A stretch of 64,000 nucleotides of DNA from an uncultured virus (IMG/VR IMGVR_UViG_3300049734_000160) (IMGVR_UViG_3300049734_000160), one strand, 5' to 3'; counted from the first letter of the stretch, positions 1 to 64,000 are shown. Numbers and translations: made by a program. The notes: generated by a model not told the origin, from the letters alone.

Positions 1-14
1 CCAAAGACCTCCTG

Positions 15-884
15 ATGGAGGGCTCGAACTTTGCCGCTTATCCGAAGGTGACATTCGGCGGCGTTCTATTTGGTACCGCAGGATCGGAAATCGAAGTTTC
101 CGTCAAGGGCACAGTAAACCCGTCGTTTTTATATTTCCAAAAAATGACCGCGCCTTCGGGTGTCGAATGGACCAAAGGGGATGTTTATTCGGTTACCGCG
201 ATCTACGACGACCGCCATCGATCACAGGCCTGGCGTTCACGCTTGTCCGCCCCGTTGACCTTTCACGTCGCCGTAACGCCTGACGGGGAGGCGCGTCTAT
301 TGAAGGAACTGATTTGTTTCTCATCGGCGATAATTCCGATGAGGACCAAGCGGGGCCGCAAACATAAGGCCCAGGCGATCGCGTTTAGCTCGCGCCGGTG
401 GGATTACCCAAAACACTTAAAGCAGATTGCTGCCGACCACGATGAGGACGTTTCAGCGTGGGCGCTACGGCTTTTCAAATTTGCCTTCTTTACCTCCGCG
501 GAATGCCAATCAAGCATCATCGTTCGCGCCAAGAAGGACGGAGTAACGGCGGCCTTTGGCATCGACGCCCCGAGGGCAAAAGTATTTTTCAAGGACCGCG
601 ACTCAACGGCGCTGGCGGCCGACGGAAAGCGCAAGCGGATTTTCCATTCTGTTCGGGCACATCACCGCGTCACGCTGGTACATAAGAACGAAGTCAAAGC
701 GCACTATCGCGGGCTGCGGCACTTCGGCTGGAACGGTTACGGCATTGCCATCGTGTTTCCTGACAACAATCGCCTATTACGGTTCACGGGAGCCGCGCGA
801 TATCTCCAAGATACTGACGATACGCGCCCGACGCTTAGCATGAAGGAAGCGGGAAAGATAATCGACAGGGCCCTCACGGCTTAA
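15..884 (+). CDS. hypothetical protein, probably 5'-truncated by the window edge; C-terminal His/Arg-rich motif (FHSVRAHHR...VKAHYRG)
   Basis: 289-aa ORF; frame is open back to base 3; ends 17 nt before the portal start. Confidence 0.6.
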   Translation: MEGSNFAAYPKVTFGGVLFGTAGSEIEVSVKGTVNPSFLYFQKMTAPSGVEWTKGDVYSVTAIYDDRHRSQAWRSRLSAPLTFHVAVTPDGEARLLKELICFSSAIIPMRTKRGRKHKAQAIAFSSRRWDYPKHLKQIAADHDEDVSAWALRLFKFAFFTSAECQSSIIVRAKKDGVTAAFGIDAPRAKVFFKDRDSTALAADGKRKRIFHSVRAHHRVTLVHKNEVKAHYRGLRHFGWNGYGIAIVFPDNNRLLRFTGAARYLQDTDDTRPTLSMKEAGKIIDRALTA

Positions 885-900
885 AAGGTAAGAGGAAGTT

Positions 901-3522
901 ATGAGTACGGAATTCAACCCGCCGGTAACACCCGCTCTGGCCCCGGTCGGCACTGACTTCGAAGAGCTAAAACCACTCGCCACCGAGGATGAGCGCAAAG
1001 CGCGCTACCGCGCCGAACTGCTGCAGCGCCAAAAGGGCATCGAGCAAAAGTTGTCCGACTTCGTGATCAAGCTGCGCGACGAACTGCGCACGCTCGATAG
1101 CGATGTGCGCACAAAATATCTGCAGGACGTTGACATGATGTGTCGCTACGTCAACGGCGACCAGTACGGCGAATACGTCGATGGCGTTTACGCGGCCCCG
1201 GTTTTCAATGAGGGCGATTTCGCTTACACGATTCCCGTGATCAGCGGCCACGTTGAGCAGGCCTTCATGCAGCTACTCAAGACCAAGATTGAATACGAGT
1301 TCGCTGCCAAAGATGAAGGCGACCCAAACGCGAAGCTGGTCGCGAAGATGTGCGAAGAGCTTGCGGTGGAAGAAAAGTCCCGGCTCATGGATGACGAGTC
1401 GCGCATGGACGAGATTATGAATAGCCTGCTCGCCGGCGTGAGCTATCGCTGCCTGGTGTGGGGCGTCAACCCGGACGCGCCGAAGCGGGTTACCCGTCTC
1501 AGCTACAAAGAAGAAACGATCGAGACCGAAGGGCATCGCGAGTGCGCCGAGTGCAAGATGATGATGGAACCCGGCGAGACGGGCCAGGCCAACGGCGCCG
1601 AGAAGTGTCCGCACTGCGGCAGTAGCAACATCAATGACGTCGCGGGCGGCAGCTTCAAGCGCAGCGTGGCGCAAAAGACCGAAGTCTCATTGGGCGAAAA
1701 CCTGCTGCACATTCCCAACCTGATGAGCGTGCAGCGCGATCTTAAAGCGGCGAAGCTCAAGCACAGCACCTTCATCGTTGAGCGCGACTCGCTGCCGCAA
1801 GGCGAAGCCGAATGGCGCTACCAGACGTTCATTCAGTCAGACAGCGGCAAGCTGCCGATTGATCTCCAGTTTCAGGAAGATAACGCGCGCGGCACCATAC
1901 AGACTGACGCGACGATCGGATCGAGCCGCCTGCATGGCGCCAGTGGACCATACTCGCAGCGGCCGGTGTCACGCGAATACATCTACCTGGATCCGGTGCG
2001 CTATGGCGCTTTCTTCAACGCCGTCGAAGAGACTACGCCTGATGGTGACGTTATTCCCGTCGGCCTGTTAGGTGAGACCTATCCTGATGGGTTGTTCATT
2101 CTCACTTGCGGCAACACGATCATTAAATTCAAGTCGTGTAACTTCCGCCGGCGCTGGACCGAAGTCTTTTACGGGAAGCGCGCGGGCTCGAGTCGGGGCG
2201 CAGGCCTCCAGGGCATGATGCCTTTGAACGACGTCGTCAACGATAGTTTCAATCTTGATTACTCGCTGGGCATGGCGGGCCACCCGTTCACGGTCTTGGC
2301 GCGCAAGCACGTCAAGGACATTCCGGAAGTTAATAACGTGCTCTTCGTCGACAACGTGCCGCCGGGCGGTCTTGATGCGGTTGTGCGCCGGGTGCCCGGT
2401 CAGTCACCGACCGGATTCCTTAGCGCGACCTCGCAACAGGTCCAGGCGGCGATGCAGTTCATTGCCGGCACGGCTACGCTCACCGGCCAGTACGGCGCTC
2501 CCGATAACGCGGTGATGGGGACGGCCACCGGCGTGGCGGCCTCGCAGGAAAACGCTGCCGGTCGCATGACTGGTCCAATCCACCAGATTATTCATGCCGA
2601 CAAAGAATTCATGTTTCAGATCCTGGATAACATTCAGGAGTACTGCACCGAAGAAAAATCGCCTGAACAGTTCCGCGGTCTGGTCAAGCGCTTTGGTCCC
2701 GACATCACGAAGTATTTCTTTCAATGCAATTTCCGGCAGACGGTAAACATCAACGTCGCCGCCAACAGTGACACGCCGCGCTCGCTGGCGCTGACGCAGG
2801 CGAAGGCGATGGCCTTCGGACAAATCGCGGCCGCGTTCGCGCGCACGGAAGTGCCCTGGGTTGAGGACATGCTGGCCTCACTGGCAGACACGCTGGGTAT
2901 TCCTTTCGATATTGGACCAGGGCGCAGCGATCGCCGCGAGGCGAGCTACCGGCTGAACAAGCTGGCGGCGATTGAAGAGCGAATCAAAGAGAAGAACGCG
3001 ATGATGCTGGCCGACACCGCCAAGGCCGCGTTGTTGATGTTCGCGGCGCTCTCGGAATTCTGCGAGCCGCTAATGCAGCCCGATGATCCGTCGGCCATGT
3101 TCCTGCAGGACCATCAGGCCTTCATGGACGTTTACAAAGACGCGCTCTTTAGTGAAGAGGCGAAGTCCTGGAGTGACGCGCGCCGGCAGGTGGTGGTGCA
3201 AATGTGGATGATGCACTTCCAGGCGAACGAGGCGCGCGATTTCAAACTCGCCGAGAAGCAGCGCGGCGTAGCAGAGACGGTGGCGCCGCCGCCGGCGGAA
3301 CCGACTCCCGAAGATATGGCCGCGCAACAAGACGCGGAAGATGAGCGCATGGTCGCCGGGCAGATGCTTGAACGCGAAGCCGACGAGCGCGCGAAGGATG
3401 CCGACTCGCAGCGACGCATGACCGAAGCCGAGCACCAGGCCGAGCTAGACATGGCGACAACGGAAGCGGAGCAGATGGCGGAACCGCCACCGGCCCCGGC
3501 GGCAACGCAACCGGCACAATAG
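901..3522 (+). CDS. portal protein (P22/podovirus-like) with inserted zinc ribbon
   Basis: 873 aa, GAGG SD, first of the portal-scaffold-capsid trio, helical acidic C-terminus; CAEC...CPHC insert. Confidence 0.75.
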   Translation: MSTEFNPPVTPALAPVGTDFEELKPLATEDERKARYRAELLQRQKGIEQKLSDFVIKLRDELRTLDSDVRTKYLQDVDMMCRYVNGDQYGEYVDGVYAAPVFNEGDFAYTIPVISGHVEQAFMQLLKTKIEYEFAAKDEGDPNAKLVAKMCEELAVEEKSRLMDDESRMDEIMNSLLAGVSYRCLVWGVNPDAPKRVTRLSYKEETIETEGHRECAECKMMMEPGETGQANGAEKCPHCGSSNINDVAGGSFKRSVAQKTEVSLGENLLHIPNLMSVQRDLKAAKLKHSTFIVERDSLPQGEAEWRYQTFIQSDSGKLPIDLQFQEDNARGTIQTDATIGSSRLHGASGPYSQRPVSREYIYLDPVRYGAFFNAVEETTPDGDVIPVGLLGETYPDGLFILTCGNTIIKFKSCNFRRRWTEVFYGKRAGSSRGAGLQGMMPLNDVVNDSFNLDYSLGMAGHPFTVLARKHVKDIPEVNNVLFVDNVPPGGLDAVVRRVPGQSPTGFLSATSQQVQAAMQFIAGTATLTGQYGAPDNAVMGTATGVAASQENAAGRMTGPIHQIIHADKEFMFQILDNIQEYCTEEKSPEQFRGLVKRFGPDITKYFFQCNFRQTVNINVAANSDTPRSLALTQAKAMAFGQIAAAFARTEVPWVEDMLASLADTLGIPFDIGPGRSDRREASYRLNKLAAIEERIKEKNAMMLADTAKAALLMFAALSEFCEPLMQPDDPSAMFLQDHQAFMDVYKDALFSEEAKSWSDARRQVVVQMWMMHFQANEARDFKLAEKQRGVAETVAPPPAEPTPEDMAAQQDAEDERMVAGQMLEREADERAKDADSQRRMTEAEHQAELDMATTEAEQMAEPPPAPAATQPAQ

Positions 3523-3524
3523 TT

Positions 3525-3719
3525 ATGGCAGCAAACAACGGGCGGGCCTTGCCCGTCCGTCACATTAGACGAGACGAGCGAAGAAATCACGAGCCTGACT
3601 TGACAGGCCGTGATAAAGTGTCGCTCGAAGAAATCAGGTTGTACGTCGCTGATTTACGCCGGCGACTGAACAGCCTCGATGCGATGCTCAAGCGAGCACA
3701 AGACCCGACAACTGAATAA
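3525..3719 (+). CDS. small coiled-coil hypothetical protein
   Basis: 64-aa ORF starting 2 nt after the portal stop. Confidence 0.5.
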   Translation: MAANNGRALPVRHIRRDERRNHEPDLTGRDKVSLEEIRLYVADLRRRLNSLDAMLKRAQDPTTE

Positions 3720-3770
3720 TAGGATCTTGGAATAGTTTCCACGTCCGCCTTTCCCAGCTTGGGTTCGTCC

Positions 3771-3801
3771 CCGCTGTAGAAACGGCGGGCTTTTTGTTTT
3801 T
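3771..3801 (+). terminator. hairpin plus T-tract upstream of the scaffold gene
   Basis: CCGCTGT-AGAA-ACGGCGG followed by GCTTTTTGTTTTT. Confidence 0.45.
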
Positions 3802-3811
3802 GGGGTTCTGT

Positions 3812-5293
3812 ATGACGCCAGAAGGCGTAATCCAACAACCAGCGGCTCCGGTAGTGGAAGCACCACCACCGGCACCGGAAGCGCCGCCAGCGCCCGAACC
3901 GACCCCGGTCGGCAACTGGCTATTAGAGCAGGCCGTCAATGACGGTGCGGAAAAGACTCCGTTACCCGCCGAGGCTCCCGCAGCGAGCCCGGCGCCAGAG
4001 CAGTCAGCCGCCGCACCGGCACCCGCGCCGGCAAAGCCGGAAGATAAGCCGGCTGAAACACCAGCGCCCGCTACCGCGCAACCACCCGCCGCTGAACCAC
4101 CGCCAACACCGGAAGCAAAGCCTACGCCGACCGTTGAGGCCGATGAGGAATTGACGCCGGAAGAAAACGCGCTCGTGCAGTCCCGCCCCGAAGCGGAACA
4201 ACCTGAGCTTGGTAGGAAACTCAAGACTGCGAGATTTTGGGACCACTACTACGATCAGAACGAGCCGGCGGAACAGATACGCCAACACCTGGAAATGAAA
4301 TCAGCGTCGCGTTACGGCGAGCTCGAGGATTCGATCCTCAAGTATCGGCTGCAGGACACCGCTGGTTTTGCTGACCGCCTCTTCAAAATCGACGAACAAC
4401 TCTATGGACAGGTAGCGCTGGAAGTTTTCAATGGTGACCAGCCATTCTTTATCAAACTTCTAACCGGAAAAGACGTTGACGCGGCCACGGTGAAAGCGGC
4501 CGTCGACGCCTACGATCCGACGAAACCGCCAGCGCCCGTTGAGACCGGCACTCAGCCGGTATTTACCGCCGAAGAGATTGAAGATGTCCGCCTTTACGTC
4601 GGCGAAGAGGCTGCGAAAAAGCTCGAAGCTGTGAAAGCAGCGCCACCCGCAGACGTTGAAGCGTTACGGGCCAAGGTCGCAGAGCTTGAAGCCAAACAGG
4701 CAAAGCCAACCGATCCCGCCGAAGAGGAACGAAAGAAAACCGAGCAGGAAACGCTACGCACGAACCAGGACCAGATCTGGACCGGTGTCACGACCGGCAT
4801 TGAAAGCTACGTCACGAAGTACGCGGATGATGCAAAGAGCGGCTTAGGTCTCAAGGTCACCGACGAGGAAAGAAAGCTCGCGCCGCTAGTGAGCGCGCTG
4901 AAAGATATCAAGCGAGCAATTTTCCTGGACGGCATAGGCACCGACCTGGCTGACTTTGAGAAAGGATTCGGCGAATGGGGTATTGAGTTTCCGGAGTTTA
5001 AGCAGGCGCTCGTGCAGGCCTTGCACTACTCGGAGAAACTGGAAAAGCCCAACGCCGATGCCGCCGGCCAGCGACTGTTGCCGTTTGCCGAACGCTACTT
5101 TAAAGAGCGGTTGAAACATCCGATGTTTGGCCTGCTCGACGAAGCTATTCAGGTGGCCGCGTCCCGCACCAACCCCAAAGTCACCAACGACGCAATCATC
5201 CCCGGAGCGCCTGTCAACTCGCAGACGCCGCCCTCCGACGCCAGCGCCCGTATCAGCGACATGCTGCTACAGGACGCTCTTTCTGTTCGCTAG
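3812..5293 (+). CDS. capsid scaffolding protein
   Basis: Pro/Ala/Glu-rich disordered N-terminus, helical body, directly upstream of the capsid gene; ATG at 3812 preferred. Confidence 0.65.
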   Translation: MTPEGVIQQPAAPVVEAPPPAPEAPPAPEPTPVGNWLLEQAVNDGAEKTPLPAEAPAASPAPEQSAAAPAPAPAKPEDKPAETPAPATAQPPAAEPPPTPEAKPTPTVEADEELTPEENALVQSRPEAEQPELGRKLKTARFWDHYYDQNEPAEQIRQHLEMKSASRYGELEDSILKYRLQDTAGFADRLFKIDEQLYGQVALEVFNGDQPFFIKLLTGKDVDAATVKAAVDAYDPTKPPAPVETGTQPVFTAEEIEDVRLYVGEEAAKKLEAVKAAPPADVEALRAKVAELEAKQAKPTDPAEEERKKTEQETLRTNQDQIWTGVTTGIESYVTKYADDAKSGLGLKVTDEERKLAPLVSALKDIKRAIFLDGIGTDLADFEKGFGEWGIEFPEFKQALVQALHYSEKLEKPNADAAGQRLLPFAERYFKERLKHPMFGLLDEAIQVAASRTNPKVTNDAIIPGAPVNSQTPPSDASARISDMLLQDALSVR

Positions 5294-5309
5294 GTAACGG
5301 AGGCACCCA

Positions 5310-6677
5310 ATGGCTGCAACCCTCAGCACGACTGTAATAAATGCCATTCTGCCCAAACTCATTGAGGACGGGCGGAACTTGATCGTGGCCCAATCCCGAT
5401 TTTTTCAGGAAATGGACAAGGTCAAGAAGGTAAACAAGATCAACCCCGGCGGCGCTTATACGCCCTATCAAGTTTCGGAAAACAACACCGCGTTTGGCGT
5501 GGCCGAAGGCGGCCCGATCCTGACCGGTGCCGCGCCCGAGTTCGCCATGGGCGTGGTCCAACTGCGCCAACACTGGAGCAGCATGAACTGGACCGGTTCG
5601 GTGGAGCGCATTTCTAACGAAGTGCTCACCCAGTTCAAAGCCGATCCAACTTACGAAGGTAAGTCTGTGGCGCATCTGACCAACAACCAGCTTACTCGCC
5701 TCGCCCAAAACGAAGCGGTACGGCAGGTGGTCGACTCGACGCTCAAGATGTACGCGCGCCGCGAAAACTATTTCGCGCTGCAGGGCACGGACAAGAGCGC
5801 GATCGGTGTTATGACGGCGAACATCGCCGGCGCCGGGCTGCAGTTCTCCTGGGATACGACTCTCCAGGGCAACCGCATGTTTTCGAAGGACCAGCAGATT
5901 CAGATCTTTAGTCCGGGCGGCGTGCAGCGCGTGGCCGGCCTCGCGACTATCGGCTCGTCGAAATACAACACGGTGCTTTCGGTGGACGACTCGGCCGCCT
6001 CGGGCGCCACTGGACCAGTGACCCTGGCGGAAGCGGGGCCAACCGACGCCGTCACCGGCGACACGGTCGTCTTTCGTAATTCCTACGGCCTGATGCCGCA
6101 GGGATTCATTTACTACGTCGACGACACGGGCACCTACAAAGGCATCACCCGTTCAACCAACCCGAAGCTCTTCTCGTCGGTTATTAACCGGCTGACGGGT
6201 ACGCCTTCGATCTCCCCGGCTCACATTCGCGAAACGCTTTCGCTGATGGAGTCGAAGATGGGTTACGGCGTTCCGTTCCAGATGCAAATCTGGCTGAACA
6301 AAACGCAAACCTATAACTGGGAGAGCCAGGTTTACCAGAGCCCGTTTGTGCGCAACATCGGGCCAGGAAAAGTCACCGGCGTCGACATGGCGGTAGGGGA
6401 AATGTACTGGGACGGCCACAAGTTTATGACCGACCCGGACGTCCCTCCCGGACACGTCAACTTCGTCAACTTCCTGACCTGGAGAAAGATCGTGCAGACA
6501 CCGACGCAGCCCTATCAATTCGATTCGGGCAGCTACGTGGTCAACCCGCTCAACTCTTACGGCGAGCGGTTGGACTCACGGCAGTCAACGATCTTCTCCG
6601 AGTACAACTGGGACTGCGTTGACCCGCGTTCGAACGGACGCATTGAAGGGTTGGCGTACAACCGCATTCACATCTAG
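5310..6677 (+). CDS. major capsid protein (HK97 fold)
   Basis: 455 aa, GGAGG SD, synteny, capsid-like C-terminus (EYNWDCVDPRSNGRIEGL), hairpin downstream. Confidence 0.8.
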   Translation: MAATLSTTVINAILPKLIEDGRNLIVAQSRFFQEMDKVKKVNKINPGGAYTPYQVSENNTAFGVAEGGPILTGAAPEFAMGVVQLRQHWSSMNWTGSVERISNEVLTQFKADPTYEGKSVAHLTNNQLTRLAQNEAVRQVVDSTLKMYARRENYFALQGTDKSAIGVMTANIAGAGLQFSWDTTLQGNRMFSKDQQIQIFSPGGVQRVAGLATIGSSKYNTVLSVDDSAASGATGPVTLAEAGPTDAVTGDTVVFRNSYGLMPQGFIYYVDDTGTYKGITRSTNPKLFSSVINRLTGTPSISPAHIRETLSLMESKMGYGVPFQMQIWLNKTQTYNWESQVYQSPFVRNIGPGKVTGVDMAVGEMYWDGHKFMTDPDVPPGHVNFVNFLTWRKIVQTPTQPYQFDSGSYVVNPLNSYGERLDSRQSTIFSEYNWDCVDPRSNGRIEGLAYNRIHI

Positions 6678-6705
6678 GGACGTGGTCCATAGCCACGGTG
6701 CCGCA

Positions 6706-6733
6706 GGGGCGGTTTGTGGATTCTTCCGCCCCT
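6706..6733 (+). terminator. GC-rich hairpin after the capsid gene
   Basis: AGGGGCGG...CCGCCCCT inverted repeat; weak T-tract. Confidence 0.4.
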
Positions 6734-6749
6734 GTCCCTAGTTACAACC

Positions 6750-7493
6750 ATGGACCTGCGAGAGAAACAGCTTTACTACCGGTACAGCTACGGCTGGAGC
6801 TACAAAGAGCCGCCGCGGCTGGACAACTCCATTCATCGCGCTTTGCGAGAGATTGACCCGCGCTATCGGTTGATATGGGCCGGCGTGGCTGTCTATCGCG
6901 AGCAGGAAGGTGGGCCGGTGGTAGGGCTGCGCGGCGATCGCGACGCCACCAAACTGCTCTATGGGCAACTGACCGCACGCTACATCGACGCGCGCGTGAA
7001 GCAGTTTGATGGTTACAGCTTCAAGCTCGCGAAGAGCGGGCGCGAAAAGCGCGTTATGCGTGAGGACCTGATTCCGCGCAGCAAGCGCAAAATAGCGGTA
7101 GCGCATTTCGAGTACGTTCACTACGGACAGCTTTTCTGGATCCTCGAAGTCTATCTAACCAGCGAAGAGCTAATTCAAACCGGCTACTACCAGCAAGACG
7201 ATCCCAACCTCCCGACGCCTGGCGACTACGTTCACGTGCTGCACCTGCGCGGCCACGACGGTCTCTATCGCGAGCCCGATCGCGAATGGCTGCAGTGGTG
7301 GGCTGGGCGCCACTACGAAGCGATGAACACGCCGCTCAAGGAACTCTACGCCAAAGACAGAGCGGCCAGCGACGAGCGCCGCCAGGTCGAAGAGGAAGCA
7401 GAAGCGAAGCAGACCTGCGCGGACCCGGAGGACCTGTTGCGACTAACGATCGATGAGCCGTCGCTGTCAAAAAATCCCTATCTAACGAGGTAG
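6750..7493 (+). CDS. hypothetical protein
   Basis: ORF in the structural operon; ATG 6750 lies after the hairpin. Confidence 0.6.
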   Translation: MDLREKQLYYRYSYGWSYKEPPRLDNSIHRALREIDPRYRLIWAGVAVYREQEGGPVVGLRGDRDATKLLYGQLTARYIDARVKQFDGYSFKLAKSGREKRVMREDLIPRSKRKIAVAHFEYVHYGQLFWILEVYLTSEELIQTGYYQQDDPNLPTPGDYVHVLHLRGHDGLYREPDREWLQWWAGRHYEAMNTPLKELYAKDRAASDERRQVEEEAEAKQTCADPEDLLRLTIDEPSLSKNPYLTR

Positions 7494-7497
7494 CTTT

Positions 7498-8502
7498 ATG
7501 GAACCCAACCCACGAGTACAGGAACGGACCAACATCGCCGACGTGCTGCGCGAGCATGGCGGCGCGGGCGGCGTCATGCCTGATCTCTCCAGCACGATGA
7601 AGCGCGTTGAAAGCGTGAACACCGTCAAGTTTGTCTTTCATCCCTGGATGCCTATTCAGAACCTGGGACCGGACGGTTTCAACTTCAATGTGCATTACGA
7701 CGTGCTGCAGCGGCTCAAGCTCATCCCGATTCCGGTTTTCGATTACGCCAAGATCATTCCGCTCAGCAACAACTTCTCGCTGATGTCGGCGGTGGTTGGT
7801 GAGATTGGCGCTATTCCCGGCCGCAACCAGAACCGTATCGAAACGCTCATGCAGATGCCGACGACCAGCGTGATGGCCCTGCGCACGGCCTACGGCAAGT
7901 TCGGGCTGGTGGAGTTGACATCACTGGAGAGTTACGACACGGACACTTTGAACTACAGCTTTGACCTGTTCGATCTGTTGTTTCACGAAGCGACCTCGGA
8001 CATGGAGCGAAAGCTGGGCTACCGGCCACCCGGCTTAGTGCTCGAGGATTATCCGCACTGGCTGGACCATGTCGCGCCGCGGCTGGTCCAAGTACTGCAC
8101 AGCGAGAAGCAGTTACTTGAGCCCGACCGCGCGATGCAGTTGCTGAGTGAGATTCGTCAGAGTGTCAGCCTGGCCGAAGAGGCGGCGCTGAGTCCCTCGG
8201 TCGGCATCCTGCCCAAAACAAAAGAAGGTCTGAACATCACCGCGAATCGCGGCACCGGTGGCAAGACCCACCTGGACGCGCTGGATGAATGGTTACTGAA
8301 ACAGTACCCCTCGTTCGAAATGGATACGGACGTTGAGCGCGCGCGGGCCGCGATGCAAAACGCCATCGAAAGCAGCGGCCAGGGCAACCAGGAAGTGCTC
8401 TCAACGATGGTCCAAATGATCAAGCAGCAACAGACCACGCTGGATCTGCTTACCCAGTTCGTCACCAAGAAACCCACGAAGGCGTCGGCGTCGCCGGAAT
8501 AG
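7498..8502 (+). CDS. hypothetical protein
   Basis: 334-aa ORF, GAGG SD, tight packing. Confidence 0.65.
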   Translation: MEPNPRVQERTNIADVLREHGGAGGVMPDLSSTMKRVESVNTVKFVFHPWMPIQNLGPDGFNFNVHYDVLQRLKLIPIPVFDYAKIIPLSNNFSLMSAVVGEIGAIPGRNQNRIETLMQMPTTSVMALRTAYGKFGLVELTSLESYDTDTLNYSFDLFDLLFHEATSDMERKLGYRPPGLVLEDYPHWLDHVAPRLVQVLHSEKQLLEPDRAMQLLSEIRQSVSLAEEAALSPSVGILPKTKEGLNITANRGTGGKTHLDALDEWLLKQYPSFEMDTDVERARAAMQNAIESSGQGNQEVLSTMVQMIKQQQTTLDLLTQFVTKKPTKASASPE

Positions 8503-8519
8503 AGAAAGGACGGTACGCA

Positions 8520-8915
8520 ATGGGCTTTACGGGCGACGTGAAACTCGCCGCTAACCAGATCAAGACAATTCGCGAACTGGTCCAAGCGGCGATCAATACC
8601 CGCACTTACCCGAACGCTGCGGCTAAACAGGCCGCCTTTGACCGTGTGCCAACGGAGGTTAGTGAGCTTTACATCACACCGCGCACCGCGGCCCTCTTGC
8701 TAATTGATGCTTATGCCGGCGTGCTCAACGGCACGGTCAGCAACAAAGGCGACGGCGTCACCCTCGACACGACTTACTTTACGGTCGATACGAACGGCGG
8801 TAACGCTGTCTCTGCGGCCAAAGACGTAGGTCGTTACTACCGCAAAAAGAACATTGGCAATCTCGTCGTCTACAGCGGCGCGGTAGATGCCTTCATCGAA
8901 GTGGATTTCGAATGA
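8520..8915 (+). CDS. hypothetical (possible virion) protein
   Basis: 131-aa ORF with AAGGA SD. Confidence 0.6.
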   Translation: MGFTGDVKLAANQIKTIRELVQAAINTRTYPNAAAKQAAFDRVPTEVSELYITPRTAALLLIDAYAGVLNGTVSNKGDGVTLDTTYFTVDTNGGNAVSAAKDVGRYYRKKNIGNLVVYSGAVDAFIEVDFE

Positions 8916-8932
8916 GAGACGGAGGAAAGAAA

Positions 8933-9631
8933 ATGGAAACACATAAGGCTGACAGCAGCAGCAGGTTTGAACCGCCGAAGGGTGACGTCAAGAAGAAGAA
9001 GGGCCAAAGCGACAAGCCTGAAATCGGCAAGCTCTTCAAGCTCAAGCTGGGCGAGAAGGTAACGCTAACCGCAACGCCTGGTGGCGGCCAGGGCTCGGCC
9101 ATCAAGGCCGGCGAGCCGGGCCAATGGCAAAGCTCCAGCAATGCGCTAATCATCGACTCCGAGGACCTGACCGGCGATTCCGTGGAAGTGCTGGGCGCCG
9201 CGATTGGTCGCGGTGTCGTCAACTATCGCCAGCTACAGCCGCCGACTCCGGAACTGGTCGGCGCCGCGTCGCTTTTCCATCCCGGCTCCGAGCAGCGAGT
9301 CGCGCTCGATCATTCCTTCGGCGTCGGCTACGAGATCGAAGTCGTCGAGGACCCCGACGCGGACCCGGCCGAAACCGCCGCCGTGCATCCTTTCGATGGT
9401 CTCATTCCGGTGACGGAGTCACAGGAAGAGCCCTCGGAGAAAACGCCCTACGGCATGGGCCTGAATGACAAGCCGGTAGCGCCATATCCGGGCATGGTCG
9501 ACCCGCGCGACTATTCCAGCGTAGCGCGTCAGTCTGAGGACGCGGTAGCCAAGTCGCAGGAGCAGGACCTGGCGAAGCTGAAAGAGCAAACCGCGAAGGG
9601 TGAGAAGAAAGACGACAAAGACAAAAAGTAA
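8933..9631 (+). CDS. hypothetical protein with beta-rich/Ig-like core
   Basis: GGAGG SD before ATG 8933; abuts the next gene. Confidence 0.55.
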   Translation: METHKADSSSRFEPPKGDVKKKKGQSDKPEIGKLFKLKLGEKVTLTATPGGGQGSAIKAGEPGQWQSSSNALIIDSEDLTGDSVEVLGAAIGRGVVNYRQLQPPTPELVGAASLFHPGSEQRVALDHSFGVGYEIEVVEDPDADPAETAAVHPFDGLIPVTESQEEPSEKTPYGMGLNDKPVAPYPGMVDPRDYSSVARQSEDAVAKSQEQDLAKLKEQTAKGEKKDDKDKK

Positions 9632-10393
9632 GTGGAAACCACCCAGCAAATCATTAGTGCGGTCTATACGCTGTTGCGTCGGCCCAGTGAACTAAAGCTG
9701 CACCCGGACGACGTCAAGGACCTGGTTAATGATGAACTGCGCGGTCGGATACAGGATCTGGATCTCGTGGGGCGCGAACAGCGCACGCGCTCTCGCGAGG
9801 TCCACATCGACATGGACGAGACCGATTACCGGGTGCACCTATCTGGGGTCCCTGACTTTGAACCCGTAGGCCTCGAGTATTCGGCCCTCGCCTTTGCGGG
9901 TACGGAGTATTGGGCGGAGGCGACGCTGGTCAACATTCGCAGTTGGACCAGCCAGTACAACATTGCTGACAACCGCGTGCTCGGAGCGTTCTACGGTTCG
10001 CTGACGTTGCGTGAGGGCAGCTATCTGCGATTGAACCTGGACCCACAAGCGGTCGGCGATTATCGCTGGCGCCTTACTTATCGTGAGCCGCTAGTACGCA
10101 TCGTGCAGGAAGGCGAGCGCCCGCCGATTCCGACGAACTTTCTACCGATCATAAAAATCGCCGCCGCACTCAAGGCGATTCCGATCCTGCAAGACAACTC
10201 GAAGGAATGGAAAGCGTGGGTGCAAAACACGGTGCCGATTTACACCGCGGATCTGTTGCGCTGGGAAGAGCGCTGGCGCGTCTATCTCGAAACTTCCGCT
10301 GAACCACCAACGCAACCGATGAAATCGTTCAACTCTTTCCGGCGCTTCTTGCGGCGGAGCACTCGGGGCTATCTGCCACGGCAATGCGGTTAG
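9632..10393 (+). CDS. head-tail adaptor / tail ring protein 1
   Basis: 253 aa; N-terminal helix T.QQIISAVY.LL typical of adaptor/tubular-A proteins; synteny. Confidence 0.55.
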   Translation: METTQQIISAVYTLLRRPSELKLHPDDVKDLVNDELRGRIQDLDLVGREQRTRSREVHIDMDETDYRVHLSGVPDFEPVGLEYSALAFAGTEYWAEATLVNIRSWTSQYNIADNRVLGAFYGSLTLREGSYLRLNLDPQAVGDYRWRLTYREPLVRIVQEGERPPIPTNFLPIIKIAAALKAIPILQDNSKEWKAWVQNTVPIYTADLLRWEERWRVYLETSAEPPTQPMKSFNSFRRFLRRSTRGYLPRQCG

Positions 10394-10398
10394 CGCCG

Positions 10399-10442
10399 TG
10401 AGTCGATTGTGAGCCGATTCTGAGTCGATTCTGAGCCGATTC
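10399..10442 (+). repeat. four tandem 11-bp units TGAG(T/C)CGATT(G/C)
   Basis: read directly; fills the intergenic gap. Confidence 0.95.
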
Positions 10443-10446
10443 GAAA

Positions 10447-11214
10447 ATGCCATACGCTGATGTAGACAGGGTTGAGAATCACATTACGGACATTCTCAAT
10501 GCGGTGGCGGCCTGGGGCGGTGTCATTGCCAGTAAGCGCCGCTCGCATGAGGCTGTTACGCAAGCCCGGATCGAGTCGGGCATGGAAGTTCTGCGCGCCA
10601 TCGCCAGCAACCCGCGCAACAGTTATCACGGTGGTCTCGCTGTCCTGGTTTCCGTCGCGCACAACCAGAAGCTGCCCGCCTATGACGGTGAGCCCGGCAT
10701 TCCACTAATTCAAACCTTCGAAGATTACCCCGTGGTCCCATTGGGCGGCCCGGCTCCAGCAGTGACCTACGCGGGACCAGAAATCGCCGGTGTTCCGGCC
10801 GACCCGGACGAGATTGACATTTACCGGTGGCCGGGCGCGCAAAATATATATTCAGGCGGTTGGAGCGACGACCCGATACCGCACGACAAGGGGGACCTAC
10901 AACTAATGCCCTCGGAGGTCGCCGGCTTCTATGCGATCGTAAATGGCTATTTCAAGTTCACCGGCGCCTCCGCCAAGATTCCCTTAATCAACCTCACCTG
11001 GACCATGGCCGACCAGCAGGTCCCGGAGGTCTACGAACCCACGCTGGTAAAACTCTCGATTCCCAAGCTGGTGAAGGAAGGCGACAACCTGGCCGCCTAT
11101 GCAAACGCTTACGCGCAGGCCGGCTTAATCGACCTGCAGGAGATCCGCGCTGGCGCTGAGACCGTACCACCGGTGCCTAACGTCACGTTGGCGCAGAAAG
11201 CGGGGATTACCTAA
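10447..11214 (+). CDS. tail ring/adaptor-like protein 2 (paralog of the next gene)
   Basis: shares GEPGIPLI, PADPDEID, F.FTG.SA..PLI and QVP..Y.P.L motifs with 11214..11912. Confidence 0.6.
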   Translation: MPYADVDRVENHITDILNAVAAWGGVIASKRRSHEAVTQARIESGMEVLRAIASNPRNSYHGGLAVLVSVAHNQKLPAYDGEPGIPLIQTFEDYPVVPLGGPAPAVTYAGPEIAGVPADPDEIDIYRWPGAQNIYSGGWSDDPIPHDKGDLQLMPSEVAGFYAIVNGYFKFTGASAKIPLINLTWTMADQQVPEVYEPTLVKLSIPKLVKEGDNLAAYANAYAQAGLIDLQEIRAGAETVPPVPNVTLAQKAGIT

Positions 11215-11912
11215 TGCCGCCAACCCGCAAAGAGCAGATCCGCCGCGTGGTCTACATGATTCTCGGCCGGCCCAGTCAACAGCGGCTGCATTACCGGGAC
11301 GTTGACACGCTCGTCATTCAAGCGGCCAAGCAGGTCTTACGCACGATCGTCAGCAACCCGAACCATCCGTACCTCTCGTCGCTGATGCAACTGGTAACGA
11401 TCGGCGATGGCGAATTCCTGCCGAAGCATGAAGGCGAACCGGGCATACCGCTGATCGTTCCGTTTCCCGGAGCCGAGCCGCGCGCGGGCATTCCGGCAGA
11501 CCCCGACGAAATTGATTCCTACAAAAACGATCTGACCAGTGGTCCCGGCTACAAAGCGATCTATTCCGGTGCCGTTGATCAACGGCCCGTTGCCTGTAAC
11601 GAAGCCACGGCCAAGGGGCGCGTCTCTCCGACCGCCTGCCGCTACTCAATTAAAGACGGGCTCTTTCGTTTCACCGGCGACTCGGCGCAAGTGCCGCTGA
11701 TCATTTTCGACACGGCCGCGGATCCAACAACGCAAGTGCCCACCGAATACGATCCGGCGCTGCTGCGACTGGCGATTAGCTGGATGGGCCAACCGTGGGA
11801 CAAGTTCTATCCGATCTGCGTGCGCTTCGCGCAAGAGTCGCGCGAGGACCTGCGCATGATTGCCGCCGGCAGTCGGAAAGTAAACCCGATCGAGATCGAA
11901 GCCGCCGCGTGA
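11214..11912 (+). CDS. tail ring/adaptor-like protein 3
   Basis: TAATG coupling; paralog of the previous gene, N-terminus resembles 9632..10393. Confidence 0.6.
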   Translation: MPPTRKEQIRRVVYMILGRPSQQRLHYRDVDTLVIQAAKQVLRTIVSNPNHPYLSSLMQLVTIGDGEFLPKHEGEPGIPLIVPFPGAEPRAGIPADPDEIDSYKNDLTSGPGYKAIYSGAVDQRPVACNEATAKGRVSPTACRYSIKDGLFRFTGDSAQVPLIIFDTAADPTTQVPTEYDPALLRLAISWMGQPWDKFYPICVRFAQESREDLRMIAAGSRKVNPIEIEAAA

Positions 11913-11918
11913 TGAACT

Positions 11919-12422
11919 ATGGTTACCAACTTTCGCGACCTTATCGACACGCCCGAGCGTCACGCGCAGGCGCAGGCCTGGCAGAAACACCTGCGCGAGC
12001 GTCTTGGCCCCGCCGTAATTAAACGTCCCGCTCAACTGCACTACATCTACGGAGTCCATCGCGAAAAGATGGTGTTGGACCAGCTTGCCCTGTTGCGCGA
12101 TTCCGCGGACACGGATGAGCGGGTCATTCACCTGCGCAATCAATGGGGCGAAGCCCTGGCGCTGCAGGGCCGTTTCCATGAAGCGGCAGAGGTTACGACC
12201 AGCATCCTGCACCGGCGCGAGTACCTGGCGAAAGGGGAGGCCATCGCCGCGCTCGGATCCGATTGCGAATGCCCGGTAGAAAAAGTGGTGCCATCGCCCA
12301 CGGACGCGAAGGGCGCGCGGCAGTCGAATCGCGTGCTGGTGGAGAGCATCTTTGACGGCGAGAAATTTATCGCGCTGTCCTTGTGTCTGAACTGCGGCGG
12401 CTTGAGGGCGAAGCAGGAATGA
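11919..12422 (+). CDS. hypothetical protein with TPR-like helix pair and CxC/CxxC motifs
   Basis: 167-aa ORF, overlaps the next start (ATGA). Confidence 0.55.
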   Translation: MVTNFRDLIDTPERHAQAQAWQKHLRERLGPAVIKRPAQLHYIYGVHREKMVLDQLALLRDSADTDERVIHLRNQWGEALALQGRFHEAAEVTTSILHRREYLAKGEAIAALGSDCECPVEKVVPSPTDAKGARQSNRVLVESIFDGEKFIALSLCLNCGGLRAKQE

Positions 12423-14416
12423 AACAGTCGCTGGCTCGCTGGTTAATGAAGGAATACATATCGGCTGCCATTCGCGGCCTGGGTGGCGATTACATGGCGC
12501 CCGGTTCGGAAAACGCCATGGTCACCGGCGAGAACTTCATCCGTGCCTTCCGTGGAGTGGAGACGGAGGCCGGCAAGGTGGGCTCTCGTCTTTACTTCAA
12601 CACGGCCCAGGAGTACGCCGGGCTGGGCACCGCCACTAACAACGGCACCGGCTCCGTTTTCCTGGCGCGCGAACTACTCTCCTACATCGGCAACGGCGAA
12701 GTTGCTTTCAAAGGCGCATTGCTGCCGGGCATCGTCGCAAATGACATTCTCACCTTTATCAAACAGACCGGCGGCGATTTTATTCCTGGCCCAACCACGG
12801 GACCCTTTCAAGCCGGCCACGGCCAACCCTCAGCGCCGATCATTTACCCGAAGAGCAATCCGTCAGCCGGCCAGTCGCTGATGGACGGAACGGTAGCGGT
12901 GAAGATCTGGCGCGTTTCGGATATCACCGGACAAGTTTCGCTCGCGTCGCTTCCTTCGAACGTGTTGACGCTCACGGCGCAGAGCGTGATCGTGCAATTC
13001 CCGTTGGCGGATTTCAACGGGCAGACGCACTGGGGCATCGGCGTACCGAAGATCGGCTTTGATATCTATGGTGTGTTTTACGAACTGCCGATCAACCTGC
13101 AGGGCGAAGTCGCCGAAAGCGTGCTCGCCTATCAGCGCACCGTCACCGGCGCCTCGATTGCCGACACTACTAACATCGTCGACGTCACCGACCCCGACAC
13201 AGTTGATCAATTTACCAGCGCCGATATCGGGCGGCAGATTTCCTTCGGGGCGTTTACCAGTTGGATTACGGCTATCAACTCGCCCACGCAGGCGGTCGTG
13301 AGCGGTACGAATACTTCCGGCTCGGCCATTAGTGGTACGGCGACGGTGGTCCATGCCGTTGAAGGCATCACCCGAGCGATTGAGATAAGTTGGACCAACG
13401 GCGCGTTAATTCAGCAAGCGCTAGTTCCGGAGCGAGCTTTCCCGCCATCGCCGGGCCAGTTCGCCGGCGCGGCTAATGATGTCTGGTGGGTCGACTCCGA
13501 CGGCATCATCTACGTCGGCGAGCCCGGCCAGGTAGGATCGTTCCCTCCGTCGAACGCGATTTTTGCTAACGAGCGCGCCGTTGCCTATCTGCCGGGCGGC
13601 GATGGCCTCACCTTCCGTTTTGGTAAGCATTCAATGGGCGTCATGTCCTACGTGGGCGGCTCACCCGCACTCGAGTATCAGGAGATCTGGCGTGACCTGG
13701 GCATCAGCTATCCGCAGAACGCCGCGCGCGGCTACGGTGGGCGCTTGCTCTTGTGGCTGGGGCGACCCGCGGTGGTCCAGGGCTCACTGGAGCCCGACTA
13801 TAACTATGCCAACAAGGTGGTTGAGTTTGCCGATTGGGACGCGCAGCAAAGTGAAGCGACGCCGATCTGCATCGGTTACGACGGTCGTGGCGAGTACGAG
13901 GTCTGGTGTCTCAAGAAAAAGGTCATGTCCCTGTTCGTGCCGAAGCACGCCTGGTGTGCACCGATTGACCTCACGGACAAAGTGTCCGGTGACATCGTCG
14001 CGGTCACGACCTATCGCAAGCAACTCTATCTGACGACCAGCAACGGCGCCGCGCTGACGCGCTACAAGTTTGATGCCGGCACCGGCAGCGTAATGAAGGT
14101 GCAGACGTCGGACCAGACGCCGAACGGTTACGGCGCCACCATCACCGAACTATTGACACAAGGGCGCGTCGACAACCTGACGAACAAGATCAAGATTGAG
14201 ATCGTCTCGAACTACGACGACGCTAACCCGATTCTTTTGTATGAATGCTTGCCGCCACGCCTCGGGCCGCAGGTGTTCATCCCCGTCGAAGAGCCGAACA
14301 TCATTGATTCACGCGAGCATAGCTTGCGCTTAACGCTCACGAGCGCGGGCGGTGACGCCGGCTGGGATTATGCGGAGACCAAAGGCGAGACCAACGAAGT
14401 AAGGATACCGGCGTGA
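12419..14416 (+). CDS. tail nozzle / DNA-stabilisation (P22 gp10 / T7 gp12-like) protein
   Basis: about 665 aa, beta-rich, follows the adaptor genes. Confidence 0.55.
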   Translation: MKQSLARWLMKEYISAAIRGLGGDYMAPGSENAMVTGENFIRAFRGVETEAGKVGSRLYFNTAQEYAGLGTATNNGTGSVFLARELLSYIGNGEVAFKGALLPGIVANDILTFIKQTGGDFIPGPTTGPFQAGHGQPSAPIIYPKSNPSAGQSLMDGTVAVKIWRVSDITGQVSLASLPSNVLTLTAQSVIVQFPLADFNGQTHWGIGVPKIGFDIYGVFYELPINLQGEVAESVLAYQRTVTGASIADTTNIVDVTDPDTVDQFTSADIGRQISFGAFTSWITAINSPTQAVVSGTNTSGSAISGTATVVHAVEGITRAIEISWTNGALIQQALVPERAFPPSPGQFAGAANDVWWVDSDGIIYVGEPGQVGSFPPSNAIFANERAVAYLPGGDGLTFRFGKHSMGVMSYVGGSPALEYQEIWRDLGISYPQNAARGYGGRLLLWLGRPAVVQGSLEPDYNYANKVVEFADWDAQQSEATPICIGYDGRGEYEVWCLKKKVMSLFVPKHAWCAPIDLTDKVSGDIVAVTTYRKQLYLTTSNGAALTRYKFDAGTGSVMKVQTSDQTPNGYGATITELLTQGRVDNLTNKIKIEIVSNYDDANPILLYECLPPRLGPQVFIPVEEPNIIDSREHSLRLTLTSAGGDAGWDYAETKGETNEVRIPA

Positions 14417-14682
14417 GTGAGAAGAGCGAACTGATTCGCGAATTCCTGGAAACGCAGAACCCGGACGCGTTGTTCGTGGATGGCCACGAAGATGCGCTGG
14501 TCGGTATCGCTTATCGCTTTGGTCTCGAACCGCTGGCTTGCTACTCGATCGACAAGATTACCGAGAAGCTGCAGCAGGACGGCATGACCGAAGAAGAGGC
14601 GCAGGAATTCTTTGACTTCAACATCATTGGCGCCTGGGTAGGTGAGGGCACTCCTATTTTTGTCTGGCTGCCTGAAACGTAA
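14413..14682 (+). CDS. small acidic phage protein (DG.EDALVG...EEAQEFFDFNIIGAWVGEGTPIF family)
   Basis: 89-aa ORF overlapping the upstream stop; motif recalled from widespread phage hypotheticals. Confidence 0.7.
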   Translation: MSEKSELIREFLETQNPDALFVDGHEDALVGIAYRFGLEPLACYSIDKITEKLQQDGMTEEEAQEFFDFNIIGAWVGEGTPIFVWLPET

Positions 14683-16431
14683 ATGGTATTCAACCTCAAC
14701 GAGCGCGATGCGGAACTTGAGGGCTACGTCAAGCGTGGCGAGCTTGACGCCATGCGTGAGCAGATAATCTCTGAATTGCAGACCGGCCGCATCGTGGTGC
14801 CGCAGGCCCCGCTCGGACAACTCGTGTTTGCCGGCGGCACGAACCATTGCCCTAACAGCGATCTGTCCTATTCACTTATGGCCGCGACTGTTCCCGGAAC
14901 TTTGCCAGGAACGGCAGGCGATACGAATTTCGAAGCCTACCGTTTCTACCGGCAAGTGCAAGGAGCTTCCGTCGTAGTCGCGGCCGCCAACGCTTTGAAG
15001 TCCTCGGGCCATTCTCTCTTTGCTGCGAACGAAGGCGCGACGCCCGACATCCCGCGCTGGGATCGCGTTAGTGGCTGGATCGAAATCGGCGCCGCCGGCG
15101 CGACGCAGTACGACATAGCGGTGCAACTGCTGACGAAGATTGTTGGACCAGGGCAGCGCTGGTATGTGCGCTTTAAGCTGTCGGCACTGACGGCGGATCT
15201 TGTGCCAGGGAATGTTCAGGTGTACGCAGGCCTCTGGCATAAAACCGCTTCAAGTGAAGGGTGGGTGGGTGGCACAGCTTTTAATATCTCGCACCAGATT
15301 ATCGGTCTGCCTGGCACGCAGACGATTGAGTATCGCGTACTCGCCAAAACCGATTCAGGTCTGTCGATGCTGAGCAGCGTATTGACCATCACGAACGCGC
15401 CGAACACGCTATCGACAACGAACTACATCAAACTCTTCTACGGTGCCGGGCCGGGCTTCATCGAATTTCAGATCTTCAAAAAGGTCGGCACCGCTTACAG
15501 CCAGGTAGCGGTAATTCGCAACTCCACCGATCTGCAATACAACGACGTCGGGCGCCCGGGCACACCGCAAACGGGCTGGCCCTCGGCCAGCTACGCCGCA
15601 CCGCTGGCCTACGCGCAGAGCCGGAATGTTTTGATTGCGCCTCTGGGGCAGACCTGGAGCGGTAACGATCTGACGATTGACATACCGTCTACTTATGACT
15701 ACTCGCAGACTCTGAACGAGCAACAATTCCTGCGCTTTGGTTTGACGGCGCCGACGGCCGTAGCGCGGCAGATTGGTATGGACCGCGTTTGGTTTTCGAT
15801 GAGCTTTAACACCTGGGCGCCCGATGCGCTCAAGCTCCCGGACGGCACTACGCCGGTACCATCGATCAGCCCGACATCCGGCAACCAGGGCGGCGGTGGT
15901 CCGGTGTACCTGCCACCTGACGGCGGCAGCGGTCGCCCTACTTGTATTCGCGCGAATCTGCCGGTGTTGCTCTGGCGACAAGACCGGCGTCGGCGTAACT
16001 TCATCCCGTTCAACGAGACCGAAGTGGGCCAACGAGTCGTAGGCGATCGCAAAGACCCGTATGAGATCCTGCGCAAGCGCTTTGGTACCGCGTCGGAATA
16101 CCTGATGTTCCGCACGAAGAACGGCATCGTTTACGAATGCACCGCGGATCATCGCATTTGCGTCAACGTGGAAGAGCGACTATTTCGCCGGGCTGACAGT
16201 CTGGCGGTCGGCGATCGCGTGGCTACTTGGGTGCGTGGCCGCATCCGCATGACCGAGGTTACCAGCAGGGCGCTGGTACCCGAGGCCTGCGAGGTCGGTA
16301 CTTACGTGCTGCGGCACCCAGGCGGGGAAGTCGACGACGGTCACGGGCTCTACGTCGCGGGTCGCTCCTACAGTGAGGATCGAGGCGTCATTTCCAGCAA
16401 TATCAAGATGGAGTTCGGCGAGGCTTACTAA
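14683..16431 (+). CDS. tail protein with C-terminal Hint (intein-like) domain
   Basis: Gly/Pro linker then C421-IRANLPV, TADH block B, RADSLAVGDRV, terminal VISSN573. Confidence 0.75.
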   Translation: MVFNLNERDAELEGYVKRGELDAMREQIISELQTGRIVVPQAPLGQLVFAGGTNHCPNSDLSYSLMAATVPGTLPGTAGDTNFEAYRFYRQVQGASVVVAAANALKSSGHSLFAANEGATPDIPRWDRVSGWIEIGAAGATQYDIAVQLLTKIVGPGQRWYVRFKLSALTADLVPGNVQVYAGLWHKTASSEGWVGGTAFNISHQIIGLPGTQTIEYRVLAKTDSGLSMLSSVLTITNAPNTLSTTNYIKLFYGAGPGFIEFQIFKKVGTAYSQVAVIRNSTDLQYNDVGRPGTPQTGWPSASYAAPLAYAQSRNVLIAPLGQTWSGNDLTIDIPSTYDYSQTLNEQQFLRFGLTAPTAVARQIGMDRVWFSMSFNTWAPDALKLPDGTTPVPSISPTSGNQGGGGPVYLPPDGGSGRPTCIRANLPVLLWRQDRRRRNFIPFNETEVGQRVVGDRKDPYEILRKRFGTASEYLMFRTKNGIVYECTADHRICVNVEERLFRRADSLAVGDRVATWVRGRIRMTEVTSRALVPEACEVGTYVLRHPGGEVDDGHGLYVAGRSYSEDRGVISSNIKMEFGEAY

Positions 16432-16432
16432 C

Positions 16433-16801
16433 GTGATTGAAGCTGAAATTTTACCAGTGGACCAGTGGCACCTGGTAGCGCCGATCGTGACCGGCGAGTT
16501 TAACAACGCGATGCCCGACACTCCGCGGCAGGCCATCTTCCTGGCGCTGCGGGAGGGAGATCGTTTGCTGGGCTTTACACAAATGGAAGTTTTACTCAAC
16601 GTCAATTCAATGTGGGTTACTCCCGAGCTACGTCACGGTCGCACCGTCTGGCAACTGATGCGCGCGAGCGATGATCTGCTACGGAGCATGCCAGGCTTTT
16701 CGGCGGTGGTGTTTAGTCACGGTGACCGTCAAGGCAATCTGCTCAGCCGTCTCGGTGGTCGACACCTGGGCGTCGCGGAGATTTGGAGAAAGGATTACTA
16801 A
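16433..16801 (+). CDS. GNAT-fold protein (T7 gp13-like position)
   Basis: MWVTPELRHGR motif-A-like segment and LLSRLGG; lies between tail and pilot genes. Confidence 0.55.
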   Translation: MIEAEILPVDQWHLVAPIVTGEFNNAMPDTPRQAIFLALREGDRLLGFTQMEVLLNVNSMWVTPELRHGRTVWQLMRASDDLLRSMPGFSAVVFSHGDRQGNLLSRLGGRHLGVAEIWRKDY

Positions 16802-16802
16802 C

Positions 16803-17498
16803 ATGAGCGGCGGCGGACGAGAAAAAGAAGAGAAGAAACGCGAAGATGAGTACCGGCGCCAGGCGCTCGCCCTGCAAGAGCGGACCACGGCGGCGATCGA
16901 GCAGGCAAGTAAACCCACGTCGTTCGAGACGACCCGCAGCGAATACGCCGGCAAGCTGGGAGACTGGCTCAGCGGCAAGGCTGGTCCTATTGATGTGCGC
17001 AAGATGCCGGGCGGGATGGTCGATCTTGATCTCTACGAGCAGGCGAAGCTGGCCCAGGACGCCGGTCGCATCGGTCGCGGTTACGGCACCATGGGCGAAG
17101 GCGCGAACGCGAACTACGTCGCCAAGCTGGGCCAGGAGGCGCAACTGCAGCGAGACCTCGCCGCCGCCGGCGCGCTCGAGGGGAATGTCAATCGTCGCAT
17201 TGCCGAAGGCCTTGGCGAAGGCTACAACCTCGCCAACATGATCGGGTCGCGCACCATGGGGCTCGCCGGTCTGGAAAGCGGCCGTGAAGAGAATGCGCAG
17301 TCGCGTTACCTGTCCTATTTAATGAGACCGAAGCAACCGAGCTTCTTGAAGCAATTGGCGATGAGTGCAGTGTCTGGCGCGGCGGGCATGGGCGCGAATA
17401 TGTTGACGGGCGGTATGAGCAGCATCTTTGGTGGCGCAGCGAGGGCCGGGGTTGGCGCCGGTGGCGGCGGGCTCGCAAGGATAGCGGCGGGCTGGTAG
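16803..17498 (+). CDS. DNA pilot / ejection-like internal virion protein
   Basis: Ala/Gly/Gln-rich helical protein with Gly-rich hydrophobic C-terminus. Confidence 0.55.
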   Translation: MSGGGREKEEKKREDEYRRQALALQERTTAAIEQASKPTSFETTRSEYAGKLGDWLSGKAGPIDVRKMPGGMVDLDLYEQAKLAQDAGRIGRGYGTMGEGANANYVAKLGQEAQLQRDLAAAGALEGNVNRRIAEGLGEGYNLANMIGSRTMGLAGLESGREENAQSRYLSYLMRPKQPSFLKQLAMSAVSGAAGMGANMLTGGMSSIFGGAARAGVGAGGGGLARIAAGW

Positions 17499-17500
17499 CT

Positions 17501-17722
17501 ATGGCACGTAAGCGCGCAACAAAATTTCTCGCCAGCTATTATCACGATGGCTCGTGGTGGACCCTGGAATTCTTCGCCGCCGATATGGCGGACGCGGAAG
17601 TAATCTGCAAGGCGCACAGCCTGCAACTGGACGGGGAATTCATTGCTGCGATTCCGGCCGTGAGTGGGGCCTGGTTTCCGAACTTTATTATTTGGCTGAG
17701 GAATTGGATTGCGAATCATTAG
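17501..17722 (+). CDS. hypothetical protein
   Basis: 73-aa ORF 2 nt after the previous stop. Confidence 0.55.
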   Translation: MARKRATKFLASYYHDGSWWTLEFFAADMADAEVICKAHSLQLDGEFIAAIPAVSGAWFPNFIIWLRNWIANH

Positions 17723-18044
17723 GTTTGGCCGCGCACTTTAAGCAGACCTTTTTTATGAACGCCGGCAAGTCGGGCCGGTGCTGAATGCCGCCGCCACACT
17801 CGGCGCAAACCGTGAAAACATTGTCCGCAAAAATATATTCTTGCGCGCTAATGCAGATGGCGATCGTTTCCTCATCGGGTCTCGGTTGCGGTATCTCATC
17901 CACGATCTCTACGCCCAGTTCGCGCAGCATCATTTCCGTGATTCCAATTTCTGATAGTTCTTTCATCTGAGCCCGCGCTATCCGAGTCGAGACGCCGCGC
18001 GCGCGCATATCGCTGACCATCTTTTTGAAATCTTCGAGGCTCAT
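17688..18044 (-). CDS. hypothetical protein with CxxC...CxxC zinc finger
   Basis: 118 aa; ATGA coupling with the upstream gene. Confidence 0.6.
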   Translation of the reverse strand: MSLEDFKKMVSDMRARGVSTRIARAQMKELSEIGITEMMLRELGVEIVDEIPQPRPDEETIAICISAQEYIFADNVFTVCAECGGGIQHRPDLPAFIKKVCLKCAAKPNDSQSNSSAK

Positions 18045-18388
18045 TGCTTCTTAAAAGGCTGCAGGCATAAACCGCAACGGCCGTTTGTCTCGCACGTTAA
18101 GCAGTAGAGGGCGCTGTCACTTTCGTGGGTATCGTCATGCGGTGGCGGGGCGTCGGCGCGCGGCAGGTGAAGATCAATAAAGTCAGTAAGCGCCCGTGAA
18201 CCGACGATGAGGGGGCAACGGTCGCCGTCAACCTCCACGCCCTGGGTTTCCATCATGCAGGGCGCATGCTTGTGAATGATCAGCGCGCATTGATTGCCGT
18301 GAGTGTCAATTAACGGCCCGCGCTCGACCTCAAACAGCGAGTCGGACAAGAGGGCAACTGCGCTTTTCCCATAAAACGGACAGGACAT
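18041..18388 (-). CDS. Cys-rich hypothetical protein (MSCPFYG...)
   Basis: ATG 18388 preceded by AAGGA SD. Confidence 0.6.
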   Translation of the reverse strand: MSCPFYGKSAVALLSDSLFEVERGPLIDTHGNQCALIIHKHAPCMMETQGVEVDGDRCPLIVGSRALTDFIDLHLPRADAPPPHDDTHESDSALYCLTCETNGRCGLCLQPFKKQ

Positions 18389-18390
18389 CT

Positions 18391-18720
18391 TTATTCCTTT
18401 GGATAGCGGTTCGCGCGGCCGGCGTTCATTGCCCTGGTCCAGCCGATGGGCTCGCCCGCGTTCGTGTCGCGATCCCACCCCGTTATATCCCATTCGAGAA
18501 ACTGGCGCACGGCCAGCGTGACATCCTCGTATCACCAGCCGTCGGTCCAGACGGATGCGGTAACCGAAGGGCTCACGATGAGCCGGGCGCGGCCAAAGGT
18601 CAGCGGCACCAGGTCGATAACCCGGCCATCCTCGACAAAGCGCGTGCGATAGCTGCCGCGCTCGTTGAGCAATCCCATGTTCTTTAAGCGTTCCATCCGT
18701 CGCTGTACCTCGTTCATCAT
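18391..18720 (-). CDS. candidate selenoprotein (109 aa) via read-through of in-frame UGA at 18532-18534
   Basis: frame continues ...WTDGW*YEDVTLAVRQFLEWDITGWDRDTNAGEPIGWTRAMNAGRANRYPKE to TAA 2 nt before the next ATG; SECIS-like hairpin follows the UGA. Confidence 0.65.
18495..18534 (-). promoter_or_regulatory. bacterial SECIS-like stem-loop
   Basis: UGA-UA-CGAGGA-UGUCAC-GCUGGC-CGUGC-GCCAGU-UUCUCG; apical loop 20 nt after UGA with GU at loop positions 2-3. Confidence 0.55.
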
Positions 18721-20072
18721 TTGACTAGCGTGAGCTTCTGTTTCCGCGCCGCGCGCAAGGCCTTCTTCTTCGCCGCCTGAACCTTCTCGGCATGAGCACG
18801 CTGTCGTTGCGCGTCGACTTCGTTATCCAGGCCTATATATTGTTTGGTCATTTCGATGCTCTTGTGACCGAGCAGCCGCGAAATATCCAATAACTCCACG
18901 CCAGCATCATAATAAAGCCTCGTGGCGCCTGTGCGTCGCAGGTCTTTCAGGGTGATCTTCTCTACGCCCGCGAGTCGTTTGGCGGTGCCCCAGGCCCGGC
19001 GCGGACTCTGCAGACGCTCATTGTCATAATATTTTGGTCCGCGCTCGCGGTTGTCCGCTATCCTGATCGCCTTCAAAGGGAACATAAAATCATCGTCCCT
19101 AAGATTGTGCCGCTTAATCCAGGCGTCGATCTCTTTTGCTAACTCATCTGTGACGCCTATCGACCGCTCCCGTCTCACCTTGCTGGTCATGCGCTCGACT
19201 CGGAGGACTCGCTGCTTCCAGGCGCGCACCTTGAGCTTGAACAGTTCGGTCGTGCGCATACAGGTCTCGAGCAGCCCGAGAATGATCAAACGCAGGTGTT
19301 CGCGTCGCGCGTCACCCTCGCATGCCTTTAGTAGCGCAACCTCTTCCTCATAGGACAGGATCTCATTGCGCGGCTCTTCGCCTTTGCGATCGACCAGACC
19401 CGACGCCGGGTTAGAACTCATCCATCCCATTTCTATTGCGGCGCTGAACATGCGACGCAAAGTTTTGAGGCGATGATTGACGTCACACAAACTGCGCTGC
19501 CGCTGATGCGCTGTGTCCCTGTAGGCAAAGTGGACCATGAACAGGTCACGGCGCAAAGTCTCAAGCCACTTCGTCGTGATCTGGTCCAGGTAGGTGTTCT
19601 CACCGATTAGCACGCGCCACGATGCGCTATCCGGCGGGTGTGCGTCTTTTGGGTTATCGAAAAACTTTCTCCCGATGAAACACTTCGGCGTGGTGACGTT
19701 CGCGTAGCCCTTCTGCACGACCACACCGTTCACAATGATTTCCTGGACGTAGACCTCGCGCTCACAGTAGTCAGCCAACTCACCGAAGGTGTGACGCCGC
19801 ACACCCGGCGCGAGCGCGTGATTCGGTGCGAGCTTGCCGCCGCTGCGCGCTTCGTCGATCAGGCGATCGATTTGGCGGGCGACATCCTTCGCGCTGGTGA
19901 CATTCTTTTCACACGAGCGGCTAAAGTTTTTCTTTACGCCGCCGACCACGGCAGTCTTACGCACGTACCAGTTGATAGTCGTGCTTCCGTCCGCGAGCTT
20001 GATCGGGCGTTCTATAACGTAAGGCGGGAGCTTCTGTTTTGAGTTGGACCGTGCTATTCTTTTTGTGGTCAT
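18717..20072 (-). CDS. int: tyrosine recombinase / phage integrase
   Basis: TCMRTTEL (R), TSK (K), KDLRR (HxxR variant), LLGH, TKQY; N-terminal arm-binding-like domain; adjacent attP. Confidence 0.93.
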   Translation of the reverse strand: MTTKRIARSNSKQKLPPYVIERPIKLADGSTTINWYVRKTAVVGGVKKNFSRSCEKNVTSAKDVARQIDRLIDEARSGGKLAPNHALAPGVRRHTFGELADYCEREVYVQEIIVNGVVVQKGYANVTTPKCFIGRKFFDNPKDAHPPDSASWRVLIGENTYLDQITTKWLETLRRDLFMVHFAYRDTAHQRQRSLCDVNHRLKTLRRMFSAAIEMGWMSSNPASGLVDRKGEEPRNEILSYEEEVALLKACEGDARREHLRLIILGLLETCMRTTELFKLKVRAWKQRVLRVERMTSKVRRERSIGVTDELAKEIDAWIKRHNLRDDDFMFPLKAIRIADNRERGPKYYDNERLQSPRRAWGTAKRLAGVEKITLKDLRRTGATRLYYDAGVELLDISRLLGHKSIEMTKQYIGLDNEVDAQRQRAHAEKVQAAKKKALRAARKQKLTLVK

Positions 20073-20163
20073 TGTTGGTTGGAAAAAGCGGTGACCTTTC
20101 TAAGCGGGCGGGACTTGTATGCAGCGGGTCCCGCCTTTAATTTTGTAAGAGCTTCAAGTGCGG

Positions 20164-20192
20164 ACAATACCGCTCTAAAAAGCACCTGTCAA
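20164..20192 (-). promoter_or_regulatory. sigma70-type integrase promoter
   Basis: TTGACA-17 nt-TATTGT on the minus strand. Confidence 0.7.
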
Positions 20193-20197
20193 GCCAG

Positions 20198-20429
20198 TTT
20201 ACTGCGACACTCACTGCGACACTTTGTACCGCAAATCGGTCAAACTGACACGGTAAGCCACGGAACGCGACGAAGCAACTTTGCAATTTTGCTCAGGAAA
20301 ATTAAAGATTTGGATTGCCCGCGCTCGGGTTTGAACCGAGGGCCTTTCGCTCCGGAGGCGGAAACTCATACCGTTTTTTCTTAATAAAAACGCACAAAAA
20401 TTTTACTGCGACACTTACTGCGACACTTT
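20198..20429. mobile_element. attP: two pairs of arm-type repeats ACTGCGACACT flanking a tRNA-derived core
   Basis: tttACTGCGACACT(c/t)ACTGCGACACTtt at 20198-20225 and 20402-20429. Confidence 0.8.
20316..20360 (-). tRNA. 3' fragment of tRNA-Arg(CCG), attP core; not a complete tRNA
   Basis: CGC-CTCCGGA-GCGAA-AGGCC-CTCGG-TTCAAAC-CCGAG-CGCGGGC-A gives anticodon loop, T-arm and 3' acceptor strand; no 5' acceptor strand upstream. Confidence 0.85.
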
Positions 20430-20723
20430 TGACCCCCTGTACGGCATCCGGTCGCGTAGAATTCGGGGCGGACTCTTCCGCAATTCGCATAGCCTGGCTC
20501 ACGTACTTTTTGCTGCTGCGAGGTTGCCGCGAGATTGCCCCGCTGTGTACGCGAACGTACAAGGCTTTGCGGATCAGGTTCCCCGATTCGAGTAAGCTGT
20601 GATAGACTCCGTGCCCTGTCCTGTTGAGGAAGAGTCCGCACCCCCGCTACCGACTTTGCTTTGACGGGTTCACGTTATCCTCGTTCCCGAAATCCAAAGA
20701 CGAAAGAGAGGCAACAACATTTA

Positions 20724-21254
20724 ATGTCAGCGATATTAGAAGTGGATACCCCGCCAGAGTTGGACCAGCCGGAAACGGCGCCACTCGACAACGGCGATGA
20801 GTTGATATCCGCGTTACAAGCTGAGAACCAGTACGACATCAACAACGCCACGCTTTATGCGCGTGCGCTCCGTGGCGACATTACCGCTGTCATGGTGAAC
20901 GGCAAAAAGAAATTTAGGCGGCGTGACTTGATTGCGCTCAAGGCGACGATCAGAGAGGGCGGCCGCGGTAGGCCACGTGGCCCGCACAGAAAAGCCGTCA
21001 AAGCCAATCAAACCAAAACCGCCAAACCAAGTAAGGCACTCATCAGGGAAGAAAGGACCACACCGCACCATGTCAATGCAGTTAGCCAAGAAGCCATCAG
21101 CGACTACGAACTCGCCTACGCCCTCGGGCACACGGAAGCGTGGCTCGGGATCTACGCGGACGGCCTGGGCATATCTAAGGCCGAGCTTACCGAGCGGTTG
21201 GGGACGCTTCTTCAAGTCCAGGCGCGCGGGCGCCGGCTGGGGCCTCGCCATTGA
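20724..21254 (+). CDS. excisionase-like winged-HTH protein with AT-hook-like GRGRPRG
   Basis: INNATLYARALRGDITAVMVNGKKKFRRRDL resembles HTH_17; next to attP; GAGG...ACAACA leader. Confidence 0.5.
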   Translation: MSAILEVDTPPELDQPETAPLDNGDELISALQAENQYDINNATLYARALRGDITAVMVNGKKKFRRRDLIALKATIREGGRGRPRGPHRKAVKANQTKTAKPSKALIREERTTPHHVNAVSQEAISDYELAYALGHTEAWLGIYADGLGISKAELTERLGTLLQVQARGRRLGPRH

Positions 21255-21678
21255 ATGTCCGGTGTGTGAAGCGAAACCGCCGTCAGAAGTGAAGCCGTGG
21301 AATCGCTGGCGCTGGTTGAGCGTTCACATGGCGGCGCACAAGAGCCGGATGAAAGAGTAGCGATTAGATTGTGAGTTTGTTACAGGGCGGTCAAGTGCAG
21401 TCAAATGCCGTCAGCAGTGGACACAAATTGAGAACACCCGGAAATTTTACGGATTGCGCAATGAACACGTTAAGCGTATTCCGGTACGACGGGTTCAGCG
21501 TGAGTTTTTTGGCAATCAACGAGACGGCCCGCCTCCCCGGTGGGCTGAGGCGGACGGGGTGAGGACGTTCGCCGACAAAAGGGGCGGGAAACTGTGGGAG
21601 TTTCCCCGTCCCTAAAAACCACCACCGAAAATTGCTCTCCCCCCCTAAACGATTCGAACCGTGGGAGTGCGGTGTACT

Positions 21679-22140
21679 ATGTCTAAAATCCTTCCCTTTC
21701 CAGACCCGGGTGATCGAGCGCCAGGGCTTTACTCGATACTACAGGAGGCCTGCGGTGAACACGGGCAGAATCCGGAAGCGCGGGAGCTATTAGGCTACGC
21801 GGCGGCCCTGGCGCGGGCGGGGGCCTACTATACCGAGGATGGGCGCAAACGAATTGTCTGGATACTGCTGCGCGGGCTGGCCGGCTGGCTGTGCCGTCAC
21901 GGGGAAAGTTTTACGGATATCAATCTCGGGCTACAGGAAAGTCTCTTAAAACAGGCGCTGGTCGACGGCGGCGGTGATATCAAGGCGGCCGCCAAACTGC
22001 TGCGCATGGAACCGTGGCAACTGGCTTACCAGATCAGGCAGCGCTATCCAAAACTGAGGAAGCGAGTACGCGGCGGCCTACTACTCTCGATCGGCACCGT
22101 CGCGCTGCATGTTGTAGGTGGATTGCTACTCGTCAACTGA
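21679..22140 (+). CDS. Fis-like HTH protein
   Basis: LLKQALVDGGGDIKAAAKLLRM...LAYQI. Confidence 0.55.
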   Translation: MSKILPFPDPGDRAPGLYSILQEACGEHGQNPEARELLGYAAALARAGAYYTEDGRKRIVWILLRGLAGWLCRHGESFTDINLGLQESLLKQALVDGGGDIKAAAKLLRMEPWQLAYQIRQRYPKLRKRVRGGLLLSIGTVALHVVGGLLLVN

Positions 22141-22642
22141 CGCGCCGCGGGCGGCGGGCCTGATGGTTATTGTGGTGGGGAACTCGGTTGCCGAAGAAGT
22201 GATGCAGGATCTGGAATTCTCTTAGCTCGTCCGTTTCGAGTCCGAATCCTTCGTTGTGGCGCTGCAGCACCGCGGTGTAGCGGTCAAGCAGCGCGTCGTA
22301 AACCAGGTCGTGAATCATTTCCTCGCGCGAGACCTTGCGCAATTCGGTAATTTCATCCACGGTAACCAGGAGATCCGGGCCAATAACACTCAACGGATCA
22401 GCGTTTGGATCGCCCTCGCCGGTCAACAACCAATGCAGGTCAACTTTCGTGATTCGCGCAGTTTCAATCAGGATCTCCGCGCTCGGATAAGACTCACCCG
22501 TCATAAACTTCGTCAACGGTGATTGGCTCTTATAGCCCAATTGGCGGGCAATTTCTGCATCGCGGGCGCCGCCGAAGGCCGCGCGAAACCTTTCGGCGAA
22601 GGGCGAAATCTGTTTAATCCGAGTAGATTTATTTGACTTCAT
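22133..22642 (-). CDS. CI-like XRE-family repressor (no S24 peptidase domain)
   Basis: AEIARQLG...YPSAEILIETARITKVDLHWLLTGEG; divergent from the lytic operon. Confidence 0.85.
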   Translation of the reverse strand: MKSNKSTRIKQISPFAERFRAAFGGARDAEIARQLGYKSQSPLTKFMTGESYPSAEILIETARITKVDLHWLLTGEGDPNADPLSVIGPDLLVTVDEITELRKVSREEMIHDLVYDALLDRYTAVLQRHNEGFGLETDELREFQILHHFFGNRVPHHNNHQARRPRRVS

Positions 22643-22661
22643 TTCGCGAAGCGAGTAGTAT
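22633..22661 (+). promoter_or_regulatory. rightward lytic promoter overlapping the repressor start codon
   Basis: TTGACT-17 nt-TAGTAT. Confidence 0.65.
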
Positions 22662-22710
22662 CCACGTCACCTTATTGCGGAAAAGACCTCAGAACGCGAA
22701 AGAGTCTAGC

Positions 22711-23010
22711 ATGGAATCAGCTACCGCGATACAAGAACGTGAAAAATCTTTGGCGCTCACGGTGCGCGAGCGGTACGCCCTACTCGCTCTGCGTAACGAA
22801 ACCATCGAAGAACTGGCTCGTTCTATCGACGAGCATCAGAAGCGCGTTTCCGACACGATGAACGATACGCGCAAGAATTTCCGCATCCGGCGCAAAATCG
22901 CCAAACACTTCAATCTTACCTATGAGCGTTGCTGGGGCGAGGTCGATCCCGGCCGTGCTCGCCGCCAAGCGAAACGAAAACTACGCCTCGCATCCGTTAA
23001 GCCGGACTAA
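22711..23010 (+). CDS. Cro/Ner-like HTH protein
   Basis: TIEELARSID...RVSDTMN...IRRKIAKHF; divergent from cI. Confidence 0.7.
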   Translation: MESATAIQEREKSLALTVRERYALLALRNETIEELARSIDEHQKRVSDTMNDTRKNFRIRRKIAKHFNLTYERCWGEVDPGRARRQAKRKLRLASVKPD

Positions 23011-23022
23011 AGGAGACTCGAC

Positions 23023-23367
23023 GTGGAGGAAAAATTTATCTCTCTCGAAACGCTCGGGCACGGCGCGGCCGTTGAAATGTTCAACGACGAATTAGTGAAG
23101 GTGCTCGACAACATTTTGGATCCGAACACACCGGCCACCGCGCCGCGTTCGGTCACTTTAACTTTCAGCATCAGGCCGGACGAAGATCGCACCTATGGAC
23201 CAGGGACCATTCAAGTGGTCACGAAGCTGGCGCCGCGTAAAGGTGTCGGCGTTCCGGTCTACATCGGGCGCCGGGGCGGCCGGGCCGTAGCCACTGAGCG
23301 CGACCAGCGGCAGATGAGCTTTGGCGATGAGAATGTTATTCCGATGGGAGGACAGCATGGCGCCTAA
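23023..23367 (+). CDS. conserved phage protein (YfdP-like partner)
   Basis: GAAVEMFNDELVKVLDNILDPNT...RSVTLT...KLAP; GGAG SD. Confidence 0.65.
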   Translation: MEEKFISLETLGHGAAVEMFNDELVKVLDNILDPNTPATAPRSVTLTFSIRPDEDRTYGPGTIQVVTKLAPRKGVGVPVYIGRRGGRAVATERDQRQMSFGDENVIPMGGQHGA

Positions 23368-24118
23368 AACGAATGACCGCCCGCTCATCCCGGATGCCGC
23401 CGTCGCGGCGATTCAAGATTCAGTAAAAACCGAAATCATCAAGATTGACGGGATCGAGTACGCGACCCGTGAAGTGTTCGATCCGCCGGTCGCGGATTTG
23501 CCAAGAGCCCTACAACTAAACACGCTGTCAGGGCTGGCGGATTATATCGGCTCGGGGCTGGACGCTCACACGAGGCTCGCGATTCACGTTGTCGACCACC
23601 AGCAGGTAAACCTGGTGGGGCCGCTGGTCGATCGCGACAACCGCCGGTTTGTTTACGCCACCGCCAGCGCCGACGCCGTACTTGGACCAGCGCAATTTCA
23701 GTTTGGGCGCTACTACGAAGTCGAAGAGTTCGTGATCAAGCTCGCCACGTTATTCGAGGGCGATGATCAGTTGGCGAGGGTGTTGCAGATCGTCGGCAAC
23801 ATTAAAGAAGAGCGCGTGCGCAGCACTGAGGACGACGGCCTCTCACAGACCGTTGTGGCGCGCGCCGGCGTCGCCAGCGTGGCCGAAATTCGAGTACCGA
23901 ATCCGGTCCGGCTTAAACCCTACCGCACTTTCCGCGAAATCGAACAACCAGCAAGCCCGTTTCTCTTGCGTCTGCGTTCCGGCGACGGCGAGGAAGAGTT
24001 ACCGACCTGCGCGCTCTACGAGGCGGACGCCGGTGAGTGGAAGCTGACGGCGATCGAGCGCATCGCGGCGTTTTTCAATGAGAGATCCGAGGCGGGGCTG
24101 CCGCCGATATTGGCTTAA
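23357..24118 (+). CDS. conserved phage protein (YfdQ/DUF2303-like)
   Basis: TLSGLADYI, DDGLSQTV, PNPVRLKPYRTFREIEQP, ALYEADAGEW. Confidence 0.65.
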   Translation: MAPKTNDRPLIPDAAVAAIQDSVKTEIIKIDGIEYATREVFDPPVADLPRALQLNTLSGLADYIGSGLDAHTRLAIHVVDHQQVNLVGPLVDRDNRRFVYATASADAVLGPAQFQFGRYYEVEEFVIKLATLFEGDDQLARVLQIVGNIKEERVRSTEDDGLSQTVVARAGVASVAEIRVPNPVRLKPYRTFREIEQPASPFLLRLRSGDGEEELPTCALYEADAGEWKLTAIERIAAFFNERSEAGLPPILA

Positions 24119-24131
24119 CGAGGGGGAAGCA

Positions 24132-24446
24132 ATGCACAAGCGGGAGCCGGAAGATTGGGCCGCGGTCGCGCCGATCGTACCAGGGCAGCGGGTCTTTAAC
24201 CCCGACCAGATGCGCCTGTTACTCGGCGGGATATCAAGGAGTGCTTATTACGAAGCGCGTGATGCAGGGCTCTTGAAATTCAGCCGCACCGATCGTGGTC
24301 GCGTGCCGGTACACACGTTGGAGCAGTACGAAGAGTACATCAATTATCTCAACACAGAAGGAGAAGTTAATGGGAACACCACTGGTAGAAAGAGAAATCG
24401 GGTTCGACGTCGACGAAACGGAGACACCGAAATCGAAGAACATTAA
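24132..24446 (+). CDS. AlpA/excisionase-like DNA-binding protein
   Basis: LLGGISRSAYYEARDAGLL winged-HTH pattern. Confidence 0.6.
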   Translation: MHKREPEDWAAVAPIVPGQRVFNPDQMRLLLGGISRSAYYEARDAGLLKFSRTDRGRVPVHTLEQYEEYINYLNTEGEVNGNTTGRKRNRVRRRRNGDTEIEEH

Positions 24447-24657
24447 GCAGTACGGTTATCGCGGCTCCGATGAAAGTCTCGTGGTCGAGTTTGTGCACGG
24501 CGGCATTTATGAGTATCCGGGCCTGCCGTATGAGCTTTTCCAGGAAATGCGTGCGGCGGATTCGCCGGCGCGCTTCTTCCACGCCCGCATCAAGAACCAA
24601 TACCGAGCGCTCCGGGTAGTGTCGGTACAAAAGCAGAAAGGCGCCGAAGTCGCGTGA
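24370..24657 (+). CDS. KTSC domain protein
   Basis: SKNIKQYGY...LVVEFVHGGIYEYPGLP...ADSPARFFHARIKNQY. Confidence 0.85.
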   Translation: MGTPLVEREIGFDVDETETPKSKNIKQYGYRGSDESLVVEFVHGGIYEYPGLPYELFQEMRAADSPARFFHARIKNQYRALRVVSVQKQKGAEVA

Positions 24658-24758
24658 CCTCGACGCCTCTCTTACGAAAGGTAAAACAACAACAGGCTTT
24701 TTCTTATCACAGCCTGCCACTCAATGCAAGCTAAATGCAGCCTGAAAGGACCTGACCT

Positions 24759-25097
24759 TTGGGAATCCAAATCCTATCCGACCCCCAAAACGGAGCCGTC
24801 TTTTTTAGCTCCGGTACCGAATGGGCCTTCGGTCCCGTCATGCCCGACGCTGACGTCGCCGAAGCGTTCCTGAGATTTCTTAACCCGGCGGATCCGCGAC
24901 TGCTTGAGGACAACGAACTCGAGCGGCGCTGGTCCAAGTTTCTGCAACAACGACTTACCTGTCCCATGGAGCACACCAATGCCGGCGTGGCGAATTTTGG
25001 CGGCGGTGTCACTCATTTCTATTGCCGCGAAAAGAACTGTGACGCGGTGTGGGACCTGGAGGGCAACGCCGTCAGCGAGGACGAGGACGACGAATGA
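24759..25097 (+). CDS. hypothetical protein
   Basis: TTG start with AAGGA SD, ATGA coupling downstream. Confidence 0.55.
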   Translation: MGIQILSDPQNGAVFFSSGTEWAFGPVMPDADVAEAFLRFLNPADPRLLEDNELERRWSKFLQQRLTCPMEHTNAGVANFGGGVTHFYCREKNCDAVWDLEGNAVSEDEDDE

Positions 25098-25807
25098 CGG
25101 CCATCACCCTTGACGAAAGTCATATCTATCGCGTCTCGGGTTTAGTGACTCCCGGCGTAAACGAAATACTGCGCGGGGCGGGAGTGGTGGACGACCGATG
25201 GTTTAACGAGCAGGGGAGGTTTCGAGGATCGGTCGTTCACGCACTCTGTCAACTCGACAACGAGGGCGATCTGGATGAGTCGTGGATCGATGAGCAGGAA
25301 AACGCCACCGAGCTACACGGCTATCTACGAGCGCATCGGCGAATGAAGGAAGAGACCGGCTTTGTCGCCATCGCTTCCGAGGAACAGGTTTACTGTTCGA
25401 CGCTCAACTACTGCGGCACGCTCGATGAGCGCGGGCCGCTTAATGGCAAACCATGCCTGGCGGATATCAAGTCGGGCTCCGTCAGTCGCATCACGCGCTA
25501 CCAGACGGTGGCCTATCTCGGCTGCATGGAGCAACCCTGGCTATGGACCCGGCTGGCCGTCGCGCTCCGACCTGACGGCACTTACAAGCTCAAAGTTTAC
25601 GGACCCCAGGACTACCGCAAAGACTGGTCGCGCTGGCAATCCATTGTCGACGTGTACTACCTGCGGCGTGAACTGGGATTCATCAACGGCATCAACCAAC
25701 AACGAAAGGACAACGACAATCATGAGTGCGATAGCACCGATACCAATATCCACAATGGACCCGACGGAACTGGAGTTTGCGATGGCGATGGAGTCCTCTT
25801 CGATTGA
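25094..25807 (+). CDS. PD-(D/E)xK (Cas4-like/RecE-like) exonuclease
   Basis: H.Y...PGVNEIL, RGSVVH, YCGTLD...LADIKSG, QTVAY. Confidence 0.8.
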   Translation: MTAITLDESHIYRVSGLVTPGVNEILRGAGVVDDRWFNEQGRFRGSVVHALCQLDNEGDLDESWIDEQENATELHGYLRAHRRMKEETGFVAIASEEQVYCSTLNYCGTLDERGPLNGKPCLADIKSGSVSRITRYQTVAYLGCMEQPWLWTRLAVALRPDGTYKLKVYGPQDYRKDWSRWQSIVDVYYLRRELGFINGINQQRKDNDNHECDSTDTNIHNGPDGTGVCDGDGVLFD

Positions 25808-26465
25808 TTATTCAGTAAAGGCGCTTACGGTACGCGAGCAAGCTGAGTTGGCGCAGATCGTTGACCAGCCAACCTATGATGCGGCGGTGGCCGTGTTTAA
25901 GGGCGCGCACCGGCTGGAGCAGGAAATCATTGCGCACCATGAGCCGATGAAGAAGGCGGCCTGGGACGCTCATCGGACAGTGGTCCAACAGGAAAAGCAA
26001 CTGCTGAGCCCGATTCAGGAGGGCAAGCAAATGCTCTCGCAAAAGATCGGCACCTGGGACGCGCAGAAGAAGGCCGAAGAGGAAGCTGAGCGGCGGCGGC
26101 TGGAGAACGAAGAGCGCAAGCGGGCCGAAGAGGCGTTGTTAGCCGAAGCGGAGGCCGCGCAAGAAGCCGGGGCGAGCCAGGAGGAAGTCACCGCGATTTT
26201 AGAGGCCCCGGTGGCTACGCCTCGAGTCGCCCCGGCGCCGTCTTACACGCGAGCCGCCGGCATGCGCGCGCCGACCTACTACTCGGCGGAACTAACCTCT
26301 CTGGCGGTGCTGGTGAAAGCGGCCGCCGCCGACGCGCGGTTGCTGCCCTTCCTGCAAGCCAACATGACGGCGGTCAACGCGGCGGCGCGCTCACAAAAGG
26401 AAATGTTCAACGTCCCCGGTTTCCGACTCAAGAAGGAAACGAAGGCGGGGGTCAGTGGGAGATAA
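25722..26465 (+). CDS. coiled-coil recombination-associated protein (DUF1351/Gp157-like)
   Basis: long coiled coil, C-terminal VPGFR; strong SD. Confidence 0.55.
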   Translation: MSAIAPIPISTMDPTELEFAMAMESSSIDYSVKALTVREQAELAQIVDQPTYDAAVAVFKGAHRLEQEIIAHHEPMKKAAWDAHRTVVQQEKQLLSPIQEGKQMLSQKIGTWDAQKKAEEEAERRRLENEERKRAEEALLAEAEAAQEAGASQEEVTAILEAPVATPRVAPAPSYTRAAGMRAPTYYSAELTSLAVLVKAAAADARLLPFLQANMTAVNAAARSQKEMFNVPGFRLKKETKAGVSGR

Positions 26466-27713
26466 ATGATGAACCTCGACAAGTCAAAAATGTACGGATT
26501 GTTAGACGACCCGAACACGGGTCAGCGCCTGCAGCGGCAGGTGCGAGTTTTGAAAGTGGGTATCGGCGTTCCTTCTGGTCCTGATATCCATACGTGGATC
26601 AGCCCGCTTGACAACCAGTGGGTGATCGAGGTCGGCGATTACTCTGGCGGCAAACGGCAGGGCAAGATTACAAAGTACGGCGGTAAGCTGGAGGCGCGCA
26701 CGGCCTACATTCAGGCGCGCAAGACGGCACCCGAGCGAAAGTATCCGCGCAAGGTCCCGTATTTCACCTTTCTGCGCATGGGCGCCGACGGTAACTACGT
26801 TCACGACTTCGACGCGATCGAACAGCATGGTCCAACCCCGACCGAGATCGACATCGTGTTTCTCGACAACGACCCGCTTGACTCGGCGTTTCAGATGTTC
26901 ACGGCCGCGGAGTTGAAATGCGAAGGCAACGGTCTCGATGCGCGGCGACGCTTGTCGATGGCCGCCACGCCGGAAGAGCAGGAACTGGCGGCACAAGCAG
27001 GGGCCAGGGGCGAGAAGTTTTTCCCGATCATCAACGGTTGCTATGCGCGAGGTTGCCCGTACCCACGCGAAGGCAAATGCAAACCGCACGGCCGTCTGTT
27101 GTTTCAATTGTTGGACCGTCCGCGTATCGGTGGCGCGTGCTCATTCGACACGACGTCATACCGCTCGATTCCGCAACTTTCGTCGGGGCTGGAGCAGATA
27201 CGGACCGTGACCGGGCGCGGCAACCCCGACGCGGGTCACGTCGCGGGCATCCCGACCAAGCTCGTGCTGCGGCCCTATAAGGTCACGCACGACGGCAAGA
27301 CGTCCACGCAGTACGGCGTCTCGCTGGAGGTCCGCGCCTCCACGGCGGTCGAGCTAATTAACACGGTGATGAAGCATTCCGAAGAGTACCGGGACGCGCT
27401 ACAGCTAACTACCAGCCTGCCGGAAGATGAAGCACCGGACGCGGTGGTCGACGTTGACGCGCAGAGCGGTGATGTCTCGATGGCCTTCGAGGAATCCGAG
27501 GAAGGGATCGAGGCGGCGGCGCTCGAGGCGGAATTCTTTAGCTCCGAGCCGCCCGAGGAAAACAACTGGGAAGATCCGGTAGCCATGGAGACCGGACAAC
27601 AGGCACCCGGCGAACAGCAACCGAAGCGAACCATGCCGCGACGCAAGAGCGCGGCGGTGGCAGAAACAGAAATAACGGAAGCGCCAGCACCCGAGCAGCG
27701 CCCCGAAGCCTAA
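26466..27713 (+). CDS. phiC31 Gp3-like recombination protein with acidic tail
   Basis: CEGNG, CKPHGRLLFQL, FDTTSYRS, AGIPTKLVLRP motifs. Confidence 0.65.
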   Translation: MMNLDKSKMYGLLDDPNTGQRLQRQVRVLKVGIGVPSGPDIHTWISPLDNQWVIEVGDYSGGKRQGKITKYGGKLEARTAYIQARKTAPERKYPRKVPYFTFLRMGADGNYVHDFDAIEQHGPTPTEIDIVFLDNDPLDSAFQMFTAAELKCEGNGLDARRRLSMAATPEEQELAAQAGARGEKFFPIINGCYARGCPYPREGKCKPHGRLLFQLLDRPRIGGACSFDTTSYRSIPQLSSGLEQIRTVTGRGNPDAGHVAGIPTKLVLRPYKVTHDGKTSTQYGVSLEVRASTAVELINTVMKHSEEYRDALQLTTSLPEDEAPDAVVDVDAQSGDVSMAFEESEEGIEAAALEAEFFSSEPPEENNWEDPVAMETGQQAPGEQQPKRTMPRRKSAAVAETEITEAPAPEQRPEA

Positions 27714-27718
27714 GCACC

Positions 27719-27757
27719 AAGGCGACGGTCGGCGCCCCGGCCCACCGTCGCCTTTTT
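27719..27757 (+). terminator. intrinsic terminator
   Basis: AAGGCGACGGT...ACCGTCGCCTT followed by a T-tract. Confidence 0.8.
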
Positions 27758-27792
27758 CATTTGCCTCCCGACCTGAGATTTGGAGCAGAGGA

Positions 27793-28158
27793 TTGACTGA
27801 GAAGTTATCAGCAATTTACTTCTTCTACAGCGACTGGCTCGGCAGTAATACGCGGGCTCGCATGTCACACGTGCAGCGCGACGTCTACCTAACCCTCCTG
27901 TTTCGTTCACTTTCCGAGCAACCGGCTGGCACACTGCCTAGCACAGATGAAGAATTAGCACGTTTAGGCGATGTAAATCTCGACACCTGGCAGGACATCA
28001 AAGCACCCATTTTGGCTAAGTTTGAGAGCGATAGTAACGGTCGCATTTTCAACCCGCGCATGATGAGGGAGGTCAAGTACGCCCTCGCCAAGCGCGCGGC
28101 CGGATCTAAAGGTGGTACCGCTAAAGCCAAGCGAACACACAAGAAAGCTCACGCCTGA
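27793..28158 (+). CDS. DUF1376/YdaU-like replication initiator N-domain, short
   Basis: FFYSDWL...MSHVQRDVYLTLL...LPSTDEELARL...RIFNPRM...AGSKGG. Confidence 0.75.
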   Translation: MTEKLSAIYFFYSDWLGSNTRARMSHVQRDVYLTLLFRSLSEQPAGTLPSTDEELARLGDVNLDTWQDIKAPILAKFESDSNGRIFNPRMMREVKYALAKRAAGSKGGTAKAKRTHKKAHA

Positions 28159-28305
28159 GACATCAGCACGCAAGCCGCTGCTAACGATTCGCCAGGCAAC
28201 TTGCTACCCCATAACTAAATATGCTGCTAGCGATTTGCTAACCCGGGCGCCACCGCTCTGCTATGCCTTTCGCTACGTCTTTCCTAGGCCGTTTGGTAGG
28301 CCACC

Positions 28306-28364
<59 letters not shown>

Positions 28365-28402
28365 AAGTAAAGGAAAGAGTTAGTTACTAGATCAGGGGGA
28401 AG

Positions 28403-29272
28403 GTGAACATGGAAGCACTGCAACAGAATTTGGCGACGCCTGAACAGCAAAAAAGTCTGACCAAACCGGAGAGGAAGCGCTATGCACATCTGCGGAAGCA
28501 GGTCCGGAAATGGTGGAACGACCGACTGGCGATCGGCATGGCGCTGGCGGAGATTAAGCGGCGGACGTTCTACCGGGAAGAGTATGCGAGCTTCGAGGAC
28601 TTCTGCCAGGGCGAGTACGGCATTGAGCGCTCGTATGCGCACCGGCTGATCGAGGCTGTCAAAGTCAAGCAGTCAGTCGCGGCGTCGCCGGCCGCGAGCC
28701 AGGTAACGAACGAGGCGCAGGCGCGGGCGCTGGGGGCAGTACCGGAGGAAGAGCGCGCCGGGGTTTTGGAGGCGACGGCGGAGACGGGACCAGTGACCGC
28801 GCAGCGCATCACTGAGACTGCAGCACAAGTGGCGGCCGCGAAAGAGGAAGAGCCGAAGCAAGAACCGAAGCCGGAAACGAAAGCGGAGCCTCCGCCAAAA
28901 CGGCAGGGTCCGGTTGATAAGACCGGCTATGAAATTCCGGACATCATCCTGGCTGACTGGAAGCACGCCGAAGCGCAACGCCAGATCCTGCACCGCATCA
29001 GCGAGCTAAAGACCGAAGTTGAGCAGGCGCTACTGTCCGACGATTTCGTTTGGGCGGAAGTGTCCAACACGGTGCTGGCGGATTTGAGTAACAGCTACAG
29101 CGGTATCAGCCTGGTACTGCCTCATGCGGTGTGCCCGACCTGTCAAGGCCTTACTCGCGAACAATGCACCTTATGCGCCCACCGCGGCTTCATCAGCAAG
29201 TTTGCGTGGGACATGTATGTCCCGCGTGAGATCCGGGAACTCCGTCTGCGCTTAACAGGGAAGAAGCCATGA
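28403..29272 (+). CDS. hypothetical DNA-binding protein with C-terminal CxxC...CxxC
   Basis: IGMALAEIK...Y.SFEDFC...RSYAHRLI N-domain. Confidence 0.7.
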   Translation: MNMEALQQNLATPEQQKSLTKPERKRYAHLRKQVRKWWNDRLAIGMALAEIKRRTFYREEYASFEDFCQGEYGIERSYAHRLIEAVKVKQSVAASPAASQVTNEAQARALGAVPEEERAGVLEATAETGPVTAQRITETAAQVAAAKEEEPKQEPKPETKAEPPPKRQGPVDKTGYEIPDIILADWKHAEAQRQILHRISELKTEVEQALLSDDFVWAEVSNTVLADLSNSYSGISLVLPHAVCPTCQGLTREQCTLCAHRGFISKFAWDMYVPREIRELRLRLTGKKP

Positions 29273-30930
29273 AGCTCCGAGGCTACCAACACGACGCGAT
29301 GGGCGCGATCTTACGCGCCTGGCAGGACTACGACTCAACCCTGCTGGTGTTGCCGACGGGCTGCGGTAAGACGGTGGTCTTTACGGAACTGTTGAAGCAG
29401 TACCAGGCACAGCGCACGCTGATACTCACGCACCGTGGCGAGTTGACCGCGCAGGCGGTGAGGACGGCGAACGCTTTCGGGCTCGAGGCCGACATCGAAC
29501 AAGCGGACCTGTATGCCGACACGAAGTTTTGGAATGACACGCCGGTAGTGGTGAGCACGATTCAAACACAGATTGCCGGGAACAACGGCGGGCGCATGAG
29601 GCGCTTTGACCCGCACGATTTTGGTCTGGTGATTTGTGATGAAGCGCATCACTTCGTCGCGAAGAGTTTTCGTCGCGTGCTGGAATACTACCGGCAGAAC
29701 GAGAACTTGAAAGTTCTCGGCGTGACCGCGACACCTGATCGCGCCGATGAAGAAGCGTTGGGCCAGGTCTTTCAATCGGTAGCTTACGTGTATGACTTGC
29801 TCGACGCGATCAATGACGGATGGCTGGTGCCGATCACGCAACAGATGGTGACGATTGAGGGTTTAGATTTTTCGCAGATTCGCACTACGGCTGGAGATCT
29901 GAACGGGGTTGACCTTGCGATAGTCATGGAGGCAGAAAAAACGCTCCACGGGGTTGTATCCGCCAGCATGGACATCATAGGCGAACGGCCGGCACTCGTT
30001 TTTGCGGTCTCGGTGAGGCAAGCCGAAAGGTACGCGGAAATTTTTAATCGGCATCGGCCTCATAGCGCCGACTGGGTCTGTGGTGCGACTGAGAAAGCGA
30101 AGCGACATGAAATCTTTCGTGATTTCAATTCTGGCAAAACTCAAATCCTCGTGAACGTCGGCGTGGCGACCGAAGGTTATGACAATCCGCGCATCCAGGT
30201 GATTGTGCAAGCGCGGCCCACAAAGTCGCGTTGTCTGTACAGTCAGATGATCGGTCGCGCTACGCGACCAGTGGCCGGGCTTGTTGACAGGTTCGATACT
30301 GCGGAGCAACGACAAGCAGCGATTGCAGCCAGCGAGAAGCCCTCCTGCCTGGTGATTGACTTCGCCGGGAATTCCGGACGTCACAAGTTAATCACTACTG
30401 CCGACATCCTGGGCGGCAAGACGCACGATGAAGAAGTGATCGAGCGGGCAAAGGAGGAAGCGACCAAAGAAGGCGAGCCGGTACGGATGGACCAGCTACT
30501 GGACGGCATCGCGGAGTTGATGGCGCGCGAAGCGGAAGAGCGGCGCAAGCGCGAGGCGGCGCGGCGAGCACATTTGATTGCGCGAGCGCAGTACACAACC
30601 AAGACCGTGAACCCCTTCGACGTGTTTCAACTGAAACCCGCGAACGAGCGCGGCTGGGACCGCGGGCGCAACTTGTCGGAGAAGCAGCGCAATCTGCTTT
30701 TGCGCCAGGGTATCGACCCGAAGGACATGCCTTACGCCCAGGCGAAGCAATTAATTGACGAGCTATTCCGGCGCTGGGACAGCGGGCTCGCGACGATGAA
30801 GCAATGCGCCCTGTTACGTCGCCACGGTTACGACACGAAGAACGTCACGATGAAACAGGCGTCAGAGTTGATTGACGCGCTGGCGGCGAATCATTGGAGG
30901 CGACCAGCACATGAAATGGACCAGGGTTAA
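29269..30930 (+). CDS. SF2 DEAH helicase (IRC3/ResIII-like)
   Basis: LRGYQ, PTGCGKT, DEAHH, TATP, QMIGRATR. Confidence 0.95.
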   Translation: MKLRGYQHDAMGAILRAWQDYDSTLLVLPTGCGKTVVFTELLKQYQAQRTLILTHRGELTAQAVRTANAFGLEADIEQADLYADTKFWNDTPVVVSTIQTQIAGNNGGRMRRFDPHDFGLVICDEAHHFVAKSFRRVLEYYRQNENLKVLGVTATPDRADEEALGQVFQSVAYVYDLLDAINDGWLVPITQQMVTIEGLDFSQIRTTAGDLNGVDLAIVMEAEKTLHGVVSASMDIIGERPALVFAVSVRQAERYAEIFNRHRPHSADWVCGATEKAKRHEIFRDFNSGKTQILVNVGVATEGYDNPRIQVIVQARPTKSRCLYSQMIGRATRPVAGLVDRFDTAEQRQAAIAASEKPSCLVIDFAGNSGRHKLITTADILGGKTHDEEVIERAKEEATKEGEPVRMDQLLDGIAELMAREAEERRKREAARRAHLIARAQYTTKTVNPFDVFQLKPANERGWDRGRNLSEKQRNLLLRQGIDPKDMPYAQAKQLIDELFRRWDSGLATMKQCALLRRHGYDTKNVTMKQASELIDALAANHWRRPAHEMDQG

Positions 30931-31723
30931 TCGCAAGCGCCCGTGCCCGATTTGTCGTCGCCCCGACTGGTGCGGGTACAACGAAGAGGTTGCCATTTGC
31001 ATGCGCGTGGAAAGCGAGAAGCCGACGCGTAACGGTGGCTGGCTGCATCGGCTGCGAGATCCGTTGCCCTACGTGCCGCCACCTGCTACGCGGCCCCCGT
31101 CACAGCCACCGAACCTGCGCGCGCTTTGGCGCCGTTGGGAAATGGCGACTGACTATCAACTGCTTGATGGCCTGGCGATGTCGTTGGGTGTCAACACCGA
31201 CTCGTTACAGGCCATCGGCTGCGGTTGGAATGGACGCGCCTGGGCGTTTCCGATGCGTGACGAAAAGCGGGAACTGATCGGAATTCGCCTGCGCGATAGT
31301 CACGGCAACAAGTGGGCGGTAAAAGGCAGTCACCAGGGCTTGTTCATTCCGGCGACGACGACCGTTAGCGACTCGCCTTTGTTCATCGTCGAGGGACCTA
31401 CGGATCTGGCTGCCGCGCACACGCTCGGGCTCGACGCGATTGGCCGCCCGGCCTGCCTGGGCCAAGAGTCGATGATCGTTGCTTTCATCCGCCGCGCCCA
31501 GGTAAAGCGCGTCGTGATTGTGAGTGATAACGATCAGCCCGACCGCCACGGTATCAGAGCGGGAATCCGCGGCGCACAGAAGTTACAGAGTTGTTTGCCG
31601 GTAGCCAACTGCATTTGGGTGCCGCCCACGAAAGACATTCGCGGTTTCTTGTTGGCCGGTGCCGACAAACAGCTAGTGGACAATTTGGTGAAGGATTTTG
31701 TTTGGACCAGGGGAGGGCATTAA
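30911..31723 (+). CDS. zinc-finger/Toprim primase
   Basis: CPICRRPDWC, IVEGPTD, SDND, KDIR. Confidence 0.85.
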   Translation: MKWTRVNRKRPCPICRRPDWCGYNEEVAICMRVESEKPTRNGGWLHRLRDPLPYVPPPATRPPSQPPNLRALWRRWEMATDYQLLDGLAMSLGVNTDSLQAIGCGWNGRAWAFPMRDEKRELIGIRLRDSHGNKWAVKGSHQGLFIPATTTVSDSPLFIVEGPTDLAAAHTLGLDAIGRPACLGQESMIVAFIRRAQVKRVVIVSDNDQPDRHGIRAGIRGAQKLQSCLPVANCIWVPPTKDIRGFLLAGADKQLVDNLVKDFVWTRGGH

Positions 31724-32160
31724 TGCCAATTCTGAATTACACAACGCAGGTTGAGCCCGAGAAGTCGATCGCGGAGATCACAGGTCTGCTGACGCGCTTC
31801 GGCGCGCGCAGCATCACGACCGAGTACGACGACGACGGTTTCGTGAGCGGGATCACTTTCATCATTATGATCGAAATGCGGCCCCTGGCGATCAAGTTAC
31901 CCGTTAATGTCGACGGCGTTCATAGCACCTTGCGAATGGTGAAGGCCGTCCCGAATCGTAACAAGACGCAAGCCCAGGCGCGGCGTGTCGCCTGGCGCAT
32001 TCTCAAAGATTGGCTGGAAGCGCAACTGGCGCTATTTCAAGTTGGGCAGGCCGAAGCGGGGCAAGTGCTGATGCCTTACGCGGTCGATTCAGAAGGGCGC
32101 ACTGCCTATCAGATGTTCCGCGAATCACACATCAAGCAATTGCCAGCAGCGACCGAATAA
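31723..32160 (+). CDS. conserved phage hypothetical protein (MPILNYTT...RVAWRILKDW)
   Basis: TAATG coupling, GGAGG SD. Confidence 0.75.
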   Translation: MPILNYTTQVEPEKSIAEITGLLTRFGARSITTEYDDDGFVSGITFIIMIEMRPLAIKLPVNVDGVHSTLRMVKAVPNRNKTQAQARRVAWRILKDWLEAQLALFQVGQAEAGQVLMPYAVDSEGRTAYQMFRESHIKQLPAATE

Positions 32161-32180
32161 CGAAAGGGGAGAACAACGGT

Positions 32181-33224
32181 ATGGCGAGTATCAAAATGAC
32201 AGAGGCGGCCCTGGAGGAACGGGGCGATTTCATCATCCTGCGCGGCGTGTTGGATCCGGGCTCATTGGACCACCTACAGACCCCGGATTATCAGCGCGGC
32301 ATCTTGTCGCGAAAGACAATTGCCGACCTGATGCACGCGATCAAGACGAGCAAGGTGCCGGACGTGGAGCTTGCGGTGCGCGGCGGGCAGTTCACGGAGC
32401 GCGAAGGGTCGTTTTACATTCAGTCGCCCACCTACATCATGGATGGATTGCAGCGCATCAGCGCGGCTCGCGAGTTAGTCTCGACGGGTCATGAGGCTTA
32501 CCTGGGCGCGACCGCTTATTTCAACACGACGGCGAAGTGGGAGCGCGAACGCTTTCGCATTCTCAACGCGGAGCGGGTTCACGTCTCGCCGAACGTCCTG
32601 CTCAGAAACATCCGCGGCGACAACGTCGCGGTCAAGCTCGCCTTTGAGCTAACCACGAAAGATAAAAACTTCGTGCTCTTTGAGCGCGTGACCTGGCAGC
32701 AAAACCAGAAGCGTACCGAAGTGCTGACCGCCCTGGTGCTGCTCAAGGTGATGCACTCACTACACGCGCACGAGGGCATCACCGGCCGCAGCAGTTGGGA
32801 AGGTGTGGCCCAGGGCATGGAAAGTCTGTTGGCGCAAATCGGCAAAGCAACGCTGACGAACAACATTACGACTTTCTTCAACGTGCTCGATGAGTGCTGG
32901 AGTATTCGCAACGTGATTTTCACGGAGCGGCAATCGCACCTGAAGGCCAATTTCCTGCAGGCGCTCGCCGACGTATTTTCTCGGCACCTAAATTTCTGGA
33001 TTGGACCAAAGCTGTGGGTTGAGCGGCCCCTGGTTAAAAAGGTAGCGGGCTTCCCGCTTCACGACCCGGAAGTGAAGGCGCTCTGCGGTGCGGGTGGTCA
33101 ATCACGTCGCCTGCTAATGCACATGATCGTGGACCATATCAACTCAGGGAAGCGCACGAAGCGGCTGCGCCCACGGACCAAAGAGGAATGCGATCCGGTA
33201 GCCGTCGATCCGGTCGCGGCGTGA
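32181..33224 (+). CDS. ParB/DGQHR-like domain protein
   Basis: PDYQR, IMDGLQR, F.ILN motifs. Confidence 0.6.
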   Translation: MASIKMTEAALEERGDFIILRGVLDPGSLDHLQTPDYQRGILSRKTIADLMHAIKTSKVPDVELAVRGGQFTEREGSFYIQSPTYIMDGLQRISAARELVSTGHEAYLGATAYFNTTAKWERERFRILNAERVHVSPNVLLRNIRGDNVAVKLAFELTTKDKNFVLFERVTWQQNQKRTEVLTALVLLKVMHSLHAHEGITGRSSWEGVAQGMESLLAQIGKATLTNNITTFFNVLDECWSIRNVIFTERQSHLKANFLQALADVFSRHLNFWIGPKLWVERPLVKKVAGFPLHDPEVKALCGAGGQSRRLLMHMIVDHINSGKRTKRLRPRTKEECDPVAVDPVAA

Positions 33225-33238
33225 AGGGAGAACGCGCC

Positions 33239-33556
33239 ATGTGCGATGACGAGGAAGATGACGATCCCGGCGTACCGTCGGAATGGTTGATCGAAGAGAT
33301 CAAGAAACGCTTCGCTTTCAAGGACGACGTTGACGGTACGAACGCCTTGCTCGTGCTGCAACGGTTGTTTGAGGTTTACGACAATTTGTTTTTCTGGAAT
33401 CTCGCCCTGCGCCACGTGCTGAGCATTCTGCCCTGCCCTGAATGCCGGAAATTGTTTGCGGTCGATGGCGGGCCGGAATGTCGCGCGCACATCGCGGTGC
33501 AACTGGTAATGCAGGGCGTGGTCAACAGCCAGGGCGAGGGCGCGCACTTGAATTAA
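33239..33556 (+). CDS. hypothetical protein
   Basis: GGAG SD, operon packing. Confidence 0.5.
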   Translation: MCDDEEDDDPGVPSEWLIEEIKKRFAFKDDVDGTNALLVLQRLFEVYDNLFFWNLALRHVLSILPCPECRKLFAVDGGPECRAHIAVQLVMQGVVNSQGEGAHLN

Positions 33557-33562
33557 CGCGCG

Positions 33563-33937
33563 ATGAGTAACGAACGACTCACGGTGGACCAGTATCAGGC
33601 TTTGCGCCGACAAGAGCGCAAGCAGCCCAAGTACCGCGCTAAGCCAGTGGTCGTTGACGGCATCACCTTTCCCAGCCGCAAACAGGCGCGCCGCTACCAG
33701 GAACTGCGGTTGCTCGAGAAGGCTGGTCAGATCAGCGACCTGCGCATTGATGGCAAAGATACAACCTTCAAGCTCGTCGTAGCCGGACACCTGATCTGCA
33801 CCTATCGCGCCGACGCGGTCTACGTGGAAAACGGGAGAACCATCTGCGAGGACACCAAAGGTTTTCGCACCGACGTTTACCGACTGAAACGAAAGTTAAT
33901 GCTCGCCATCTTCAATTACGAAATTCGGGAGACGTAG
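33563..33937 (+). CDS. DUF1064 family nuclease / resolvase
   Basis: KYRAKPVVVDGITFPS..ARRY.EL, Y.AD.VY...EDTKG..T.VYRLKRKLM. Confidence 0.88.
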   Translation: MSNERLTVDQYQALRRQERKQPKYRAKPVVVDGITFPSRKQARRYQELRLLEKAGQISDLRIDGKDTTFKLVVAGHLICTYRADAVYVENGRTICEDTKGFRTDVYRLKRKLMLAIFNYEIRET

Positions 33938-33939
33938 AA

Positions 33940-34197
33940 ATGGGGGACACACGCATACGGCTACCAAGTAGTCACGTAGTTCATATTCGCCAGGAGATTG
34001 GCGGTCCTGATTTTCAGGTTTGGCTGAATACCGAGGCAATGGATTTCGACGGTCTCTGCGTCGGTAGTGGCTGGTCCAGGGAGCAGGCGATCGATGATGC
34101 CTTAGAGACCTTCGAGCAATGCCTGGCTGTGCTATTGAAGGAAAAACGAAAACAGGAAGGAGCAACAGATGAGGGAGTCCCAGATGTCAGAGTTTAA
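33940..34197 (+). CDS. hypothetical protein
   Basis: 85-aa ORF 2 nt after the previous stop. Confidence 0.5.
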   Translation: MGDTRIRLPSSHVVHIRQEIGGPDFQVWLNTEAMDFDGLCVGSGWSREQAIDDALETFEQCLAVLLKEKRKQEGATDEGVPDVRV

Positions 34198-34399
34198 GCA
34201 GTATCGCCGGAAACAGATCGCGGAATTGCGGCCCTACGTTCCTGGTGAGGAACTGGACGGCCGTGTTTCGATCTCGGCGATGGACCGCGAGGCGGGCTCG
34301 CCCAAAGAAGGCGATATGATAGCCCGCAATCCCGTGGCCCATGGCGATCAATGGTTAGTGTCAAAAGATTATTTCGAGGCAAACTTTGAACCAGTTTGA
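34184..34399 (+). CDS. small conserved phage protein (FKQYRRK...GDMIARNP...WLV...YF..NFE)
   Basis: recognisable motif; GGAG SD. Confidence 0.7.
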   Translation: MSEFKQYRRKQIAELRPYVPGEELDGRVSISAMDREAGSPKEGDMIARNPVAHGDQWLVSKDYFEANFEPV

Positions 34400-34715
34400 A
34401 AGCGACAACGCGAAGGACATGTTGCTGTGTGCAGGTTGTAGTCGCTGGTTCTACCCGGCTCAGATGTCGCTGGAATTACCCTACTACTGTGAGGTCTGCG
34501 CGGATGAGCGGTTACGAGCCCGACTCGCGGCGATGGATCGCGCGGCGTCGCCGGCGGGCCCAACCCTGGCCGGCGTCGCCTGGCATAGCGTTGCGCTTGA
34601 CGGCACCGTCCAGCCCGCGACTCTTCCTCGGCGGTGGATCATCCGCTAAGCACAAAAAGACCAGCCAAAAAGTCCATAGCAACCCCTTGGCTGGTCTCTA
34701 AAAATCGTTTCTGGG

Positions 34716-34961
34716 TCATTTCTGCGCGGCGTTTTCCCGGCTTTTCCTCGGTTTTGGCTTTTTCCTCCGTTTTAGCTTCGTTCCCGCTTCCAGGATTGTT
34801 CCCGGTGGTAGCACTTCCTTCGGCGTCTTAACTCGGCGCAGCGTATTCCAATACTGCGTTTTGCACTTCGCGCAGCGTATCGGATCGTCAACTCGCGAGA
34901 GCCATACCGCGCCGCAGCGTTCGCACGTGCATTCGTAGGCGGTGATGATTTTCTTAGCCAT
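34716..34961 (-). CDS. zinc-ribbon protein
   Basis: CERCG.VW...P..CAKCK..YWN; ACAACA leader. Confidence 0.7.
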   Translation of the reverse strand: MAKKIITAYECTCERCGAVWLSRVDDPIRCAKCKTQYWNTLRRVKTPKEVLPPGTILEAGTKLKRRKKPKPRKSRENAAQK

Positions 34962-35409
34962 TGTTGCTGTTGTTGTCTCCTTCTCGTTTGAAATAGGCAA
35001 TGAGCCCGTTGATGTAGTCGATGTCTTTCTGAACGTCGGCTTTAATTCGTTCGACATCTTCCTCGGCGATCAGTAATGCCGCCTCGTCAATTTTCGGTTG
35101 CAGTTCCTCGCCGATGTAACGGCGCAACACCTGCTCAATGTCGCGCCCCTGGTCGTAGCTAAGAACGAAATATAGGCCATCGCCTTTACGGCCCCGCGTG
35201 TAATCCTCCGAGGCTTGCGCCTCGCAATTAAAGTTGATGTTTGCCATTAGTAGCTGGTCGGCAAAGTCAATGTCCTCCTGTTTGCACAGGTGCATCAGGT
35301 TGGCGAGTAAATCGCCTACAGCCTCTTTGGTGGAGTTGCCGCCACTCCGATAGTCGGGGTCAAGTTCCAGCGCCTCCTGTGCCCTGGCGGCGCGTTCGTT
35401 GTTGTCCAT
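34954..35409 (-). CDS. hypothetical early protein
   Basis: N.ERAARA..AL...DLLANLMHLC motif; strong SD. Confidence 0.75.
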   Translation of the reverse strand: MDNNERAARAQEALELDPDYRSGGNSTKEAVGDLLANLMHLCKQEDIDFADQLLMANINFNCEAQASEDYTRGRKGDGLYFVLSYDQGRDIEQVLRRYIGEELQPKIDEAALLIAEEDVERIKADVQKDIDYINGLIAYFKREGDNNSNNG

Positions 35410-35479
35410 GTTGGTTGTCCTTTCGTTCGTTTGATAAAGCAGACAGAGGCGCGAGCGGGTCGCGCCCTAGTCAACTGCA

Positions 35480-36592
35480 TCAAGCGATTACCTTGCCTCC
35501 TTCGTTCGGCGTGCTCAAGTAAGAATCAATCGCATCACGGAAGCGACGAAGCCCCTCGTCGTTCAGGTAGGCGCAGGTGTATGGCCCTTTGCCGACCTGA
35601 ATGAGAGCGTTCCAGCGAAAGGCAGGCCCACTTTCTGATAGTGCGTCGGTCGCGCTCAGGCCGATGGTGGCTCCTTCTTCCAGCGTCGGCACTTCGACGT
35701 AAAACTCGCCCCGGTCCCCGGTCGGTACGGCGGACGGTTCCCGATCAATCATCGCCAGACCGCGGATGCACTCGCTGTAAGTGCAAGTCCCGGTGCATGG
35801 CCCACTACAGTTACAGTCGATGAGGTTAATCGCGTCACGCAGCGCATTGCCCACGGTCAAGCGGATGGTATCTCTCGCCGCCCTGGCCTTCTCTTCGTAC
35901 TCTTCGCAACCGCAAACAGCGTCGGGGTCGTCGTTGTCCTCGTCGGGTTCCCATGCCCCGGCGTCATACGCAGCGGTAAACATTTCGTCTAACAACAGCG
36001 GCGGCGGCAACTGGATGTTGTCGCGGACTTCCTGGGCCAGCTTCGCCGCATCTTGTCGGATTCGCTCGCCCGCCCGATCGGCGATCGCTTGCATGTCGGC
36101 CTCGGTGACGTGCGGTGGCGCATCAGACAGCTTATGGTCGTGTGTTGTGCAGTCGTCGGCGTTCTCGCCTTCCGCGCCAGTCAGAACGCAAACCAGCGAC
36201 GCGGCGGTACAACAATAGCTCAACTTCGTATCGCCGTTCGCGACTTGATACCGCCAATCTTCGACGGGGTAATCGGTGTCGCCGACCAGCGGCCCTTTGT
36301 CGCTCTTCGCTGGCTCAACCGCCTTGCTTTCGTCGAACGGCACAATGCGAGCCCGCAATTCATCGTTCAGCAGCGACTCAGGAAACACAGACCAGTCGCC
36401 GTAGTAAACACCATCGTAATAAGCGAGCCCGTCGATGATAAAAATATCGCCCGGTTCATAGTCCAGCTTGATGTGTGAGCCGTAGGTTGTGTGAACGTAC
36501 CCCATCGGTCCGAAAACTGGCCCCTGGCTGCCCCAATCGTCCATGTCCTGGGCGGGATGTTCCCGCCCGTGAAAAAGTTCTAAGTACAGCAT
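35480..36592 (-). CDS. mosaic hypothetical early protein
   Basis: 370-aa ORF with strong SD. Confidence 0.75.
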   Translation of the reverse strand: MLYLELFHGREHPAQDMDDWGSQGPVFGPMGYVHTTYGSHIKLDYEPGDIFIIDGLAYYDGVYYGDWSVFPESLLNDELRARIVPFDESKAVEPAKSDKGPLVGDTDYPVEDWRYQVANGDTKLSYCCTAASLVCVLTGAEGENADDCTTHDHKLSDAPPHVTEADMQAIADRAGERIRQDAAKLAQEVRDNIQLPPPLLLDEMFTAAYDAGAWEPDEDNDDPDAVCGCEEYEEKARAARDTIRLTVGNALRDAINLIDCNCSGPCTGTCTYSECIRGLAMIDREPSAVPTGDRGEFYVEVPTLEEGATIGLSATDALSESGPAFRWNALIQVGKGPYTCAYLNDEGLRRFRDAIDSYLSTPNEGGKVIA

Positions 36593-36780
36593 TTGTTGTT
36601 GTCCTTTCGTTTCCTTAGTGTCAACTCAGCTTCCATACGGAGCGCCTTGCGGAGCGAGACCGGATGCACCATGAATCGCGCCGCAATGCGGTTTGTGTTG
36701 TTCCTGGTGGCCAGCAAGCCGCTTTCACGAAAGTACGTGAGCGCGGCTGCCAGTCGTTCGATTGCTTCTTCGCTGGTCAT
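36580..36780 (-). CDS. small HTH-like hypothetical protein
   Basis: ATGA coupling at 36777-36780. Confidence 0.5.
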   Translation of the reverse strand: MTSEEAIERLAAALTYFRESGLLATRNNTNRIAARFMVHPVSLRKALRMEAELTLRKRKDNNKCCT

Positions 36781-37070
36781 TTCCAAGTCAGATCCGTTTC
36801 CCGGTGAATGTTCCCGTCGATGTCGATCCAGTAACGCGGCTTGAGACCGTTGAGCCACGCCTTTTCGGCTTCCTTGCCCGTCATTTGGTAGGTCTGTGTT
36901 TTCTGGCTGTCCCAATCAACGTCGGACTCGCCCTCGTATTCGGGGTCGCTGAATTCATGTTCGTCGGTGGTCTCGTCGCTTAACGCCTCGGCGCAAGCGA
37001 CGCATTGAACGGTGTCGAGTGTGCCTTTCATGTAAATGCGTTTGCGGCCTTTGTACGGGTATCTCGGCAT
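36777..37070 (-). CDS. hypothetical early protein
   Basis: ACGAAAGGAACAACAAC leader before MPRYPYKG. Confidence 0.7.
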   Translation of the reverse strand: MPRYPYKGRKRIYMKGTLDTVQCVACAEALSDETTDEHEFSDPEYEGESDVDWDSQKTQTYQMTGKEAEKAWLNGLKPRYWIDIDGNIHRETDLTWK

Positions 37071-37114
37071 GTTGTTGTTCCTTTCGTTATGGGCTGATAT
37101 GGCGTGATTTGTGA

Positions 37115-37348
37115 TCAGGTACTCCCGCCTTCGGTGATCTCCTTTCGCTGCCGTCGTACCTGCTGGCAGTTTCCGCATAGCTGCCCGGCATCGGCAAGCC
37201 TTCCATGCCTCACCTTTCCCGATGAATCGGTGTCCTCGAAAGTGATCGCGTTAAGCATTCCGTCGGTTGCTGTTATCGTTGTCCCGCAGAGAGATTCCCG
37301 TCGTTGGTATTGCGGGTTCGCTGGTCTAAGAATATGAACTACCGCCAT
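37115..37348 (-). CDS. small Cys/His hypothetical protein
   Basis: leader motif; H...SLCG...CGNC. Confidence 0.65.
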   Translation of the reverse strand: MAVVHILRPANPQYQRRESLCGTTITATDGMLNAITFEDTDSSGKVRHGRLADAGQLCGNCQQVRRQRKEITEGGST

Positions 37349-37396
37349 GTTGTTGTTTTCCTTTCGTTTGGTGGTGGTCTATCAGTTCCTCGATGG

Positions 37397-37783
37397 TCAT
37401 TCGCTATCCTCCCGTTTGCGTGGTTCGTGTCCGCCTGTGCCCTCGTCGCCTGTATCCGGCGAATCGGGACAGCCGTAATCAAGACCGTTTCCTACGGCTT
37501 TGCTAGATACTGTTGCCGCACGCCGGAACTGTTTTCGTCGGCGGTCTTTACCGATCAGGCGTTTTGGCGGGCCGCCGAATCGTGAGCCCCAATCGGGAAC
37601 GCCGCCACCTTCAACGATGTCGAGATAGATCGGTTGCCCGCAATGTACACAGGTGCTTTCCGCGTCCTGCGCGAAGGCCACGAACGCATCGTAGAAATTG
37701 CCCGCGCCGTAACCTTGCAGCCACGCGATCCACTGGTCGCGCGCTTCGTCGGTTGCCTTATCCAATGTTGTTTGTAATGCCAT
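37397..37783 (-). CDS. hypothetical early protein with CxxC
   Basis: leader motif. Confidence 0.7.
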   Translation of the reverse strand: MALQTTLDKATDEARDQWIAWLQGYGAGNFYDAFVAFAQDAESTCVHCGQPIYLDIVEGGGVPDWGSRFGGPPKRLIGKDRRRKQFRRAATVSSKAVGNGLDYGCPDSPDTGDEGTGGHEPRKREDSE

Positions 37784-37859
37784 TTGTTGTTGTCCTTTCG
37801 TCGTTTAATAGGAACGCGGCAAGGTCACGACTCGCGCCGTGCCGGATTCCATCAATCGG

Positions 37860-38351
37860 TCAGTTGTCGTATCTACCAAAATCATTAATCTTCGATTCGG
37901 CGGCACGCATCGCCTTTTCCGCCTCATCGACTTCCTTGCGGGCTGCGCGTATCTCGTCGGCGGTGCAATCGGTGCGGTAGTTGGGCGCGTCGTAGAGTTT
38001 GGTCAGTACACCGTTTGAGAGGTCGCCCAGGTAAACGGTCGCCTCGGCGTAGGCCGCGCATTCGCTCCCCAGGCGCGACTTGTATGACGTGGAGGTTTTC
38101 AGGTTGAGTTTGAGCGTATAACCGTGTTCAGTTGAATACCACGAGTGCAGACCAAAACCGCCCCCTTCGATTGTCGGTGGCAGTGCCTTGTAAACCTTGT
38201 CGAAAAGCCCTCCGCTAACCTTGCATACCTTCTGCCCAACAAACGGCTCCAGCGCCTCGTGAGCGGCGGCAAAACTATCGTTAGCCGCCTTGTTGACTTC
38301 GTTTCGGGCTGCGACTTTTGCGTCGAGTTGATTGTCGTAAACTTTTCTCAT
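37860..38351 (-). CDS. hypothetical early protein
   Basis: leader motif before MRKVYDNQ. Confidence 0.7.
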   Translation of the reverse strand: MRKVYDNQLDAKVAARNEVNKAANDSFAAAHEALEPFVGQKVCKVSGGLFDKVYKALPPTIEGGGFGLHSWYSTEHGYTLKLNLKTSTSYKSRLGSECAAYAEATVYLGDLSNGVLTKLYDAPNYRTDCTADEIRAARKEVDEAEKAMRAAESKINDFGRYDN

Positions 38352-38518
38352 TGTTGTTGTCCTTCGTCGTCGGCTTCGTCGTCGTCGGGGTTGAAGGTCT
38401 CGCGAACACGCCAGGTATTGATTAACATCGTCAATCTCTTCAGACGAGACCGCCCTTTTTCGTTTTGGTTTGATAGAACGCGGCGGCGCATCCCGGCGGG
38501 ACGCGCTACCGGATTGCA

Positions 38519-39181
38519 TCAAAGCGTTTCCAAGATTGATTTGACGCGTTCGATTTCCTCGCGCTCGTCGTCGGCTTGCTCGCGTGTCCCAAACTTCGCA
38601 GCCTCGTGTGTGCGGTCATACAGTAATCTCAAGTAAGAATTGAGCACGTCGCGCAACGGCGGCGGGCTCTTCGCCTCACGTTGAGCGCGGGCAGCGATAA
38701 AGACTTTCGCTTGCGATAACACGCTAGTCAGATTGTCAAAGGCCGCCTTCATCGTGTGACCAGCAAACTGTTCGGCGCTATTGCCGCCCATTAGCTGGTT
38801 CATTATTTGATCGAATGGTAGTCTCGCGAGTCCGGCCCAGGCGCGGTCTACATTCGTCTTGAGATTCGCGGTCTCACGCTGGTATTTGTTTCGTTCGCGG
38901 GCAGCGTCGCCATTGCAGAATTCGTAAACATCGGCGTGCGCCTCGTAGTTCAGAAGGCGATAAAGGAATTCGCGAAGCGTCCCGTCTGTTTCGGTGTCGG
39001 CGGCGATCGCTTGCACGGTCTCGCGGTTGACGCGAACGCCATCGTCCAGGGTGTCGCCCGCGACGACATAGCCGCTTATGGCATCTTCAAACGCCTCGTC
39101 AGTAATGATCTCCGGTACGTCAACGATCAGGTTGATTTGCGGAAAGGTCGTGATGTTTTTCAATGCTTCGTCTAAGTTCAT
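38519..39181 (-). CDS. hypothetical early protein
   Basis: 220 aa; GGAG SD. Confidence 0.7.
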   Translation of the reverse strand: MNLDEALKNITTFPQINLIVDVPEIITDEAFEDAISGYVVAGDTLDDGVRVNRETVQAIAADTETDGTLREFLYRLLNYEAHADVYEFCNGDAARERNKYQRETANLKTNVDRAWAGLARLPFDQIMNQLMGGNSAEQFAGHTMKAAFDNLTSVLSQAKVFIAARAQREAKSPPPLRDVLNSYLRLLYDRTHEAAKFGTREQADDEREEIERVKSILETL

Positions 39182-39526
39182 TTAGTTGCTCCCTCCCGTC
39201 GGGTTTTTGATTACAAACTCGTCTGCGCGTCCACACGAAGGCGAGCAATAGGTGTAAAGCGACGGGTCGGCCCCGTCGCGTTCATAGGCATCGTCGCCCA
39301 CGTAGAGCGGCATTCCGCACTCGGCACAAGGGCATTCTTCTTCCGGCGTTTCGATCTGTACTTTGGTGTAGGTTGTCGGCGGTGGCGGCACTGGCTTGTC
39401 GTCGCGGCTGCAAGCGCGGCAATAGATCGTGTCGCCGTTGTCAACCACGATCTGACTTTCGGTAAGGCCCGCTCCGCAGCCGTCACATGAGCCTACTTGT
39501 TGCGGTTCAACGTGTACTCTAGCCAT
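39182..39526 (-). CDS. double zinc-finger hypothetical protein
   Basis: CDGC...CRAC and CAEC...YCSPSC. Confidence 0.7.
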   Translation of the reverse strand: MARVHVEPQQVGSCDGCGAGLTESQIVVDNGDTIYCRACSRDDKPVPPPPTTYTKVQIETPEEECPCAECGMPLYVGDDAYERDGADPSLYTYCSPSCGRADEFVIKNPTGGSN

Positions 39527-39799
39527 TTAGTTGTTTCCTCCCGTCACTTGGAGTTCGGCGCGAAAGTCTGCCGTGTCGGCCTTTAGTTTTTGCTCCGCGA
39601 TCAGTTCATCCAGGCGAGCGATTACTTTGTCGCGGTTGCCTTTGACACCAAACGTGCGCTTGGCGTAGGCGGTCGCATTTGCGCGGCCCTTGAGTCCGGC
39701 GGCTTCGAGTTTTACCTGTGCCCGGAGAGACATCAGGCGAAACACCTGAATGTGTCCGCCTGTGATTACCGTTGCGTTTCCCGTCTTTTTGATAGCCAT
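39527..39799 (-). CDS. hypothetical early protein
   Basis: leader motif before MAIKKTG; first gene after the promoter. Confidence 0.7.
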   Translation of the reverse strand: MAIKKTGNATVITGGHIQVFRLMSLRAQVKLEAAGLKGRANATAYAKRTFGVKGNRDKVIARLDELIAEQKLKADTADFRAELQVTGGNN

Positions 39800-39860
39800 G
39801 TTGTCGTTTCCTTTCGTTTGATAGATTAGCGGTTTTGGAATAGTTGTGTGCTCAAGAATA

Positions 39861-39889
39861 ACTATACTCGCATGAGAGAACGATTGCAA
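39861..39889 (-). promoter_or_regulatory. sigma70 promoter with operator-like spacer
   Basis: TTGCAA-TCGTTCTCTCATGCGAG-TATAGT (17-nt spacer). Confidence 0.8.
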
Positions 39890-39950
39890 GGGTTTCTTAA
39901 CGCGCTATTACGCGGTGATTCAAACGCGCCTAAAAACGTGCCTGTAAACG

Positions 39951-39988
39951 CGCTATCCGTTCCCCGGTGACAACGGGAACGGATAGCG
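39951..39988. terminator. strong hairpin separating the two early transcription units
   Basis: CGCTATCCGTTCCC...GGGAACGGATAGCG perfect 14-bp stem. Confidence 0.7.
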
Positions 39989-40015
39989 GCTTTGTCGGGC
40001 TTGTGTGTTTTGTGG

Positions 40016-40372
40016 TCAGCCGTGGGAGGACGCGGCGGCTTTTTCCCGGCACTCGGCGGAGGCTTTGGAGTAGGGGTTGTCCTCGTCGTTACGCGGCCAG
40101 CCGCAGCCGTTCAGGTGACAGAATTGCTCGATGTAGAGGCGAACCACAGGATGCCGATTGACATAGTCGGTTGATTGGTCACCGACTGCTTTTCCCTCTT
40201 CCCATATCGCGTCAATGTCCGCGGCCAAGGATTTGACAAGACCGGAGAGATTGCAGGCGGATTGCGATAGCAGGGCGCGGTCGTACATGTTCCAGACTAC
40301 GGGTTTAGTGGGTTCGGGTTGTTGGGCTTGTTGTGAACGGGCTGCAAATTCGATTTCACTGTAGACAGTCAT
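40016..40372 (-). CDS. hypothetical early protein
   Basis: QSACNLSGLV...NRHPVVRLY; leader motif. Confidence 0.7.
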   Translation of the reverse strand: MTVYSEIEFAARSQQAQQPEPTKPVVWNMYDRALLSQSACNLSGLVKSLAADIDAIWEEGKAVGDQSTDYVNRHPVVRLYIEQFCHLNGCGWPRNDEDNPYSKASAECREKAAASSHG

Positions 40373-40914
40373 TGTTGTGTCCCTTCGTTGATTTTGTTTT
40401 TGTGGCCATGGGCGCGGTGATAGCTCAGAGCATTCTCTAACTCTTCGACTAGGCCGCTTGGTTGCTGGTCGCGGGAGAATGATTCTTCGAGCCAGGTTAA
40501 GGCGTTTTGCGCGGCCTTTTCGAGCATTTCGGCGGCCCATCTTTCGGCGCGCAGAGCGCGACGGTGATCGCGGTTTTCGGCGGCGCCAAGCTGAAATTGC
40601 GCGGCCTCTTCGTGGAGGTTGAATTCTTCGAGTAGCAAGCGGCAGAGCTCGATCACTTCGTCGGGTTCCCAGGAATAGAACGCGCCCACGGTGGCCACGA
40701 GACCATGCCGGAAAGCGTCCTCTTCGCGGGCTTGTTCGATGATGCCGCAAGGCAGATTAGTCAGGCGGTCGTGAATTGCTTGGCCGACTGCGTGGCTTGT
40801 CAGGTTAGTGGCAAAGCGGCCCGCGCATTCACTGACACGTTTGATGTTTGTGATTAGCTGATCGTCGGTAAAGCCGAACGGTCGCAGGTGATCGTTTACT
40901 TCGTAGGGTTGCAT
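40369..40914 (-). CDS. hypothetical early protein
   Basis: leader motif before MQPYEVND; ATGA coupling. Confidence 0.7.
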   Translation of the reverse strand: MQPYEVNDHLRPFGFTDDQLITNIKRVSECAGRFATNLTSHAVGQAIHDRLTNLPCGIIEQAREEDAFRHGLVATVGAFYSWEPDEVIELCRLLLEEFNLHEEAAQFQLGAAENRDHRRALRAERWAAEMLEKAAQNALTWLEESFSRDQQPSGLVEELENALSYHRAHGHKNKINEGTQQ

Positions 40915-41034
40915 TGGTTGTTGTTGTCCTTTCGTGTTTTCCGTACTTTTGCTCAGAATTGACCTGTGAGACGTTTTTCGCGATTCGGGCAAGGGAATGG
41001 ACTCGTTTTACGCGAATCGCGAAGCACGCGATTG

Positions 41035-41403
41035 TTACGCCGCAACGGCGGCACTCTCTGATTCAGACTCAGACTCTGATTCTGACGCGTGGGCGAATTT
41101 GCCAAGCTCGCCCAGGTTGCTGGTGAAGGCGATTGCTTTGGTGCGCCCAAAGGTGAAGCCCTTCGTATCGCTCGCCTTCGCCTTCAGCGTGATAGTGGCG
41201 AAGCCTTTGTATTCGCCCAGGGAAACGAGATCGTTTTCTTCGACGTCGCGGTCTTGCGCGAAGGCGATCACGGCGTCCACGTGGCGCATGATCAATTGGG
41301 CTTTGCGCCCGCCCACGGTCACGCCTTTCGCGTTTGGTTTAGCGCCCGTCGGCGTCAGTGTGATAGTTGGGTTTCCTTTGTATTCTCCGCGTGTTGCTGG
41401 CAT
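41035..41403 (-). CDS. internally duplicated small protein with acidic (ES)n tail, possible ssDNA-binding
   Basis: two GEYKG..TITL...G.T.G..KA repeats. Confidence 0.7.
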   Translation of the reverse strand: MPATRGEYKGNPTITLTPTGAKPNAKGVTVGGRKAQLIMRHVDAVIAFAQDRDVEENDLVSLGEYKGFATITLKAKASDTKGFTFGRTKAIAFTSNLGELGKFAHASESESESESESAAVAA

Positions 41404-41475
41404 GGTTGTTGTCCTCATTTCGTTGATTGATAAAGCATGGCAGACTCACGCCGTAACGCGGTCTGCCAAACTGCA

Positions 41476-41727
41476 TCAAGCGCACTCGCAAGATTGCGGG
41501 TGGTTGAGAATGCAATTGAGTGCTACGGGATCTTGTGCGTCGCGGTCGGCGCAGATATCACAGGGTTCTTCGTCGCTGGTGAGTTCGCCGAACTTGTGCA
41601 GGGTGTAGTGTTCGCGGCAAAGGTAGGTATCGCCCATTGCGCCGCCAGCGCACGCCAGGAGCGTTAGGTCTGCCATGTAGCCATGGTCGCGAGTGTTGCT
41701 ACAGACTTCACAGTAGTTTGTGGTCAT
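41476..41727 (-). CDS. Cys-rich hypothetical protein
   Basis: 83 aa; leader motif. Confidence 0.6.
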   Translation of the reverse strand: MTTNYCEVCSNTRDHGYMADLTLLACAGGAMGDTYLCREHYTLHKFGELTSDEEPCDICADRDAQDPVALNCILNHPQSCECA

Positions 41728-41739
41728 TGTTGTCGCCTT

Positions 41740-41994
41740 TCATTTGTCGAATTCACGCGGCCACGAGAAGCCCGCGGATTTAGGTTGTTTGTAGAGCGTA
41801 TCGGTCGCTGGTACGTCGTACCACTGGCCGCGAATTGGCCCAACAGTTAAGACTTGGAGTTGATTCTTGACTTGGCGCACGTCGCAGATATGCCAGCGCG
41901 TGACCAGACCCGCGTACTTCCAGAATACGCGGGAGGTCTTATCGCGGAGCGCGGCGGCAACGAGCGGCGCGGAGTGTGGCAGGATGGTAATCAT
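41740..41994 (-). CDS. hypothetical protein
   Basis: ATGA coupling. Confidence 0.55.
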   Translation of the reverse strand: MITILPHSAPLVAAALRDKTSRVFWKYAGLVTRWHICDVRQVKNQLQVLTVGPIRGQWYDVPATDTLYKQPKSAGFSWPREFDK

Positions 41995-42341
41995 GCGTAA
42001 CTCCCGCGTTCGACAATATCGCCCCAGGTAGTGACGCGGTAGCGCCCATCGGTGAAACGGATAATGGTCACGCTGTAGCTATCGCCAGTGTTGAGATATT
42101 CGAAGGAAGGCGATCTGCGCGTACCGTTTCCTCGCTGGTATTCCACGCCAAACGCTTCAATTTCCGCGTTGAGTGCGCGCAGTCGGAGATCTCGCAGATC
42201 GGGCTCGCTATAGCATTCGCGGACACGCGCAATCGCAGCCGGATGTTCGCGTACCGCGTCCGCAGAGGTTAGCAATCGTTTTAAGGTTTTACCCTTGCCA
42301 GGGAAAGCGGATTCGAGTGTTTTTATGCTTGGTGTATTCAT
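41991..42341 (-). CDS. conserved phage hypothetical protein (FGVE...YLNTGDSY..TI...WGDIVE)
   Basis: recognisable motif; ATGA coupling. Confidence 0.75.
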   Translation of the reverse strand: MNTPSIKTLESAFPGKGKTLKRLLTSADAVREHPAAIARVRECYSEPDLRDLRLRALNAEIEAFGVEYQRGNGTRRSPSFEYLNTGDSYSVTIIRFTDGRYRVTTWGDIVERGSYA

Positions 42342-42592
42342 GATTCGATCTCCGCGATTGTGTGCCATTTATCGGCGTGACACTGTTCACCAAAGGCGAT
42401 AGATCCGGCGAAGGGTTTGGTGTCCACGGTGCGACGTTCAAGACGAGCGTAGCCATAGTGCACGGCCCATAGTTCAGCCTTGCTCCATTGTGCGGGTTGG
42501 GTGGTAAAGACACCAGATTCGTAGACTGTTTCAGTTTGTTCGGCATTCATCACCAGGATGCGCCACTGATAGAAAGCGTTAATGGTGGTCAT
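42338..42592 (-). CDS. hypothetical early protein
   Basis: leader motif before MTTINAF. Confidence 0.6.
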   Translation of the reverse strand: MTTINAFYQWRILVMNAEQTETVYESGVFTTQPAQWSKAELWAVHYGYARLERRTVDTKPFAGSIAFGEQCHADKWHTIAEIES

Positions 42593-42677
42593 TGTTGTTT
42601 GTTGTTTTGTCCTTTCGTGGAGGTTTGATAACTCCGCCAAGCGCACGATACGCATCGTCGTGCGCGAAGCGCAGGCA

Positions 42678-43289
42678 TCAAAGCTCATCAGGCGACCATT
42701 GCCTCTGAATCTCAGGACAGACACAAGCGCAGGCCCAACAATGACCTTGCTGCGAGTGCTGCTCTAACGTGTGCGGACATTGCGAACATTGCGCGCCAGG
42801 TTCTAACGGATTGTCGCCTTCCTCATCTTCCTCAAGCTCGCCTTCTGCTTTCTCAATCGCGGCGTCCATCATGCCGATCACATAGCAATTCTCAAACGGC
42901 GAAGTCGGATCGTCGTAAATGCACATGCCCACCGAATCGGCGTGTTCCCAGGCGTCATGCGTGTGGTTCTCGCACGTGTTCGCCTTGTACTCGGTAACTA
43001 CCCACCAACAACCATCACGATCAATAAGCTCGCAAATGCGCTTGCGTTCTTCCTCTGCCGTTACTCGCTTACCGTTGATGTCAGTGTAACCATCAGGCTT
43101 GCCATACACGCCGAAATAACTCTCTTCTTCCGGCTCTGCCTTGATGCGTACTAAACCTTCATCCTCAAGCTCGCGAAACCGGATCAGTGTCTTAGCGGCG
43201 GCTAATGCCTGTTGCGCATTCTCGCCATAAAGCATGAATGGCGAATGCTCCCGAAACTTCGCGTAAAGAGTTCGTATCTGTCTATCCAT
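42678..43289 (-). CDS. hypothetical early protein
   Basis: 203 aa; leader motif. Confidence 0.7.
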   Translation of the reverse strand: MDRQIRTLYAKFREHSPFMLYGENAQQALAAAKTLIRFRELEDEGLVRIKAEPEEESYFGVYGKPDGYTDINGKRVTAEEERKRICELIDRDGCWWVVTEYKANTCENHTHDAWEHADSVGMCIYDDPTSPFENCYVIGMMDAAIEKAEGELEEDEEGDNPLEPGAQCSQCPHTLEQHSQQGHCWACACVCPEIQRQWSPDEL

Positions 43290-43362
43290 TGTGTTGTTGT
43301 CCTTTCCCGTTTTGATTAAGACCAGCGCAATGCGTCGCGAAGCGACGCGCTACGCTTGACTA

Positions 43363-43923
43363 TCAAACTCCAAACGCACTAGCCATTTCGCCAGCAATGC
43401 GCGTCAACTCCCGCGTATCCTCATCCAAGATGTTCAGATCCGCACATTTCACACACAAGCCATTGAAACCGTCCACGGAACACTGAGCACAGCGAATCGG
43501 CTGCCGTGCATCCATTGTCGCGACATGGCTCGCCCAACAAGCTGGACACAGCATCCTGTTTCCGACTATCACGTGATGATCATCAATAACGGCAGGACAT
43601 GCGGAGCAAACTGTCTCCCATTTATCCACTGGCAACTTGATACCGCACGATACACAAAGCTCCTGATTTGCCGCGTCAGGAGCGAATACCGCATCGCAGG
43701 AAACACATGAGCGAACCTGCCAATCGTCATTATTTGCCTTTCCCAAAAGAATCGGTTCTGCGTCGATAAGTTGTTGTACCAGTTGCTTTGCCTGCGCTTC
43801 CAAGCGGTTCGTAACGCGGTTAATCAGGTGCCAATTGGCGTGCTCATCCTTTGCGGCTGCTTCTACCCGCTTTTCGACCATCATCTGAAGTGACTCGGTG
43901 TTGATCTCGATCTCGTTTAGCAT
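43363..43923 (-). CDS. multi-CxxC hypothetical protein, first gene of the early array
   Basis: 186 aa; leader motif. Confidence 0.65.
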   Translation of the reverse strand: MLNEIEINTESLQMMVEKRVEAAAKDEHANWHLINRVTNRLEAQAKQLVQQLIDAEPILLGKANNDDWQVRSCVSCDAVFAPDAANQELCVSCGIKLPVDKWETVCSACPAVIDDHHVIVGNRMLCPACWASHVATMDARQPIRCAQCSVDGFNGLCVKCADLNILDEDTRELTRIAGEMASAFGV

Positions 43924-43961
43924 TTGTGTTGTTGTTTTCCTTTATCAGAATCGGATTAGAC

Positions 43962-44004
43962 TTCTCTCATGCGAGACGGTAGCACGAGTTCGCGAAGCGC
44001 GCAA
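43962..44004 (-). promoter_or_regulatory. promoter of the early array with operator-like site at the start
   Basis: TTGCGC-17 nt-TACCGT followed by CTCGCATGAGAGAA. Confidence 0.6.
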
Positions 44005-44317
44005 TACCCTAGTTTCATTTTTACGTGAGTCGAGTAGCATCGACTGTGTGCGTCATGGTCTCGCTCCCTGGTGACAGTGGAGACCAGCGACGCATGAGTG
44101 ACAAGCTCGAAGGGCGGCGAGTGAACGAACGGCGGCGAAGGACGAAGGCAAAAGATTTTTGCGGCGGCGGCGGCGGCGGCAGAAACAGAGGGGGGGGGCG
44201 GCCTCCGAAACTTTTGCTCGCGGGCCGCGATCGATGACCGGAATCTTACCCCTGGGCCGATATTTGGGGCAAAAAAGGTACAGAAAAGGGCGGAATCCTG
44301 ATATAAGGGGGTAACTA

Positions 44318-44575
44318 ATGCCTCTTTATCAGATACAGGACGGGGACCGGCCGTGTTGGGTTGTGGCAACGACATGGGATGATGCGCTTACGCAGTGGCG
44401 AGCGGTAATCGCGCGGGAGAACGACGACATGGACGAGGCGGAGCCGGAGGGGATCGCGCGCATTTGCGACGACGACGAGTTGATAATCCACGGCGAGCTA
44501 CAGTCGGAGGTACCTTTTGTGTACCGGAGGTATGGGGGTCGCAAGTTGGACCAGTCTCCAGCCGGTGGCGAGTAG
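44318..44575 (+). CDS. hypothetical protein
   Basis: 85 aa; AGGGGG SD. Confidence 0.6.
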   Translation: MPLYQIQDGDRPCWVVATTWDDALTQWRAVIARENDDMDEAEPEGIARICDDDELIIHGELQSEVPFVYRRYGGRKLDQSPAGGE

Positions 44576-44949
44576 TCATTTTTGCTGGGGTTTTTGGGTT
44601 TTTGGGCGCCGGGACCAGCCGGCGAAAGAGGCACAGGAGAAGTGGGCAGATTTGGGGTTTTTGGAGTGGGAGTGGGCGCGGGCGAAGTGTTGGCCGGTGG
44701 CGGCATTTTCGGAAGGGGGAAGAGGTAGTGATTGGGATTGACGGGCACTCGCGGGAGGGGCGCGTGATGCTAGTTTCGGAGAACGGGGTAAGTTTAGTGT
44801 TGGGAATTAACGGATTTTTGGGCGGCTATCTAGGTCACATACCGGTAATGTGGGACGCGCGGCGAGCGGAGTTCATAGAGATCATTGAGGGGCAGAGAGT
44901 AAGTATCCAGCCGGTGGACGGGTAGCATATTTACTGGGGTTTTTAGGGA

Positions 44950-44984
44950 AAGAGCCCGTCCAAACCGGTTAAGGGCGGGCTCTT
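44950..44984. terminator. hairpin
   Basis: AAGAGCCCGTCC...GGGCGGGCTCTT. Confidence 0.55.
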
Positions 44985-45255
44985 GCGTATTTACTGGCTA
45001 ATCGAAGGAAGGAGCACCGGAGGCGACAAGTTTTGGTGGCCGACTCGACGGTTCAGATGTAGAGCCGGCCGGGCATTCGCTTCGGTGCGGGGCGGAGGAT
45101 AGCACGGCTGGGCAAAAATACACAATAGGTGTAGAGTGCGGGTGTTGGGATATTAGATTGTGCCCGCGGTGCTGAGCCCGTAAGAGGTAGTGCCCCGTTA
45201 GTTTGTTGCCAAATCCGCGCTGTTGTGATCAAATAATTAGCGGAGGCTCACACCA

Positions 45256-45453
45256 ATGGAAGAACGTAAAGATCGGCCCGATTGTAGGGCCTGGACGGAT
45301 GAAGAAATAGCGCGGGCGAAAGTGACGGAACCGCCGTCGCCGTGCTCTTACACGAGTCCAGCCGCAGCTTATGAGCTACATGCCGGGGACATCCATTTCA
45401 TCGATCCGAAATTCAACTTTGACTTGCCGCGACTTCCTCAAAACAGGGAATAG
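45256..45453 (+). CDS. hypothetical protein
   Basis: GGAGG SD; 65 aa. Confidence 0.4.
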   Translation: MEERKDRPDCRAWTDEEIARAKVTEPPSPCSYTSPAAAYELHAGDIHFIDPKFNFDLPRLPQNRE

Positions 45454-45487
45454 TTTGCGAAGCTGTGGATCGAAATAATCTTTCAGC

Positions 45488-45685
45488 ATGGACCAGTATC
45501 CGCCCCGTGGGCAGGTGGCATTTTTCTTAGGGAAAACGCCAATTCCGGATGGACTCTACCGGGTGAAAACGGCGCATTTGTGTGCTGGTTTTGTGGTTGA
45601 GGACGGCCGGGTAGTGATGTGCGCGCCAATTTTGCGCGCCAGGTTTGGCTATTGGCTAAAAAGAGCGAAAAAGGTCAAGGAATAA
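45488..45685 (+). CDS. small conserved phage protein (LYRV....LCAGFVV.DGRVV.CAPILR)
   Basis: recognisable motif. Confidence 0.6.
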   Translation: MDQYPPRGQVAFFLGKTPIPDGLYRVKTAHLCAGFVVEDGRVVMCAPILRARFGYWLKRAKKVKE

Positions 45686-45841
45686 GCCGCTGGCCGACGC
45701 TGGAATTGCCGCCTTGCCCGGTGAGTGCCCAAACGCATGGGGATCCAGCCGGCTGGACGAAGAAAGAGTGGCGCCGGTTTCGCAGTTGGGCGCGGAGCTT
45801 GAAGGATTATCCGGGACACGGACCGGGAGGGGGTGGTGAAA

Positions 45842-46123
45842 ATGTCGAAAGTGACGAAAGTGACGGGCGAAACAGTTAATATTCTCGGACCGCCGCGGGT
45901 TTATCTGCCGCTGGAGGTCGCTCTGGCCATGGCTGACGATGGACCAAAGGACGAGGGCGACATTCTCTACACGCGCGCCAATTTATTGAACCCGCTGCTG
46001 TGTGCCCGGGAAATCGCTCGCTTTTTGCACGCCTCAACCCCGCTGACTTTGGGCGAGCCGGCCATTAAGGACCTCGCTACCATCATCGCGAGACACATAA
46101 TTGTAGGTTCACCCGTGAAATAG
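45842..46123 (+). CDS. hypothetical protein
   Basis: G-rich SD; operon packing. Confidence 0.45.
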   Translation: MSKVTKVTGETVNILGPPRVYLPLEVALAMADDGPKDEGDILYTRANLLNPLLCAREIARFLHASTPLTLGEPAIKDLATIIARHIIVGSPVK

Positions 46124-46134
46124 GGACAACAACC

Positions 46135-46620
46135 ATGAGAAACCATCAGAAATGGACACCACACCGGAAAACGGCCGGCCAAAGTGAGCTATGGGGCGTC
46201 GTCGTCGACGGTGATCCGGAGCAAGTTATCGTGCGCCATACCACCAAACTAGACGGTCCCGACTGCCAGATGATCGCCTTCGCTCACAATGCCCATTTGG
46301 AGCGCGGCGAAGATGAGAAGTTTTGGGTCAAAAGCCTCGTCAATCCCCAACTGCAACCAAAAATTCAGGTCAGCTTCGGCCAGGAAGTGTTCATGCTGGG
46401 CGCCCCGGAAGCCCGCGGTATCGTCCGCGATATCCTCGAAGCCCTCGAAGCCAGCATGTCCGACGCCCTGCTCGTCAGATTCCTCCAGGGGGTCGTGCTC
46501 AAAGACCTGGAGGACCCTAAACAAGTACAACAAATCACCGGCCTGATGCTCGAACAGTTCCGCGACTTCCGCGAACGGCTTTTGCACCCAACGGCGCAGG
46601 AAACTGAGGGCGAAAATTGA
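46135..46620 (+). CDS. hypothetical protein
   Basis: AGGGACAACAACC leader; 161 aa. Confidence 0.65.
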   Translation: MRNHQKWTPHRKTAGQSELWGVVVDGDPEQVIVRHTTKLDGPDCQMIAFAHNAHLERGEDEKFWVKSLVNPQLQPKIQVSFGQEVFMLGAPEARGIVRDILEALEASMSDALLVRFLQGVVLKDLEDPKQVQQITGLMLEQFRDFRERLLHPTAQETEGEN

Positions 46621-47111
46621 CGCTTGCGCTATTTTTCACACGTTGCCAACTGGCAACATCTTGAACAGACGAAAATGCGACCTTGCTCACCAAAATGTAA
46701 AAGTGGCCCCCAAAGAGGGCTAGCCAAAACCCGGGTTTTGGCTGCTTTTTTCTCGCATGAGAGAAGGTGCAAGGGTTAAAATCTTTCCGGTCAAGGGGTT
46801 AAACGGATAAACATGACATTTTGTCTACACTGTGAGGAAGAGGTTACAGGTGCGGAAATCGCCGCAGATATGGCCTTGCCGGTTAATGGCGAGCGCGGAT
46901 GATGGGGCTGACGCCGTTAAATGACACTTTTGTGCCGCACCGCAACCGGGTAAGCCGTGTTAGACTGTTTCCCGGATCGGGACAAACAAACGATCCTCCT
47001 GTGAAATGCAGAGCTTGACCGCCCGGGTCCTTCTTTTTATTCCTTGTTTGAGCGATCTGGGCGGTCCTTTTTCTCGCCTCTCGCAAATTCGCGTGACACC
47101 CACCGGCTTCC

Positions 47112-47209
47112 TGATTTAATATCGCGCCCGAACACAATTAGGGTGGCACGTTAGCAAAACGCGCCTGGTATGCCGTTAAAGCGGCTTTGCCAGGCGCTTT
47201 CGTCTTTTT
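47112..47209 (+). promoter_or_regulatory. late-type promoter/leader/terminator element, copy 1
   Basis: TGnTTTAATATC...GGTGGCACG...GCGCCTGG-GCCGTTAAAGCGG-CCAGGCGC-T tract; second copy at 56414. Confidence 0.7.
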
Positions 47210-47232
47210 GGGCTCGCGAAAGGAATCAGGCG

Positions 47233-47646
47233 ATGGCTACGTTCAATAAGATCAACTCCTTCGTTGAGGCGCTGGCTGAGAAGGTCCATAACCTGGGCGC
47301 CGACGTGCTTACGGTCTTTCTCACCACCAACGCTAATGCGCCCACCGCCGGCAATACTCAGTTGTCGCAAATCACGCAGATCGCCTATACGAACCTCTCG
47401 GCGCGCGCGATTACTACCGTTTCCAGTCTGCAGACTGGCGGTCTCTACAAGTTGATTCTCACGGACCTGGTGCTGACCGCCTCGGGCGCCGTGGCGACCT
47501 TTCGCATGGTGGGCATTTACAATGACACGGCCACCAACGACGAGCTTGTCTGCTGGTTCGACTACGGCTCGGACGTCACGCTCGCCTCGGGCGAAACTTT
47601 CACCATCGACTTTGATGGTACCAACGGTTTGTTGACCATTCAGTAA
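47233..47646 (+). CDS. conserved virion structural protein (MATFNK.NSFVEALAE family)
   Basis: recognisable motif ...DYGS.VTL.SGETFTIDF. Confidence 0.75.
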   Translation: MATFNKINSFVEALAEKVHNLGADVLTVFLTTNANAPTAGNTQLSQITQIAYTNLSARAITTVSSLQTGGLYKLILTDLVLTASGAVATFRMVGIYNDTATNDELVCWFDYGSDVTLASGETFTIDFDGTNGLLTIQ

Positions 47647-47660
47647 GGAGCGCTCTTTCC

Positions 47661-48140
47661 ATGGACCGAGCAAGAAACTATCAGCAAGTACTCGCCGAAC
47701 AACGCGCCGCGCTCGACGAGTACGCGGAGTTGGCGCGCAATGCTGATTCCAGTCAAAGCGCGTTGGCTGAGGCGTCGACCAAAGTACGCAACCTGTCGCG
47801 CGAGTTAAGCGCTGCCATTAGCGCCGGGGCGGATGTTTGCAAGCAGTGTACGCAGCCGCCCATGGGCATGGTGAAAACGCCCAGCTACTTCAATGGCGGC
47901 GTCGAAGTGCCGGCCGTCTACGAAGTGGGTTGCGTCTACTGCGATCCGGTGCTGGTCGATAGTCCCGAGCGCGGCGTGATCGTCAACCTCGACGGCAATG
48001 AACGGCGCGTACTGCGTCGCTCGTTCTCCGCCCGCGGCGGCTCGCCCGAAGAGGCAGTTAAGCGCTGGAACCAGGGCGATTTCGTCGAGGACCAATTTAT
48101 TGAACGTATGCCCGGTCTGGTCGCGCGCCGAGCAGGCTAA
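47661..48140 (+). CDS. hypothetical protein with CxxC...CxxC
   Basis: AAGGAG SD. Confidence 0.65.
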   Translation: MDRARNYQQVLAEQRAALDEYAELARNADSSQSALAEASTKVRNLSRELSAAISAGADVCKQCTQPPMGMVKTPSYFNGGVEVPAVYEVGCVYCDPVLVDSPERGVIVNLDGNERRVLRRSFSARGGSPEEAVKRWNQGDFVEDQFIERMPGLVARRAG

Positions 48141-48154
48141 AGAGGGAGACCGCC

Positions 48155-48604
48155 ATGAGCAGATATAGCGTCAATGGCGCGGCTGCGGCCGCCGCCAACA
48201 AAACGCAGATTGAGTTGCGCTCCGCCACCACGGTGCGGCCCAGGATTTATCACCTGTGGATATCCTCTCACGCCACTCCCGACGACAATGTCGCCGAACT
48301 CGTCCTCAAACGCACTACCACCGCCGGCTCGGGCGGCTCGACCATGACCCCGGCGCTCGTGAACCCGGCGGATCCGCGCGTCGCTATCTGCACCTGCCGC
48401 TATGCCCACACAGGTGAACCCACCTACACCGCCGGCTCGGAGCTTTTGGCTTTTGCCTTCAATCAACGTAGCTCGCCGCAATGGATGGCCTATCCGGACG
48501 GTGAACTCTATCTGCCCGCTGCTGACAACGGTCTGGGCCTGCTGTGTCTGTCGGTGGCGCCCGCAGGTTTCAATGGTCGCTATCAAATGTTCTTTGAGGA
48601 ATAA
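48155..48604 (+). CDS. jelly-roll-like virion protein
   Basis: 149 aa, beta-rich, ends FFEE. Confidence 0.6.
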   Translation: MSRYSVNGAAAAAANKTQIELRSATTVRPRIYHLWISSHATPDDNVAELVLKRTTTAGSGGSTMTPALVNPADPRVAICTCRYAHTGEPTYTAGSELLAFAFNQRSSPQWMAYPDGELYLPAADNGLGLLCLSVAPAGFNGRYQMFFEE

Positions 48605-48607
48605 GCG

Positions 48608-48892
48608 GTGAACGAAGAGAAACTACAGGACCACGGCGGCTTGCTTGTTCCGGAACCGCCCCGGGCCGAGCGCCGCGCCGGCGGCGTCATTCTCATGGAT
48701 GGCGTCTCTGTTGCTGATACGGTCATGTGCGTTCACTGCGGGAAACATTGGATTTCGCTGCCGGGCTCGGGCCGCATTCGCGGCTGGTGTTTCAAGTGTA
48801 ACGGGCCTTTCTGCGGTCCCGACTGTACCGAATGTTATCCACTGCAAAAGCGCCTGGATGATTACGAAAAAGGCAAGCTCCATTGTTTGTAA
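48608..48892 (+). CDS. Cys-rich zinc-binding protein
   Basis: CVHC...CFKC...CGPDC..C. Confidence 0.65.
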   Translation: MNEEKLQDHGGLLVPEPPRAERRAGGVILMDGVSVADTVMCVHCGKHWISLPGSGRIRGWCFKCNGPFCGPDCTECYPLQKRLDDYEKGKLHCL

Positions 48893-48900
48893 TCAAATCA

Positions 48901-50121
48901 GTGAAGGGAATCCGACCCGGCCGCCTTGGGTACTTCGCGATCGCCGGCGAAGTGGCGCCACCAACCTTCCCTTCGCTCGGCTACATCGATCAATTTAATC
49001 GCGCCGGTGAAGGGCCACCACCCTCCGCCAGTTGGACCAACAAGGTATGGGCCTCCGATTCCGGTAGTCTCTATGTCAACGTCAACGACTGCGCGCCCTT
49101 TGGTGCGGGTGCCGCCTCGAGCGCCTATTGGACCGCGCCCTTTGGTCCGGACTACGAAGCCTACCTGACCATCAGCAACATCGGCGGCGGCGCCGGCAAC
49201 ATTCAACTCTGGACCTCCGTCAACCAGGCCGCCAGCACTACCACCATCGACGGCTACGTGCTCTACGCCAACATCGTCGGCTCGCAGCTTCTGCTAAACC
49301 GTTTTGATAATGGCTCGCCGACGGCCCTGGCTACGATCTCGCAGGCTATCGCGGCCGGTGATTCCTTCGGCCTCTCGAAAATCGGTTCGACGATTAGGAT
49401 TTACTTCAAACCGGCCGCCGGCGCCTGGACCCTAAAAGACACGATCACTGACAGCAACTACTCTACCGGCTCAATCGGTATTCGGATTGAGAATGACAAC
49501 GGGCAGCGCGTCGATAATCTGGGTGGCGGCACCATTGGCGCCCCGCCTTACTCGTTTCCCGCTAGTGCCATTCTCGATAACTTTGATCGGGCGGACAACC
49601 CGACCGACCTGGGCGCAAATTGGACCAATACAGTGGTAGGCGGCGACGGTGGTTTTCGCATACTAAGCAACAAAGCGCGCAATCTGAGCGGTACCTCATC
49701 GACCGCCTGGTGGTCCGCCGGGACCTTTGGTCCCGACTGCGAGGTCTACGTGTCGATCTCAGGTCTGTCCGGCGCCTTCGAAGGCGTTCTGCTCCGCCTG
49801 GCCACCCCGGGCACCGGCGGCGTCGACGGCTACCATGTGCTCTGCGCCAAGGCCACAAACGTGATCCGCGTTTACCGGATTGATAACGGCGGATTTACGC
49901 AACTCGGGGCGGACATTTCACAGACCATTGCCCCGGGCGACAAGATCGGCGCCTCGATGGTCGGTTCGCTGTTGACGGTCTATTACAAATCCGGCGCCGG
50001 GGCCTGGACCGCCCTGGCCACCCGTACCGACGCGGCCTACAGCGCGGCCGGCTACCTCGGCCTCCGCGCCGGCAACACGAGCGGAATTGACCTGGACGAT
50101 TTTGGCGGCGGCTCGATTTGA
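48901..50121 (+). CDS. tail protein with two tandem ConA-like lectin domains
   Basis: repeated D.F.RA...WT..., FGPD.E.Y, GAWT...TD..YS, D..GGG; start uncertain (48883 or 48901). Confidence 0.7.
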   Translation: MKGIRPGRLGYFAIAGEVAPPTFPSLGYIDQFNRAGEGPPPSASWTNKVWASDSGSLYVNVNDCAPFGAGAASSAYWTAPFGPDYEAYLTISNIGGGAGNIQLWTSVNQAASTTTIDGYVLYANIVGSQLLLNRFDNGSPTALATISQAIAAGDSFGLSKIGSTIRIYFKPAAGAWTLKDTITDSNYSTGSIGIRIENDNGQRVDNLGGGTIGAPPYSFPASAILDNFDRADNPTDLGANWTNTVVGGDGGFRILSNKARNLSGTSSTAWWSAGTFGPDCEVYVSISGLSGAFEGVLLRLATPGTGGVDGYHVLCAKATNVIRVYRIDNGGFTQLGADISQTIAPGDKIGASMVGSLLTVYYKSGAGAWTALATRTDAAYSAAGYLGLRAGNTSGIDLDDFGGGSI

Positions 50122-50124
50122 GTT

Positions 50125-53100
50125 ATGCGACGTGCAACATTTCTGTTGGCAACATTTCTGTTGGCGGCCCTGCCGGCGGTGGCCCAACCGGCCACGCCGA
50201 CCAGCACGCCCCTGGCGCACCCTTTAGCGCCTAACCCACACACTTCCATTGGCGTCTTTTGGTATTACATGGACGCTAATACCGGACGCCGCTCCACTGC
50301 CGTCACTTACAAAGTCAAGCGCTGCTCGGGCGCGAGTTGCACGCCTACCACGGTGATCGCCAGCGGTCTAACAAACCAGGATTATCAAGACACCGGATTG
50401 TCAGTTAATACCACTTACGGTTACAGCTACGTTGCTACCTCGGGCAGCGATAGCGGCGATTCACCGGTGGTCTATGCGACCACGTTGGCGGCAGATTCCA
50501 ACATGGTGCAGTGGCCCAACACGACCTGGGAGAAACTGCTTGGGCCACAAGTGGAGGCCGGGTCGATCCCTTTCACCTGGTACAACTCAACGGCTACCAC
50601 CAACGGCGCCCTGCTGATCAGTAAGTATCCGGTAGTAGGACCGGCGCTGTTGAAAGGCACCGGCTCGATCAATAATGGCTCGAACATTCTCACCGGCACG
50701 AATACGCATTTTTTGGAACAAGTCGCGGCGAACAACCCCACCTGTCTGGACGGGATCTCGATCGGCGGGGTAAGCGCGGGCGCTATCGCCAGTGTCGACT
50801 CAAATACACAAATCACGCTCGCGAGCAATTGGACCGGTAGTAATCAGAGTGGCGTTGCGCTTAGCACGAATGTTCCCGGCATGTGCGGCTTTGGTGATCC
50901 GCTTAACGATTACGTGACCGGCAATCAGTTAATGTACTACGACTCGCCGATGGCGCTATGGCAGGTCTATTTCCGCACCGGCGATCCACAATACCTGCGC
51001 GGCGCGATCCAAGGTAGCGAATCAGTCTTTGCCGGCTATATGTGGCTGGGCCGCAATCGCGCGTGGAACGCCTATTCCACGACCACAAACGAGGACAACA
51101 TGCCGGCGCCGCGGAATTTTCAATTCTGCGGTTACTTCCTGTTGGGCCTGGCGGGCCATCAGGGCGTTTGGGATCTACTGGACAGGTATCTGAATGCGCG
51201 TTACGGAACCTTCGTTATAAACCGGCGCGGAGGGGTCAGCGACTTCGCCTTCTCACGCGAGAAAGCATATATGGTGATTTTTGCCGCCTGGTGGGTGATG
51301 GGTGCGCCCGATTCATTCAAACGCGGCGACGGCACTACCACCAGCGTCAACGGCACGACCGTGGTCGACGGCGATCTCATAGACGGGCGCCGCGACTACT
51401 ACCGCGATCAACTGGAGATTGACATTCCGGGACAGTTCACAACTGATCAACTGCCATATGGTAACTGGCTGGAAACGAATGCGGGCGGCGCCTGGGGCGA
51501 AAATGATATGACCCCTTGGGGAGTAGCCGGGACCGCCCAACCATTTATGAACGGTTTGATGGGTGACGGCCTGGGCTACTGCTGGCGGGCCACTGAGTTG
51601 TCGAGCAGTGTACGCAATAGCGCCCGGACCGTGCTCTTAAAATCAGCGGCCAACCTGGGCCACCGTACCTATAACACCAACATATACTCGGAAAACACCG
51701 CGCTACGCTGGCGTACCATTGCTTATTTTGACGACGGCGGCCACCGTTTGAATCCATTCGCCTTTCTCTTCGGCGGCGATTTCGCCATCCTGAACAATAC
51801 GCCGGACAACAATATGATGGCCCAGGGGCGCCAGGCCATCCCGCTAATGATCACGACCTTTGGCTGGGCCTGGGAAATGACGGGCCATCCCTGGTACAAA
51901 ACGCAAGGCGACGAAATGATCAATGCGGCGTTTGCCAGTACCGGCGAAAATACAATCGGCAGCGGCGCCGACAACGTCAGAACGCTATGTGACGCGACCA
52001 GCAATTTTAAGGACTACGGGCAATGCTACCGGAGCGCCGCGCGCTATTTCGGGCACCGGCTTACAACACCCTCGAGCCTCGGCACGGCCCCGGTCGTCAC
52101 GATGCCGGGAAACGTCACACTAACCGGCGGCGTGAACCAGGCAGAGCTAACAGCCTCAGTGGCCTGCACCAATACCCCCTGCGTCTATAAGTGGACGCTG
52201 AAAGAATATCCGCAGGTACGCGCGCGCAATACCGCGCGGCCGACGTTTTTCCCGGACAATGCGTTGAGCACAAAACTCAGCGGACTAGAAAGTGGCCCAT
52301 ATAAAGCGACCTTCTATACGATTGACGCCCTCGGGTTAGAAGGTCACGGCGAAGTAACTATCACCGCTGGCGACGGGCAATTTCCGCCGACGGTCTGGAT
52401 CGGTGAAGGGACCAGCGGAGCAATCACGAGTATTTATATTTTCTCTACGACCAGCAGTAGCGTAACCGGCGCTGTGCGTTCGTGCTCAATCGCCGGGCGC
52501 ACACTGTCGCATTCATTCAGCGCCAAAGCTCCCAAGGATAAAAGCGCGCCGACGATCTCGCCGTCGGCAACCACCGGCGGGTGTGGTCCAAACATAACCT
52601 TCACTGTATCGGGTTTGAGTGCCGGGTTATGGATCGTTAAAGACACGGTGACGGATTCGGCAGGGTTATCGCGCACCGCCGTTTTGTATATCCGCCACAC
52701 TGCGGAAAATCAGCCAAGCAGCGCGCACAACACGATCCCCGATGTGGCAGCACAACCGGATCACGTTTTGCCCGAGGGCAGCACTAGCACAAAGCTCTAT
52801 GTGGTGCCGTTAGATCCCGAGGGGATTGTCGGCTATCCGAATTCCGCCAGTGGTTACACCGGTGGTTATGATGGCGCGCCGCCCTGGCTGGTAACCGCGC
52901 TCACGCATAGCTGGTCGCAGCAGAGTGGACCCACTACGGCAACGATCACGAACGGATCGACGCTGCAACCTGAGATTACCGGCCTGAGCGCAGGCGTCTA
53001 CGTGTTTCGTTATAGCGGCACGGACCAGCAAGGGGATGTCGCCACTACGGACATCACCGTTACGGTGCAGGGCGATGAGCCGGTTGAGCCGACCGCCTTG

Positions 53101-53337
53101 AAGCTGATGGCGATCTGTACCTCCATCATTGTCGCCTTCTATTCGGTGCCGCTTTTGCTGATGCTGCTGCAACAGCGGTTGGACCAACGGCGCCGGTTGC
53201 GCACCATCAAACTGCCGCGCTTTATTACTTATCAATCGGTTATTGGACCAGACCATCGCAAGCAACTGCGGGCGCACCTGGACGCGACCTTTGAGCCTCA
53301 CCTGACTACCCGGCGCGCGAACGCCAGTAAGCAATGA
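50125..53337 (+). CDS. 1070-aa signal-peptide protein: FN3, helical aromatic-rich core, PKD-like repeats, C-terminal TM
   Basis: MRRATFLLATFLLAALPAVA-Q; YQDTGLSVNTTYGY; WSQQSGP...GLSAGVYVF; hydrophobic AICTSIIVAFYSVPLLLMLL then RRR. Confidence 0.7.
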   Translation: MRRATFLLATFLLAALPAVAQPATPTSTPLAHPLAPNPHTSIGVFWYYMDANTGRRSTAVTYKVKRCSGASCTPTTVIASGLTNQDYQDTGLSVNTTYGYSYVATSGSDSGDSPVVYATTLAADSNMVQWPNTTWEKLLGPQVEAGSIPFTWYNSTATTNGALLISKYPVVGPALLKGTGSINNGSNILTGTNTHFLEQVAANNPTCLDGISIGGVSAGAIASVDSNTQITLASNWTGSNQSGVALSTNVPGMCGFGDPLNDYVTGNQLMYYDSPMALWQVYFRTGDPQYLRGAIQGSESVFAGYMWLGRNRAWNAYSTTTNEDNMPAPRNFQFCGYFLLGLAGHQGVWDLLDRYLNARYGTFVINRRGGVSDFAFSREKAYMVIFAAWWVMGAPDSFKRGDGTTTSVNGTTVVDGDLIDGRRDYYRDQLEIDIPGQFTTDQLPYGNWLETNAGGAWGENDMTPWGVAGTAQPFMNGLMGDGLGYCWRATELSSSVRNSARTVLLKSAANLGHRTYNTNIYSENTALRWRTIAYFDDGGHRLNPFAFLFGGDFAILNNTPDNNMMAQGRQAIPLMITTFGWAWEMTGHPWYKTQGDEMINAAFASTGENTIGSGADNVRTLCDATSNFKDYGQCYRSAARYFGHRLTTPSSLGTAPVVTMPGNVTLTGGVNQAELTASVACTNTPCVYKWTLKEYPQVRARNTARPTFFPDNALSTKLSGLESGPYKATFYTIDALGLEGHGEVTITAGDGQFPPTVWIGEGTSGAITSIYIFSTTSSSVTGAVRSCSIAGRTLSHSFSAKAPKDKSAPTISPSATTGGCGPNITFTVSGLSAGLWIVKDTVTDSAGLSRTAVLYIRHTAENQPSSAHNTIPDVAAQPDHVLPEGSTSTKLYVVPLDPEGIVGYPNSASGYTGGYDGAPPWLVTALTHSWSQQSGPTTATITNGSTLQPEITGLSAGVYVFRYSGTDQQGDVATTDITVTVQGDEPVEPTALKLMAICTSIIVAFYSVPLLLMLLQQRLDQRRRLRTIKLPRFITYQSVIGPDHRKQLRAHLDATFEPHLTTRRANASKQ

Positions 53338-53349
53338 CGTTGAGAGAGA

Positions 53350-55974
53350 ATGCCGACACTTCCCACGTTAGTACCGCAAAGCGACCACCAGACGGGTAGC
53401 TGGGTCGACCATACCGGCAGCGGCGGGTTTTTAAGCGAAAAAATTGACGAAGGAATCGCCTCGGCCAATGACGCTGATTACATTCATGCGCCGGCCGACG
53501 CCAATCAGACCAGCGGCTGGTACCAGTGTGTGCTGACCTACCCGATGCCTAGCAACTTCGCGCGCATGCTCACCGCCGGCGTGCGCCTCCGCTATGCGCT
53601 GAGTGGCGCGCCGCCAGGCACCAATAAAGACAGCTACGGCTTTGAAGTCCGCATTATGAAGGACAGCATGGTGCTGGCGGCCGCGGATTCCAGCGGCGGC
53701 TGGGTTACCGCCGTAGCTCTTTCCACTGCGCTCCCCACCACTTTTACCGACACCGCCGTAATCAATTTCCCTTACATAAATTCGGCCGCCCTCAAAACGG
53801 ATTGGGACGGATGCCAGTTCTGCATTCGCCAAATCTATACGAAGGTCGGCAGCGCTGACGTGCACTGGATCAACCTCAGCGCCGTGGAGGTTACCGGCAC
53901 TTATCAGAGTGGCTACACCCTGACGGCGGCACAGGCGAGTTTTGCTCTCAATGGGCAGGCCACGGAATTGCGCAGCAGCCGCAAGCTCACTGCCGATCGC
54001 GGGCTCTTTACGCTGACGGGCTACAACGCCACGCTCACCCGTGAAGCCGCTCCCGTTCCCGGCTTCTGGATCGAAACCGATCAGGCGGGGACCTTCAAGG
54101 TCAAGAAACTTATCGCCCCGGTCTCGCAGTATGCCATCGCCGCCCACGCTCTGCCTGGCAGCTATGTGCTGACGGCCGCGGGAGGCAGCTTCACGCTTAG
54201 CGGTCAAGCGGTGGCGCTGACCTATTCCGGCAGTGGTCCGCCCATTGCGCGCAAGTGGATTGAGACTGACCAGGTCGGCACCTTCAAGATCAAGAAGGTA
54301 ATCGCGCCCGTCTCCCAGTACGCCATCGTCGGCTCCGCAATACCGCCGGGCGCTTACACGCTGACAGCCGGTAGCGGCACCTTTGCGCTTACCGGCCAAA
54401 ACGCCAACCTTTCCTCCGGGGTCGCCTTGCCGGCGGTCTATGACACGGTCACCGACACCAACGGTACTCTCGCCAGCGCGCACACGCCGGAACGCGGCGG
54501 CGCGCTTTCCAAACCCGCTACTTATCAAAACCTCGGCGTAGTTGAGATCCAGAACAACAAGTACGTCAAAGATTCGGCCGTCAACCCCACGCAGGCAGTT
54601 ATCTATTACTACGCGAACGACATTCACCGCGACGTCACCGTGCGCGGGACTTTTGAAGTGCTTTCCGTAGTAGCCGCTAACGCCGGTCTGGTGGCCCGGC
54701 TGCAAACGGGCTCGGATGATTACTACTCGATTCGTCACGATAGTGGGACCACCTGGTCCATTCGCAAGAGCGCCGCCGGTACCGGTTCTCAGCTTGGCCC
54801 CTCTGCTACTGAAACCCTGAGCGCCGGCAACACTCGTCGAGTTGAGTTCACGGTGGTCGATATCGGCGGCGTGGCCTATCTGCGGCTGCGGGTATTCAGC
54901 GGCGCCACTATGACCGTTGAGATCGAGGCTACCGACGCTACGCCACACCCGGCAGGTAAAGTCGGTTTTCGCTTCTCGGGCTCGAACACTGAGACGGCCG
55001 GCTACGCGATCGACGACATCAACGCCGCCAAAGCCTATGCGATGCTCGCGACGACGGGCACCTTTAGCCTCACCGGTCAAAACGTCACCCTCACCAGAAC
55101 GAGCGCTCGCACCCTCGCGGCTTCGACGGGAACATTCACCCTCACCGGCCAGGCTGCCAACCTGTTGCGCGGTTACCGGCTGATAGCGACGACCGGCACT
55201 TTCGCCCTCAGCGGCACAGCGGCGAACCTGTTACGCGGCTACCGCGTTACGGCCACGACCGGCACCTTCACGCTCAGCGGCACAGCGGCGAACCTGTTAC
55301 GCGGCTACCGCGTTACGGCCACGACCGCCACCTTCACGCTCAGCGGGCAAAACGTCAATCTGGTCAAGAGCGCCGCCCGCACCATGGTGGCCTCCAGCGG
55401 CGGCTTCACACTCGCGGGCCAGGCAACAAACCTGCTGCGGACCCGCCGGCTCACCGCCGCCACCGGTATCTACACCGTCAACGGACAGGGCACGGGTCTT
55501 TTGCGCGGCTGGCGCGCGCTCGCCAATGTCGGCGCCTTCACCATCAACGGGATCAATACAGGCTTTATCGAAGCCAAGACTTTTTCCGCCGCCACGGGCA
55601 GCTTTAACCTGACCGGCAACGCGACGAACTTCTCGCGCTCGCGGCGGCTCACGGCCACGGCCGCTATCTATACCGTCAATGGCAATGCCGCGACGCTTAT
55701 CCGTCAGCGCCGTTTGGACGCTGCGCTTGCGTCCTTTGCACTGACCGGTAACGCCACTGCCTTACGCCGCACGCGCCGGCTGGCCGTCAGCGTCGGCAGC
55801 TTCACCCTTACCGGCTGGGCCGCGACCCTCGTCTACGAACAAATTACCGAGTCACCGATCCTGGTGCTTGACGGGGAAACAACCCTGCACACGGTCAACG
55901 ACGGCTTTACGACGCTGCATGAACCGGGCGACGAGTTCATCACTTTGCACGAACCCAACAGCGGCAGCGGTTAA
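53350..55974 (+). CDS. tail fibre-like protein with about 22-aa repeats and a lectin-like domain
   Basis: repeats L.A.TGTFTL.G.AA.L.R. Confidence 0.7.
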   Translation: MPTLPTLVPQSDHQTGSWVDHTGSGGFLSEKIDEGIASANDADYIHAPADANQTSGWYQCVLTYPMPSNFARMLTAGVRLRYALSGAPPGTNKDSYGFEVRIMKDSMVLAAADSSGGWVTAVALSTALPTTFTDTAVINFPYINSAALKTDWDGCQFCIRQIYTKVGSADVHWINLSAVEVTGTYQSGYTLTAAQASFALNGQATELRSSRKLTADRGLFTLTGYNATLTREAAPVPGFWIETDQAGTFKVKKLIAPVSQYAIAAHALPGSYVLTAAGGSFTLSGQAVALTYSGSGPPIARKWIETDQVGTFKIKKVIAPVSQYAIVGSAIPPGAYTLTAGSGTFALTGQNANLSSGVALPAVYDTVTDTNGTLASAHTPERGGALSKPATYQNLGVVEIQNNKYVKDSAVNPTQAVIYYYANDIHRDVTVRGTFEVLSVVAANAGLVARLQTGSDDYYSIRHDSGTTWSIRKSAAGTGSQLGPSATETLSAGNTRRVEFTVVDIGGVAYLRLRVFSGATMTVEIEATDATPHPAGKVGFRFSGSNTETAGYAIDDINAAKAYAMLATTGTFSLTGQNVTLTRTSARTLAASTGTFTLTGQAANLLRGYRLIATTGTFALSGTAANLLRGYRVTATTGTFTLSGTAANLLRGYRVTATTATFTLSGQNVNLVKSAARTMVASSGGFTLAGQATNLLRTRRLTAATGIYTVNGQGTGLLRGWRALANVGAFTINGINTGFIEAKTFSAATGSFNLTGNATNFSRSRRLTATAAIYTVNGNAATLIRQRRLDAALASFALTGNATALRRTRRLAVSVGSFTLTGWAATLVYEQITESPILVLDGETTLHTVNDGFTTLHEPGDEFITLHEPNSGSG
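55207..55346 (+). repeat. near-perfect 66-bp tandem duplication in the fibre gene
   Basis: units start at 55207 and 55273; one mismatch seen. Confidence 0.9.
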
Positions 55975-55987
55975 GGAGTTTTTAGCT

Positions 55988-56392
55988 ATGCCAAATTTGA
56001 ACGACAAGATCGAAGGCTTTGTAGTGGGCGATGATTTTCAGGTTAAGCGCACCGTGAGCCGGTTGCCGGACGGACAGACCGTTACTAAAGCAATCCTCTC
56101 GGTGAAAAAGCGGTTGGACCAGGACATGACCGACGCCCTCTCGATAATCCGAAAAACGATTACCACGACTCTCAGCCCGGACGGTCAAATCACTAACCCC
56201 GGCAGCGGCGCTTATCCGGACCGCGTCGCTACCGTGCTTTTCAATTTCGACGGCGCCGACACGGACGATTGGCGCGGTCACACGATGTATTACTTCGACA
56301 TTGTGGTCTTTCTCAGCGGTGGTACGGACCAGACCCCGATCGTCGGTCGTATGACTGGACGGCAAGGTCCAACCAACAAGCTGACACCCTAA
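55988..56392 (+). CDS. BppU-like fibre-attachment protein
   Basis: GDDF...A.LSVK...DT...YYFDI; AAGGAG SD. Confidence 0.6.
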   Translation: MPNLNDKIEGFVVGDDFQVKRTVSRLPDGQTVTKAILSVKKRLDQDMTDALSIIRKTITTTLSPDGQITNPGSGAYPDRVATVLFNFDGADTDDWRGHTMYYFDIVVFLSGGTDQTPIVGRMTGRQGPTNKLTP

Positions 56393-56413
56393 TGCTTTTC
56401 AGATCGGCGAAGA

Positions 56414-56504
56414 TGGTTTAATATCCCGCCGAACAAATCAAGGTGGCACGCAGAGCGCGCCTGGCAAAGCCGTTAAAGCGGTGAGCCAGGCGCACTTCTG
56501 TTTT
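56414..56504 (+). promoter_or_regulatory. late-type promoter/leader/terminator element, copy 2
   Basis: homologous to 47112-47209. Confidence 0.7.
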
Positions 56505-56513
56505 AAGCGGGTT

Positions 56514-56885
56514 ATGAGTCAAGCATTAGCCGTGAAAAACGAGACGGAGCGCGAACTGCGACCCGGACAGATCTACGAACAGAAATGGAACGAGTCGCGT
56601 CGCGTCAAGATTCAGAAAGTAGATAAACGGAGCGGTGAAGTCTGGCTGGTGCGGGTTGGGCCAGCCCCGGCCAGCGCGATCGGACGACGCACTGTACGCC
56701 AGATTGACTCCTTTCGCCGGGCGTTCCGCTTCTTCCTGGAAGAACGCATTGTGGGCTACTGCGTGGGCTGCAACCGCGCTCTCAAGGTACGTGATCACTA
56801 CGACGAATCTCTGGCCGACTTTCGCGATGATCAGGGCCGCTGTTTTGATTGCGCCACCCGCACCGGGATGGGTCGCAAGCGTTAG
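56514..56885 (+). CDS. hypothetical protein with CxxC...CxxC
   Basis: ORF after the leader hairpin. Confidence 0.5.
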   Translation: MSQALAVKNETERELRPGQIYEQKWNESRRVKIQKVDKRSGEVWLVRVGPAPASAIGRRTVRQIDSFRRAFRFFLEERIVGYCVGCNRALKVRDHYDESLADFRDDQGRCFDCATRTGMGRKR

Positions 56886-56901
56886 CGAAAGGCCCTCTGC
56901 C

Positions 56902-59187
56902 ATGGACACACAAATACTGGGTTTTCCCGTCCCGAACTGGCGTTACGGGGGGAGTACCGGCTTTTTGCGTCTCTACGCTAACGTCAACTGGACCGACATC
57001 GACGGCATCCCGCATATGGCCGGCACTCCCGGCGATAGCGAAGGCTTCTTTCAGGAGGTTTCTTTCGCGGTCTCCGGGACCAGCGCCCAGATACCCGCTT
57101 TCTTTACGCCCGCCACCGTCAACTCGCCCGATCATCCAAACGTGCGCCTTACCGGTGTGCTCTTTGACGAGGACGGCATGCCGCACGAAGAGCTTTTTAC
57201 TGACTGGCAAGTGCCCGCAGTGGAGACGCTGACCTGGGTTGACTGGACCATCTATAACCACGCGAAGCCCGCGCCGCTGGGCGACTGCTTTGTGACGCGG
57301 GAAATGTTGCTCGCGGCCCTGACGGCAATTCCGGAAACGGAACCGGAATTCATACCAGCATCGGATTACAACGTCGTCGACGACGCAGAGATAGTGGAGA
57401 ACGCTTCTATCGGCGCCGCCGATCTCAAACTCCTTAATGCCCCAGGCGCCGCTTTTACTTCGCAACTAAGTGGCCGCGTCTGCGCTATCGCCGGCGCCGG
57501 CCCGGGTGGCGCCACTCTCATCACGCAAATAACCGGCGTGCTCTCCCCGACCTCGTTGACCGTGCTCGATGCTGCGGCGGGAGCGATTGCGAACACCCGC
57601 ATGGTCCATGGCACGGATAACACGACCGCCTTGCAGAACGCGCTGAATGCGGCCAGCCTCAACACTAAAACCCGCATCGTGCGTCTCTCGGTGGGCAACT
57701 ATCTGTTTGCTACCGGCTCGCTGACTATCCCGCAGGGCGTTACGCTGCAGGGTTCGTGGGCCTACCCGCCGGACCAGATGGGCTATCGCTACGCGGCGGA
57801 AGTTAAGCCGATGGCTGGGCAGGGCACGACACTGGTAATCGTGGCCGGCGAGGGTACTGCCGGTCGTTTTATCTTCGTCAACAGCCAGGCGGCCGTGCGC
57901 GGCCTGTCACTCTTCTATCCGGCGCAACTGCCGACGCGGGCCACGCCGCTGGTCTTTCCCTGGACCATCGAAATGTTCGGCTCCGGTCCAGTGGTCGAAA
58001 ATCTCGAGCTCGTCAATTCTTATCAGGGGATTTACTCGCATATCGGCCAGCGCCATACCGTCCGCAACGTCAAAGGCCAGCCGTTGCTCTTTGGTCTCTA
58101 CGCCTCACAACTGCTGGACACGTCATTATTCGAAAACATCAACTTTGTGCCGATCTATATGTGGTCCACGACTGAGGGGCCGCCCTACACCATTCACAAC
58201 CTGGAACAGTGGCGCCACAAAAACGGCACCGCGTTCAAGTTTGGCCGGGTAGATAACGCGGTCTGTAGCAACCTCTTCACCTACATGTCGTTCATTGGCT
58301 TCAAGTTCGTGATCGATCCGGCAGAGGGGACCTCCTATGCGGGCGGCACTGGCGCGCCCGGAGGCCGGGCCTGGGTGCAGTTCAATTCCTGTGGCGCTGA
58401 TACTTGCGCCTATCCGGTGGACATCGACGACGTGCAGGGCGCGGACGCGACCTCGGCCGTGGGCGTCGATTTCTCTGACGGGTTCTTCGCCGCCGCTACC
58501 TGGCCCGGCATCAGCTTCTCGCCGACGCCGCCCTTGCATGCTGTCTACGCGCGCGGCACCTTTACCGGCCGCCTGGGGCTGAGCAACTGTCGCAGCAACC
58601 TCGCGGCTAAGACCATCGTCTGCGAAGGTAACGGCCGCATCAACGTCGATCAGTTCTACTTTCAGGCCTGGACCAGCAATGCCGTAGTCGTCAGCGCCGG
58701 TGACGTTTCAGTTACCGGAAGCACCTTTAAGCAAGGCTCGGCTACGCCGGTGATTCTGGTTACCGGCAGCCCCTGGCTCACGGTCGCCGGCAACGTGATC
58801 GAGTACGACGACACGGGCACTACCATCTTTTCCATTTCCGCGACGGCGAACTTTTCCGAAGCCGGCAATGTTGACGCGCTGGGCTGCAAATGGGAGACGC
58901 AGGCGATGGGTAACTCGTGGGTGAATTATGGCGCCGGCTATCATGACGTCGCCTATCGCAAACAAGATGGCAAGGTGAGATTCCGTGGCACCATCAAGAA
59001 TGGGACTACCGGCGTCCTCTTCACCCTGCCGGCGCGTTACCGGCCACCGGGGCACGCTTTCTTCACGTTACCCAATAACAACAGTTTCGCCAACGTCCAG
59101 GTCGCGACCGACGGCCAGGTACAGATCGCTACGCTGAACAACAACGTCTCTCTCAGTTTGGACCAGATCCAGTATTCGATCAGATAG
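56902..59187 (+). CDS. tailspike / beta-helix (pectate-lyase-like) depolymerase
   Basis: GTDNTTALQNALNAA...GNYL...LTIPQGVTLQG; C-terminal fibre-tip-like LFTLPARYRP domain. Confidence 0.8.
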   Translation: MDTQILGFPVPNWRYGGSTGFLRLYANVNWTDIDGIPHMAGTPGDSEGFFQEVSFAVSGTSAQIPAFFTPATVNSPDHPNVRLTGVLFDEDGMPHEELFTDWQVPAVETLTWVDWTIYNHAKPAPLGDCFVTREMLLAALTAIPETEPEFIPASDYNVVDDAEIVENASIGAADLKLLNAPGAAFTSQLSGRVCAIAGAGPGGATLITQITGVLSPTSLTVLDAAAGAIANTRMVHGTDNTTALQNALNAASLNTKTRIVRLSVGNYLFATGSLTIPQGVTLQGSWAYPPDQMGYRYAAEVKPMAGQGTTLVIVAGEGTAGRFIFVNSQAAVRGLSLFYPAQLPTRATPLVFPWTIEMFGSGPVVENLELVNSYQGIYSHIGQRHTVRNVKGQPLLFGLYASQLLDTSLFENINFVPIYMWSTTEGPPYTIHNLEQWRHKNGTAFKFGRVDNAVCSNLFTYMSFIGFKFVIDPAEGTSYAGGTGAPGGRAWVQFNSCGADTCAYPVDIDDVQGADATSAVGVDFSDGFFAAATWPGISFSPTPPLHAVYARGTFTGRLGLSNCRSNLAAKTIVCEGNGRINVDQFYFQAWTSNAVVVSAGDVSVTGSTFKQGSATPVILVTGSPWLTVAGNVIEYDDTGTTIFSISATANFSEAGNVDALGCKWETQAMGNSWVNYGAGYHDVAYRKQDGKVRFRGTIKNGTTGVLFTLPARYRPPGHAFFTLPNNNSFANVQVATDGQVQIATLNNNVSLSLDQIQYSIR

Positions 59188-59197
59188 GAGCAACGCC

Positions 59198-59389
59198 ATG
59201 ACGCTGATAGGAATGTTCATCTTCCTCATTATTCTCGGGGTCGTGCTGTGGCTACTGCGCGGCAAAATCGATCCGACCGTTCACACAATCCTGATCATTC
59301 TGGTGTGTGTGTTCTTTTGCCTGTGGCTCTTGAGCATCTTTGGGCTGGTCCATCTGCCCAGTGGTCTACAACCGGCGCCCGCTAAATAG
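59198..59389 (+). CDS. small two-TM membrane protein (holin-like)
   Basis: 63 aa, two hydrophobic helices, AGGAG SD. Confidence 0.6.
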   Translation: MTLIGMFIFLIILGVVLWLLRGKIDPTVHTILIILVCVFFCLWLLSIFGLVHLPSGLQPAPAK

Positions 59390-59391
59390 CC

Positions 59392-60822
59392 ATGGCTGTA
59401 ACCGTCAAAACCCGGGAGAGAAAACGTCCGATCTTCGTGACCAGGGCGACTGTGTCTCCGCCGCTCGCGGAATCGGTGCCAACACTCGATCCGGTGCCGA
59501 TGGCGCCCGACGCGCTGCCGCCGGAACTGTTGCCGACTCGCCCGGGTACGCCGGCCGTCGATGCGTTTTACACGCATCCAGCGCCCGTCCCGGAAGTAGT
59601 AGTGCCCGATGAGCAGGCGACGCCGGAAGCAGCGAACGCGGAACTGCCCACCTACCTTGGACCAGTAGAAGCGGCTGCCGCGCGCGTGCGCGCCCTCGAG
59701 AATGCCCCCTTGCCGACATACAGCCGTAAACGGGCAGCGCTGGCCGGCGGGCTATACGGTCTCAGCAAGGGGCTGGCGACGGGCAACATCGGCGCGGGTA
59801 TCGGCGCGGGTATCGCCGGTACCGTCGGCGGCGCCGTTCGGCCGCAACGCATTGCCTACCTGCAACGGCAAGACGAAATCGCCGAAGAGCAGGAACGGTT
59901 CAAACGCGAAGTCGGACGCGCTACAGCGATCGGCACGCTGGAGTCGCAAGCGGCGCTCGCTAAGCAGCGGCGCGACAAGGCGCAGCACGACGAGCTAACC
60001 GCGGCGCGGGCGGCGAAGGACAAAAGAATTGCGCGGCTCATGCAGCAGTTGTCACCGGCCCGGCTGGATAAGTATGACCCGACGGATAAGAGTCATGCTG
60101 CGTCACAGCAGATCCTGAAAGAAGCAACCGAGCTTGGCATCGCCGATCAACTCGTTCCTTTCACGAAGCCGGAAGGGGCGCCGCAGCATATCAAAGTGCT
60201 GGGCGTTACTTATGTCTGGAACAACAAGACCAGGGAGTACGAAAAGGCCAGAGGCATTCCGGAAGAGCCGATGGTGGAAATCGAAGGACCGCAGGGGAAG
60301 GGGTATATCGGGCTGCCGCAATGGTACCAGGGCGATCTCAATAGACAGGCGCGCGACTACAGCACCCAGCAAACCGACCAGCGGCGCGCGGAAGATGAAT
60401 ACCGCAAAGAGCAGGAGAAGCGCGACCAGCAGCGGAAAGAGGCGGCCGACATTATCTCGGATTTGGAGGAAAGCCGGCAGGACTACTACGACCTTAAATT
60501 CAGGGCGGAACAGTCGGCAAAAGCGGAACAGTCGGCCTCACCAGCGGGAAAGGCGACGGCGGCAGAGGCCCGAGAGACCTGGGAATACCACCGCGACAAG
60601 GCACTCTCAAAAGCGAAAGCCCTGATGAAGAAGCTCGGCGGTTACGGTCACCTGTATGAAACCGGGCTCGGTTCTGACGGCGTGCCTTACGTGAAAGAGC
60701 GCGTCGAGGCCGGGGCTCCGCCCGCAGTTCCCGTCTATGGACCAACGCGCCAGGCGCCGGCGCCGTTGTTACCCACGCGCCAGGGGTCAAAGAGGTACGA
60801 CGTTTCCCGATACTTGCAGTGA
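59392..60822 (+). CDS. ejection / internal virion protein
   Basis: Pro-rich N-terminus, Gly-zipper segment, coiled coils; precedes the SLT gene. Confidence 0.55.
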   Translation: MAVTVKTRERKRPIFVTRATVSPPLAESVPTLDPVPMAPDALPPELLPTRPGTPAVDAFYTHPAPVPEVVVPDEQATPEAANAELPTYLGPVEAAAARVRALENAPLPTYSRKRAALAGGLYGLSKGLATGNIGAGIGAGIAGTVGGAVRPQRIAYLQRQDEIAEEQERFKREVGRATAIGTLESQAALAKQRRDKAQHDELTAARAAKDKRIARLMQQLSPARLDKYDPTDKSHAASQQILKEATELGIADQLVPFTKPEGAPQHIKVLGVTYVWNNKTREYEKARGIPEEPMVEIEGPQGKGYIGLPQWYQGDLNRQARDYSTQQTDQRRAEDEYRKEQEKRDQQRKEAADIISDLEESRQDYYDLKFRAEQSAKAEQSASPAGKATAAEARETWEYHRDKALSKAKALMKKLGGYGHLYETGLGSDGVPYVKERVEAGAPPAVPVYGPTRQAPAPLLPTRQGSKRYDVSRYLQ

Positions 60823-60825
60823 GAA

Positions 60826-63800
60826 ATGGACCAGGCACAGAACAACAAACCCAAATCCGCGCAAATGACCTTGCGGGAGTTTATTGACGCCTACGGCGAA
60901 AAGCTGGGTGTTCCCCGCCAACTCCGCGAATCAATCTTCGAACAAGAGTCCAACTGGAACCATTACTGGCCTAATGGTTCGGTAAAGGTCTCACCGAAAG
61001 GCGCGCGTGGCGTGGGCCAACTAATGCCGGACACGGCCCGGCGGCTGGGCGTCGCGGATATTGACGATCCGATTCAAAACGCCGAAGGCTCGCTGCGGCT
61101 CCAGAAACAGCTTTATGAGAAATACCTGAAAGCGCAGGGTGACCCGAACGAAGCGGCGCTGCTGGCGGCGGCAGCCTATAACGCCGGCGAGGGCGCGGTG
61201 GATAAGTTCAGGGGCGTGCCGCGCTATCGGGAGACTCAGAATTACGCGACCCGACTGGCCCAACAGTTAAAGGCGAATCCGATTCAGGGTCTGCCGACCC
61301 GAGCCGTCGCGCCGCAACAGAAACCCATTGCGCCAGTTACTCCGCCCACGCCAACCCGGCCCGCTCCCGCGCCGTTTGCCCCTCCGCCCCTGCCGTCGAA
61401 TGAGCCCGTCGAACTCGGTGAAGCGCCGCCGGTTCCTACCCGGCCGGCGACGCTCGCCGAATTCCAGGAGCAAGAGCCGCCGCCCTACATGGGACCGGCC
61501 TTGACGTCGCCGCCACCCCTCGGGGCGCCGGTCTTGCCCGATCCGGCGACGCTGCCCATTACACAGCAAGCGATGGCGGCGACACCAATGTGGGTGCCGA
61601 AGGAATTCTCGCCGCGGCCACCAGTCGGGTTACCAACCCGGCGCCCGCAACGAACGCGCGCGCCTGGTACGCTCAATGTGGCAGTGCGAAACGCGCTCCG
61701 CAATCCGGAACAACTGGGCCGGGATCTCGAAGCGCACTTCGGCCCGGATGCTCTCTCCGTGATACGCAACCTGAGCCCGCAGCAGCGACGGCAGATGGTC
61801 TATATGGCCAATCGGGCCGCGGCCCAGGATGCGCGCAAGAAAGCGGAGCACTACAAGCAAACCGGACAATGGCTCGAAATACCCCGGCCACCAATTGAAG
61901 AGAATCGCAAGCGAGTCGGAGCGCCACCTTTGGGCACTACGAGCATTGCCGACCTTCGTATGCGTGACGACACGCGCGCGGTACTGGCCGACCTGAAACG
62001 CCAGGATGATGCGCTGCTGACCGCGCCCGGCTCCATGCCGGGCCGCACGGTACCCTCGATTGAAGAATTCATGCCGGCCCCGGAGAAGCCGGTGACCTTC
62101 GAAGAAGATCGCGCCAAGCGAGTCGAAGCCACGCGACCGATCATAGGCCGGGGCGAATTCCTGCAGCGCGACGAGCCCGCGGCAGCGCGACAAGCAAAGC
62201 TCTTGAATGAAGCGCGCGATCGCGCAGCGCGAGAAGTAGCCGCCGAAGTAGCCGCCGGGCATCAGCCTACTTATCAGAAGTTGATGAGCAATCGCGCCCA
62301 GGGCTGGGGCGAGTTCCTCGAAGGTAAGGTGGAAGAGAAAGCCAGCGGGTATGTGGCGAACTTCCGCGAACGTGAAGATCGACTGACCGCGGTGGAGCAA
62401 GGCCTGGCCGGGGAGGTCCCTTTGAAAGCGCTCAGCAAAGAGGAAGCGCGCGATCGGGCCGCCAAAGAGGTAGCCGCGGAGGTAGCGGGAGGCCATCAGC
62501 CTACTTACGAAAAATTGATGAGCACTCGTGCTCAGGGTTGGGGCGATTACCTGGAACAGAAGGTAGCGGAGAGAACCGGTCAATACGTTAGAGAGGCGCG
62601 CGCGGAGCAAAGCCAGGTCCCCCGGCTGGGTCTAATGGATAAGCTGCGCGAACTTAGTGAGAAGCCCAGCCAGGTTGTGCCGTTTTTAAGAAGCGCCTCC
62701 AACATAGTCGACCTGCTTGAACTGGGCCTGTCCGCTGAACGGGTCTCCAAGGGGGAGGGCACTGAAGAGGACGAGTTGAAGATTCGCGAGTATCAGGTGG
62801 CGGGTCAACAGGACCAGACGATGGGATACAAGATCGCCAATATCGTCTCGGCGCTGCCCGGCTTTGCCCTTGAATTAGGGGCGACCAGTGGGGCCTTCAC
62901 CTTTGGCCGCGAGGCTGCGGTTCGAGGCCTGGAAAAACTCATCACCAAAAAAGGCCTGGGAATGCTGGAACAGAAGCTGACCGGGAAGCTACTCAGCAAG
63001 AGCATTCAGAACATCGCGGGAGCGGCCGCGCAAACCATCCCTGCCGGCGCGGCCAGTATCCCCGAAGGAGTTCTATACCGCCAGCGCGAGGGAAAAGATT
63101 TTGCTACGGCCTTAGCCGAAACCCTGGGCGACCAGTTCATTGAAGTTGCCTCTGAGCGTACCGGGGGCATCTTTTCTCATATCCCCGTACCCAAACGGCT
63201 GGCGGCTATCCGTGACGCAATCACCGCCAGGTGGATCGCTAAATCACCAGGAAGAACCGCGGCCCAACTACAAAAGCTGGTTGAGAAAACCGGCTGGCAT
63301 GGCCCATTAGGGGAAGTGTTCGAAGAGCGCGTGGGAGACATCGCGCGCTACACCGCGGGGCTGCAGGATTATCCAATTGCAGGCGCTGAGGGCGGTTGGC
63401 GCGGAGTCGCTGAGCAGCTTCTGACCGAAGGGCTCGCCTTCAGCGTTCCTTCAGCCGGCGCCGCTGCTGCTACTCGCCTGGAACGCAAGGCCCCGCAAGT
63501 AGCAAAGGCTGTTCAGCGCGGCGCTTCGCGGTTGCTGGAATTAGCGGGTGGGAAACCCGCAGCGCCGACACCCGAGGCCCCTGCGGCGGAAGCTCCCGAG
63601 CCCAAGACCGAGTTTGCCGGCGGTTGGACCATGCCGGATGAGGCGGCAATCCAAGACGTCGTTAAGTTCAGCGAGCATGAGAATGTCGCGGCGCGGCAAG
63701 AGATTGATTTCACGGAACACTTCGGTGAGTACGGGTTAGAGCGCGCCGAAGTGGCGCGGCAGTATTTACCGCAGCTTCGTCAACGCTTCGAAAGGCTGCA

Positions 63801-64000
63801 GAAAATAAAGCAGGTGCTGAGCGAGGGAGAACTGAGCGAAGCGGACCGCGAGAAACTCACCGGCGCCTACAACGATTTCGTGCAGGACTATCAGGCCGCC
63901 TACAACGAATTCCGCGAGGGCTTTGACCATCAAGCCTCCGAACGACTGCGCGCCCTGGTGGAGCGTGATGAATTCGAGGACGTTGACCGAAGTGGCGCGG
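60826..64000 (+). CDS. large ejection protein with N-terminal lytic transglycosylase (SLT); 3'-truncated and absent from the ORF track
   Basis: hand translation: QESNWN...SPKGARGVGQLMPDTA...AYNAGEGAV...PRYRETQNY; frame appears open to the window end. Confidence 0.85.
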   Translation, partial: MDQAQNNKPKSAQMTLREFIDAYGEKLGVPRQLRESIFEQESNWNHYWPNGSVKVSPKGARGVGQLMPDTARRLGVADIDDPIQNAEGSLRLQKQLYEKYLKAQGDPNEAALLAAAAYNAGEGAVDKFRGVPRYRETQNYATRLAQQLKANPIQGLPTRAVAPQQKPIAPVTPPTPTRPAPAPFAPPPLPSNEPVELGEAPPVPTRPATLAEFQEQEPPPYMGPALTSPPPLGAPVLPDPATLPITQQAMAATPMWVPKEFSPRPPVGLPTRRPQRTRAPGTLNVAVRNALRNPEQLGRDLEAHFGPDALSVIRNLSPQQRRQMVYMANRAAAQDARKKAEHYKQTGQWLEIPRPPIEENRKRVGAPPLGTTSIADLRMRDDTRAVLADLKRQDDALLTAPGSMPGRTVPSIEEFMPAPEKPVTFEEDRAKRVEATRPIIGRGEFLQRDEPAAARQAKLLNEARDRAAREVAAEVAAGHQPTYQKLMSNRAQGWGEFLEGKVEEKASGYVANFREREDRLTAVEQGLAGEVPLKALSKEEARDRAAKEVAAEVAGGHQPTYEKLMSTRAQGWGDYLEQKVAERTGQYVREARAEQSQVPRLGLMDKLRELSEKPSQVVPFLRSASNIVDLLELGLSAERVSKGEGTEEDELKIREYQVAGQQDQTMGYKIANIVSALPGFALELGATSGAFTFGREAAVRGLEKLITKKGLGMLEQKLTGKLLSKSIQNIAGAAAQTIPAGAASIPEGVLYRQREGKDFATALAETLGDQFIEVASERTGGIFSHIPVPKRLAAIRDAITARWIAKSPGRTAAQLQKLVEKTGWHGPLGEVFEERVGDIARYTAGLQDYPIAGAEGGWRGVAEQLLTEGLAFSVPSAGAAAATRLERKAPQVAKAVQRGASRLLELAGGKPAAPTPEAPAAEAPEPKTEFAGGWTMPDEAAIQDVVKFSEHENVAARQEIDFTEHFGEYGLERAEVARQYLPQLRQRFERLQKIKQVLSEGELSEADREKLTGAYNDFVQDYQAAYNEFREGFDHQASERLRALVERDEFEDVDRSGA

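Follow-up and report, generated by a model that had tools for sequence, protein, structure and literature searches.

Selenoproteins have been catalogued in bacteria, archaea and eukaryotes. In the Escherichia coli gene fdhF, the upper stem-loop to which SelB binds is separated from the UGA by 11 nt; its loop contains G23 and U24, and U17 is bulged (available portion of PMC8659212). For the recognition of such genes in sequence data, the accessible text of PMC1088965 gives as criteria a TGA shared by two or more sequences, Cys homologues that number at least two and are in the majority, a bacterial-type stem-loop, and a G in its apical loop. Viral examples are few in the sources that we consulted. 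A recoding review from 2021 (PMC8310308) names, in its excerpted text, only two poxviruses with a selenoprotein gene, the glutathione peroxidases of molluscum contagiosum and fowlpox. A marine trace-element survey (PMC9402790) places, in the sections at hand, few or no viral sequences in selenoprotein families, and the words phage and virus are absent from the papers on a bacterial selenoprotein database and predictor (PMC13326102 and PMC12013277). Phage tRNAs with the Sec-like 8/4 shape are described in the extracts of a tRNA survey (PMC5389517), but these are Ser and His tRNAs. Our full-text literature searches returned no report of a selenoprotein from a bacteriophage.

We analyzed a stretch of 64,000 nucleotides from an uncultured virus (IMG/VR IMGVR_UViG_3300049734_000160), referred to below as the window. 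It derives from a temperate phage whose lineage has been sampled poorly and which carries genes for a repressor, a helicase, a primase, an exonuclease, a resolvase, and a tail fibre. The majority of its structural genes had no match to anything. An ATG at 18720 on the minus strand starts a 62-codon open reading frame (18720..18532) that ends in the residues WTDGW, followed by a TGA (18534..18532). The frame continues beyond the TGA for 46 further codons (YEDVTLAVRQFLEWDITGW...GEPIGWTR...PKE) and closes at a TAA (18393..18391), 2 nt ahead of the ATG of the next gene at 18388. This is the frame described in the initial annotation, which had read the UGA as a selenocysteine codon served by a SECIS hairpin on its 3' side and by the machinery of the host. 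The comparative sequence tests reported here support that reading: the gene at 18391..18720 (minus strand; 62 codons, UGA as Sec63, 46 codons, and TAA) very probably encodes a single-domain selenoprotein of 109 residues, with the UGA at 18532..18534 read as selenocysteine.

The 62-aa gene call of the window was seen on 12 contigs in a word-indexed protein search, which also returned a 68%-identical protein likewise stopping at ...DGW. Back-translated scans recovered five IMG/VR loci and two MAG contigs with a match across residues 27-102 (L006 and L007 are one contig placed in two bins). All seven carried 'TGG TGA TAC GA', and in these relatives the protein was conserved on both sides of the site. 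An HMMER search of 1.84 billion representatives yielded 71 matches at E<=1e-3, from which five proteins of more than 200 aa were set aside before alignment. The residue at the site in 45 full-length homologues was Cys in 28, Asp in five, Glu in four, Gln and His in two each, and Met, Tyr, Arg, and Leu in one each; none of the 45 had Trp. A motif given for small phage proteins in the initial annotation, D.WCY...A...W...EP.GW, was thus found with its Cys in most of the full-length database homologues. Sixteen further gene calls ended exactly at the preceding aromatic (Trp) residue and five began just past the site, and this is the way in which gene callers split a UGA-containing gene.

Two DNA patterns were run on IMG/VR. 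The first combined the upstream FGRAR motif with TGGTGATA and gave 31 loci; 28 were family members, all with an open and conserved downstream frame of 44-54 codons. In the second, the third base of the codon at the site was left free (TGGTGN TAY ... GARCC....GGNTGG...CG). All 113 loci that matched it were in-frame family members, with TGA at the site in 51, TGC in 42, TGT in 20, and TGG in none. Alignment of Cys codons with the UGA, one of the checks proposed beforehand, therefore came out at 62 TGC/TGT against 51 TGA loci, with conservation on both sides of the UGA. A residue other than Cys at the site had been named as evidence against selenocysteine; Trp, the residue singled out there, was absent (no TGG in 113 loci and no Trp in 45 homologues), but D, E, Q, H, M, Y, R, or L stands there in 17 of the 45 full-length homologues, and the wider family can thus dispense with the residue. 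A metagenome scan added 30 loci, of which 28 had an in-frame stop at the site, one was cut by the contig end, and one did not reach the site. Among them are the nearest relatives of the window (L270-L272), which have the in-frame stop and, to either side of it, share 57-63% identity with the product of the window across residues 11-108. The GenBank phage collection gave no match. Together these sequences form a large, unnamed family of phage proteins of about 90-110 aa with a predicted Sec or a Cys at one position, and with the pattern DGR..(V/I)PL.FGRAR.., W-[Sec/Cys]-Y-(D/E), A..A..W, EP.GW.R.

With the U of the UGA counted as nt 1, the RNA of the window is predicted to fold in two tiers past the codon: CGAGGA (6-11) pairs with UUCUCG (35-40) below, and GCUGGC (18-23) pairs with GCCAGU (29-34) above, under the loop CGUGC (24-28). 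This predicted stem-loop (nt 6-40; 18495..18529, minus strand) has a free energy of -14.2 kcal/mol, and its lower stem is specific to the window. The upper, SECIS-like hairpin (nt 18-34; 18501..18517, minus strand), with G25-U26 at 18510..18509, keeps its pairing through compensatory changes, but only in TGA forms. Compared with shuffled sequences the z-score was -1.28 and an equally good fold was found in 19 of 200 shuffles; the hairpin of the window is unexceptional by itself, and the case must therefore rest on comparison. The stem-loop drawn in the initial annotation is present, and it amounts to more than chance only when its relatives are considered. In the subclade of nearest relatives the upper stem is retained as (C)UGGC/GCCAG(G), with loops CGUGC, GGUCA, or AGUUA and always with G25-U26, and the lower stem is lost. 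A search of the window with a covariance model built on the hairpin turned up no further site (next-best match 12.5 bits, E = 0.42), and Rfam gave no match at the site of the UGA and hairpin or near the integrase gene.

The sequence from the UGA to +48 aligns without gaps across the family, which made a direct comparison of the TGA and Cys groups possible. After removal of identical 60-nt stretches and addition of the window and the earlier loci, the set comprised 56 distinct TGA and 57 distinct Cys sequences. In the family the hairpin starts 12-13 nt after the UGA and has a small apical loop, mostly GGUC: nt 24-27 were GGTC in 37, CGTG in seven, and AGTT in five of the 56 TGA forms, and GGTC was not among the eight commonest tetramers at these positions in the 57 Cys forms. 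A stem of nt 17-23 with 28-34 holding at least six of seven pairs was present in 40/56 TGA forms vs. 0/57 Cys forms. The cells paired in the structure described above made up 77.2% in TGA forms vs. 49.3% in Cys forms. Covariation in the TGA forms was 0.424 against a shuffle mean of 0.213 and was reached by none of 500 shuffles; two-sided changes occurred in seven of eight pairs, and each slid register scored below the named one. The Cys forms, used as control, gave 0.139 against a shuffle mean of 0.163. Whether the hairpin recurs in other UGA homologues was a question raised at the outset, and the compensatory changes in the TGA forms, next to a flat Cys control, answer it in the affirmative.

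The difference extends to the loop and to the protein that it encodes. G25-U26 was found in 49/56 TGA forms vs. 4/57 Cys forms, and these same figures hold for a Val codon at nt 25-27, a position at which the codon of Cys forms encodes K, L, A, I, R, and others. In the Sec forms Val is imposed by G25-U26, so that the protein sequence would be dictated by the RNA signal, which is what a bacterial SECIS inside an open reading frame should bring about. The two groups have the same G+C content at nt 10-45 (0.677 in TGA forms and 0.678 in Cys forms), and their mean minimum free energies over this stretch were -13.1 vs. -9.7 (p = 1e-5). A generic rule, consisting of an uninterrupted stem of at least 5 bp, a loop of 3-8 nt, and a G within the first two loop positions, was satisfied by 48/56 TGA forms vs. 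18/57 Cys forms, leaving eight TGA forms that fail it. Under this register-free rule the loop started at nt 24 in 44 TGA forms, and loop positions were scattered in the Cys forms. In these alignments the predicted hairpin accompanies the UGA codon, and the comparative analysis of sequences establishes both a putative recoding signal and its tie to the UGA.

A conserved hairpin downstream of a UGA, followed by a conserved frame, would also fit programmed read-through of the type that yields the Q-beta A1 protein. Here a near-cognate tRNA (Trp, Cys, or Arg) would decode the UGA, the hairpin would slow or stimulate the ribosome, and products of 62 aa and 109 aa would be made in a fixed ratio. Read-through of UGA in bacteria inserts mostly Trp. 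The sense codons found at the site are TGC or TGT, in 62/113 loci, with TGG in none and Trp in 0/45 homologues, so the residue has to be Cys-like. The loop is moreover conserved at synonymous sites: the Val codon of the Sec forms is GTC in 37/49, and the Ala codon preceding it is GCG in 38/54, which argues for a sequence-specific binder such as SelB and not for mere stability. We therefore consider read-through by a near-cognate tRNA to be very unlikely.

The protein sequence past the UGA bears on this and on the next alternative. Among 27 distinct sequences, chosen by upstream features only, pairwise differences at the three codon positions were 0.47/0.39/0.61 upstream of the UGA and 0.31/0.27/0.62 downstream, beyond the hairpin. 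The coding pattern of this variation indicates that the frame after the UGA is translated, and conservation downstream, which the initial annotation had wanted checked, corresponds to purifying selection at least as strong as upstream. The read-through product was modeled with AlphaFold2 from a 44-sequence alignment, Cys taking the place of Sec. A single compact domain with four strands resulted (pLDDT 90.6, pTM 0.79); residue 63 lies in the strand formed by residues 60-64, which is followed by a helix (67-76) and a conserved Trp/Pro-rich C-terminal part. According to the model, a product of 62 aa would stop midway through a beta-strand of a single-domain fold, and this too speaks against a fixed ratio of short and long products as proposed by read-through.

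If the UGA were a true stop, the gene would be split into a 62-aa protein and a C-terminal peptide with a start of its own, or else conservation past the UGA would be a relic. Gene calls in the databases are indeed divided in this way (the 16 N-terminal and five C-terminal fragments mentioned above). However, both parts are in the same frame with zero spacing in 113/113 loci, and the 56 aligned TGA sequences have no conserved start codon or ribosome-binding site after the UGA. The UGA is followed by UAC or UAU in 56/56 of them, making TGATA invariant. Purifying selection that does not relax downstream, Cys forms that are continuous, and a model with one domain across the junction point the same way, and we regard a true stop as highly improbable.

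The stretch occurs in 23 soil-metagenome runs. Positions 18532-18534 were covered with no differing letters by contigs of two other DNA runs, which are not flagged as a possible source of the window, and of one metatranscriptome library, which may contain DNA, so that transcription is not proven by it. An error in the reads had been a concern of the initial annotation, and these independent DNA and RNA-library contigs keep the TGA. With TGA present in 56 distinct sequences, with TGA ending 29/76 open reading frames of the window and 32/48 distinct Sec-form genes, and with no UCA-anticodon tRNA in the window or in the examined tRNA arrays of two large related phage records, it is next to impossible that the TGA stems from faulty sequencing or assembly, from a recent nonsense mutation, or from reassignment of UGA throughout the phage (tables 4/25).

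Selenocysteine thus being the preferred reading of the UGA, the history of the site was followed in a tree of 104 distinct sequences of the 114 available; short-flank rows and duplicates were dropped and the site itself was masked. At least seven Sec/Cys changes are needed on this tree, and well-supported branches force at least two of these. A Cys clade of 54 members (98% support) includes three Sec forms, and the Sec grade includes three Cys forms. As judged from codons and tree topology, Sec and Cys have been swapped several times in the family. One Cys form (L123) still has GGTC at nt 24-27 with a broken stem, and its hairpin looks like a decaying SECIS. The G+C content of Sec-form and Cys-form loci did not differ (0.601 vs. 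0.613, p = 0.41).

The end of a strand just ahead of a helix is the usual position for a reactive thiol or selenol. Residue 63 is placed at such a strand end in the model and is therefore probably a redox-active or nucleophilic centre. The strand-to-helix junction and the lack of a second conserved Cys lead us to suggest, tentatively, a single reactive selenol or thiol that could serve as redox centre, as nucleophile, or possibly as metal ligand; the Asp, Glu, His, and Gln found at the site in the wider family might fit the last of these roles. Searches for a described family or fold returned little. Pfam had no match for the read-through product, its halves, or the 44 homologues. PHROGs had a single family, phrog_24748 (unnamed), matched by 7/44 family members, with noise only for the product of the window itself. 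Foldseek found no PDB entry at E<=1e-3. In a wide VIA-align search the best score belonged to a phage SPO1 capsid chain (Z 5.3), and WGR domains were aligned by VIA-align at Z 3.6 and an rmsd of 6-8 Å; neither was taken as a relationship. BFVD contained one match, an uncharacterised Caudovirales protein (E = 1e-4), and a protein atlas queried with a natural Cys homologue (P0004) returned viral 'hypothetical' clusters only.

Decoding would proceed as follows. During infection or lysogeny, host SelB loaded with Sec-tRNA(Sec) would bind the hairpin that begins 12-13 nt past the UGA, the apical loop displaying G25-U26 to it. SelB would bring selenocysteine to UGA63, and translation would run on to the TAA. 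The phage would supply the mRNA signal only, and selA, selB, selC, and selD would come from a host assumed to be Sec-competent. We infer from the comparisons that selenium is inserted at UGA63 by this host machinery. In five large related phage records neither selB nor tRNA-Sec was found above cut-off; the best tRNA-Sec-like match in related phage records (45.6 bits) was rejected as a tRNA-Tyr by ARAGORN.

The host was to be identified from a tRNA at attP, but the presumed attP tRNA was not found: the window, including the surroundings of the integrase gene, yielded no tRNA, tRNA fragment, or tRNA-like attachment site. The contig of one relative (L007) is binned in G002, a MAG titled Gemmatimonadetes. 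This genome has selB (343 bits, cut-off 242), selA (523.8), and selD (379.8), with an adjacent tRNA-Sec (66.3, cut-off 47), and its selD itself contains an in-frame TGA. The SECIS of that selD is a weaker hairpin with the loop CGGGC at nt 20-24, and its comparison with the phage hairpin was uninformative. A smaller MAG that bins the same contig (G001) had no sel gene above cut-off. A profile search of 401 genomes of the phylum of G002 found the family in two only, G002 and G196, both with TGA forms. In G196, selB (290 bits) and tRNA-Sec (79.7) are likewise above cut-off, and the family copy carries GGCCGC-GGUC-GUGGCC. Since selB was above cut-off in 119/151 genomes of this phylum (118/149 without the unpublished G064 and G104, which the former tally includes), its presence in both TGA-bearing genomes is consistent with selenocysteine decoding but not discriminating.

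In the window the predicted selenoprotein gene sits in a same-strand block. Its start overlaps (ATGA) the stop of a tyrosine integrase gene (18717..20072, minus strand; PF00589 2.8e-20, phrog_1 1.2e-37). Downstream are two Cys-rich genes on the minus strand, both with no Pfam or PHROGs family match: one of 115 aa (18041..18388) with its own AAGGA Shine-Dalgarno, and one of 118 aa (17688..18044), the last of the block, in ATGA overlap with the gene before it. Around 80 related loci with 5-kb flanks no conserved neighbour was found, the commonest neighbour family being present in 13/80. No integrase was seen among 33 neighbouring open reading frames scanned from six related loci; these were 33 of the 51 of at least 80 aa, 18 minus-strand frames resembling high-GC shadows having been left out. 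The integrase and the two Cys-rich neighbours of the window had no tblastn match in six related loci, and the recognisable neighbours of related loci were terminases, DNA methyltransferases, an HNH endonuclease, and a minor tail protein. With neighbours not conserved among related loci, the integrase operon arrangement is special to the phage of the window. The coupling to the integrase proposed in the initial annotation therefore stands as an ATGA overlap at this locus and does not carry over to the family.

It has some appeal to suppose that the UGA and its hairpin form a gate under the control of the host. The whole protein would then arise only in cells that are Sec-competent and supplied with selenium, and other cells would release a 62-aa stump; Sec/Cys flips would then track switches between Sec-using and Sec-lacking hosts. 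In the window, inside the integrase operon, such a gate could throttle the two adjacent Cys-rich genes and tie a function on the lysogeny side to the selenium or redox state. We hold this extension to be speculative and rather unlikely.

If a widespread phage family does alternate between Sec and Cys, bacteriophages would be seen to exploit the selenocysteine machinery of their hosts, and the family would provide a natural marker for Sec-competent hosts in viromes. Phage gene callers would also be splitting such genes systematically, as suggested by at least 21 fragments among the 71 HMMER matches. The compact SECIS, with a stem of 7-8 bp and a GGUC loop, would offer dozens of natural variants for engineering, and the Sec residue would mark the probable active site in a protein without a known fold match.

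Set against the sequence criteria of the field, the family has a TGA conserved in different sequences, TGA/Cys pairs above 50%, conservation on both sides of the site, and a hairpin with a G in its loop; by these criteria it would be a new selenoprotein family. It resembles the 'hypothetical protein' selenoprotein families of marine metagenomes (available text of PMC1088965), in which TGA/Cys and bSECIS evidence likewise goes with no known function. That likeness is one of description only, and the word 'phage' has no occurrence in the text of that paper as available. Like the poxvirus glutathione peroxidases, the gene is encoded by a virus and its Sec decoding would depend wholly on the host, and the SECIS of fowlpox also lies in the coding region (excerpted text of PMC8310308). 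The poxvirus genes differ in belonging to eukaryotic viruses, in being captured cellular genes, and in using an element of eukaryote type; here the host is bacterial, the element is of bacterial type, and the protein family is specific to phages, with no cellular counterpart recognised.

The closest likeness is to genes of the fdhF type, with an in-frame UGA, a hairpin within the open reading frame whose small apical loop holds G-U at a constant distance, and Cys homologues. As in those genes (PMC8659212 and PMC1088965, the portions at hand), the RNA element constrains the protein, here as Ala-Val at the loop in 49/56 Sec forms. Unlike in E. coli fdhF, the phage GU lies at nt 25-26, 2 nt further out than 23-24, and no counterpart of the bulged U is evident. 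Unlike bacterial genes of this type, the present one is carried by a phage, lacks a Pfam model, is matched only by an unnamed PHROG, and its binding of SelB is predicted. In all likelihood, then, the decoding is of the standard bacterial kind and supplied by the host, and what is new is a phage-borne gene and a new protein family.

Contigs from 23 different soil-metagenome runs, belonging to 23 studies, contain the segment at window 18200-19000, and the phage is therefore widespread in soil; two of the 23 runs containing this segment were metatranscriptome libraries. The presumed virion module (window 1-17500) consists of about 17 large ORFs, all on the plus strand. No Pfam matches and nearly no PHROG matches were obtained for this block, the sole PHROG match being an 89-aa ORF assigned to phrog_13182. 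This near absence of matches points to the phage being a member of a very poorly sampled lineage. In the intergenic region beside the tyrosine integrase gene (window 20073-20660), where attP is expected to lie, neither a tRNA nor a tRNA fragment was found by ARAGORN or Rfam.

Downstream of the predicted selenoprotein gene lie two small Cys-rich genes (window 17688-18388, minus strand), whose products of 115 and 118 aa contain CxxC-type pairs. The first junction in this series spans 2 nt and the next is an overlap. Neither Cys-rich gene matched a family in Pfam or PHROGs, and no counterparts of the two were present beside homologues of the selenoprotein gene in six other loci. Among 80 related loci with 5-kb flanks, a protein family of about 139 aa (..PLYWKLNPDH..LAWGKDF..VSTIFLGIDH..LFETMWF..) lay no more than 4.5 kb away from the family gene in 13, at variable placement, and a serine-recombinase-like family occurred within the same distance in six.

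Homologues with TGA at the predicted Sec site are also carried by two large phage records of 175 and 205 kb, the IMG/VR records behind loci L016 (L172, L175) and L010 (L173, L176). In both, tRNA genes are clustered in dense arrays, as many as 18 of them lying in 3 kb, and none of the tRNAs seen in these records had the anticodon UCA. The C-terminal motif of the family (..FEEWDITGWDQGEPIYW..) is encoded alone on a bacterial contig from a MAG titled Arenimonas (L008:3001-3072). This motif is 57% identical to residues 74-101 of the read-through product and is embedded in a longer, different frame, with both the N-terminal half and the UGA absent.

One homologue with Cys at the site (L123:304-351) is positioned in the tree among the Sec forms. 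It still carries GGTC at nt 24-27, counted from the first nucleotide of the Sec-site codon, although the stem pairing is gone. The gene may thus have changed recently from Sec to Cys and retained a relic SECIS. In the candidate host G002, a MAG titled Gemmatimonadetes, selD (L161; L178, G002:C3:14927-15847) adjoins tRNA-Sec and is itself a selenoprotein gene (..RCAG-TGA-AAKMGP..). Its downstream hairpin presents the loop CGGGC at nt 20-24, unlike the GGUC hairpin of the phage.
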